A stretch of DNA of 45,466 nucleotides, filler included, from Jimgerdemannia flammicorona (lineage: Eukaryota): NCBI GenBank assembly GCA_003990765.1. It is 2 parts of 2 records of this genome, joined end to end, with 100 filler letters (N's around TTAATTAATTAA, not from the genome) between each part and the next. Parts side by side here need not be neighbours in the genome. Positions count along the whole stretch, not along the records: positions 22,785 to 45,466 come from RBNJ01001227.1; 1 more part is not named here. The stretch is one strand, 5' to 3'. This document shows positions 1 through 45,466 of the stretch, in pieces. Positions within the stretch are counted from its first letter, which is position 1. Each line of letters starts with the position of its first letter. Made by a program: the position numbers and the translations under genes. The notes beneath the pieces are model-generated. The model searched no databases. It was not told where the DNA came from and was given only the letters and a program-made list of their open reading frames with translations.

Positions 1-262
1 TTCCCCCATTGTCGCAAGCCGACCCTTGCCCACCAGCCCTGTCTCCTCCTCCACCACGTCCTCCTGCCAGCAGGCCCCTCATGCTTCCCCCCAAGCCAGG
101 ACCTCTCCCCACATTCTGCCATTCGAACGCTCCAGGGCCACCCTGCCCAGTACGCACCTCCGGATGTTCATTGGTCGCCATGAAACTAGTAGCTTTTCTC
201 CAGAAACTGTGTTGAAAGTGTTGCCAAAGGGTTGTGTAACCTGAATGTTACCGGAGAAAGAT
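1..262 (-). mobile_element. 5' end (5'UTR and ORF1 N-terminus) of an L1/Tx1-like LINE, running off the window edge
   Basis: Positions ~205-260 align with the 5' end of the full-length LINE at ~41425-41480 (gtgttgccaaagggttgtgtaacctgaatgttaccgg vs gtgttgctgaagtcttgtgtcacctgaatggtactgg). The ATG at 181 gives MATNEHPEVRTGQGG, compared with MTTNMNGNDQSGEHTGQGG from the ATG at 41414. Confidence 0.75.
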
Positions 263-269
263 GCCAATC

Positions 270-600
270 ATCTCACCGATGGCAAGCTTGTGAGTGCAGA
301 AGGGTTGAGAAGTATGTCATAAATGTCCTTGTTGGCCTTGCTTCAGGGGATAGTGGCAATGACTTCATTGAGAAGGGATGAGACAATACCAAAATTAGCG
401 CAGTCGTACACACACTCCAGCACCATCTTCATAAGCTTGGAAAGGAGGAGAACATTTGCTGTAAGATATATTCCAACTGTGATGGAATACCTACAGTGTT
501 GTCAATGGATTCAGTGTAAATGTAGCTGAAGACGATGTCAAGCACCATGGAGGTGATGTCATTGAGGACAACATCACAAAAATATTTCGACATTCTGATA
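270..600 (-). pseudogene. Frameshifted fragment of a BTB/POZ-domain protein gene
   Basis: Minus-strand translation gives DVVLNDITSMVLDIVFSYIYTESID and, in a second frame, TVGIYLTANVLLLSKLMKMVLECVYD. This matches the C-terminal half of BTB domains (l.d+...F..+L.Y+YT...+y.aA..l.l..L...). It contains a frameshift and a stop, and abuts the LINE 5' end. Confidence 0.55.
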
Positions 601-1071
601 TACCTTATGTATTCGCAAAAGTGCAGAATCAGAATGTAGCTTTTTGAATATCTGAATTGCCAGTCTGGATTGTATGCCTTGTAATGCATTGTTGGGAATG
701 CTTACAGAACTAGAATGATAGCCAGAATTCCACAAAATATCTGTAGAATGCACTATATATCCCTCAATTAAAAAACATCATACATTAATTGAAATTTATT
801 GTAAGCCCTGTATAGCAAAGACAATAGTATGATAATGATTATTGATATTTTTAATTATAGAAAAGGAAAAATATATATTATAAAGAGGAAATCTAGAAAC
901 TCAATTGTAATGAACAGCAATCATGTGACCAGACGATGATGTCACGAATGAGCGACACATGAACAAGACAAACAAGACATAGAAAATGAAATATCGAAAA
1001 ACCCTGAACATTTGAGCTACAGCTCACACTATAGCAAACATATTACTTTACCAACATATTACCTAAAGAGT

Positions 1072-1127
1072 TTGTCCTGAGTACAGACAGTTGTTCTGAA
1101 TACAAACAGCTGTCCTGAACATAAAAG
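1072..1127. repeat. 19-bp tandem repeat, 3 copies
   Basis: ttgtcctgagtacagacag / ttgttctgaatacaaacag / ctgtcctgaacataaaag. Confidence 0.7.
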
Positions 1128-1274
1128 CATGTTTGCTTGTAGAACAAACAGAGCAGTCATATTCACATTTAGTCATATATAGCCAAAATCTGCAAACCAT
1201 TATGTATTTGAAATAAATTAGCTCTTAGTTCAGTACAAAATACAAGAAGTCCCCCTCCACACATATTCCCTCTG

Positions 1275-2480
1275 AGTTCTTAGTAATGATATCTAAGTTA
1301 CTCAAGTATATCTAACTATACTCTAGAAGTTTAGTTAACTTTTACTATACTAAGAACTAATATATAAATCTCTAAGAGTGCTTGAGGTAACAAGCCTGGG
1401 GAGAAGGGTAAGGTAAGTACTGGGAGGGCTGGAGGTCAATGTCTAGTGAGGTGGACATAGGGACTGAGAGAACTGTTGCTGGTAGTTAGAGTATAAATAC
1501 TATTGATAGTAGAGTTATGATAAATCTAAGATATAACTACTAAATATAAGGCTGAGCAGACAGAGTGGGGAATCTGGTAGATAGTATGATAGGTCTGGTG
1601 GTGGCTCTATTACTCAAGAAGTTGATCTCAGAATTCATAGTTATTTTGTACTTCTAGAAGCTAGTAATAACTAAAATAGTCTTAGATCTAATTATAAACT
1701 AGATAACTAAAGCATTCTCAGTAAAGTTTCTATATGGGTTGAAGTAGGTTGAGGTGGGGTTTGAGAAGATAGAGCTATTAGAGAAGGTCTTGAGGACTGA
1801 GTTATCAGTTAGCAAAGTAGTGATACTAATAGCTTAGTGTCTGAGATAAGATTCAAAAGTAGTATAGCTTCTAGTAAAAGAGGTACTTATAGTGATAACT
1901 GTCAAAATAAGAAAGAGAGTAGAGGAGATTATGAGAGTATTTGATAAGATAGTAGATATTGGATTTCTGATATGGAAGGAGACCTTATTTTAAATAGAGA
2001 ATATGAATATTTAACTCTAGCTTATAGAAAAGAAGACTACTAGGAAGGCTAGAGACTAGTCTTTAGTACTGATATAAGATATCTTTATTTATAAGATAAT
2101 GAGAGTGAAAGAGAGTAAAGAAGAGAAAAAGGATTTACTAGAGACTCTGAAGGAATTCAGTAGAGTATTAAAGTATAAGTAGAGATATAATAGATATATA
2201 TAATATTAATATATTTAAAGATAGTAAATGATAAGCAAAATTATATAGATAAGATAATATAGAAGAAGGCTTAGAAGAGAAAGAGATAAAGAGATCTACT
2301 AGTAGATCTAAAGAAGAGAATAATAACTAGAGTTAAGGAGGATTCAGAAGGAGTAAAGGTAAGAAATTGAGCTGAAGATAGAGTAAGAAAGAAGAAAGAG
2401 AATATAGTAAAGAGCAAGAAGATGAGGAGTTAGTAACTCTATAATAATGATATGCTTGAGGTCTAAGAGAAAGAGAAGTA
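1275..2480 (+). mobile_element. Heavily mutated ORF1 remnant of the same L1/Tx1-like LINE group
   Basis: Translation from ~1630 (SEFIVILYF*KLV...VKFLYGLK*VEVGFE...IA*CLR*DSKVV*L...IVDIGF...IMRVKESKEEKKDLLETL) aligns with ORF1 at 40400-40920 (SEFAVTIYFRGLV...VKFLKGKEEIEVGFE...MARCMCWDPRVVQL...IVNVGF...ITRVKGTLEEEENLLEAL). Boundaries are approximate. Confidence 0.75.
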
Positions 2481-2945
2481 TAATAACCCTTCTTAATCTA
2501 TTTCTTATTCTTGAATAATTAGAGTACTGTGGAGAAATTACTTAGTGACTTAGTATATAAGTATACTAAGAAGCCTTCAGTATAAGAAAGTATCTTCTTA
2601 AAAGTAGTTATAGTAGTAATATCTTTTCTCAAATAACTGTAATTATAAGAGACTTATTCTTTATTTATATATAGATTAAATCTATCTTAGAATTCAAATT
2701 CAATAAGAGATTTATATAGTAGTCTTAGTTCTAGTAGAAGTTAGCTAAACTTTTGAAGTTTAGTCAGAAATATAAAAGTCACTTAGATATCATTATTAAG
2801 ACTTAATATATATATATATATATAGAGGGAACTTAATTCTTATATCAAAGACTAAACTAAAATATCTTTATTTAGATAAAATATTGAGGGTATTTATATA
2901 AGTTGGTTCATGATTTCTGGCTAACTAATTTAATAACTATAGATA

Positions 2946-2996
2946 ACCTTTGTAATCAGAACCTTTGTGATCAGGACCTTTGAGATCTGGACCTTT
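2946..2996. repeat. 15-bp tandem repeat, about 3.4 copies
   Basis: acctttgtaatcaga / acctttgtgatcagg / acctttgagatctgg / accttt. Confidence 0.7.
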
Positions 2997-3757
2997 ATAC
3001 TATAGATTATTAGATAATAATTGATTGCTGTAGCAATTGCTACAGTTTTAGTTATTAGAGATAAGCTAAATATTGTTTAATCTATATTATTTACTTTATT
3101 TGCTCTTTTATATTATTTATTATATATTACTCAATTATAATATCATTACTATAATATTACTAGATTATATAATTATATGTCATATCTCATTCATTTACTC
3201 ATTCTATTATATTCTTCTTCTTTTAGAAATCAATATCTATATTGATTCTGAAGTTGAGGACTAGGGGAGAGGTTGGGGCATCTTTCTCCTCATCTATATT
3301 ACTGTTACCTTCTTATCTAATAGTGGAAGAGAGGGTTACTGACTCAGTATCAAATATAGAGAAGTTAATAAGATTTATAAATAGTTTTTATATATTTACA
3401 GATATTGAAGTAGGGGTCCTCTATTTAATATAATTAGAGCCATCTAAGTAGAGAACTTATTAGTTATATCTAGAGATATTTATTCAAGTAAGTAATCCTT
3501 CAAAAAGTTCAGATAGTCCTTGGAGCCATTGATTAGGATTATTATTCAGAAGAGAGCTCTAGTAGAGTTTGTAGTTAATAGACTTGAGAGTGATCTAGGA
3601 GTGGGCTTCTTTAGTAATCTTAATTTTTGATATATATATCAATCTTAGAAAAAGAGAGGCTCTGAAAGTTCTTTAGTTATATATTATTGAGGTTGAAAAT
3701 TACAAAAGATATATGTTATATAATTTGATAAATCTTCTTAGTTTGTCTTTTCTTATA

Positions 3758-4221
3758 TATAAATAGTTTTAGTTTCTTTAAGAGAAAGTAGCTAAGTCTG
3801 ATATTCTAGTAGCTCTAAAGTAGCTCAAAGAGATACTTATAGATTCAAGTATTCTTAAAGGAATTTTAGAAGAAAATATTCTGAGCTTTATTCAAGTAGA
3901 GAATAAGAATATTTATATAAGATCTGAAAGAAAAATCTGAAAGGATCTCAGAAAAGAAGAGAAAGACCAAAAAATAGATTTTTGGTAAAAATGATTAATA
4001 GAATTCTATACTGTTCCAAAAGGTTCTATAACTAGATATTTAGTACTACTTAGTGCTGAGAAAAGATAAAAATGTTCTAGTGATGTCTTGGTACCAAGAG
4101 AAGATTTCTAGACATTTAGAAGATATTAGAATATAGTAGAATATTTAGGAAAAGATAAGAAAAGACTGGTGAAAGTTATAAAAAAGTACTAAGACTGAAA
4201 TATAACTATAAAATTATTACA
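3758..4221 (-). repeat. 3' LTR (464 bp) of the chromovirus-like element
   Basis: The reverse complement aligns end to end with the LTRs at 25701-26164 and 31777-32240. It begins TGTAA on the minus strand directly after a polypurine tract. Confidence 0.88.
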
Positions 4222-7200
4222 CCTCTCTCTCTCTTTAAGAACTAATATTCTCATTAAGTTCTTAGATTATATAAGACTAAATATATTTAATTAAAATTTC
4301 TCAAACTTATATTAGTATATTAGTGAAGGACTGACCATCCTTATATAGAGCAAAGGGTCTATTACTAGACTAACTATCTGAAAGAGATTTGAACCTAGCT
4401 AGTAGCTTTATTTTAGTAGACTTCTTATTCACTAGATGTTTTACTTATTCTGGAATCCTAAAGTAAACTTCTAATATAAATATAAGACACTAGTTATTAC
4501 TATAGATTATCAATAATCTAAAGAAGTTACTATAGAGATTGGGTAATATATTTTACCTAAAGTCTTAGACTAGGTCTTGGAAGTTCTTGAGATTAACCAG
4601 TAGTTTCTAGATAGTATTATATTTAGGATAAAATATCTATTTGATTAGATATTCAGAATAGTAGTAGTAGATTCATTTGTTAAGAATTTTTTCAACTTTA
4701 TATATAATATAGTCTTCAATAATTACAGAGGTAGATGACTTGAAAATTTAACTAAAGTAGGGTAGTAACTAGTTCCAGATATTAAGGTATAATATATAAA
4801 AGACTGAGTATATCCTCATGGTTTTAGATAGCTTGAGATAGTAGATAAATATAGAGACTTGTTCAATAATCTCAAAGAGTCCAATATACTTGAGCTGGAA
4901 TTTGTTTGAAGAGTAGTTGATCTGAGATTGTATCTTGAGATTCTTAGTAGATAGTAGAACTTGATCTTCAATAATATATATGTAACATCATAGTACTTCT
5001 TGTCAGCATACTTGACTTAATATTGTTTAACTTTCTGAAGATTTACAATAGTGATCTTGAGTAGTTTGTCTATCTTGTCTATATATAAGGTTCTTGATAG
5101 TAAAGATATATATTTGACTGTTTTTCTTGAAAGAGACTAGACTTGCAGAGGTCTCAGAATCTTAACTATAGAGTAGCTGAAAGAAAAAGAGACTAGTAAA
5201 TAATTGAATAGTATTGTTATATAAATTCTATATATATCAGATAGTGGTCCCAATTATCTAACTCATAAGAAATATAGTTTCTGAGTATTTGCTCTAAGAT
5301 TCTATTTATATGCTCAGTTTGTTTATCAGTTTATAGATAAAAGTTAGTAGATATGGCCAATTGAGTTCCCAGAGTCTTGTAGAGAGTTTGTCAGAAGTAA
5401 CTTAAACTTGAGATCATAGTTACTGATAATTACTTATAGTAGATCATAGTGATAGAAGATGGACTTGAAGAAGATTCTTACAATCTCAAGTATAGTAATA
5501 TTAATAGTAGTGGGTTTTGTAACCATAGTCTTGGTTAGGTAGTTAATAAATATAATAATAGCATTAGTATCAGATTGAGATTGAGTTATAAAGTCTATTA
5601 TAACTTACTCAAATTTCTTGTAAGATTAGCAGTAGTTGTAGTAAACCAGCTAATGCTTAGTTGGTAGATTGTTGCACTGATAGAGATCACAGCTAATAAT
5701 ATAGTTCTTTATTTCTTTGATTATATTTAGCCAATAGTAGTGATATTGAGTATTTGTAAGAGTTTTCTCAATTTCAAGATGATCAGCAAGTGAGGAGATA
5801 TAGTATTCTTATAGTATCTTATAGTGTAGATTCATATTATTAGATAAATAGACTTTGTCTTGATAATAGATCAGATTGTCCTTAATGGTATATATATTCT
5901 TGAGCTCATTTAAGAAGACTCTAGTAGTAATAGTGTCTTTTTTATAAGCTTATCTGATTTGGTCAAAGAATTCTGAAACCAGAGTAACTTGTATAATTAT
6001 AACAAGGTTCAGATATCTAGATAAGGTATCTGATACTACAAGTGTTTTTTCAGGCTTATAAATGATCATTGGATTAAAAGTTTGAAGCTTTAGGCTTTAC
6101 TTAACTTATAGATATAACAGGGTAGGTTGGATATTGATATACTTGAGTAATTGATGGTCAGTAATGATATTAAATACAATATCTTTTAGATAGTATTACC
6201 AGTAATCTAGTATATATATTATTACTAATAGCTCTTTCTCATGAGTAGCTAGCTTTTGTTTAGCAGAAGATAACTTATGGAACTCAATGACAATAGAGTG
6301 ATGTCCTTTACTATCATCTTGTAAAAAGACTGCTTTAATAGCAAAATTTGATATATTAGTAGTAATAGTGAATTTTAGACTTAGATCTGTATTACATAGA
6401 ACTGAAGTATGGATTAGGCAGTTCTTGAGTTCTTGAAAGGCTTATTGATAAAAGAGATTCCAGGTATAGAGCACATAGTAATTAGAGTTAGAGACCTTTC
6501 TTATGAGGTTAGTCAGTGACTCAGTAATATTAGAGAAATTTCTAATAAAGTAATAGTAGTAACCAGCTAGACCAAGAAAGAACTGGAGTTCTGTGAGATT
6601 TAATAGAATAGGTTATTTTTAAATTATCTCTATCTTGTACAGATCTATTTGAATTCCTTATATAAAGATAACATAACTAAAATATTTGACTTATTCTTTA
6701 AAGAATTTATACTTCTTAAGTTTTATATATAGTTTATATTTTTGCAAGATCTCCAGGACTACTCAGATATACTTGAGGTATTCTTCTTTAGTTATACTAA
6801 AGATCAAGATATACTAATAAGAAGATAAATAGTTGGTCTTTGAATATCTTATTCATAATAGTCTAGAATATAATGGGTGTATTAATAAGATCAAATACTA
6901 GAACTAAAAATTTGTAAAGTCCAAAGGAGGTTATAAATATAGTCTTAAGAATATCTTCTAGCTTGATTCAAATTTGATAGTTACTCAACATGAGGTCCAG
7001 CTTAGTGAAGTACTTAGTATTCTTGAGAGTATCAAAAATTTGATCAATCAAGTATAGCAGATATTGGTTCTTAACTGTAAGCTTATTGAGTATTCAGTAG
7101 TCTATATATATAGATAGGATACTATTCTTCTTCTTAACAAATAATACTGATGAGCTATAGAGAGATTTGCTTGATTGAATGGCTTCTTATATAAGTAACT

Positions 7201-8084
7201 CTCCTAGTTCTTTCTTGACTACTTCAATCTTGAGAGATAATATATAGTATATGTATTTCTTAGATAGTATAGCTCCTGAAGTTAGTTCAATTTCATGATC
7301 AACTTCTTATATAGGGAATAGATCAGATAGCTTATCTGAAAAGACATCCTTGAATTCTTTAAGCAATAACTTGATATTTTTATTAATTGATAGCTTCTTG
7401 TCTTATTTCTTAGAATAGACAATTGCATTAAAGATATATACTGCCTTCTTGAGTCTTTCTTATACTGTATTGCTAACAATATTATAATCTGAGTTTTGTT
7501 TATAGACTTGTCTGTCTTGATAGTCACATTGACTCTATCTTGAAGTAAAGTAACTTCATTTTTATACTAATTAATATTCAGATTGTGTATGATAAGCCAG
7601 GATTTTCCTAAGATCATATTATAATCTTCTAGTAGTGTAACTTCAAAATTTACTTATTTTCAATATTTCTAAATCTTGATAAATAGTTTGGCAGCAATTG
7701 ACTCAATAGGATTTAGTATACTATCTACAGTAACTATATCATCATTCTTAGATACTGGTTTGGTAAGAATCTTGAGATTTTCAATAAGATTCTAATTAAT
7801 GAAGTTTTCTATAGCTCTACTGTCTATAAGTACTTAAACTTCTTTTCCTTTAACTAGATCATTGAAAATGAAAATAGCTTGTACTCAGTTTTCAGTAAGA
7901 CTTACTGCTTAATCAGTATTACCAAAACCTTTTTAGTCTCTCTTAGTTTTAGATATTTCTTGGACTTCTATAATTTTGGATTGACTGACTTTTTCTAGGA
8001 TCATTTGCATTACTCAGTCCCTTCTTTGACTATATAGTCTTGATCCTTCTAGTTGATAAGTAAGACTTAAACTTGCCCTCAAAT
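3758..8084 (-). mobile_element. 5'-truncated chromodomain-bearing Ty3/Gypsy element (chromovirus-like): decayed PR-RT-RH-IN-chromodomain plus 3' LTR
   Basis: Reverse-complement homolog of the element at 25701-32240. Protease remnant (VLIDSRAIENFI...MILGKSWL) at ~7560-7880, RT/RH ~6000-7330, IN ~4800-5900, chromodomain ~4530-4710, PPT at 4222-4237. Ends at the poly(T) at 8085. Confidence 0.9.
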
Positions 8085-8395
8085 TTTTTTTTTTTTTTTT
8101 TATAGTCACTTGGACTCCTTTATTACTAAAGAATATCTATTACAATAACAACCTCATACCATGACTACTATAATGATAATGTATAAATAAAAAGCCCTTT
8201 TGTCAACCCCCCATCAACCTATCCTAATTTTCCACTACACCCCACTCTCACCTAACACCAAATAGCTCTGACTCTTAGAGATAATGATCTGTACCTTCTT
8301 CACTTTCCCCAGCTCCTGCTGTCTTCTCTGGTACTACCACTCCTATACTACCTTTCTTATAAGTCAATACCAATGCTCTACCAATTGTTCTCATT
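8085..8395 (-). mobile_element. Short 3' fragment with poly(A) tail of an L1/Tx1-like LINE
   Basis: T17 followed by atagtcacttggactcctttattac, nearly identical to the tail of the full-length LINE at ~35701-35740 (atagtcacttggactgccctttattac). The right boundary is approximate. Confidence 0.8.
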
Positions 8396-8536
8396 AGTCT
8401 GAATCAATAATATCAGTGCCAATATCTAAGTGATTAGTGTTCTAAATGAGTCAATTCAAATCAAATCCAGATTTGATTCATTACATAATGGTTTGACTCA
8501 AATTTTAATCTGAAACAATCCAAATCAACTTAGATT

Positions 8537-8830
8537 AATCTGAATCACTCTATCTAAATCACTTTATCTGAACTACTCCATCTGAACCACTCTATCCAAA
8601 TTACTCCATCTGAACTACTTAATCTGAATTACTTAATCTGAACCACTCAATCTGAATCACTCAATCCAAATTACTTAATCTGAATTATTCAATCTGAATT
8701 ATTTAATCCAAATCACTCAATCTGAATTACTCAATTCAAATTATTCAATCTGAATCATTCAATCCAAATTATCCTATTCAAATTATCTAATCCAAATCCA
8801 TCAATCTGAATCCTCCAATCTAAATCCTCT
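8537..8830. repeat. 14-bp minisatellite, 21 copies, consensus AATCTGAATYACTC
   Basis: Uninterrupted 14-nt periodicity from aatctgaatcactc (8537) to aatctaaatcctct (8817-8830), with no spacers. Confidence 0.92.
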
Positions 8831-8849
8831 ATATGACTCTTTATACTAG

Positions 8850-8907
8850 ACATATCTATATAAACATATATACATATATACAAACATACACATATACAAA
8901 TACATAC
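8850..8907. repeat. Degenerate (TA/CA)n microsatellite
   Basis: catatatacatatatacaaacatacacatatacaaatacatac lies immediately left of the LTR of element A. Confidence 0.75.
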
Positions 8908-9374
8908 TGTAACATAGCAGATACTTACTCTTGAAAGTATGTCAGATTTCTATATCTTGAAAACTTGACTGTTCTGACTCTCGCAGAGTCTCTTGAAGTT
9001 GCAGGGGAGAGTGGGTGAGTGTGAAGTATATCTGCCCACAGGCTTACAAGTTCCTTTGCTATCTCTTTGCTTTGAAATATTTTGATCTGAGGTTTATTCA
9101 CTCAAAGATACTGGGTTATTTATACAAGTTTGCTAGCTATGAGATAGTTACTGAGTTATGTAGCTAGGTTATGAGTCATTTAATACTTTACAAAATATTT
9201 TGCCAGTTGCAAAATGCTATACTATATTGAGAAGCTCGATCTCACACTTTGTGAAATATTTAGCAAGTGGTGAAATCAAGGACTACTAACTATGTGGCTA
9301 TACTACTTTGGGACTGGGTGTGATCAAGTATCTGTTCCCTATTTCCTTCTTCCAAATCTGGCTATACCATCACA
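8908..9374 (-). repeat. 3' LTR of element A
   Basis: Direct repeat of 15159-15625 with TGT...ACA ends. On the minus strand it has TATAAATA followed by AATAAA at ~9092-9124. Confidence 0.95.
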
Positions 9375-9879
9375 ACTTCCTCCTAAATAGATGATCTCAT
9401 CCTTAAAGTATCTATTCAAACTCCCAAGCTTCAATGGTCTGTATGGTCTTATATTGTGTGATTTGTTACATTACTGTTTCCCAATGGTGTCGCCTGACTC
9501 AATCGAAGTCTGAGGGAGTCACTCCTCACAGGTGGGCTAGTGCTGGTTCATCCTCTCAGAATAGCTTGTGGATTCTCTTAGCAATGGTGATCTGGGAATA
9601 GAAGAGCTAGTATTCTGTGATCCAATTTTCTTTGGTCATTTCTGGGTCTTGGTTGAGTACTTGGCCAAGTTTGAAGTACTCTTGAAATTTGTTTCAATGC
9701 TGATAGGCCTTGAAGTGTGAGATTTGAGAGAGATGAGTCTGTACAATGCTTTGGATACTATCATAAGACTTCTCTATGGTCAGAGGCTCGGTGGTACATA
9801 TACCATTGTCTCTTGATGGCTCTTTGGGCAGCGCTAGTGATCTTGAGTGCCATCGCAGTACTTCTGTTACTAGCCATGA

Positions 9880-10930
9880 TATTTCTTGAGTTAGTTTTGA
9901 TGAATGGTGGTGGAGATTATTGTGTCTGAGAGCTTTCATAGTCAGAAAGTAGTCCCTTTTATATCTTGCACCAGGTAAGGTCCTTTCCACTTGGGCTCCA
10001 GTTTTCGTGACCATGAAGCTTCTACCATATTCCAATATACTAGGACTTTGTCTCCTATCTTGATAATCTCTAAGGGTTTGTGGGTCTTTTCCACATTCCT
10101 CCATTGTAGTGTCTGTGCCTTGTTTATGTAATCCTCAGCCTTCTTTCTGATTTGATGTAGTCTCCATATTTCCATGTCTACATGTTTCCATATAGCATCT
10201 CCATTAGATGATAGGGTTCCCTGAGAACATTCTTCTCTGAATAGCATTTCTCGAGGAATAAAGTGGGTACTTTGTGATTGGATATCCTGGAGAGTGGATA
10301 ATGCTATTGGCAGATAGTGATCTCAGTTTTCATAGTTATCACAGATCTTGGCAATAATATTCTTGAGGGTCTTGTTGGTCCTTTCTGCTTGTCTGTTTCC
10401 TTAGGGGTGATAGGCTGTAGTCCAAATGTGCTGGATCTTATACTTCTTATAGAGAACCTCAAAGAGCTGATTCACAAATTCTGTTCCTCTATCTATAGTT
10501 ACTTATATTGGGGTCTTGAACTGGCAGATGATTTCCTTGTGGGAGAAATCAGTGATTGACTGTGCATTGGCTTCCTTGAGGGGTCCTGCTTCTATCCACT
10601 TTGTAAAAAGATCTATGATAACAATGATATATCAGTTACCAGTCAGGGTCAAGGGTAGAGAGCTGGTTACATCCATTGCTATGTGGGCAAATAGTACTGG
10701 TTCTATGCATACTGATCCTGGGGCCTGGTTTCATTGGTCTTGTTTCTGTTTCTGGCATTTGTCATAGGTTCTGATGAATTGTCTGATATCTTCTTCTATT
10801 CCAGGTCACCACATGGTTCTTCTTGCTTTGTCATATATATTTGTTCCTCCTTCATGGCCTTGTTCATGTACTTCTTTCATTACTTGATTCTTCCGGTATT
10901 TGGGGATGACTAATTGTTGTCCTTTCTTGA
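9880..10930 (-). pseudogene. pol: Integrase of element A (HHCC, catalytic core, GPY/F motif)
   Basis: VHEQGHEGG...KARRTMW, and IKIGDKVLVY...KLEPKWKGPYLV. Interrupted by stops. Confidence 0.9.
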
Positions 10931-11149
10931 GTATTTCTCCATCAGTTTTGAATTGTTTCCATGTCTGATTAATAATTGTTTTTGTCCATTCTTCCAGATG
11001 CGGGAGCATCTTTTACTACCCCAGGTAGCTGATGATTCCATAGTACAGCTCCCTATTTATGGTGATTTTGTGGGGGTGGGGTCCTTCGGGGTGTCTATGA
11101 GAGGGTGTTGGCATTGGCATTGGTTCTTCTGGGGCAGTGAGTAATTGTG

Positions 11150-12400
11150 GCATCATATGCTTACAGCTTCATGATTCATCGGTCATAGATTCCTTTGTAT
11201 TCACTGGTGGTGAGCAACTAGGTGAGTACTGAGTGGTCTGTCTGGATAGTAAAGTGTCTTTCCGCCAGGTAATAGTGGAACTTCTCTACAGCCCAGATGA
11301 CTACAAGATATTCTAGCTTGTATGACTCATAGGACTGCTCTGCTCCATGAGTACCTCAGCTGAGATAGGCTACTACATACTTGGTGCTATTCTTCTTCTG
11401 TGCAAGGACAGCTCCAAGTCCCATTGTACTGGTATCTGTCTGTAGAATAAATTCTCATATCCAGTCAGGTCTTCTCAAGATTGGAGCCTGGGTCAGTCTG
11501 ATATTGAGTTCATCGAAGGCTAGTTGCTGTTATTGTGTCCACTGGAACTTGACCTCTTTTCTGAACAGGTCATAGATAGGGCTGGCAATGTGAGAGAATC
11601 TTCAAATAAATCTCCTATAATAGGATGCTAGTCCCATGAAGGCTCAGGCTTCAGTGACACTGGTAGGTACCAGGTATACTACTACTGCCTTGATCTTTGT
11701 GGGATCTATATGTATTCCTTCATGGTTGATAATGTGTCTGAGGTATGCGATTTCTTCTTTTCCAAATTTGTATTTCTTGGGCTTAATGTAGAGGCCATTT
11801 TTGCGAAGCCTTCTGAGGATTTCCTCAATATGTTCTAAGTGCTCCTTGGCTGTTTGGCTGAAGATGATCACATCATCCACATATACCATCATCTATTTTT
11901 CCATAATATTCCTGAAGATGCTATTCATCATTTGCAGGAAGCTTGCTGGTGCATTGTATATTCCAAAGGGCATGCAGAGATAGATATAGGTTCTATCAGG
12001 AGTGATGAAGGCTGATCTTTTGCTGACTTCAGATGTAAGGCCAATTTGGTAGAATTCTGAGAACAGATCCAGAGTGGTGTAAAATCATGATTTATTCCCC
12101 AGCATGATAAGAATGTCATCAATATTGGGCAATAATTGTCTATCCTTCTCTGTGACCTCATTGGGTCTTCTATAGTCTGTGCAGAGTCTTGGTGCAAATT
12201 CTCCTGATCGGCTTCCTTTCTTTGGTGCAAGGACAATAGGTGAAGACCAAGGGCTGTTGGCTTCCTTAATGATACTGGATTCCTCCATTTCCTTGATTTC
12301 AGTCTTAAGCCATTCCCTGTATGCTGGCAGAATAGGATGGGCTTTTTGATAGATTGGTTTCACATCTCTAGTATTGACATCATGATAGTACAAGGGTTTC
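11150..12400 (-). pseudogene. pol: Reverse transcriptase and RNase H of element A
   Basis: NSPWSSPIVLAPKK, RLCTDYR, VYVDDVIIFS; RNase H TDTSTMGLGAVL and TDHSVL motifs. Confidence 0.92.
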
Positions 12401-12573
12401 TTAGTCTTGATGTCCTCGAAATCTGTGGCCAGTATATCTTCAAATATATGCAAGAGGTTCTGCAACTTCTTCCTAAGGGGAAAGTTCTTTCTGATTACAT
12501 AAGTGTGTTTGTCTTGGCTTTCCTCCTTCTTGTGCTCCAATTCTGTAATCTTGGTGCTGGCAAATACTCCTCT

Positions 12574-12990
12574 TCCTGTGGATCCAAATCCTTTCTTTCC
12601 TCTTTTCATTTCCTCTAGCTTCTTAACTTCTATGATCTTTGGTTGTAGGATCAGAAAGATCAACATTTGCACCAATCAGTCCTTCTTCTTGACTGGAAAT
12701 GGGATTGTAGGATTGTGATTCCTAGCAATGAGTAGAATTTCTCCAGTATAGTCTGAATCGATGACTCCTTCTTCAATTGTGATTTCACTTCTAGCCAGGC
12801 TGCTTCTTGTCTTGAGAATCCTGATATAATCCTTTAGGATGGTCATCTCCAGTCCAGTTGTGAGTAGGGTAGTTGTCTGGGGTTCCAGTACAGTCTCTTC
12901 TACTATAGCAATGTCTATTCCAGCTACATTTTCTGACTTGTATTCTGGCAAGACTGCATCAGGATAGATCTTTCAAATCTTGATCTTGAT
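12574..12990 (-). pseudogene. dut: Trimeric dUTPase domain of element A, between protease and RT
   Basis: All five dUTPase motifs in order: AGIDI, RSSLA, GVIDSDYTGEI, D*LVQML, RGKKGFGSTG. Two in-frame TGA stops. Confidence 0.93.
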
Positions 12991-13340
12991 TTCTTCTTCA
13001 TCATCACTATCCTCCAGGAGGGCTGGTGGTTTGTCATCTTCCTCATTCTCTTCTTTCCTGATCTGTTTTTCGAGAGCTTTCTGCTTCTTTTCTGGTGGAT
13101 CTTCTTGATTCTGATGGTACACTGGTAGCAATCATTGATATGCTCCATACAGTACATCTTGATCCCATGAGGACAGAATTCTTGTGGGATATAACCTTCT
13201 GCAATCTTCTTGCACTATTCTTCTTTACTTATCCATCCAACTTTCTTCTTCTTTGGAGTAGTCACCATATAAGCTTCCTCTTGCTCACTCTCTTCTTCCT
13301 CCATGTTGGGCAGGACTCCTTTGTTGACATTGATGGGAAT

Positions 13341-13680
13341 TCATATCTTCTGTCCCCGGTAGGTAATCTGCATCTTCTGGGCATTGAGATTGATTACTGC
13401 CTTGGCTTTGTGAAGCCATTGATCGCCGATGAGGATGTCATAGTTGGTGGTATTGGTTACAATTATATCTACTGGGATAGTTGCTCCTCCAATCTTGATG
13501 GGAACATCCCAGATCTTTCTCAGAGGTGTGGCTCTTGTGCCATCAGCTGTGATGAACACCAGTTTAGTTACTTCTTCCACATTCCAACCTAGGCAGTCCA
13601 CTGCCTTCTTGCTGAGGAGACATCCTCCTGCTTACATATCAATGATAACTTCAAAGATTCTATCTTCGATTTGGCATGTT
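13341..13680 (-). pseudogene. pol: Aspartic protease of element A
   Basis: VIIDM*AGG (decayed D[TS]G), ITADG, YDILIGDQWL. Confidence 0.88.
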
Positions 13681-13699
13681 GCATAAGCAGACATTTTGC

Positions 13700-15070
13700 G
13701 ATTGTTCTCACTTTCTTCTCCTGAGTCCTCTTGAATGTTATTGGCCTCAGTTATCTTCCATCCTTATTCCTTAGTTGTTTCGGCAAGTCCAAACCTCATT
13801 TGCTGTCTGAATATTGGGATTTCTACAAGCTGACCAAAGGTTACATTGACCTTTTGTTGACTGAGATCCTTGAAGATATCATACTTGAAGGTCTTGGTCT
13901 TGTGAAGCTTCTTTTCTTTTTCTCCTTCACTGGCTGGAGTGGTTCTTTGGATGATATCTTGAACTGCTTGCTCCAGCTCCATATCTTGGTCCATCTCTTC
14001 AGCTTGGCTTTCTGGGGCAGTTTCCATCTGCTTTTCCACTGGGTTCTTCTTGGGTCTTCCTGGCGGTCTCTTGTAGGGTTCTTTGTGAACATCCTTCTTG
14101 GTGGTCTGAGCAGGATAGGCCTCTCATTTCTCTTCATTGGATTCTCCGATTTCTTCAAAGATGATTATATTGACCTGCTCCTTGTTTCATGTAGCATTAC
14201 TTGGTTGAGCCTTATACTTGGTTTCGCTCATGCATTCATAGGAGTAGTGGCCTTCTTCTCTGCAAGTATAGTAGGTGCCTTTCTTCTTGTCTGAGGTGGT
14301 GGCAAACTTCTGGACAGGGTGGCAGTCTCTTCCTCTGATCTCCTTTACTACATCCCCCAAGTGGGCAGTCATTTCTGTGAACCTCCTGGTAAGTTCCTCT
14401 AAAGGGTCACTGTTCTTTTGCTGCTCTGTAGCTTTGGGCTGAGGTGTGTTTCAATTGATCATTATGGTTGGGATCATACTGGTTGACTTAGGTGCCTCGA
14501 TTCTGACTCCTGTAACTCTCTCCATTGTATGGTCTTGTGGGTGTCTGGCTATCCAGTATCGCTGAGCATAGGTGACCTTTTGTGGCAGATCCAGAATCAC
14601 TAGTGATGAGTGGATGGCCATGGCTATTTCTGGATAGACTCCTTTCATGAAGATTGCTTCAGCTACTTGATCTCAGATAGCAGTAGTATAATCTGCAAGG
14701 ATTATCTGATATCAAATTCTGGTATAGAATGTGTTTGGATCCTTACTCATTCCTTGGCATATTATATTGAGCTGATCCTTCAGGGCTTGCTTGATCTTAT
14801 CTGTATAATATGTATTTCGGAGCCAGGTCTTCTGTACTGTCAGTATAGTATTGGCATCATTTCCTATATAGGTTGCGGCTGTAAATGCTGCTCTGGCAGG
14901 ACCTCATAGGCTGAAGGGCATGAGGGCTACTTGCTGTACTGCTGTCAGGGTCCTTACAGCAGCATACTGCTCAAAATTGTCAATGAAGGTGATGATTGAT
15001 TCATCTGAGGTATATCCATGGAATACTGGTGGTCTCATATCCATCTTATCAGGGTATTGGGGCTCGGTTT
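13700..15070 (-). pseudogene. gag: Gag of element A
   Basis: Zinc knuckle YYTCREEGHYSYEC (decayed CX2CX4HX4C) at ~14230-14275, located between the PBS and the protease. Confidence 0.8.
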
Positions 15071-15158
15071 GTATGGTTGTTTGGGTAGTGGCAGTTATTC
15101 ATTGTTCAGCTTGAAAGTGAGGAATTCATCTTGAATCACCAGCCAATAGGCACCAAGT

Positions 15159-15625
15159 TGTAATGTAGCCAATGCTTACTCTTGAAAGTACATCAGATTT
15201 CTGTATCTTGAAAACTTGACTGTTCTGACTCTCACAGAGTCTCTTGAAGTTGTAGGGAAGAATGGGTGAGTTCGAAGTATATCTGTCTATAGGCTTATTA
15301 GTTCCTTTACTATCTCTTTGCTTTGAACTATTTCGATCTGAGGTTTATTCACTCGAAGATACTGGGTTATTTATATAAGTTTGCTAGCTATGAGATGATT
15401 ACTGAGTTATATGGCTAGGTTATGAGTTATTTAACACTTTGCAAAATATTTCACTAGTTGTAAAATGCTATACAATATTGAGAAGCTTGATCTCACACTT
15501 TGTGAAATATTTAGCAAGTGGCAAAATTGAGGACTGCTAACTATGTGGCTATACTACTTTGGGACTGGGTGTGATCAAGTGTCTGTTCCCTATTTTCTTC
15601 TTCCGAATCTGGCTATACCATTACA
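15159..15625 (-). repeat. 5' LTR of element A
   Basis: Direct repeat of 8908-9374, followed on the minus strand by a 3-nt spacer and a TGG-initiated PBS. Confidence 0.95.
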
Positions 15626-16166
15626 ATATATTGTGGCATTTGTTATGTATAATGAACTTTGACTGCACGGCTCAATGTGTGCCACTTCGTGAAGTGCACA
15701 ATATATAACAGAGTGCATTGGTGATGTTTGTGGGTCAAGGGTCACATGACGGGTTGTTCGATTCATGCGGTAATAATAGCGGGAGGTTGTTCAATGATGG
15801 CTCAATTGTTTAGTAGATAAGGGTGGCGATTATGCTGGCTAAGTTTCCTGGTGGCGATTAACTTGGCGGCAAACTCGAATTTATATGGCAACAGTCTTGA
15901 CGGTCTTGCTCTTTATGCGGTCAATTAAAGCGGTCCGTGGTGCAGTAGGTCGGGGAAAAACGGAGGTTGACGGCTCGCTCATCCATCTTGACTTATTAAC
16001 TTGAAAGGTTCCTGGTGGTCATTTGGGTCTTTGGCAGCGTTCTTGTTTTGCTGGGTATCCTTGGGTTCCTTAGGTCTTTTAGCTGTGGTGCCAGGGTCTT
16101 GAATCTTGAATGGCGGTCGAATTGCATGGTCCGAATGGCGGCTTTCCTTAGTGGTGGGTCTTGAAC

Positions 16167-16491
16167 GTTTTCTTTCTTTCCGTGGCAAGAGAAAATTCTT
16201 TAACTCAAACTTCCGAGCGATCCGTTGCTCTAGGTTGTTATCTTGTTCTCAGAATTTATCTGGTCTCTTGGAGGCAGTGGTTATTTCACAAAACCAGTTG
16301 ACTGACTTTGCAGGCAGTCCATGGTCTTGAATCCTTTTCAGGGCAGCGGTCTTGTAATGTTTTCTTTCTTTCTGTGGTAAGAGAAAATTCTTTAACTCAA
16401 ACCTCGAGTGATCGTTGCTCTAGTTATCTTGTTCTCAGAATTTATCTGGTCTCTTGGAGGCAGTGGTTATTTCTCAAAACCAGTTGACTGA
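16167..16491. repeat. Two ~135-bp direct repeats (16167-16305 and 16359-16491) inside the putative LTR of B
   Basis: Near-identical blocks gttttctttctttcYgtggYaagagaaaattctttaactcaaac...aaaccagttgactga. Confidence 0.9.
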
Positions 16492-16542
16492 GGTTTATTC
16501 ACTCTAAGAATATGGGTTATTTATACAAGTTTGCTAGCTATG
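16488..16542 (-). promoter_or_regulatory. LTR core: TATA box and polyadenylation signal
   Basis: Minus strand reads CATAGCTAGCAAACTTG-TATAAATA-18 nt-AATAAA-CCTCAG. 51/55 identical to 9087-9141 in the LTR of element A. Confidence 0.75.
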
Positions 16543-16651
16543 GGAGAGGGGGCATGACTAAGGCTAAGGTATACTATGTTGTGGCGAACTTATGCTATTG
16601 GTTTGCATGATGCGAAGTGCAGGCTATTGTTTACTACGGATTGGGTTGTAG

Positions 16652-16893
16652 GGGATAGCAACGCTGGATTCGGACTTGCTGACAAAACGCTAAAAATGGT
16701 GGCACTGGATAGCAATGCTGAAAACGGTTGTGCTGGGTAGCAATGCTGAATTCGGATGAGCTGACATGATATGATGATTTTTGCCAGAAATGGTTGTAGA
16801 GGGTGGTAATGCTGAATTCGGACCTGCTGACAAAATGCTGAAAATGGTGGTACTGGGTAGCAACGCTGGAAACGGACTTGCTGACAAAAGCTG
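16652..16893. repeat. Compound tandem repeats upstream of the TATA box (enhancer-like)
   Basis: Recurring gRtagcaaYgctg...cgga...gctgacaaaa modules, about 5 partial copies. Confidence 0.8.
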
Positions 16894-16919
16894 GGTTCTT
16901 ACGGCTGATGGGCGGTACT

Positions 16920-18056
16920 CTAGAGGAAATAGTACCCTTCATCTGTGGTGGGCAAATCTTGCTGGGTTGTGATTTCTTCTTCATCATATCTCTCCTCAAA
17001 GGGGGGAAGCGCCGGCCAAGAGGTGAGGGGGTAGAAAAGTGGCCAGTCATCTTCAACAACATTCTCCAACCCTTGAACAGCTTGAATGCGGACAGAGGAC
17101 TGGTAGACTCTCTGTTGCTCCTCTTCTTCCTCTGAAGGCTCATCAGTTTCAGTATCAGAGGGGTTTTCTTCAGGGGCAGGGTCTTGGAGTTCTTGGGCCT
17201 CCTCTTCAAAGACAGGAACTTCTTGGGCTTCTTCTTGATTCGGTTCCCAAATGATGAGGTGTGAATTGTGGCTGACAGGATGGTGGGTGGTTGGGGTAGC
17301 TCCAATGGGTGTCTCTATAGTGATGGGTGGTCCTTCAAATATCTCCATAAGACTCATTAAGTGACCTTGATGGTTGTCTCGGAGTGGGGTGGTGTGGAAA
17401 CCTGGCTGAGTGGGTTGGGTTTGTTGGCTTCCTACGGCGATGCGGTTGCTGCCAATAGCATTGGCTACTTCAGATTCTATCCAGTCAGCATCTTCAGTTG
17501 AAAGGTGGGAGAGGCTGCCAGCTGTTACTCCTTGTAAGTATGCTATAGCCCAGGGAATATGGCAGAAGATTTGATGGACACGGAGGGCTCTCTTGATTAG
17601 CCGGGTGGTGGTTAACATTTCGACAATGAGGTCTTCCTGGTCATCTTCTTGAGTTTCATTGCAGAGATGGTGTCTGATTTCATAGTCATGCCAGAGGGTC
17701 ATTCATTCGGTAGTGTCTTTGAGCTATTGAGTCATTATATACCGGTAGTTAATGAAGTGTCCAAGGTCCTCAGTATAGAAGTTCAAGTGTTCAGAAGTAT
17801 CTGGGCACCAGATGGCCTTCTTGATAGCTTCAAAGATCAGAGTCTTTGGGCCGGGCAAAGGGGTAGAGCGGCGGGAGGTCTGGTTGGATCGGTGGATGGG
17901 AGGCATTGTGTGGTGGGTACTTGGTTCTTTGGTGCTAATCCCTGAGGCAGAGTATGGTTCCTTAAATAATGTGGTCTTCATTTTGGCTCGGATCATCTTA
18001 TCTTCTTTTGGTGAAACCACTTGATGGATTGGGCTGGTCACCAGTTATCGCACCAT
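16920..18056 (-). pseudogene. 379-codon ORF of unknown function inside the putative LTR of B, with an acidic C-terminus
   Basis: ORFs 17724-18041 and 16920-17702 are in the same frame as an ATG at 18056. There are only three internal stops (TAA, TAG, TGA), each one transition away from a sense codon. Confidence 0.65.
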
Positions 18057-18459
18057 AATGTCGTCTGATCTTATGGTCACAGGGTACTCTGAATTTGGAC
18101 AGGGTCAATTGTAGATGTCACATCTGCCCCTTGCAAAATTAGAGCCATCCTCGGCGGTGAGGGTTATATAGAGTTGGGTGGTCTTAACTCCAGGGACAAG
18201 CAGAATGCTAGTGCATTTGTAAGGACTGGCCATCCTTGTCTAGGGCAAGGGCTCCCATAGTCACGGTTGGGGGTTCAAACCTATCGAAAATAGTATTACT
18301 TGTAATCCGAGGCAATCTCTTAGTAACAATGTCTGTCACGTGAATGGGCTTAAGTCTGGTTCCAATGTTGTTGGCTTTCTTGAGTTCCGAGTGAAACGTC
18401 CATCGTATCTCCAGCAGAGGCGACACAGACAGAGTGAACCGGATTGTTCAAATGCGTTT

Positions 18460-19560
18460 TGCTTCTCTTGAGTAGTAGAGTCTTATGCGGTTGCGATGTA
18501 TCTTGGTCTTGAGTATAACTCCATCCAAGGTCTTGAGTTGATAAGTGTGGTTCGAGAATACTTGGTGTATGAGATAGGGGCCTTTCTATTTTGGTTCAAG
18601 CTTGGCACTCCAATTTCCTTCTATGATGGTACGGTACACCAGAACCTTTTGCCCAATGAGCAGGGGTTCAAGGTCGGCTTTGCAGTCATAGTACTTCTTT
18701 TGGCGTTCTTGTGCCTTGGCGGTAAATCCTCATGCTTGCTGGCGTATGTTGTGTAACCAGGTGATCTCTTCTGTGACTCGTTTTGACAAATCTAGCTAGA
18801 CTGGTTCAGTAGGATCTTGTGCTTCTTGGCCATATACCAAATAGAAGGGGGTCTGTTGGGTAGCAGTTGCCTTAGAGGTACGGATGCTGAACAGAATTGC
18901 CGGTAGATAGATATCCCAGTTTAGTTGATCTCTGGTTCTACTGAGACCTCACTTGATAGTCTGGTTCATTCATTCAGTGAGTCCATTTATCTGTGGGTGG
19001 TAGGCTGTTGTTGGTCGTAGCTTGATCTTGAAGTTACTCGCAAAGGTCTTCATGGCTTGGTTGACGAATTCTCGGCCTTGGTCTGTAATGATTTCCTTGG
19101 GCACACCATGGCGGCTGAAAATTTCATCATACAGGATTCCAATAATTGTCTGGGCATCGGTAGTCTCAATGGCAAAGGCTTCAGGCCATTTTGTGAGGTG
19201 GTCTTCGATAGTGAGGATGTAGCGTCTTCCTTGGCTGGTTACTGATAGAGGTCCAATAATGTCTATTCCTAGTCTTTGAAAGGCTCCAGCTGGTGTTGTG
19301 ATCAGTATTAATGGTGCTCTGTCGGTAGGCTTTTGTCAGTATCTTTGGCAGGTATCACATTGTTGAATGTGTATTGAAATTTGTTTTCTCATCTTGGGCC
19401 ATCAGTATCGCTTCTTGATTCTTGCAATTGTGGCGCCAATTTCTTGGTGTGCATTTTGGTCATGATTTGTTGTCAGGATCTTCAATATTTCTTCTTCTCT
19501 TGGAACTCAGGTATACTGCTCTCCTTCTACTCTCCAAAGTTTGCCATCACCTTCTTGGAA
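18460..19560 (-). pseudogene. pol: Integrase of element B
   Basis: HDQNAH...CDTCQ, LGIDIIGPL, DHLTKWPEA, IITDQGREF, YHPQINGLTE, KGPY. Confidence 0.93.
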
Positions 19561-19715
19561 TTTCTTGAAATTCCTTTGGACAAACAACTTGTGGGCTGGT
19601 TGGATTCCTTTCTTGAAGCTTCTATGGTGCAGACTCCAGGTGAGGGCGAGGCGCAATTCTTGGTTCATTTGGGTGAGCGGGAAGCAGCCTTCTCTTGTGG
19701 GGGCTCCTTCCCTTC

Positions 19716-21060
19716 TTATTGGTTTCGCAGGATTCTTGACAGGGTATCAACATTGGAATTCTTAGCACCTTTCTTGTAGACAATAGTGAATTGATATTCT
19801 TGTAGAGACATGATCCATCTAGTGAAGATTCCTGAGGGCTCTGGCTTGTTAAACAACCATTGTAGAGCTTGGTGGTCAGTGATGAGAGCGAATCTCTTTC
19901 TCAAGAGATAGTGTTGGAAGTGATCCATGGCCCAAACTACAGCTAGGCATTCCAACTTAGTGGCCCCATAGTTCGCTTGGGTTTCATTTGTGGCCTTACT
20001 AGCATATTCGATAACATGCTCCCTCTTCTGGTCATCTTGCTGAGACAGAATTGATCCAAGTCCTAAGGCTGAGGCATCAGTTGCCAGGATGAATGGTTTG
20101 CCAAAGTCTGGTCGCACCAGGACAGGGGCTTTGGTAAGGGCCTTTTTGAGTAGCTCAAATGACTTTTGTTGTTCTTCTTTTCAGTAGAATGGTTGGTCCT
20201 TCTTGGAGATATCGTGGAGAGGTACTGCCTTATCTGAAAACTTTGGGATAAATCGTTGATAGTAGGATGCCAGCATAAGGAAAGATAGGGTCTCCTTTGC
20301 TGAGGTCGGGGTTGGGTAGTTCTTGACTTTCTCTACTTTGCGGAGGTCAGCATGTGTTCCTTGAGCTGAGACAACATATCCCAGATATTCAACTTGATGT
20401 TTTCCGAAGAAGCACTTCTTGGCGTTGAGTCTGAGTCCTGAATTTCGAATGGTATTGAATACTTCGCGGAGGTCTTGCAAATGTTGCTTGAATGTCTCAG
20501 AGTAGATGATTACATCATCTATGTACACTAGTACATTTCTTCCAATGAGATCCCGGTAGACATAGTTCATCATTCATTGGAATGAGGCAGGTGCATTGCA
20601 GAGTCCAAAGGGTATTCATAGGTATTCATACTGTCCTCATCTGGTGATGAAGGCCATCTTGCAGATATCTTCCTTGGCAATGGGTATTACTTGGAATCCT
20701 TGGAACTGGTCAGTAGTGGTCATATATTTGGCTTTTCCAAGGGCATTGATGAGGTCATCAATTCTTGACAGTGGGTAGGCATCTTCTGTGGTGACTTTGT
20801 TGAGTTTTCTGAAATCTACGACCAATCTCCATCCTCCTTTCTTTGGTACTATGATTGCTGGTGAAGCCCAGGGGCTTGATGATGGTCTAATGACTCCGTT
20901 TCATAGCATTTCGTCTATGTGTTGTTGTTCGAATTCAATCAGATGATGTGGTGTTCGGTAGGATCATTGTCAGATTGGTCTTGCATCTCCAGTATGTATA
21001 GGGTGTTCTCCGTATTGATATGGTGGGAAGTTATCATATGTGGTGGTAAATATATCTTTG
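19716..21060 (-). pseudogene. pol: Reverse transcriptase and RNase H of element B
   Basis: VVDFRKLN, DAYPL, VYIDDVIIYS; TDASALGLGSIL, ITDHQALQWL. Confidence 0.95.
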
Positions 21061-21562
21061 TACTCCTCTATCAACTCCTGTATCTGTTGTTGCTGGTCCT
21101 TGGTCAGAGTTGTCTCGATGTCGATGGCTTTGATTGCTGAATTTGCTGAGTCTTCCTCCCTAGTACCGTCAGTCTCACTGGAGAGGGCTTGCCGTTTCCC
21201 AAGAATTCGAAGACTTCTTCCTCGTAGGTGTCTATCAGTGGTTTGAAATATCCCAATGTTGTTTTGGGGATAGTTATCACTTCGAAACCCGAGTTTCTGA
21301 TAGGGATGTGGATCAGTGACATCTGGTCATGAATTCGTTCTTCAGCCAGGAGAATGTGGTATTCCTTTTGAAGCTTCAGTGATGGTGCAAATATCAAGTT
21401 GTTTGCTTCTACTGGTAGGTGCACATCTAGGCCTTTTTGCTGGTAGGGCTGTAGGAGGATGTCTTCTCTTGCTTGAATTGAGCAGCAGATATGGGGTCTC
21501 ATTTGTCGGAATTGAGCAACTGTTGCTAAATGAACCTCGATAGGTGGTGTCCGTAGATTTCT

Positions 21563-21974
21563 ATTGGTGCTTCCAAAGCCTCCTTGTCCTCTGTTAGTAT
21601 CTTCTAGTTGGTCTACCTCTTAAATGGTTGGCTGTGATGTCTTGATAAACAGGATTTGGCAGATGGCTTCCATAGGACTGAAGAATTGGCTGGTTCTACT
21701 AGAATTGCGGATAATGGCCTTCAAGGGACCTCGATAGTCCTGATTGATGACTCCTCCTTCTACTGTGACTCCTTTGGTTGCCCAAGAGGATCTTGAGGCC
21801 AATTGTCCATAATGCCCAGGTGGTATAGTGAGTGCAATCTGTAGGTCAAAGGTCCTGGTACTTCTGGGTCGGGTTCTTGCTTGGTAGGGGAGGCAGAGGT
21901 CATAACCAACTAATCCTTCAGTTTGTGCAAGAGGTGGCTGTGCCCAGGGTGAAAGCAGCTTGACCTGGATAATT
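21563..21974 (-). pseudogene. dut: Trimeric dUTPase domain of element B
   Basis: VGYDL, SRSSWA, GVINQDYRGPL, ICQIL, and after one TAA stop RGQGGFGST. Confidence 0.92.
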
Positions 21975-22684
21975 GGTTGAGCTTTGAGAAATGGCACTTC
22001 AGCTGTTGCCATTGTAGGTGAGAAGTCCATGCGCTCCAGTTTGAAGAAAGGCCAGTGAGCTCCTGTCTTTGAGTTTCTTGTGTAATTGAATCCAGTCTTT
22101 CCTAGAGGGTCCAGAGCTTCCATAAGGATGAAGGCAAGGTTGATACCTTCTTTTCCTTGATGAGGGTGGTAGTACCAGTGAATAATGGCCAGGACTTCCA
22201 ATGGTAGGTCCCAGATAGAGGTCTTGCTCTTGAACTTGCAATTTCCTTCATGGTTGATTTCTTTGTACTTCCGACAGGCCCAGTGAATTCGAGGTTCTTG
22301 CAGGGTGGGATCCTTTCTCTTGACTTGGCTCTTGTAGACATCTTCGCTGAGGTGAACATCTCGATGTTCACATCAGTAGCAGGTAAAGGTTTTTCTGCAA
22401 TCACAATGTCCCTTCTTGACAAAGTCTTCATTTTGCTGTTTGATCTCCCTGCTGGTAGGGAATCTCTTCCGATACTTGTCATAAGTGGGCTGTGTGATCT
22501 GGAGGGCCCGGGTGATAGTGTAAGAGCTGTTGCTTTCTCCTTCAATGGTAAGGGACTTGAATGTTGGTGGGCGAGGATCTTCTGTCCTTCCTTATAGGTC
22601 TTCTTGAAGGTCTTTGGGGTTGGAGGTTGTATTCGGCTGTGGGATGGTGCTTGCTTCAATTCATCCTTGTCATCAATTTCTGGC

Positions 22685-22784
22685 NNNNNNNNNNNNNNNN
22701 NNNNNNNNNNNNNNNNNNNNNNNNNNNNTTAATTAATTAANNNNNNNNNNNNNNNNNNNNNNNNNNNNNNNNNNNNNNNNNNNN
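22685..22784. other. Assembly spacer: N44-TTAATTAATTAA-N44
   Basis: Exactly 100 nt, symmetric, with a central 12-mer that has stops in all six frames. This is typical of artificial contig concatenation. Confidence 0.95.
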
Positions 22785-23470
22785 CATTCCAATTTCCACG
22801 CCTATACTCGACCATTTTTAACTATTTTTTTAGATCCTATTTCTCTATAATAGTAGCACAGTATGTATTTTCGTTAGTATATATCAAAAAAGTAGTATTC
22901 TGGCTTCAACTCTATAGAGAGTTTTTTTTAATTTTATTATATTTATAATAAGTAATATCTATTTGAAATATATATATGTTTTTTTTAATTGTTTTTTTGA
23001 CTTATATTTCTTAATGGTAGTATAATTTTTTTTTTAAAAAAATATTTATTAATCTAAATTATTTCTAACTTTAATCCTACATATAGAGAGTTTTATAAAA
23101 AAAAAATTATCAGCAGACTTTATGAGCTTTGTTTATTATAAGCCTCTTATTAATAGAGATTAAGTAGTGATAAGTCTCTGTTAATAAGGATTCAGTAATG
23201 ATAATGAGAATGTATCAGCTATGCTACTAAATTCTCATCAATGTAGGTATTATTAATAGAGGTGTTATCAATAGAGGCTTACCAATAAAGAATTTAGTTT
23301 AGTTCAGTCTATTAAACTTAAAAATTATTGATATATATCAAAATCTATCAATATTAAATATATATTCTCTCTTTTTTGCAATACCACCTATTCATACTTT
23401 AAATAAGATATGTAAAAATATAATCTTGTAATATATATCAGCTTATGGAACTATTTTAAATAGATACTAA

Positions 23471-23972
23471 GTCCTACAGATTTTTATTGAAAGAGAATCT
23501 AGACTATATAGACCAAACCTCTCTCCTACCACTCACTGAGCATTATACTTCTATTAAACCTAGGCTAGCTATTGTCCAGCAGCTTAACCATACTAAGTGC
23601 AGTAGGGTAAAATTACTCATACATATCTTATTCTATATATCATACTCTTCCTACTATTAGAAAGTAATAGATATACTAAGATATATATCTGAAACTCCAA
23701 TATATATATAAGGTCACACTCAAGCCAATTCACATAGCCCTCACTATCTCAAGGAGAGTGATAGATAAAAAAAAACTCCTCTCAAAGTATAGAATAATAG
23801 ATAGATCCTGATTCTCCTCAATAAGATAAGTAGAGAACTTATATATGAGATGAGAGAAGACCTCCAATACTCTACTGCTCAAGCCTGTAAGCCTCAATTA
23901 TATTGCCATATCAGCTCCTGATTTTAATTAAGTGTAGCCAAGATATCTAATTCAGATAACCTTAGGTCCTCT
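23471..23972 (-). mobile_element. Older, more mutated fragment of the non-LTR element at 29950-31191
   Basis: Colinear with ~30033-30543, for example attgtccagcagcttaacca, tcaagcc(a/g)a and tatcagctcc(t/c)gatt. Confidence 0.85.
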
Positions 23973-25695
23973 AACTAATCTATGTAACTTGCTTTTCTTG
24001 ATCCTTTTGACTCAATTAGTACTTTGTACTTTTATCTATAGAAGATGAAGACTAGAAGTTATTTCTTGATGTCTACATTGACTCTAACTTAGTACAACTA
24101 GTTATTTTTCAAAATCAGATCTTAGGAGATTACCAGAGTTATAATAGCTTGAGGTATATTAAGATAAGCCTTTCCAACTTGAATATACATATATATCTCT
24201 AACTAGTCTAAGAGAGATAGATACTGATCCATCTGCCATAATAACTCTTGCTTTGGTTTCTTCATCAATTCTCTATCTAATTCTTTCTAATATTTACTAG
24301 TTGATAATACAAACTACTACTCTAGTATCAAAAAGAATTCTGGTATTTTCACTATATATTTTTCCATTAGCTAATCTTATAGATTGATGTTCTTAATACT
24401 AGTATTTATGAACTGCATAGATAGTGCTAGGCTCTAGTATATATAGTCCTTAGATAGAGATTCTCTTAGTATTTTTATTAACTTTCTTGAAGAATTTTCA
24501 CCTAACTTCTAGTGTATTCTTAAGAATTTGTTCAAATATAAGGCCTGTATTCTATATGTAGAGGTGTTTTCAAAGTGATGCTACTTTATAGAGCTTGCTA
24601 CTCCTTCAATATCTAGGTCTCTTAAGGTGAATCCTCTTATTTCTATTGGGTATTTTATCAGCTGAAGATTCTATACTCATGTGTTCTTCTTCTTCAAGAT
24701 CAGGTAGAGAGATACTTCTTAATACTCTTGATGGACCAGCTTCTGGTTCAGGTATATCTCTTCTAACTCTTTTATTATTTTCCTGAGATACATCTGATAA
24801 GGAATAGCCATATCTTGAATATTTGCCTATAGATATAGTTACTGGCAGTGATGGTGAAAGTGGGGTCTTTGGGAGTCTTCTTTATCCTCTGGTCTGAGCA
24901 GATGCTGCATCTCAAGTTACCTTAGAGAAAAAGGCTTTGAAGTATAGATAAGTATCTCTTGGTCATAAAGTCAGACAGCTTCTTTTAATATTTCTCAAGT
25001 CTCTTTATTTATCTGAATGAGGTTGATATTTCTATCATTTGATAGAGTCTGTTTCTTTAGATAGAATCTCTAAATATAATCCTAGTTTCTATTATTGAAG
25101 TGATTAGAACATAGGAACTTATTACTGATAAATCTGTAGTTATAACTGATAGAACCTGAGTGGAATATCTATTATCTTATTGTCAGTAGTCTGGTCTATT
25201 ATCTTGATGATATCTTGTGATCTTCCTCCTTAGTTCTTTAACTAAGCAACTACAATAGTTAGGTCTTTTATTTATTTAGTGAACATTATTATAGAGTCTT
25301 CTTGAGTTCTTGATGGAGGCTACTGTTATTGCCTATACTGAGTTAGAATTAAGGGTAGGGGTCTGGTTTCATAGCTGACCAACTGGACTCTCAAGTAGGT
25401 ATTCTCTTATTCTAGAGTCATTTTATAAGTTCTTGAGATTTCAGCTTAAGCTAGTTCTCAATGTTCTTATATCTGCTGGGATAATTTATAGTCTGCTTCC
25501 CAGCATCCTTATACTCTAGTAACTTATTGCTTAATACTACAATAGCCCATTCTAATAACTTATCTTTGAAGCTCTGAAAATATTCTATTGAGGAAGATAG
25601 TTGAGGCCAGAGCTAGTTGGACTATAGGTTACAAGTTTACCTTAATTATCTGAGCTTGAATTCAATAATAGAAGCTTTTTGGAGTTTTATTGGTA
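23973..25695 (-). mobile_element. Old Gypsy remnant D (gag C-terminus and protease), interrupted by the chromovirus insertion
   Basis: Protease remnant RILFDTRVVVCII...VIMADGS...DLILKNN*L at ~24050-24350 and a decayed zinc knuckle at ~25055-25105. Continues beyond the GCTTA TSD at 32246. Confidence 0.7.
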
Positions 25696-25700
25696 GCTTA

Positions 25701-26164
25701 TATAATAGTTTCACAGTCATATTTAGTCTTAGTATATTTTTATATCTTTTAGTTAGTCTTTTCTTATCATTTCTTGAATATTCTACTATGTTCCACCATC
25801 TTCTACTTACTTAGAAACCTTCTCTCAGTACCCAGATACTACTAGAATATTTTTGTCTTTTCTTGGTATTAAGTATCTTGTCTTAGCTAGTCATAGAACC
25901 TTTTGGAACATTGTAGAATCATATTAGTCATCTTTGTCAAGAATCTATTTCTTGGTATTTCTCTTTCTTTCCAAGATTCTTTCAGATCTTTCTTTCAGAT
26001 CATATATAAATATCCTTGTTCTCTATCTGAATAAAGCTCAGAATATTTTCTCCTAGAAATTCTTCAAGAACACTTGAACCTTTAAGTATCTCTTCAAGCT
26101 ACTTTAGGCCAATTAGAACTTCCAGACTTAGCCACTTTCTCTTAAAGAAACTATAACTATTATA
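25701..26164 (+). repeat. 5' LTR of the chromovirus-like element
   Basis: Direct repeat of 31777-32240, with TATATAAATA at ~26003 and AATAAA at 26030. Confidence 0.95.
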
Positions 26165-26329
26165 CTTAGTAGTAGTAGTATTGTTATACCTTACCTTATT
26201 AAGAAACCTTATACAAATTTTAAAACCAGTCACAACTAGTCACATGAACTCAAAATAAGTTGCAAAGAGTCAGCCTATTAGTCAGACCTCTCTGAAGAAG
26301 CAGAAGAACCATAAGCTAGCATAGAGGAT

Positions 26330-27292
26330 ATGATTGCCACTATGGCTCACCAAATCTAAGCACTTCAAGTACAACTAAAACTGTAGAAAATAAGAACTGC
26401 AAGTATATTATACTCTACCATAATACCAGTTAGTTTCAAGCTACTCAAGCCAGATACCTTTGATAGTCACTAAGAAGGACTATCTATAGATACATAGACC
26501 TTCCAATTAGATCAATACTTCAAGCTCATAAGAATGAAAGAAAATATGTAAGTCCAATTTACTGCCACACTTCTTCAAGGAAATGTAGTTATTTGGTAGT
26601 ACAATCATATCATAACTATATCTATATACTCACATATATAAATCAAGAATTGGGAAGCTTTCAAGAGAGCCCTTCATAGGCAGTTCAAGCTTACTAATAC
26701 TATCAAACTAGCCAGAGATAAGCTAGTAAATATCAAGCAACTCAAGTCTATACAAATCTATAATATATAATTCCTATTAATCCTATTTGAACTATCAGTA
26801 ATAGCAGAGGATGAAAAGATAGACTACTATATCTAAGGTCTGAAAGGAAACACATGAGTCAAAGTTAAGCTAGAAGAGCTACAAAGCCTTAATGAAGCTA
26901 TGAGGATTACCAATTGGTTTGATATTATCACCTTTAGTAACCACTTTGAACCAGAATACTATAAGAAGAACCACTTCAAGAACTGCCACAGAAATCAATC
27001 AAGAATAGTTGGCCTAGCACTAATAGACTTAGACACCATAAATAAAAAGAACACCAAGCTCACCTCTGAAGAAAAGGACCACCTGAAGAAATCCAGAGCC
27101 TGTTTCTTTTGTTGCCAAATAGGATACATTGCAACCAAATATCCTAAGAAGACTAGTGAATCTTCTAGACCAGTTACTATATTGTCCAAAGACATACCTG
27201 TCAACTCTACTATCAGTCAACCCAAGCTTAAGATCAAGAAGCTTCACCCAAAGACCCAGGCCCCTCAATATCAAACAGAAAGAGTCACTTAA
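26330..27292 (+). pseudogene. gag: Gag of the chromovirus-like element
   Basis: KPDTFD, W..FKRAL..QF, ARDKL..IKQ and a decayed zinc knuckle ACFFCCQIGYIATKYP. Confidence 0.85.
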
Positions 27293-27379
27293 GAAGACAA
27301 TACATATCTTTATAGTAATGGTCTATTCTAAGAAATAAGACAAGAGACTATTAGTCAATGAAAGTATCAAGCTATTGTT

Positions 27380-29946
27380 AGAAGAATTCAAGAATGTCTT
27401 TCTAGATAAGCTATCTGGTCTACTGCCTATATGAGAAGTTGATCATAAAATTGAACTGACCCCAGGAGCTATACTACCCAAGAAATACATATACTATATA
27501 TCACCACTTGAAATTGAAGCAGTTAAGAAAAATCTAGAAGAACTACCTGCATAAGGAATCATCCAGCCAAGAAAATCTCCTTATAGCTCATCAGTCCTAT
27601 TTATCAAGAAGAAAAATAGTACTTTGCAAATGTGTATAGACTACTATATAATCAATAAGCTTACTGTCAAGAACCACTATCCATTATCTCTGATTGATCA
27701 AATCTTTGATGTTCTTAAGAATGCCAAGTACTTCACCAAGTTAGACCTTATGTCAGAATACTACCAGATCCAAATTAAGCCAGAAGATATCTCCAAGACT
27801 GCATTTATGACCCCCTTTGGACTTTACAAATTCCTGATCTTAGCATTTGGTCTCACCAATGTACCTGCCACATTCTAGACTCTGATGAATAAGATATTTA
27901 AGGACCAACTATTTATTTTTCTATTGGTATATCTTGATGATATTCTGATCTTTAGTATAACTAAAGTAGAATACCTCAAATACATTCAAATAGTCCTAGA
28001 GATCCTGCAAAAACACAAGCTTTACACCAAGCTCAAGAAGTGTGAATTCTTCAAGAAATAAGTCAAATATCTTGGCCATATTATCTCTGTATAAGAAATT
28101 CAAGTAGACCTATATAAGATAGAAGTAATTAAAGAATGGTCTATTCTGTTGAATCTTACAGAACTCCAATCCTTTCTTAGTCTAGCTGACTACTACTGCC
28201 ACTTTGTTAGAAACTTCTCTGGTATTGCCAAGCTACTGACTAACCTCATGAGGAAGGCTCTATACTCAGACCACTATGTACCCTACACCTGGGACCTCTT
28301 CTGTCAACAAGTTTTTTAAGAACTCAAGAACTATCTGACCTATACTCTAGTCCTGTATAATATAGATCAAGGTCTAAAATTCATGGTTACTACTGATGTG
28401 TCAAATTTTGCCATTGGAGTAGTCTTGTTACAAGATGATGGTAAAGGACACTGTTCTATTACTTTTGAGTCCCACAAGTTGGCCCTGGCTTAGCCACTTA
28501 TGAGAAGAAACTACTGACAATAATACATACACTAGACCACTGGTGATGCTATCTAGAAGGTGTTAAGTTTGATATCATTACTGACCATCTCCTCAAGTAT
28601 ATCAACACTCAACCTACTCTGTTATATCTATAAGTCAAGTGGAGTCTCAAGCTTCAAACCTTCAACACAATGATCATCTATAAGTCTGGTAAGACACTTA
28701 TAGTACCTGATGCCTTATCAAGATGCCCAGACCTCACCACAATCATATAGGTCACTTTGGTATCAGAATTCTTAGACCAAATTAGACAAGCTTATAAAGA
28801 AGATACAGTTGCTACTAGAGTTTTCTCAAACAAGCTCAAGGATATATATACTATTGAGAACAACCTAATATATCATCAAGACCAAGTCTACTTATCTGAA
28901 AACATGAATCTATATTATAAGATTTTATAAGAACACTATGCTCCTCTTACTAGTCATCTTGGAATCAAGAAGACTATTAAGATATCTAATGCCACTACTA
29001 TTAGCCAAGCATAGTCAAGGAAATCAAGAACTATATTGCTAGCTGTGATATATACCAGCACAATAAGTCTATCAACCAAGTACCAGCCAGTTTGCTACAA
29101 CCACTACCAATTTCCATCAAGAAATTCAAGTAAGTTACTATGGACTTTGTAACTCAACTATCATGAACTCAATCTGGTGCTGATGCTATCATAATATTTA
29201 TTGACCACCTGACTAAGACTATGGTTGCTGAACCAACCACTACTAATGTTACTGTACCTGAGATTATAAGAATTTTTTTTAAGTCCATCTTCCATCACTA
29301 TGGTCTACTATGAGTAATTATTAGTGATCATGACTCCAAGTTTACCAGTCACTTCTGGCAAACTCTCTTCAAGATCCTAAGAACCCAATTGGCTATATCT
29401 ATTGCCTTCTACCCACAAACTGATGGACAAACTGAGTATATGAATAGAACTTTAGAACAAATGCTTAGAAACTATATTTCTTATAAACAAGATAATTGGG
29501 ACCACTATCTGACTTATGCAGAGTTTTTATACAACAATGCTGTTCAATTATCTACTGGTCTTTTCCCTTTCTGGTTACTCTATGATCAAGATCCTGAGAC
29601 CCCTGCAAGTCTATTTTCTTTCAAGAAAAGCAGTCAAATACAAGTTTCTACCACCAAGAGCCTTATAGACAAAATGGATGAACTACTCAATATTACTACT
29701 ATAAATCTTCAGAAGGCTCAATAGCATCAAGCCAAGTATACTGATAAGAAATGCTGTGATATTACTTATACTATTGGAGATCAAGTTCTACTATTTACCA
29801 AGAACCTCAAGATACAATTTCAAGTCAACTACTCTTTGAACAAGTTCCAACCCAAGTATATTGAACCTTTTGAGATTACTGAACAAGTCTCCACATCCTC
29901 CTACTGCCTCAAGCTACCTGAAACCATAAGAGTACACTCAGTCTTT

Positions 29947-29949
<3 letters not shown>
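27380..29949 (+). pseudogene. pol: Pol (RT, RNase H, integrase) of the chromovirus-like element
   Basis: MCIDY, KTAFMTPFGLY, FGLTNVPATF, VYLDDILIFS, TDVSNFAIG, TMDFVTQL, FYPQTDGQTE. Many stops. Confidence 0.95.
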
Positions 29950-30017
<68 letters not shown>

Positions 30018-31191
30018 TTTTATGGACTTTATGTCTTGTGGATTTTTATTGGAAGGGAACCTAGACTATATAGGCCAAAACCCTCCCCTACCACCTATCA
30101 AGCACTGCCCCCCCCTATTAATCTAGGCTAACTATTGTCCAGCAGCTTAACCATGTCAGGCACAGTAGGATAAAGTAGCCTGTATCTCATTCTGTACACT
30201 ATGCTCTCCCTACTACTAGGGGAAACCCAGCCATATACCAACAACTGAAAGTGCATGCCCAAGAACCCAACATATGTACAAGGCCATGCTCAAGCCGAAT
30301 AGAATAGCCCCTGCCACCCCAAAGAGAATGACAGGCAAAGAAAAAACTCTCATCAAAGTACAACATAGTGGATAGAGCCTGGTTCTCCCAGTTGAGGTGA
30401 GTAGAGGACTTATACATGAGGCAGGAGGAGACCCCCAATATCCCACTACTCAAGTCTGCAGGCCTCGATCATGTTGCTATATCAGCTCCCGATTCCAGTT
30501 GAGTACAGTCAAGATGTCTGAAATGAGTAACCTCAGGCCCCCCGACCCCCCCAGATGACCAAGGCCCAACCCCACAAATCACCAAAAGAAGCTGAGAGTG
30601 ACACCTACCACCTAACTACACTGCACCAAACAAAAGGCCCCACTGAAGCAGCACCTGCCCCAGCCCTGATGACCACCCCCAGCCTGGTACCCTACTGGTA
30701 TACTGTTATTACCCTTTCTCCTATCTGTGATGGCCATCTCCCCTCCCATCCTGACAACACCCGAAAAGTAGTTACCTATGCCAGAACCATGCTTGCCGAA
30801 AAGCTTGCCAAAGCCAGAGGGCCCCATCACAGGTACTGAGGACCTACAGGTAATCTATACTAAGCACTTGATGCCCAAGGTCGGCCAACTCCCTATGTAG
30901 CCCAAGACACACTGAGACACTACCTTGTTGGCAACAGCAAAAGAAAGAAAATGCTGCACCAAAATGGATACACTCCAGATGTAGCTGAAGGCACTAGAAA
31001 CCATGAAAAAGTGGAGAAGACACTGATCCGACACTGATAAAGAGGCAACTCATCACTATTGCCTCTCTCCCGCTATGCCCATGCAGGCACAGCAAACCAA
31101 CCCAAGGGTAATAATAGGGGAACAGGAACTTGGAAGGTTGCCTACCAAACCTTGTGACCAGTAAGGTAGCAGAGAAAGGGGTATCTGTCTT
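29950..31191 (-). mobile_element. 5'-truncated non-LTR retrotransposon of a second family (probable RNase H and CCHC remnants), inserted antisense into the integrase
   Basis: Long poly(T) at ~29950-30016 and an 18-bp TSD gtacact(c/t)agtctttcat at 29932-29949 and 31192-31209. One frame gives AITDRRK...LRLLISDILTVL...T*VVGYWG, resembling RNase H motifs (the RNase H call is weaker than the element call). Confidence 0.85.
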
Positions 31192-31299
31192 GTACACTTA
31201 GTCTTTCATATATCACACCTCAAGACCTAGAACCAGTCACCATCCTATCTTGGTTGAATTTCTAAGCCATCTGTCCCTATAATTATTGAAGACTATATT

Positions 31300-31467
31300 G
31301 AGTATAAAGCTGAGAAAATTCTTGACAAACAAATCCACTACCACCATCCTGAATACCTAGTCAAGTAGATGGGCTATCCTGAATATGATACTATCTGGGA
31401 ACTACTGGTCAACCTTAAGAACTCTTAAGATCTAGTTCAAGACTTTGAGACAAAATATATTGTCTAA
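31300..31467 (+). pseudogene. Integrase C-terminal chromodomain
   Basis: EYKAEKILDKQIHYHHPEYLVK*MGYPEYDTIWELLVNLKNS*DLVQDFE matches the chromodomain pattern Y.VE.I...EYLVKW.GY....TWEP..NL. Confidence 0.9.
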
Positions 31468-31776
31468 TCTCTATAGTGACTTTCTTGAATTGTCAATGAC
31501 CTATAGTAATGACCAGTATCTTATACATTGGAAGTTTACTTTGGGACTCCAGAACTAACAGAATATTTAATGAACAAGAAGTCTACTGAAATGAAGCTAC
31601 TAGCTAGGTTCAAACTCCTCCAGTTGATTAGTCTGGTAATAGGCCCTCTGCCCTATACAAAGATGATCAATCTCTATCAATATACTGATACAAGTTTGAG
31701 AAATTTTGGTTAAGTATATCTAGCCTTGTATTACCTAAGAACTCAATAAGGATGTTGGTTCTTAAGGAGAGAGGGA

Positions 31777-32240
31777 TATAATAGTTTCACAGTCATATTT
31801 AGTCTTAGTATATTTTCATGTCTTTTAGTTAGTCTTTTCTTGTTATTTCTTGAATATTCTACTATATTCCACTACCTTTTACTTATTTAGAAACCTTCTC
31901 TCAGTACCCAGACATTACTAGAACATTTTTGTCTTTCTTTGATACTAAGCATCTTGTCTTAGCTAATCATAGAACCTTTTAAAACATTATAGAACCATAT
32001 TAGTCATCTTTGCTAAGAATCTATTTCTTGGTATTTCTCTTTCTTTTCAAGATTCTTCTGGATCTTTCTTTCAGATTATATATAAATATTCTTGTTCTCT
32101 ACCTAAATAAAGCTTAGAATATTTTCTCCCAGAAATCCTTCAAGAATACTTGAACCTTTAAGTATCTCTTTGAGCTACTTTAGGCCAACTAGAACTTCCA
32201 GACTTAGCTACTTCCTCTTAAAGAAACTAGAACTCTTATA
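31777..32240 (+). repeat. 3' LTR of the chromovirus-like element
   Basis: Direct repeat of 25701-26164, preceded by the PPT and followed by the TSD. Confidence 0.95.
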
Positions 32241-32245
32241 GCTTA

Positions 32246-33400
32246 GCTCATATAGATTAAAGCTTTTATGTTTTTTATTAATGCTCAAGTTAATTGAACT
32301 GAGTGCAGAGCCAGGCCTTATAGATATTATATCTGTCTACATGGTCTCTATTTACTTGAAGATTATTAGCTTATTCTGTTCTATAGATATCTTCTCCAAT
32401 TTGCTTTGCTTAGTTGTAATTCTATAGAGCAGGACTACTCAGAAGTAATTCTACAATTCTGAGCTTTCTCTGAGCATCTCACTGCTAGGCTGCTACTTGT
32501 ACTTCAATTTCTCTAAGAAATTTCTCAATATCTTCACTATCTATACTATGGAATTTCTGAAGATAGCTTATGTCTAGTTCATCTTTACTATCTGAGTCTG
32601 GTTCTGGAGTAGAGTTTCTTAATGATGCTTGGGATAGAGATGATGGAGGTGCTCAATGAACTGGTAAAAGGTAGTATCTTGGTAAGAATGTAGAGAGTCT
32701 GGCCCTTTTAATTAAAACTGAGGTAGAGGTTCTTGATTGTAGAGATTCTTTAACTAAGTGATAGTGATCACTAAATACTAAGGTGCTGAGAGAACTAGAG
32801 CTTTTTTACTCTTATAGATAGTATTGGAGTGTGAAGAACCAGAGTACTGAGATTCCAGCAATTGAAATAAGACTAATGTAGCTAATATTCAGTTTGTCTG
32901 CCTCTTACTATCATAAAGTAGTAGAGTTTTGTTTATCTTACCAAAGGTTTATATTTTTGTCTAAGTAGTAATAAAGATAGAATTCATCTCTTGAGTAGTC
33001 TGATTGAATTCTCCAATCATTGTCTTTCTCTTGTTCTAGAAGGTAAGGATGATAATCTTCTTCTTTTTCAAATATTTCAAAATATACTTGATTCAATAGT
33101 ATGACTTAGATAATAATAGTAGTAATGTAGTTACTTCTGTCTGAATCTCTTCTATAGATTAGGCTCTAGTATTCTTCAGGAAAATCTTCTTGTTCTGGGT
33201 CTTGGGTCTATATGGGCTCAGATTGTTCTATGAGATATCTTCTTTCTCTTGAGATTAAACTATAGTCTGAGTTACTTTTTTCTTCTAACTCAGTTTCTTG
33301 ACTACTAGTTCTGAACAGAGTGAGGGCTATCCTGACAATGGTGTATGCTTCTCTTTCTGAAGTAGGCTACTATTGGCTAGTTTTTCTTAAATTCTCTACT
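32246..33400 (-). mobile_element. Upstream (gag N-terminal) part of Gypsy remnant D
   Basis: Joined to 23973-25695 by the GCTTA TSD. Decayed coding-like sequence on the minus strand; right boundary uncertain. Confidence 0.5.
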
Positions 33401-33847
33401 ATAGATAACTGCTGAGTTTTTAAGCTAAATGGTTAAGTCTTTAGAAAACTTTCCTAGTTAAGCTTCTAAAATATAGCATGTAATTTATATAGATTATTTT
33501 ATTGATATATATGGCTCAATGTACTACTGATTATTTATATGCTATTTATCTCTTTACTAATAATACTCTGGCTCAATATTTACTTTAACTACTGTTTGAT
33601 TTATTTGCTAAAGTTTACATTATGATGAAGTTTGTATTATATTAGAGTTTATATGTCTCAAGTTATTGGTCACATGACTGATCATTCAGAATGACAAAAA
33701 AGGAACAGTGGTTTATTCATATTATATATTGTTCTGTGTTTTCTAGTAATTATTTTTTGGGTTCTCTTTTTTTTTTTTATATAGTTTTGTGGGTTCTCTA
33801 TATTTCTTGGCAGTTAAGCATATTCTTAGCTAAGTTTCCTAGGCCTT

Positions 33848-34332
33848 GTGGAGGAGGAGAGCCTAGCAGGAGCCAGAGGAGTAAACCTAAAACCAGTATC
33901 AAAACAAACAGAAGATATGTAGAAGAGCATGTATAAGGGGGACAAATAAAGAATATAACTGAATTTGCATCAGCTGTTTATTGCTATATAAAAATGTAAT
34001 CCTTATATACAAAATATGATATTCCAAAAGGAAGGATGTACTACAACTTGGGGTGAACCAAATTAGGAACCACATGATTACTGGAGATAAGCAGAGATAA
34101 AGAGGGAGCCAATCCTAGTTGCAGAATAAAAATCACAAACAAATACAAACAAAACAAATCTAAATTGAGATTAAAAAATATCTGTAGACTCTGGAGGGGT
34201 GAGCATGAGCAAGGGGTGAGACTGAAATGGAGCAAGCCATAGTGAGTCTAAAGATAGTGGAGGGGAGCAGAGTAAGACCAAGACCCCAGAGCAAGTACAA
34301 GACCCCAGAGAGGGCAAGGATGTTTTTTAATC
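33848..34332 (-). repeat. 3' pseudo-LTR plus tail of the Penelope-like element
   Basis: Direct repeat of 43281-43781. It includes a copy of the first ~27 codons of ORF1. Confidence 0.9.
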
Positions 34333-35700
34333 CTCTCCAAAAGAACTGGAGGCACCAGAAGGTGACAAAAATACAAAATGAGAGTAATGGATTAAAGAAG
34401 AAATAGAAAGAAGATGTGAACGAGCAATCAGAGGGCATCAGGAAAGAGATGAAAGTCCATGGTAGGAAAGAGAAGAGTGCAGGACAGTATCAGGGCATTG
34501 AGCAATCCAGCAAGTACAATCAAATAGTATGACAAGAATTGGAAGAGAGAATGAAGAGAGGGTACAGAGTGGGTAAGGAGAGAGGGAGGGGAGGAAGGGG
34601 GGGTAATGAGGAGAGAGGAGAGAGAAGCAAACAACAGACTATTCAATAGAAGCAAGCAGATCATGAATGATAGAAATAGGGTAGACATGATGATGGACCA
34701 CAAAGTTTCCAAGAACCCAGATAGCAGACACCTAATCAGAATGATGAGAGTAGTATAATACAAGATGATGAACCTTACCATGAATACAATCAAGAAGAGT
34801 GTAATGAGGATGATTGGAATGGAAGTCAGGAAACTGTTGGAAATAGGAAAAATGAGAATAAATAATAGTTTGAAAGAGAGAAAGAGAAATGGAAAGGTCC
34901 AAAAAGGGAATACTAATCATATCATACACCCACATAATGGAATGATAGGGAGGGTAGATACCACAGAACACACTAGAAATATCAATACCAGTAATAGTAA
35001 GAATGATAAAGTTATCAATGTATTGATAGAAGAAGATATCTCCAGCCCAGAACATGATGGAAAGAGGTGATGAAGGATTATATATTACATGAAGTTCATA
35101 GGCCAGGCCAATAAAGTTGGCAAGAGTGAGGGTACAATTCATTCTCATGGCAATATCAGAAGTCTGGTAAAAGGAGCCAAGAGCTGATTTGAAGTAGTTG
35201 GAGCTACAGATGAGGAATGTGAGCTCAATAATAGAAGCCAATGAAACCGGGGAATCTAGAGGAAAAACAATGGAACCCAGGAAGTGAAGACAATTATTGA
35301 TCTTATCAAAATGAATAGTAGTGTAGAAGGAGGAGAAGTCACCAGAGGCCAAATGAAAAAAATAGTAAACAGGCATAATAGTGGAGCAGAGAAAGGTGAG
35401 CTTCTGAGTATTATGAAGAATTGTATACTCAGGCCCAAGGTGGTGTTATAGAAGAGCCATCTAAGAGAGAAAGAAGTGGAATAACCACTTTGAAATATCA
35501 GTAGTAAGAGAGCTAAAAGTAGTCATAATAAGATGCTAAGCCAAAATAGACTTATGGACTTTAGGAAGAGCATAGAAAACCAGAAGACAAATATCCAGCA
35601 AGGACAACAAGTCCTGGAAGAAGTTAAAAATGGGGTTCACAAAAGGAGAATCTGAAAGTGATCTGGTGTGAGTCAGAGAACCCCAAAGGAGAGTGAGAAT
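34327..35700 (-). pseudogene. Penelope-like RT core, thumb and C-terminus; no GIY-YIG domain
   Basis: Motifs from LPKVHK to HSNHP, then decayed HHVYP and CPLIARSHLLSISSLIHYS. The frame ends with TAA at 34329-34327 at the start of the pLTR. Confidence 0.85.
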
Positions 35701-35791
35701 TTTTTTTTTTTTTATAGTCACTTGGACTGCCCTTTATTACTACTATCTATAATGATCATTATACAGTATCATACAGTATCATCCCATCCCT

Positions 35792-38700
35792 TTAACCAAT
35801 CCCCCTCAGTTCTATACCACTCTCCTCAATGCCTCCCTGCCTGAGGACAACCCAGTCCCCCACTACCCAAATTCTCCCATTACTTTTCTGAGAAATTCTC
35901 TGCACCAAATCTCTGCACCTCTCCCTCCCTGGCCCCCACCCCTGCCACCAGCCATTCAAAATATCTAGCAACAACTATTCCCAATGTGCTACCTTATCCC
36001 CAACTCCAACCCGCTGACCCTCCTCAAATACATGCACCCAATGCCCAGTTATCCCAACCCATATAGCCAGAGCCCAGCCAAGCATCAGCTATTCATCTCC
36101 AATCCCTCCAACCAGCCTCTGGTAGAGCTCACCTCATCTCCCCCCTACCCCTCCCTCCAGGGCTCACAGCCCTAACCTGTCCATGATACATCCCCAGAAT
36201 ACTCCCAACACATCACACTCAGCCAGCCAATGTTCAGACATTTGTACCACCCCTCCCTCCTGACCAATGTTGAGGCATTCTTCATACTCAAAAGTGCCCC
36301 CATCCACCAAATGCCCAGATCAATAGTTCAACATCACATTCTGCCATAGAACTTACCATCATACCACCCAGAACTTGGGGGGCAGCCACTGCATCACCTG
36401 CTCGCTCCAAAGCCAGAGCCCATTCCAGTCCCACTCCTCACCAATCCCAACCCTCTGCCAGGCCTCAGGCCAAAGGTCACCACCCAAGCCCCACAGACAC
36501 TCCATACTCTCACCAAGCTAGAAGTCCTCCACCAAGACACCACCCAGCAAAAGTTTGTCCCACTGCCACATCTGTAGTCTCCAGTCCTCCTCTCCCTCCC
36601 CACCCTGCCACCGAAGTTCAATTCTTTTAGCTCCATCTACTACCCTCCACCAAAAGCTCTTATACCATATCCTCCTACTTCCATCCATGTCTACCATTAC
36701 AAGTAAGTCACCAGAGTCTCCACATGGGGAATACCAGACCTCTCACACCCTCTGCATGAGTGGTACCTACTCCCAGCCCCTCAGCTCACTTGCCCTCCAC
36801 AGCCACCAGGCCCTCAAGCAATGAAGCCACTTGGTGAAGTCCACTAAACCCAGCCCACCTCTTTCCACTGGTAGTGTGAGGGTTTCCCAACCAATCTGAC
36901 TTCACCAGCTCTCCCAAATCCACAATTTCACCATCTTCAACAGCCCCCTAATCACCCAAGTCAGAAAGTCCAGATGATACCCAATATACCATAGCTTTGG
37001 TAGCCAATACACATTCAGCACCATCACCCTCCCTGCCAGGGACATGTACTGTCCCCCCCACCACAGGAGCACATTTCCCCACTCCAGAAGCTGCTGATTC
37101 CACCATGCTTGGGGAAGGAGAGACCCATATATTGAGAAGTAGATCCTCAAGTATCTCATGGACTCACCTGCTGGCACCACTGTCCCAATTACATCATTAC
37201 CAATGATTCCACCACCAAGCACCAAAGTCTCACATTTGTGTCAATTGAGTTTAGCACTAGAGCCCCTCTCATACTATTCAATAAACTGTTGTAATTCCTC
37301 CATGTCCATCAACAATCCCAGACCAACCACCATATCATCTGCAAATGCCCCTACCTTCCAATTTATCCCTAGAATGTCCAAACTCCCAATTTGATACCAG
37401 ATCCTATCCAGTAAGGGTTTCAGGGAGAGGGCATACAAGATGGATAATAAAGGGTCCCCTTGTGGCACTCCACAGCTGAGTGGAAATGCCACCCCCCTGT
37501 GACCATTGATAACCAATACAGCCTAACTGTTCTCCAAAAGGCCAATTAACAACTGATGAACCCCTGGGGGAATACCAATCCACTTCAATACTCCCTCCAG
37601 CCAAATTCTCCATACTCTATCATATGCCTTCTCCTAATCCAAGAAGACCAACCAGCCACCCACTCCTACAGCCCAGATATCTTCAATTACACCATACACC
37701 CATGCTGTCCCATCATGGATCAACCTATCACCAACAAATCCATATTGCTCTACTCCAAGCACTTGTTGAGCAATACCTTGCAGCCTCATCACCAATATCT
37801 TTGTCACCAGCTTGCAGTCTATGTCAAGTAGCATGATCAGCCACCAGTTCTTCCAATCTTCCTGCCTCTCCTTATTCTTATAGAGCAAGGAGACTAGCCC
37901 CAGGCACTGGCCCCCAATCCAAGTTCCAGACGGAAGAACCTCCCCACACATATCTGCCATTTCCTCCAACACCATGCCCACCCCAGTCATCTTCTTTCAA
38001 AAGTCTCAGGGGAGTCTATCCTCCCCTGGAGCTGTCCCCTTGCTGGTTGTAGCCAGGATCCTGCCAATTTCCTCTTGGCTCACTGGGTCTCCCAGAGTCC
38101 CCAGACCTATTGCAGGGTCCAGATGCCAATCTCCCAGCTGCCTTTCAATGTCTAAAGCATCCTCTCTGCCCTCCTCTTTACTCTATAGACTCTCTCAATG
38201 GGTTCACAGCAATTCTAGAATTACCAGTGTCCCTACTACCAGCTTCCCATCTACATCCAGAACTCCTTCCCACCTCTGCTTCATTTGCCATGCCTGAAGC
38301 ATCCATGATAGAAACCAAGTAGGTCTCTCCCCCTCCTCAAGTTCTTGCCACTGCAGCCTTGCCACCATCCCCTGCAGCCTCACCTTCTCCTCCTGATATA
38401 GCACTCCTTTAAGCTCCACAACCTCCTTCCAGATCCTTACTATACACCAGTTGGTCACCTCCCTATCTTCCAGCACACCTGCCCATCACTCCATGAGTGC
38501 TGTCAAATGCTGTGATGTCTATAACACTCTCCGCCTTTATTGGACACACCTTCCTTTTCCTGCCTCCCTTCAGTATCCCTAAGCATTCACCTTCAGCCTC
38601 CTCCAGTAGTCCACAATCCCCAGGCCCTGATCCCTCCACCTTCTAATGTTCCCAATAACCTCTCTTTCCCAGTCTGCCCACAAACCCCCATCCTTCAACA

Positions 38701-39454
38701 GAGAATAATTTAGGTGCCAATATCCAGGCCTATTCTTCTTACCCCCAAATCTCTCCCCTCCTAGCAACTCTCAGTGATCAGACCATAGACACCAAACTAC
38801 CTCCAGCATTGTCCAGACATCTACACCCCAACAATTCACCATCACAATCCAGTCAATTCTGGAGCCCAGTCCTGCTGCCCAATGCATATAAATCTGATGA
38901 TCATCCCAAAACCATCTCTCTGAATCCACCAGAGAACTCAACCTCTCCAACTCCAACCAGTCATCCAATCCACCACTCCTACCCTGCATTCCTCTCCCTC
39001 CATCTGTCCTGTCCTTTCCCTTATCCCACACTATATTGAAGTTACCCCCTAAACAGTCCAACCCAACCTCTCCTAAGACACCAGCCTCTTTCAATCCATG
39101 AATCCAATCCACCCACTCTCCTCTCTCAGCAGGGTAGCAGATAGACCCCACTGTCAACAGGCTCCATCCAGGCCACCTCCACACTCCCCACACTAACCTA
39201 GACCCCCAATGTCCAATGTCCCCAATGTTCTCCAACCCTTTCCGAACAAGGATACCCACCCTCCCCATCTATACTACAGCCCCCCCCCATTCCTTGGTCC
39301 AATCCTGTAAGTCTACATCTACCTCATAATGGACATCCTACAGCAAGAAGAGATCTGCATCTAGTCTCTTTAGCTAACCAAATATGTACTTCCTCCTTGT
39401 CACCCACCGTAACCCATTGATATTCAAAGAAAAAATCCTAGTTGTACTGTTCAT
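35792..39454 (-). pseudogene. LINE ORF2: APE endonuclease, RT and C-terminal CCHC finger
   Basis: SLNINGL, GGNFN, SRIDW, SDH (endonuclease); LLDIDCKL, QYGFV, GVPQGDPL, FADDM (RT); MSLAGRVMVLN, GGLGLVD; and a decayed EC...EHWLAEC...W finger. Confidence 0.93.
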
Positions 39455-39587
39455 ATTGAAAAATATTTACAGCTGCTGTCCCAACCTAGTACTCTATGCT
39501 CATCTCATCTCCAGTCAGATCCAAGTGCCTCTCTGCTTCCAAGTCACCCTCCACAACAGCCTGAGCATCTAATGCCTCCAAGATCTC

Positions 39588-41414
39588 CTAACATTCCACC
39601 CCATCCACTACCTCCATCTCTGACCAGTAGTCCCTGCAGACTACATACCACTTCTCCAATTCCTTTCTCAAGTTCCACAAGAATACTGCTCTGTCATTCA
39701 CAATCTCTCTAAGTTCCTCCTCCCACTGATCATCAACCTGGTATTCAACTGACTCCAAGAGGACAGCCAGGATCTCATTCCTCACTTTCCTCAGCACCTC
39801 CTCTCCCTGGAGAATCTTCTCCCAATGCCTCTCTTCCATAACCCTGAAGTCTTCTCCTCCTAGCTCCTCAGCCACCACTCCTTCCAGAGTCTTCCATAGC
39901 CACTTCTCCTCATCCACTGCCTCTGCCACACCCTGGGTGATCTGCCCCCCCTCCACCTCTTGGTCCACCAGGGCACTCCTCCTCACAGACTCATCCCACT
40001 CCTCATCTAGGACATCCAGCAACTCCTCCTCCCCTCCCTCTCCTCTCAGGACACTATACTGAGAGTGTACTCCTTTACTCATTTTGGCATCAGTCTTCCC
40101 ACCACCTTCTCTTGTCTCTCCCAATCTATGCTACACTCCACCTTGGGCCAACCTGCTTTCCCCAGCCCAGGCACTCTCTCTTGATCCTATGTTTCCTCCT
40201 CCTGTGCTGCCCTCTACTCTACCCCCACTCAACATCGCCAGCAGCTCCTTCTGAATCTTCCTTCCCTGCATCTTCTCCCAGGCCACCTGATCCATCCTGA
40301 CCCTCTTTCCATCTACCTCTTCCACCACCATTCTGGCCACGTACTCTTTCCATGCCACTCTCCTCCTCTTGACCACCCCTTCCAGATCCTCCAGTGCCTC
40401 AAGCAAGTTCTCCTCCTCCTCCAGAGTCCCCTTCACCCTTGTGATCCTACACTCCACTGGTCTCCACCTCAGTGTTGCCAGTCAGTCTCTCATCTTCCCC
40501 ATATTCTCCTTCCCAGCCAATCACACTCTGATATCGATGTCACCAGTTTGAAGCTCAGTATCCTCCTAGACCTTGAACCCAACATTCACAATCTCCCTAT
40601 ATTCCTTGACTGCCTCTACAATCAACTCTCTGGCCCTCTCTTTCGACACCGTCAGAAGATCTAAAACCATCAACTGCACCACTCGGGGGTCCCAGCACAT
40701 GCACCTGGCCATAAGGACCACAATCCTGCCCACCATCACTCCCTTCTCCATGGCCACCAGCAATGCTTCCTCCTCCTCGAACCCCACCTCGATCTCTTCT
40801 TTCCCCTTCAAAAACTTCACCAAAGCTACACCCTTCACCTCCTGTGTCACCAGCCCCAGGATCATCCTCACCATCACCACTAAGCCCCTGAAATATATTG
40901 TGACTGCGAATTCTGACCTTGATTTCTTGAGTAACAATACCAATATCATGCCCATCACCCCATCTGCCAGGTCCCTGGGTCTTGCACCCACCCCCTGTCC
41001 TGAATTAGCAGCCACCATCACATCTGGATTTTTTGCCAGATTTCCAGTCACAGCCCCATCAATAGTCACATCTCCCACCCCTACTCCCCCTCCTTCCCTA
41101 CCACCAGACACTCCCCCAGACACCCCTCTCTGTCCTCCAGCAGTAGCCATTGATGTCTTCCCCAGCCCCAGCCAGCCATCCAGCCCCAAGGCCATCCTCC
41201 CCATCTTGACTTTATTGGCGAAGGTCAACTGCTCCCCTCCTCGCTGCCTCAAGCCACCCCTCTCTCCACTACCAGTGCCCTGGCCAGTCATTGAGGCCCC
41301 CGGTATCTCCAGACCATCACTCCTCCTCTCTACCTGCTGCTAGCCAAAGGCATCACCACCTCCCTGACCAGTATGCTCACCAGATTGATCATTGCCATTC
41401 ATGTTGGTAGTCAT
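39588..41414 (-). pseudogene. LINE ORF1
   Basis: Long purine-rich coding frames (40566-41291, 40131-40457, 39588-40124) upstream of ORF2, starting at the ATG at 41414. Homologous to the fragments at 1-181 and 1275-2480. Confidence 0.8.
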
Positions 41415-41503
41415 CTGTCATCAAAAATGTTGAGAAAGGTGTTGCTGAAGTCTTGTGTCACCTGAATGGTACTGGTAAAACCCCCCCAAAGGAGAGTGAG
41501 AAT

Positions 41504-42180
41504 CTCATCTAATCCAAGAGCACTAGACTCATAAGCCATGGCTCAAAGAAGGGCAGAAAGGCCATCAAGATAGAGCAACTTAGAAATAAGTGCAAAACCT
41601 TGATTCTTATCAATAACTGTGAGCAAATACAAAGGCAATTGCTTGACTGATTTAAGCATAGTATGTATGGTATAGTCTGAAACCAAGCAAGAGTGAGTGT
41701 ATCCAGGAATGGACAGCAAGCAAGCCATATCAAGGAATACATAGTGTGAAGAGATATTGGGAGGGGGAACTCAATTGCTAGAGATATAATAGTGAGAGAG
41801 TATCTCACTATGATTCTCAAAGAAGATAGCAAGGTCAAGAGTATGATGAAAACATATAAGATGAGCCAGATCAGTGAAGGAGAATTGTGAGGGAGTCGCA
41901 GGAAAGACAAAGTGAGGACCCAGAGATAAGGCAAAGACTTGAAGAGGAGAAAGGAGGCAGTTGGCCAAAGAGAAAGGAGGAGATAAAAGTGTTTCAAAAG
42001 AAGAATAAATCTGAGAGTTTGAGACAAGTAACTGGGAAAGACAAAGGGGGGACAGCATGAGAAATCACTCAGGATACACCAGGAGTGATGATGGAATCTG
42101 AGAAGAGATGGGGATACTGGGGGAGAACTATGCTAGAGGGAAGTTTAAAAGTGGGAGGTCTTCCCCTTCCCTCTGACTTT
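41504..42180 (-). pseudogene. N-terminal part of the Penelope-like RT ORF
   Basis: LSPLQVFALSLGPHFVFP...FHHTLDLAIFF...LTVIDKNQGFALISKLLY. It reads through DEILTLLWG into GSLTHTR once the LINE and one TSD copy are removed. Confidence 0.82.
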
Positions 42181-43362
42181 TTTTGAAGGTGGTAAACCTA
42201 ATGAGTGAGAGCACACCCCATCAGAGTATCAGACCTTATAGCCATAGGCTTTCATGCAGCCCTTACATTCAGGGGCATGGGTTGAGGAGGTGGAGGAGAA
42301 GGAACTGGCAGAGGAGGCAGAGGGTGAGTGAGCAGCTGAAGGGGCAGCAGTATGAGGAACACCACCATGGGGGCAGACAGACTTAACCGGGTACCAGTAG
42401 GCATAGTGGAGGTGACCAGAGTAGACAGCACATGGCCAGGCCCAGATGGGGCAAGAACCAAGTTAGCAGCTATACTTGGGGGTGGGGGGAATAGAGAAGG
42501 AGGTTTGGCAAGAGAGGGGGACTGAGAATAGGCCAACAAAGCCTGGTTGGGCTTGGCAGGAATCTTGGTGGGGGGTCTTGGTGGCAGCAGCAGTGAAGGA
42601 ACAGACCTTAGTACAAACAATAGCACAAGCCTTGGCACAGATGACCTCAGAGACTGAAACCTCAAGAGAGGCAGGCAGGAGAGTAGTGGTGGTGGTGTAA
42701 GCAGCAGCAGCAATACATAATATTTCCTGCTTGTGAAGATGAGTAATAAAAGAAGTACTGGTGAGAAGAAAGCAACAAACAGCATCAATGTCAGCAGCAG
42801 TAGAGGAAACATCTTGGATGGCAAAGCCACAGTAAGGGGCAGCATCTGTGAGATGGGAAGAGATGAAGGCCACAAAAGTGGTACAGGCATAGTAGAAGGA
42901 GGCAGAGGCAGCAGTGGCAGAAATAGTGACAGCATCAGTAGCAGCAAGCTTAGCAGTAGCAGTAGTAGAGTGAACCTCTTTGGAGAGAGCTTGGCAGTGG
43001 GCCTCAGGGAGAATGGAGTAGCAGATGGCAGGTGGAGTGATGATGTTGACATTATGGCAGAGATGAGCCTCCTTGGTAGAGAGAGTAAGAACTGACCAAA
43101 ACTGAGAGAGAAGTGGATGATCAGAAGGACAAAGGTCCAGAGAGAGGGACAGAATGGTGGATGAGACATAGGTCTTGAATGAGACAGTGGTGGGGACAAA
43201 AGTGAGGGGAGGGGGAGGAGGAAGAACCTCATTCATAACCTTATCAATAGAGATGGAGACCCTGAGGGCAGACAGTACAGCAGTGGAGGAGGGCCCAGTG
43301 AGAGCTAGGGGAGCAAACCCAGAAGCAGTGTCAAAGTGAACAGAAGATATGTGGAAGAGCAT
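42145..43362 (-). pseudogene. ORF1 of the Penelope-like element (Ala-rich helical region, basic C-terminus)
   Basis: The 299-aa ORF 42463-43362 continues in frame through two single-transition stops to ...PPSKKVRGKGKTSHF*. Its start is duplicated in the pLTR tails. Confidence 0.7.
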
Positions 43363-43781
43363 GTATAAGGGAGATGAATAAAGAATATAACTGAATTTGC
43401 ATCAGCCATTTATTGCTATGTAAAAATGTGGTCCTTATATACAAAATACAATATTCCAAAAGAGAGGACATACCACAACTTGGGGCAAATCAAATTAGGA
43501 ACCATATGACCATCAGAGATAGGTGGAGATAAAGAGAGAGTCAATCCTAGTTACAGAATAAAAATCACAAACAAACACAAACAAAATAAATCCAAATCGA
43601 GATTAAAAAACATCCACAGACCCCAGAGGGGTAAGTATGAGTGAGGGGTGAGGCCAAAACAGAGCAAGCTGCAGTGAGCCTAAGTAAAGCAAGGGGCTGA
43701 AGGTAGTGGAGAAGAGCAGAGTAAGGCTGAGACCCCAGAGTAAGCATGAGACCCCAGAGGGGACAAGAATGTTTTTTAATC
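43281..43781 (-). repeat. 5' pseudo-LTR of the Penelope-like element
   Basis: Direct repeat of 33848-34332. Confidence 0.9.
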
Positions 43782-44103
43782 TCATTTTGGATTTGTTTTG
43801 TTTGTGTTTATTTGAGATTTTTATCCTACAACTAGGATTGGCTTCCTCTTTATCTCCACTTATCTCTGGTAGTCATGTGGTTCCTAATTTGATTCACTCT
43901 GAGTTATGGTATATTCTCTCTTTTGGAATATTATATTTTATATATAAGAACTGTATTTTTATATGACAATAAATGGCTGATACAAATTTGGTTACATTCT
44001 TTATTCATCTCTCTTATACATACTCTTCTATATATCTTCTATTTACTTTGACACTGGTTCTAGGTTCACTCTCCTGACTTCTGCTAGATCCTCCTCCTTT
44101 ACT
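43767..44103 (+). repeat. Inverted partial pseudo-LTR
   Basis: Reverse complement of 43281-43615 and 33848-34183. Confidence 0.9.
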
Positions 44104-44109
44104 GGAATA

Positions 44110-45454
44110 AGGAATTTGCCTGGTACAGCCTGCTCTGAGAGCAGACAGAAGAAGAAGAAATGCAGACATATTCCAGAGACATCTGCAGCTAAAGCTACAG
44201 AAGTACAAGCAATTTGAGAATAAGAATCATCTGAGGAAGAAGAAGCTCCTGACTAAGAAGTTCCTGAACAAGAAGTATCTGAAGAAGAGATCTCTGAACT
44301 CATTCCCTGGGATGACCCTCACTGGACACTATCTGAAGATAATGACCCTTGGAATATGGAAGAAGAACCCAGTATAATCTCCATTATTCCCAAGAAAGAA
44401 ACACACCAAGAAAGGACTTTTCAGCTAAGAAGATGTCTATACTAAATAGTCTTCCACTCTCCCCAAAACTACTGCTATTAGTGCCATCTACTAGACCAAT
44501 AGGAGAGATAGAGACCCCAGAGACCAGAACTCCTGAATATAGTTGCACAGTCAACTACCTTCCAAGAAGTTACCACCAAGTTGCAAAGTTGATTCAGAGG
44601 ACAAGATCTCTTCACCTGAATAGAAGTGTATCCCTTGTCTACTCTTCTCCTAACTTATGACCAAGATGGATACTAATTCCCAAGACAACAAGAAATCAAT
44701 AACTGGGAATATCATTTTTGAGCAATGGCATACTGTAACCATAGAAGACATCCAGACTGCTGAGACTGCAGACATCAGAAGATTTACCTCAGTCATGATG
44801 TTGCAATCTACACCTTGAAGAGAGGAGATAACAGAGGCCAGATTTGAAAAAGCTAAACCAAGAAGTCAGAAAGAAGGACTCTTAATATCTATGATTTAAG
44901 AGAAGACATCTTAGCTCTTATCAGACATACAACCTACTAAGGATGGATAGAGGATGCCACTAACTTTATAGAAGCCCTAGACCCTACAGAAAGAAGAGGA
45001 ATTAACTATCTCTGAGATCTCTCTACTGGAGCCAGATGGCCACACCTCAACCTTAGAGCCTGCTTGTGGAGCTTCAGCCTTAGGATAGCTTGAACTTAGC
45101 AAGGATATTGCCCAGTATGCCCTGCTACATCTCAAGGCCAAACCCCTGACCCAAGCTCACTCAGAAGATATAAGATATGATCTTTACAGTCTAGAGGATG
45201 AATCTATCAAGCCTGGAAAAACATTCATAATCAGAACCAGACTAGCCATACAGCCACTCTAAGGAGCCTACATCTAACTGATCTCAAGATCTGGACTTGC
45301 CAGACAATAGATAACTATAGAAGGAAGAACTATTGACCCAGAATATATAGGCAAAATCAAGATCATCCTACACAATAGTAGCACAGAATGGCACTGAATT
45401 ATTAGAAGACAGAAGATTGCCCAAGCAGTCTTTATGAAGGTCAAGACCTCACAA
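44110..45454 (+). mobile_element. Fragment of a third dUTPase-bearing Gypsy-like family (element C): acidic tract, Zn-finger-like motifs, accessory domain, dUTPase
   Basis: The frame starting at 44221 aligns with the pre-dUTPase region of element B. It is cut on the right by a poly(T) run at 45455. Confidence 0.78.
45101..45454 (+). pseudogene. dut: dUTPase domain of element C (motifs I-IV; motif V cut off)
   Basis: IRYDL, SRSGLA, RTIDPEYIGKI, KIAQAV. Confidence 0.85.
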
Positions 45455-45466
45455 TTTTTTTTTTTT
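45455..45466 (-). other. Poly(T) run, probably the tail of another antisense non-LTR insertion
   Basis: It interrupts the dUTPase abruptly, like the tails at 8085, 29950 and 35701. The rest lies outside the window. Confidence 0.45.

Follow-up and report, generated by a model that had tools for sequence, protein, structure and literature searches.

It is still unsettled for what purpose retroelements encode dUTPases, and by what means these are brought to the reverse-transcription complex. Both questions bear on a stretch of 45,466 nucleotides of the Jimgerdemannia flammicorona genome (assembly GCA_003990765.1; two contig parts joined end to end and hereafter called the window), in which a Cys/His-bearing segment precedes the dUTPase of two Gypsy-type elements. 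It is considered here whether this segment, the module, constitutes a genuine protein domain, where it is placed in the coding plan of the elements, and what it may contribute to them.

Two copies of the module in the window

The module occurs in a minus-strand element (B) and a plus-strand element (C), and the readings quoted for both in the first-pass annotation are present in the sequence on these strands. The minus-strand frame of B that starts at 22684 reads TYDKYRKRFPTSREIK...HCDCRKTFTCY*CEHRDVHLSEDV...SIWDLPLEVLAIIHWYY...LMEALDPLGKTGFNYTRNSKTGAHWPFFKL, and continues into the dUTPase without a change of frame. The module copy itself spans positions 21950-22591 (amino acids 32-245 of this frame), and includes a Cys/His cluster of the form C-D-C-x5-C-x2-C-x-H-x3-H (22352-22405) which is interrupted by the single in-frame stop of the B module, a helix segment, SIWDLPLEVLAIIHWYY (22169-22219), and an EALDP..G.NY..WP block (22049-22120). 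These are followed by the dUTPase in the same frame (21566-21934; Pfam PF00692, E 5e-26; amino acids 251-373 of the frame) and a conserved beta-rich domain (21203-21560), all on the minus strand. Copy B represents only the C-terminal two thirds of the module, as the upstream part was lost in the gap at 22686-22785, an artificial contig join made of two runs of N around a TTAATTAATTAA linker, which removes the 5' part of the element. The sequence to the right of this gap is unrelated and AT-rich.

Copy C (44251-45075, plus strand) is 5'-truncated and contains many stops, including seven in the stretch 44641-45060. From its start at approximately 44251 it includes a W-DDP motif together with an additional Cys/His cluster (cluster 1) ahead of the one retained in B. 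An indel has put its dUTPase (45089-45454, plus strand), which reaches the end of the window, out of frame with the module. The module is thus encoded in the dUTPase frame in B, as read earlier, but not in C, and the extent originally given to it in B, 22020-22480, falls short of its full length.

With in-frame stops treated as X, BLASTP aligned B (22021-22483) with C (44641-45060) at 47 identical residues out of 150 (31%; E 3e-17). At the nucleotide level the two are only 50% identical over 132 aligned codons, with identities of 0.49, 0.59 and 0.41 at the three codon positions, the third being the lowest. Synonymous sites are saturated over these codons (pS 0.73), while replacement sites are not (pN 0.43), and the likeness thus lies at the protein level, as was expected from shared motifs in the face of little DNA similarity. 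B and C are decayed copies of Gypsy-type retrotransposons, and the protein domain that they have in common is genuine and has been conserved by selection.

Relatives, position and coding context

An exhaustive HMMER pass with the B module against 1,835,955,588 representative proteins returned one match at E <=0.001, namely P0001 (E 4.9e-4), a protein of 1179 amino acids encoded in a single open frame. In P0001, Gag, which contains CYKCGKQGHISRNC, is followed in order by a protease (PF13975), an extended acidic stretch, the W-DDP motif, Cys/His cluster 1, a Pro/acidic linker, Y-x-x-DGYR, cluster 2, the helix, KAIDPVGLRGVNYTRD...WP, the dUTPase and a further domain. When compared with the window by tblastn, P0001 matched B at 22495-21203 (E 5e-45) and C at 44251-45075 (E 1.6e-22), the latter including cluster 1. 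A further relative, the metagenome locus L006, is 57% identical to C (E 2.7e-56), matches B at E 3.2e-20, and has a 282-aa frame, free of stops and open at the contig end, which covers the module and extends into the N-terminal portion of the dUTPase. This was the sole relative among the 85 loci detected in metagenome contigs using the degenerate DNA motif A-[LI]-D-P-x-G-x-x-G-x-N-Y. The same motif yielded no loci in viral contigs, and 48 loci without a single relative in prokaryotic genomes, one 30-bit match (E 0.01) among the latter being taken as chance. Furthermore, none of the 590 matches from an alignment-pattern scan for the module in metagenome contigs could be confirmed, word-indexed protein searches recovered no module carrier besides P0001, and the ESM Atlas provided no usable match to the module. 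Protein searches with the dUTPase part added P0002 and P0003, the latter a Gag-PR-dUTPase protein of Geosiphon pyriformis, both of which are devoid of the ALDP..WP block. Contigs with 95-97% identity to B are present in soil-metagenome runs (shares of at most 0.17; no RNA run among those listed). The family is known from four members, B, C, P0001 and L006, two of which (B and C) are pseudogenes, and the module, which has almost no relatives in public databases, is best read as specific to what appears to be a rare Ty3/Gypsy lineage. With one relative among 1.84 billion representative proteins, it may be put forward as a candidate new domain family for curation.

Two Gypsy elements, A and B, were distinguished by a three-frame Pfam scan of the minus strand at 8500-22684. 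Element A encodes Gag with a CCHC-type knuckle, an RVP_2 protease, a short linker, dUTPase, RVT_1, RT_RNaseH, Integrase_H2C2 and rve, and has a pair of LTRs (8908-9207 and 15159-15458; 89% identical). In element B the module is followed by dUTPase, RVT_1, RT_RNaseH, Integrase_H2C2 and rve. The PR-dUTPase-RT-RNase H-integrase order of Ty3/Gypsy elements can be seen in full in A, and from the dUTPase onwards in B. Both B and C are cut at one end, which leaves them with neither a visible LTR pair nor a protease within the window, and neither Gag nor protease was found upstream of ~44250 in the 5'-truncated C. Read from the two more intact relatives, P0001 and L006, the full order of the family is Gag (CCHC), protease, acidic stretch, cluster 1, cluster 2 with the basic linker, helix, A-[LI]-D-P..G.NY..WP, dUTPase and beta-rich domain. 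As the dUTPase is placed after the protease in both P0001 and element A, the module likewise comes after the protease and does not form part of Gag. It is positioned between protease and dUTPase and matched no described domain, which agrees with its earlier designation as a domain beyond the standard Gag/PR/RT/RH/IN set.

In element A, the short linker between protease and dUTPase has just one Cys/His cluster, along with a strongly basic stretch (13095-13175, minus strand), and no ALDP..WP block. It was considered as a short form of the module and rejected, with a non-significant profile match (i-E 5.8) that does not support homology. In tblastn, P0001 matched element A over Gag-PR and the dUTPase only.

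In both B and L006, the frame encoding the module and dUTPase ends ~20-35 codons past a GGGAAAC heptamer (21194-21200, minus strand, in B; 1125-1131, minus strand, in L006), which is in X_XXY_YYZ phase in both and at which the RT frame, -1 relative to the first, takes over. P0001 has the end of its frame at the corresponding position. The heptamer forms part of a 12-nt block, GGGAAACGGCAA, in which B and L006 do not differ, although their surroundings are approximately half identical. It is likely to direct a programmed -1 frameshift from the Gag-PR-module-dUTPase frame into that of RT-RH-IN, with no support for a downstream RNA hairpin obtained by simple folding without pseudoknots (z -0.54 and +1.11). 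Being encoded together with Gag upstream of this putative frameshift, the module and dUTPase would be made in larger amounts than the RT.

Several other features occur in the window. A fourth Gypsy element (25700-32075, plus strand), with LTRs at 25700-25999 and 31776-32075 (91%), encodes a Ty3-type capsid, RT, RNase H, SH3_Tf2-1 and a chromodomain, and contains neither a dUTPase nor the module. A tandem array with a 14-nt period (8509-8830) adjoins the LTR of element A. The 5 kb stretch at 36000-41000 is characterised by a GC content of ~0.5, a strong negative GC skew (-0.40 to -0.55) and long Pro/Ser-rich pseudo-frames with no Pfam match. It is enclosed by a direct repeat (33853-34152 and 43285-43584; 300 nt, 84% identical, 9.4 kb apart), which ends just upstream of the truncated copy C and may represent the LTRs of another large element. 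The other ORFs in the window had no Pfam match, and no host gene was recognised among them.

Conservation and identity of the module

Alignment of the four members revealed the following invariant residues (L006 numbering): Y33, E45, F53, C59, C67, C70, S78, D80, K87, Q94, L113, I121, N135, A139, D141, P142, G147, N149, Y150, W160 and P161. Conservation is strongest in the Cys cluster and over the ALDP..NY..WP block, in which A, D, P, G, N, Y, W and P are invariant, and not in the helix, where a Leu and an Ile are retained throughout. Ratios of dN/dS from Nei-Gojobori counts, which are rough as the synonymous sites are near saturation, were 0.19 for the module (157 codons; pS 0.67, pN 0.255) and 0.37 for the dUTPase (116 codons) in the comparison of C with L006, and 0.17 (159 codons) and 0.26 (147 codons), respectively, in that of B with L006. 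The constraint on the module is no weaker than that on the adjoining dUTPase, and the purifying selection postulated for it in the first-pass annotation is borne out by these ratios. Of the 99 differences between the soil contigs and B, 40 are listed, and among these 19 are located in the module, with 10 of the 19 being synonymous against an expected 33.5% (binomial p 0.07), a weak synonymous excess among these close copies. Differences between B and the near-identical soil contigs are mostly transitions, and the window copy looks to have decayed by transitions of the C-to-T type. Across 21200-22680, A/T in the window opposite G/C in the contig is ~3x commoner than the reverse (39 vs 13 in run X1).

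The Cys/His clusters have a spacing of about C-x-[C/H]-x(5-12)-C-x2-C in the four-member alignment, with P0001 showing C-x-H-x12-C-x2-C in cluster 1 and C-x-C-x14-C-x2-C in cluster 2. All four members retain the three invariant Cys and have either Cys or His two residues past C59, which makes the label 'Zn-finger' a reasonable one for a segment that would be expected to bind zinc. Cluster 2 and its linker have a pI of 9.0-10.1 and a net charge of +4 to +11 across the four members, P0001 being weakly basic (net +4). In L006, B and C, cluster 2 is succeeded by runs rich in Lys/Arg, which P0001 does not conserve. The retroviral CCHC knuckle has the spacing C-x2-C-x4-H-x4-C. The module was rejected as a knuckle of this type on the basis of its different Cys spacing and the lack of a zf-CCHC profile match, and the true Gag knuckle is found elsewhere than the module in P0001 and element A. 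The SWIM signature, C-x-C-x(n)-C-x-H, fits B as a bare pattern, while L006 and C have a His at the second place, P0001 is without the final C-x-H, and no Pfam SWIM match is listed, such that this likeness would appear to be a resemblance only. An origin of the two clusters by internal duplication was likewise rejected (score 26 vs a shuffle mean of 25.5; not significant).

Pfam hmmscan of the four members with an E limit of 10, within which the HMMER filters nevertheless drop most matches above E ~0.1, identified no family above the cut-off. Sub-cut-off matches to SH3_retrovirus (E 0.023) and zf-ChsH2 (E 0.076) were restricted to one member each, and B and C with stops as X matched the dUTPase only. 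A PDB sequence search with B gave no matches, and those of a PDB profile search, two U2AF23 chains at E 0.23-0.36, were attributed to chance. AlphaFold2 modelled the P0001 module, with three alignment rows, at a pLDDT of 31.3, and that of L006, modelled together with its downstream domains on seven rows, at below 50. The L006 model contains a confident dUTPase core from residue 187 onwards, with no confident contribution from the module, and residues 188-308 align with human dUTPase 24ok_A (Z 18.1, rmsd 2.9, 120 aligned). The beta-rich domain after the dUTPase is common to B, L006, P0001 and P0003 (residues 343-430 of frame 1071-2450, minus strand, in L006; pLDDT 60-84) and had generic beta-sandwich fold matches only, the best at Z 5.2, on which grounds its interpretation as a second, degenerate dUTPase was dropped. 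No description of the module was found in the full-text literature searched. The type of element and the position of the dUTPase are already known, while the module itself is, to judge from Pfam searches without a match above the cut-off and PDB sequence searches that were empty or at chance level, an orphan domain.

The proposed F-box identity fared less well. As an F-box-like adaptor, the module would use the helix 'DLPLEVLAII' to bind host Skp1 and recruit an SCF ubiquitin ligase, in counter-defence or another host interaction, a proposal which draws on the local pattern L-P-x-E-[IV]-L-x-x-I in B and P0001 and on two short helices predicted with low confidence at this segment. F-boxes are three-helix folds of ~40-50 residues, in which helix 1 begins with a conserved Leu-Pro. 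The Leu is invariant in the four-member alignment, but the Pro occurs only in B and P0001, with a G in L006, which has no stop in its module, and an R in C. Moreover, none of the four members matched an F-box family (PF00646, PF12937), or any other family over this segment, at E up to 10, and none was matched in the scans of B and C, while the strongest conservation is found in the Cys cluster and ALDP..NY..WP block instead of the helix. The likeness is confined to a short L-P-x-E-hydrophobic pattern in two of the four members, and this identity was given up as highly improbable.

Possible function and its meaning

The best explanation overall, to which a probability of roughly 0.45 can be attached, is that the module is a zinc-binding, basic, nucleic-acid-binding accessory domain which tethers the dUTPase. 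The first frame encodes Gag, protease, module, dUTPase and the beta domain, before a probable -1 frameshift leads into RT-RH-IN, and in the module one or two Cys/His clusters are combined with a basic linker, a helical segment, and the invariant A-[LI]-D-P..G.NY..WP block abutting the dUTPase. The clusters would most likely bind zinc and, together with the basic linker, would associate with either nucleic acid or the particle's nucleoprotein core. The dUTPase would thereby be kept beside the reverse-transcription complex, where it would lower dUTP and limit the incorporation of uracil in new cDNA. Several observations count against this explanation. The Cys spacing differs from that of retroviral CCHC and no zinc-finger family was matched, zf-ChsH2 being the best in a single member (E 0.076), neither the fold nor a metal site is visible at the pLDDT values of 31 and <50 obtained over the module, and only four members, two of them pseudogenes, are available. 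Furthermore, the basic linker could equally constitute a nuclear-localisation signal. Were this the case, the module may serve in nuclear import or host-factor docking, with its C-terminal block binding a host protein. The Lys/Arg-rich runs, present past cluster 2 in three members (L006, B and C) as well as in the linker of element A, are compatible with such a role, but the failure of P0001 to conserve the basic run makes it unlikely. It is also doubtful, to a similar degree, that the module represents an undescribed zinc-binding family which uses the conserved helix and the ALDP..NY..WP block for docking to a protein of the host, for instance a restriction factor, an import factor or an adaptor of a ubiquitin ligase. 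If so, the element would carry a host-interaction or counter-defence domain at Gag-level abundance beside its dUTPase.

A structural or regulatory spacer, which controls protease activation or polyprotein assembly and in which the clusters merely stabilise the fold, is a possible alternative that can be entertained tentatively. The module is located directly past the protease and acidic stretch, its encoding upstream of the frameshift would provide it at Gag-level abundance, and the Ty3 J domain, as described in the passages cited, occupies the same place (PMC11381356). However, nothing links the module to the protease, and its strongest conservation abuts the dUTPase. This proximity, in the same frame, could also mean that the module has no separate function and is an N-terminal extension of the dUTPase, or that the likeness is a product of chance or composition. 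Such an outcome is very unlikely given that copies whose synonymous sites are saturated still match one another at E values of 3e-17 to 2.7e-56, that the module makes no confident addition to the dUTPase core in the AlphaFold2 model of L006, and that element A and P0003 have the same type of dUTPase but lack the ALDP..WP block.

The tethering of a dUTPase by a nucleic-acid-binding domain, as favoured here, can be set beside several known systems. Fungal Gypsy elements, including PosPlaTy3-5 of Postia placenta and elements of Phanerochaete and Tuber, belong to Ty3/Gypsy and encode a dUTPase, whose role is termed 'unclear', in the interval from PR to RT, and, compared by description, no Cys/His module upstream of the dUTPase is mentioned in the portions cited (PMC2864245). 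The bdelloid rotifer LTR retrotransposons Juno, Vesta and TelKA are described as having a dUTPase between PR and RT, which in Juno is 'followed by an extra Zn knuckle' (PMC5408684). By this description Juno shares a Zn knuckle beside a PR-RT dUTPase, but its knuckle comes after the enzyme, whereas a larger module (~150-270 aa) with other Cys spacing comes before it here. In the betaretrovirus MPMV (Mason-Pfizer monkey virus), according to the sections cited, a fusion protein that binds oligonucleotide consists of the NC zinc-finger domain followed by a trimeric dUTPase, and is encoded ahead of a -1 frameshift into pol (PMC1802613). The MPMV fingers are, however, the CCHC nucleocapsid of Gag itself, while in the present family the protease separates the Gag CCHC from the dUTPase and an unclassified Cys/His domain is found instead, so that the likeness would be one of analogy and not of membership. 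Finally, Ty3 is described as having a junction (J) domain of little understood role between PR and RT (PMC11381356), which by this account is comparable as an extra polypeptide in the PR-RT interval, although Ty3 is without a dUTPase, unlike the elements considered here.

The practical weight of these observations is limited, as the copies in the window are dead and the function is one that we infer. If the favoured explanation is true, the module would represent a third pairing of a zinc-finger-like domain with a dUTPase, after the betaretroviral NC-dUTPase and Juno, and one achieved via an unrelated orphan domain. Such a repeated pairing would suggest that the combination is functional and has arisen repeatedly among retroelements.

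Follow-up and report, generated by a model that had tools for sequence, protein, structure and literature searches.

An old, decayed Penelope-like element, probably without an endonuclease, bearing inverted and direct terminal repeats in Jimgerdemannia flammicorona

Positions 33848-44104 of the window, a 45,466-nucleotide stretch of Jimgerdemannia flammicorona DNA made of two parts joined by filler, constitute one old insertion of an endonuclease-less (EN-less) Penelope-like element (PLE). The insertion lies on the minus strand and amounts to 4.45 kb after subtraction of a LINE. Taken jointly, this anatomy and the EN-less assignment are very probable. The insertion is a further member of the PLE class, in which the inverted-plus-direct repeat layout is already known, and a clue in an earlier note that pointed to a new mechanism of insertion has not stood up. 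A full account, in which an EN-less PLE with this anatomy arose by break-primed reverse transcription, a template jump and a snap-back arm and later received the LINE, is favoured with modest confidence.

Anatomy of the insertion

The 10.2-kb span had been described in the earlier note as a single element; it proved to be two nested elements, a PLE split by a LINE with its own poly(A) tail and 20/20 target site duplication (TSD) (Table 1). The PLE consists, in order, of an inverted 336-nt copy of the 3' end, a direct 497-nt copy of the 3' end and a full 3.63-kb unit, the last comprising a 642-codon reverse transcriptase (RT) ORF without a nuclease domain and an unrecognised upstream frame. The direct pair and the inverted arm of the earlier description were recovered, and a direct pair with an inverted, 5'-truncated copy corresponds to the pseudo-LTRs (pLTRs) of PLEs. 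The two direct copies are 79.9% identical over 497 aligned positions. The inverted arm repeats, in reverse complement, the final 336 nt of the unit (the 3' part of the pLTR) and in the repeat search paired with 43278-43613 (82%) and 33852-34181 (83%). Its inner 13 nt (43769-43781) are common to the direct partial copy, which is cut exactly at the 13-nt inverted repeat where the arm begins. The 3' pLTR begins 3 nt ahead of the RT stop codon and carries the ORF1-like start in its last ~80 nt; allowing a 3-nt gap in a (GGA)n run, its homology extends to ~33846.

Table 1. Features of the insertion, with position in the window, strand and basis of assignment
Feature	Position	Strand	Basis
3' terminal repeat (pLTR), 480 nt	33853..34332	-	repeat search, alignment, blastn
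Half of the 13-nt inverted repeat of the element, GATTAAAAAATAT	34169..34181		read directly
3' part of RT ORF	34327..35680	-	phmmer, tblastn, translations
LINE TSD, downstream copy, 20 bp	35681..35700	-	20/20 identical to upstream copy
Non-LTR retrotransposon (LINE), 5783 bp	35701..41483	-	RVT_1, Atlas, poly(A), composition
LINE TSD, upstream copy, 20 bp, ATTCTCACTCTCCTTTGGGG on the minus strand	41484..41503	-	20/20 identical to downstream copy
5' part of full unit	41484..43284	-	ORF list, frame translations
Upstream direct partial copy (5' pLTR), 497 nt	43285..43781	-	repeat search, alignment, blastn
Inverted arm	43769..44104	+	repeat search, alignment, blastn
Possible tail of the inverted arm (uncertain)	44105..44142	+	local alignment, shuffles

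The LINE entered the RT ORF later than the PLE was inserted, and the PLE reading frame is continuous across the LINE TSD (…EILTLLW / ILTLLWG…). An APE-like endonuclease (~38774-39268) and an RT are encoded in one reading frame, which together with a 13-nt poly(A) tail (35713-35701) and the TSD identifies a non-LTR retrotransposon. The RT matched RVT_1 at 1.3e-19 (71.2 bits) in one read-through frame. The best Atlas clusters for the APE-like piece carry Exo_endo_phos (score 0.95), and the same piece returned nothing from PDB or Pfam. Composition changes sharply at both LINE edges.

Nearly all the decay, in every part of the insertion, has been by transitions, and the genome has lost almost all of its CpG. 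Transitions account for 79 of the 82 variable columns among the repeat copies, each of which is ~8-9% decayed, and the observed/expected CpG ratio is 0.03 in both PLE halves and 0.03-0.1 across the whole window. Many of the variable sites lie in CpG context. RIP may be the cause of decay; deamination of methylated CpG would account for the CpG ratio and the CpG-context sites equally well or better. The right flank is the interior of an LTR retrotransposon, with a dUTPase at 45147-45455, and the window as a whole is a dense pile of nested retroelements.

The reverse transcriptase and its relatives

The RT ORF starts at an ATG at 42058 and ends at a TAA at 34329-34327 on the minus strand, confirming the frame end at 34327 given in the earlier note; it has accumulated eight in-frame stops and no frameshifts. 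Upstream, an ORF1-like open frame runs from an ATG at 43362, within the pLTR, to 42463 and yielded no Pfam match and no usable Atlas match. The RT is of PLE type, having the motifs LPKVHK (35568-35551), YIDN (35022-35011, a decayed YxDD) and FLDL in frame and a PLE protein, P0001, as its best library match (8.4e-44, phmmer); a DKN motif at 41611-41603 was recognised by eye against an alignment of relatives rather than by a search. YIDN is followed by a thumb and then a short C-terminal region. The relatives were counted as PLEs by the RVT_1 plus GIY-YIG architecture of one of them, P0009, and by the motif names of PMC13159263, a source that, like PMC3846280 and PMC8557442, is drawn on here in excerpt.

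Searches with Pfam on pieces of the PLE ORFs and their read-through frames returned no family, RVT_1 included, and a PDB sequence search with the RT piece gave nothing useful. A missing GIY-YIG match in Pfam carries no weight alone, because Pfam misses even the RT of this copy. The EN-less assignment is instead supported by three comparisons of sequence. Firstly, the ORF is collinear to the C-terminus of the EN-less P0001: residues 1-404 of its 406 align to 35568->34369 in a single frame (tblastn, E 4e-74), and the ORF of the window ends 14 codons beyond the end of P0001. Secondly, the RT falls within a clade without a GIY-YIG member. Thirdly, the GIY-YIG part of the EN+ relative P0009 found no match in the element; its five matches, all with E >= 0.51, lay elsewhere. 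These results bear out the earlier note, which had reported an EN-less PLE with no GIY-YIG motif. The N-terminus extends ~150 codons ahead of the DKN motif, an arrangement also seen in the EN-less P0003 and P0006.

In the tree of library hits, the window RT and P0001 form a pair with an SH-aLRT of 100, nested in a clade of six rows (support 100) with P0003, P0010 and two glomeromycotan proteins, no row of which gave a GIY-YIG match. A wider clade of 13 rows (support 98) is likewise free of GIY-YIG, and the three rows flagged for GIY-YIG lie in other parts of the tree, as no more than distant relatives of the window RT. Among the library hits of this tree, the nearest named rows are fungal (Gigaspora and Racocetra). 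That the element was already EN-less when inserted would rest on these relatives and on the collinearity.

A set of 28 metagenome loci was also compared, all of them distant, with identities of 23-28% besides two short matches at 43% and 48%; none of the 28 matches the window PLE at the DNA level. One of these loci (L023) has 720-bp direct pLTRs and another (L024) is a tandem array. No 5' inverted arm was found among them, a sample whose small size and remoteness deprive it of weight on this point. Rfam at the gathering score returned nothing, hammerheads included, in 16 loci of distant EN-less relatives.

Repeat copies, outer ends and the inverted junction

The inverted junction sits on an inverted repeat belonging to the element itself, as described for nuclease-bearing PLEs. 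In the 3' pLTR, GATTAAAAAATAT is partnered by ATGTTTTTTAATC at 34320-34332, and the same pair of 13-mers recurs at 43601-43613 and 43769-43781, the site of the junction. The left copy, which has no junction, also possesses the pair, at 12/13. The DNA fold of 34160-34340 closes on the 13-nt stem in both the minimum free energy and the centroid structures, and an exact inverted repeat of at least 13 nt arose in 20 of 1000 shuffles of 43285-43781.

On the account favoured here, a DNA 3' end left free by a break or nick would have paired with (CCU)n at the 3' end of the RNA and primed reverse transcription, a pairing proposed from the two to three CCT units at the ends. The cDNA would then have spanned one whole unit and continued for 497 nt along a second template copy, whereupon its 3' end (…ATGTTTTTTAATC) would have folded back onto the complementary 13-mer, 155 nt earlier in the cDNA, and copied itself, producing the inverted arm, which would have been joined to the other side of the break. 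No nick encoded by the element would be needed, and the lack of a TSD would thereby be accounted for. Snap-back is put forward tentatively over other routes to the arm, at somewhat less than an even chance.

The earlier note had proposed a different origin, in which reverse transcription was primed at RNA 3' ends from the two sides of a double-strand break and the resulting cDNAs were joined. Here this would require one long cDNA, begun on the left, and another of 336 nt, begun on the right, to have met at the 13-mer. Both would be antisense, which leaves the 13-nt inverted repeat as the one place where they could have paired, and the junction does lie on this, the only strong self-complementary site. 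The claim that both termini stop at essentially the same point of the tail was upheld, the left end and the inverted right end stopping within ~6 nt of the same repeat position. This agreement of the outer ends also speaks for two-ended priming: a halt of self-copying within ~6 nt of the unit boundary is unexplained by snap-back alone and fits priming at RNA 3' ends better. The PLE has no TSD, again as the earlier note had it, and this too counts in favour of two-ended priming; an alignment of the flanks in direct orientation was equalled by 1524 of 2000 shuffles.

The substitution evidence advanced for two-ended priming fails. Two transversions were said to unite the left end and the inverted arm to the exclusion of the internal copy. 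One of them, A33852/T44098 versus T43284, sits in the (GGA)n run at the homology boundary and vanishes once a 3-nt gap aligns T33849, T43284 and T44101; it is a slip in the run. The other, C33893/G44057 versus G43325, is a real change but only one of the 25 that are found solely in the internal copy; two transversions are likewise private to the inverted arm. Across 329 columns, private changes number 26, 25 (the internal copy) and 31 in the three copies, with pairwise identities of 84.5, 82.7 and 83.0%. The grouping of the arm with the 3' tail instead of the adjacent pLTR is not supported, since the copies are equidistant and the left end and the arm form the most distant pair (K2P 0.211 versus 0.185 and 0.206). 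The deaminated state is shared at 14 sites by the left copy and the arm, 10 by the internal copy and the arm and 7 by the left and internal copies, against 14.9, 9.3 and 6.8 predicted from independent parallel hits scaled to the load of each copy. The equidistance of the three copies suggests a single origin.

The left end and the arm each have one GGA unit more than the internal junction, a likeness in favour of two-ended priming, whereas the number of such units is prone to slippage. A further point concerns the right flank, where 44124-44142 resembles 43260-43278, the start of the unit body (14 of 19 positions identical, with four transitions). The score was reached by 37 of 2000 shuffles in one of three flank comparisons tried and is borderline, and the resemblance was not recovered by MAFFT; ~19 extra nt separate it from the arm. 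On the strength of this weak likeness, the arm may extend beyond the left end by ~40 nt. A genuine tail with the sequence of the unit's 5' start would imply that copying of the arm went beyond the RNA 3' end, contrary to two-ended priming, and would favour copying from the junction of pLTR and body. A tail common to both ends was considered and rejected, as the left flank and the reverse-complemented right flank are similar only at chance level (785 of 2000 shuffles). Two-ended priming is retained because equidistant copies fit it as well as they fit fold-back, and is considered unlikely without being negligible. The insertion is compatible with snap-back self-priming as well as with two-ended priming, and a single decayed copy does not discriminate between the two.

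Two separate events might also be envisaged, with a 5'-truncated 336-nt copy in opposite orientation and an independent partial tandem, or a later rearrangement joining them. Heavy 5' truncation and nesting of PLE insertions are frequent in the excerpts of PMC8557442 and PMC3846280, and the crowding of nested retroelements in the window would suit such a history. Against this, the arm and the direct copy overlap by precisely the 13-nt inverted repeat of the element, divergence is equal among the three copies, and the same layout is described as recurrent in PLEs (PMC3846280, in the part cited). An origin in two events is judged very improbable.

The 3' end of the PLE consists of (CCT)2-3, with no poly(A) on direct reading. 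No (TTAGGG)2 within one mismatch occurs anywhere in the window, in agreement with the earlier note, although TTAGGG, the one motif searched, may not be the telomere repeat of this host; TRF output contained no telomere-like array. Hammerhead motifs, which the excerpted PMC8557442 reports from every PLE clade other than Naiad and most of Chlamys, were not found by Rfam at E <= 1 in 33000-45466, where decay may hide them, and a motif scan gave no CTGATGA core with a plausible partner.

Relation to known elements and significance

An inverted, 5'-truncated copy beside the upstream pLTR, with an overlap of ~15 bp, is the typical PLE layout in the excerpts of PMC3846280 and PMC8557442. A published counterpart is the canonical EN+ Penelope insertion Pen2a_Av of Adineta vaga, in which the inverted pLTR overlaps the direct one by 15 bp (PMC3846280). 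Both elements have an inverted shorter pLTR followed by a direct pLTR, an ORF and a pLTR, a short palindromic overlap of inverted and direct copies (13 bp here), an ORF start inside the pLTR and possibly a short tail at one inverted end. Unlike Pen2a_Av, which has a C-terminal GIY-YIG and a 9-bp TSD, the window element has neither. The authors of PMC3846280 read palindromes at such junctions as self-priming, and those of PMC8557442 ascribed tandem and inverted PLE ends to the GIY-YIG nuclease.

EN-deficient PLEs are stated in PMC3846280 not to share the inverted/direct layout, which is instead typical of EN+ PLEs. This raises the prospect that the family is not truly autonomous as an EN-less element, the nick having been made by the nuclease of an EN+ PLE or of a LINE, or the family having descended from EN+ elements with loss of the nuclease. 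Such a loss would resemble those reported for PLE-X and MjPLE01. Secondary EN loss within EN+ clades is on record (PMC8557442, as excerpted), and an APE-type LINE family is present in the same genome. The lack of a TSD, the PLE 3' end without poly(A) and the placement of the RT in the 13-row clade, free of GIY-YIG and apart from the three EN+ rows, all count against a borrowed nick or EN loss, which is judged very unlikely. The EN-less reading is preferred.

In coding content the element resembles Coprina-1_Alen of Ascochyta lentis, which has DKN, RT and thumb without GIY-YIG, a second upstream ORF and direct repeats at its ends (PMC13159263, in excerpt), and the nearest named RT relatives of the window element are likewise fungal. 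Coprina-1_Alen resides at chromosome ends between telomeric repeats; the window element, by contrast, has no TTAGGG and its right flank lies in an LTR retrotransposon. It also has the inverted arm, unlike Coprina-1_Alen, and its membership of Coprina would be putative. Athena/Terminon elements of bdelloid rotifers are similarly EN-less PLEs with additional ORFs (PMC8557442, PMC13159263, as excerpted). Athena elements attach to telomeres by reverse-complement telomeric repeats and bear hammerhead motifs, neither of which was found in the window element, and the only rotifer row in the RT tree is far from the window RT.

In the twin priming of L1, a second DNA end primes on the RNA and an inverted 5' segment is joined at microhomology; the inverted part derives from an internal stretch of the RNA, and the process depends on the nuclease of L1 itself. 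The window PLE differs, in that its inverted part is 3'-terminal sequence and no nuclease is encoded.

That a PLE without a nuclease gave rise to the complete arrangement of inverted and direct pLTRs at a chromosome-internal site lacking a TSD is possible, albeit doubtful on present evidence, and one decayed copy is a lead, short of demonstration. Such a layout would bear on how PLEs acquire their tandem and inverted ends. If true, the complex architecture of PLEs would be made by the RT itself, through a template jump with snap-back or through two-ended priming at a break, and the layout would be independent of the GIY-YIG cleavage pattern, contrary to the suggestion in the excerpted PMC8557442. 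Break-primed, nuclease-independent insertion would thereby be shown for the PLE class, and EN-less PLEs could settle away from telomeres as break-repair patches.

Architecture of the outer element, its nested LINE and their surroundings

The direct repeat pair and inverted arm of the Penelope-like element (PLE) were found where an earlier note had placed them. The whole span had been read there as a single element, which it is not: composition shifts sharply at approximately 35.7 kb and 41.4 kb, from a purine-rich plus strand in the outer parts to a GC skew of about -0.55 in the middle, and the middle part is a full-length LINE nested in the outer PLE. The LINE ends 3' (minus strand) in a 13-nt poly(A) tail at 35713-35701 and is bordered on both sides by ATTCTCACTCTCCTTTGGGG (41503-41484 and 35700-35681), a 20-bp direct repeat without mismatches, across which the PLE reading frame is continuous (…EILTLLW / ILTLLWG…). 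Pfam recognised RVT_1 (1.3e-19, 71.2 bits) in one read-through frame of 35714-41482. Upstream in the LINE frame, a piece was placed with Exo_endo_phos clusters by a protein atlas (score 0.95, 173 shared features); neither Pfam nor a PDB search recognised it. Once the LINE and one of the two copies of its duplication are taken away, the outer insertion is 4454 bp long on the minus strand, and its reverse transcriptase (RT) frame runs from an ATG at 42058 to a TAA at 34329-34327, yielding 642 codons with eight in-frame stops and no frameshifts.

Features of the outer PLE, the nested LINE and neighbouring retroelements
Feature	Position	Strand	Remarks
Direct repeat pair (left / internal copy)	33853-34332 / 43285-43781	-	84% in ungapped blocks; 79.9% over 497 aligned positions (blastn)
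Inverted arm	43769-44104	+	pairs with 43278-43613 (336 nt, 82%) and 33852-34181 (330 nt, 83%)
Inverted arm in insertion order	44104->43769	-	first part of 4454-bp insertion
Direct partial copy	43781->43285	-	second part of 4454-bp insertion
PLE unit, 3629 bp	43284->41484 plus 35680->33853	-	final 480 nt = terminal repeat
Nested LINE, full-length, 5783 bp	35701-41483	-	poly(A), TSD, RVT_1, Exo_endo_phos-type piece
dUTPase of LTR retrotransposon	45147-45455	+	7.4e-17; right flank of PLE
LTR-retrotransposon dUTPase	21620-22372	-	second dUTPase-bearing LTR element in window
Chromodomain Gypsy, left of PLE	25.7-32.2 kb		LTRs ~420 bp, 91% alike

The LINE sense strand is very G-rich, the plus-strand skew extending over 5.8 kb, and its translation is rich in tryptophan and glycine, despite which the ORF2 frame carries no frameshift. 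Native composition, CpG decay (CGG>TGG) or RNA editing may be the cause.

The absence of a TSD and of telomeric repeats reported in the earlier note was borne out. No direct repeat flanks the PLE, the alignment of left-flank end with right-flank start being equalled by 1524 of 2000 shuffles, and the window contains neither (TTAGGG)2 at up to one mismatch, a motif that may not be that of the host, nor a telomere-like array in its TRF listing. The present surroundings are a stack of nested retroelements with no visible chromosome end. The right flank is the interior of a dUTPase-bearing LTR retrotransposon; the left flank, 32200-33847, may be the other half of that element, which would give an empty site. 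The integrase end of the chromodomain Gypsy is broken by a run of 73 T (29949-30021), a 14-bp satellite of approximately 16-21 units lies beside an LTR at 8537-8830, and two 44-nt N runs (22685-22728 and 22741-22784), flagged inside the dUTPase Gypsy, lie in the filler between the records. Rfam gave no hammerhead at E <= 1 at the PLE, a core-motif scan gave no convincing candidate, and Rfam, applied with its gathering score to 16 loci from distant endonuclease-less relatives, found none there either.

The reverse transcriptase and its relatives

Pfam recognised no family, the RT included, in this copy of the PLE, either in ORF pieces or in read-through frames. An HMMER scan of 1.84 billion representatives with the window RT yielded 12 proteins at E <= 0.001, headed by P0001 (8.4e-44, 42% identity), a 406-aa fragment of environmental origin. 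In a tblastn search, one frame of 35568->34369 matched residues 1-404 of P0001 (E 4e-74, 38.9% identity), and the window ORF stops 14 codons past the end of this protein. LPKVHK, YIDN (a decayed YxDD) and FLDL are legible in the frame; a putative DKN motif at 41611-41603, upstream of the LINE, was read by eye against a protein alignment. P0001, P0003, P0004, P0006, P0007, P0011 and P0012 end soon after a common C-terminal motif, with no GIY-YIG match. Among the 12 proteins GIY-YIG was seen in P0009 only, weakly (21.7 bits against a 22.6-bit cut-off), and its nuclease part gave no matches in the PLE and five elsewhere in the window, all at E >= 0.51.

An RT tree of 74 rows was built from the window RT and those library proteins that reach 380 aa (P0001, P0003-P0007, P0009-P0012, P0044-P0109), leaving out shorter rows, P0002 and P0110-P0158 and containing no named Coprina or Athena references. 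A quick IQ-TREE search was used (LG+G4, SH-aLRT support only), with a warning of odd amino-acid composition for the window row. The window RT grouped with P0001 at support 100, and also at support 100 within a six-row clade comprising both, P0003, P0010 and proteins of Racocetra fulgida and Gigaspora margarita. The enclosing 13-row clade (support 98) contains no row with GIY-YIG by Pfam scan or precomputed domain lists; the three GIY-YIG-flagged rows fall in another part of the tree. These relatives and the collinearity with P0001, rather than a failed profile match, support the earlier assignment of the outer element as a probable endonuclease-less (EN-less) PLE.

Eight amphibian PLE-RT-related rows of 400-742 aa (P0074, P0075, P0079-P0081, P0087, P0089, P0101) also have no GIY-YIG in precomputed domain lists. 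They cluster near GIY-YIG-bearing rows and may therefore be truncated gene models rather than EN-less elements.

Divergence of the repeat copies and order of events

The three repeat copies were compared over 329 gap-free columns (33853-34181 and partners), excluding the boundary (GGA)n and a 155-nt loop, and 247 of these were invariant. With three sequences, a private change of one seems "shared" by the other two, so that only the three counts are comparable. These were about equal: 26 private changes in the left copy (no transversions), 25 in the internal copy (one) and 31 in the arm (two). The left and internal copies were 84.5% identical (K2P 0.185) and the internal copy and arm 83.0% (K2P 0.206). 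The left copy and arm, which the earlier note had paired on two shared transversions, were the most distant (82.7%, K2P 0.211). One of these, C33893/G44057 against G43325, is a real substitution but is the sole transversion among the internal copy's 25 private changes. The other, A33852/T44098 against T43284, lies in the (GGA)n run at the homology edge and disappears when one 3-nt gap aligns T33849, T43284 and T44101; the remaining difference is one more GGA unit in both outer copies, a slippage-prone character.

With C>T and G>A taken as forward, private loads came to 16 in the left copy, 10 in the internal copy and 22 in the arm. Deaminated states were shared at 14 sites by left copy and arm, 10 by internal copy and arm and 7 by left and internal copies, compared with 14.9, 9.3 and 6.8 expected from load-proportional independent parallel hits. 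The data can be explained without a common history for any pair of copies, and they fit three copies that would have been identical at insertion and decayed independently thereafter. The substitutions do not separate fold-back from two-ended priming, and the earlier argument against fold-back as the origin of the arm is not supported by them.

Transitions account for 79 of the 82 variable columns, and the observed/expected ratio of CpG, 0.03 in each half of the PLE, stands at 0.07 in the LINE and ranges over 0.0-0.29 in the rest of the window, whose background is AT-rich (26-35% GC). Both the PLE RT ORF and LINE ORF2 are broken by stop codons only. This pattern fits what long-term deamination of methylated cytosines would leave; a RIP-like process may also lie behind it. 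The LINE duplication is intact (20/20), whereas approximately 8-9% of positions are lost per PLE repeat copy, so the LINE probably arrived well after the PLE. Window-wide CpG depletion with near-exclusive transitions suggests that cytosines of the host genome have been methylated and deaminated very heavily. Its AT-rich background and the nearest named RT relatives might, as a guess, suit a glomeromycotan host; PMC13443276 reports PLEs and heavy CpG methylation of repeats in one such fungus.

The inverted junction and its possible origin

The end of the direct partial copy and the start of the inverted arm share the same 13 nt, ATGTTTTTTAATC, at 43769-43781, the reverse complement of GATTAAAAAACAT at 43601-43613, 155 nt apart. 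Both halves recur in the left copy, which has no junction: ATGTTTTTTAATC, at 34320-34332, overlaps the RT stop codon, and 34169-34181 reads GATTAAAAAATAT (12/13 match). The pair is therefore the element's own. Folded as single-stranded DNA, 34160-34340 closes on the 13-mer stem in both MFE and centroid structures, with an unremarkable overall energy (z = -1.0), and an exact inverted repeat of at least 13 nt occurred in 20 of 1000 shuffles of 43285-43781. A junction on this pair suggests that the "5' pLTR" (pseudo-LTR) would stem from a second copy of the template, truncated at the point where the cDNA encountered a stretch complementary to itself.

Insertion, whichever route made the junction, may have begun at a break, with a free 3' end of the DNA priming on (CCU)2-3 at the RNA 3' end, a start that would leave no TSD. 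Antisense cDNA would then have copied one unit plus 497 nt to end in …ATGTTTTTTAATC-3', folded this end onto the 13-mer behind it and copied itself outward. Such a snap-back is our tentative choice for the junction, at somewhat under an even chance. The two-ended priming put forward in the earlier note, in which the other DNA end primes a second cDNA at an RNA 3' end and this meets the first, is favoured by the near coincidence of the arm's outer end with the 3' end of the unit; left repeat and arm, as that note had observed, terminate within approximately 6 nt of the same repeat position. Since both cDNAs would be antisense, they could anneal only at an inverted repeat. Snap-back is favoured by the reading of palindromes at such pLTR junctions as self-priming (PMC3846280) and by a candidate tail, and we consider two-ended priming somewhat less likely. 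Similarity was seen between 43260-43278, the start of the unit body at the internal junction, and 44124-44142 in reverse complement (14/19 identical plus four transitions), which lies approximately 19 extra nt beyond the arm; 37 of 2000 shuffles reach this score, the comparison was one of three made for the flanks, and MAFFT did not recover it. It is possibly a tail of the inverted arm, 30-40-bp tails at one end being a PLE feature described in PMC8557442 and PMC3846280. The probability left after snap-back and two-ended priming falls to separate events or a nuclease supplied in trans.

The layout matches that of Pen2a_Av from Adineta vaga, in which the inverted pLTR is the shorter and has 15 bp in common with the direct one, against 13 nt here, the ORF starts in the pLTR and the tail is optional (PMC3846280). 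The figure 2 legend of PMC8557442 shows inverted plus direct pLTRs as typical for PLEs. Direct terminal repeats and two ORFs are known for EN-deficient PLEs at fungal chromosome ends (PMC13159263).

Distant EN-less PLE RTs were present at 28 metagenome loci, of which 12 (L001, L004-L008, L011-L013, L015, L016, L020) are contigs of approximately 3.3-4.1 kb with ends identical over 123-127 nt, so that their assembly was that of circles or tandems; in L024, units of 3196 bp, 99.98-100% identical, follow one another head to tail. Together these fit tandem DNA or circular templates for that group. L028:5-4230, a 4.2-kb contig of 28% GC, matches itself in reverse complement from end to end (94.8%), with decayed PLE RT pieces facing tail to tail; either a genuine palindrome or an artefact of assembly could account for it.

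The specific evidence for a new insertion mechanism fails. A full-text literature search, with the founding EN-deficient PLE paper and supplements outside its scope, found no EN-less PLE described as having an inverted pLTR. The inverted-plus-direct layout is known from PLEs with the endonuclease and, according to PMC3846280, is not shared by EN-deficient fungal and protist PLEs; PMC8557442 suggests cleavage properties of the nuclease as its source. The combination seen here is mildly unusual and rests on one decayed copy; an EN-less PLE with an inverted arm would bear on whether the nuclease creates the PLE layout.
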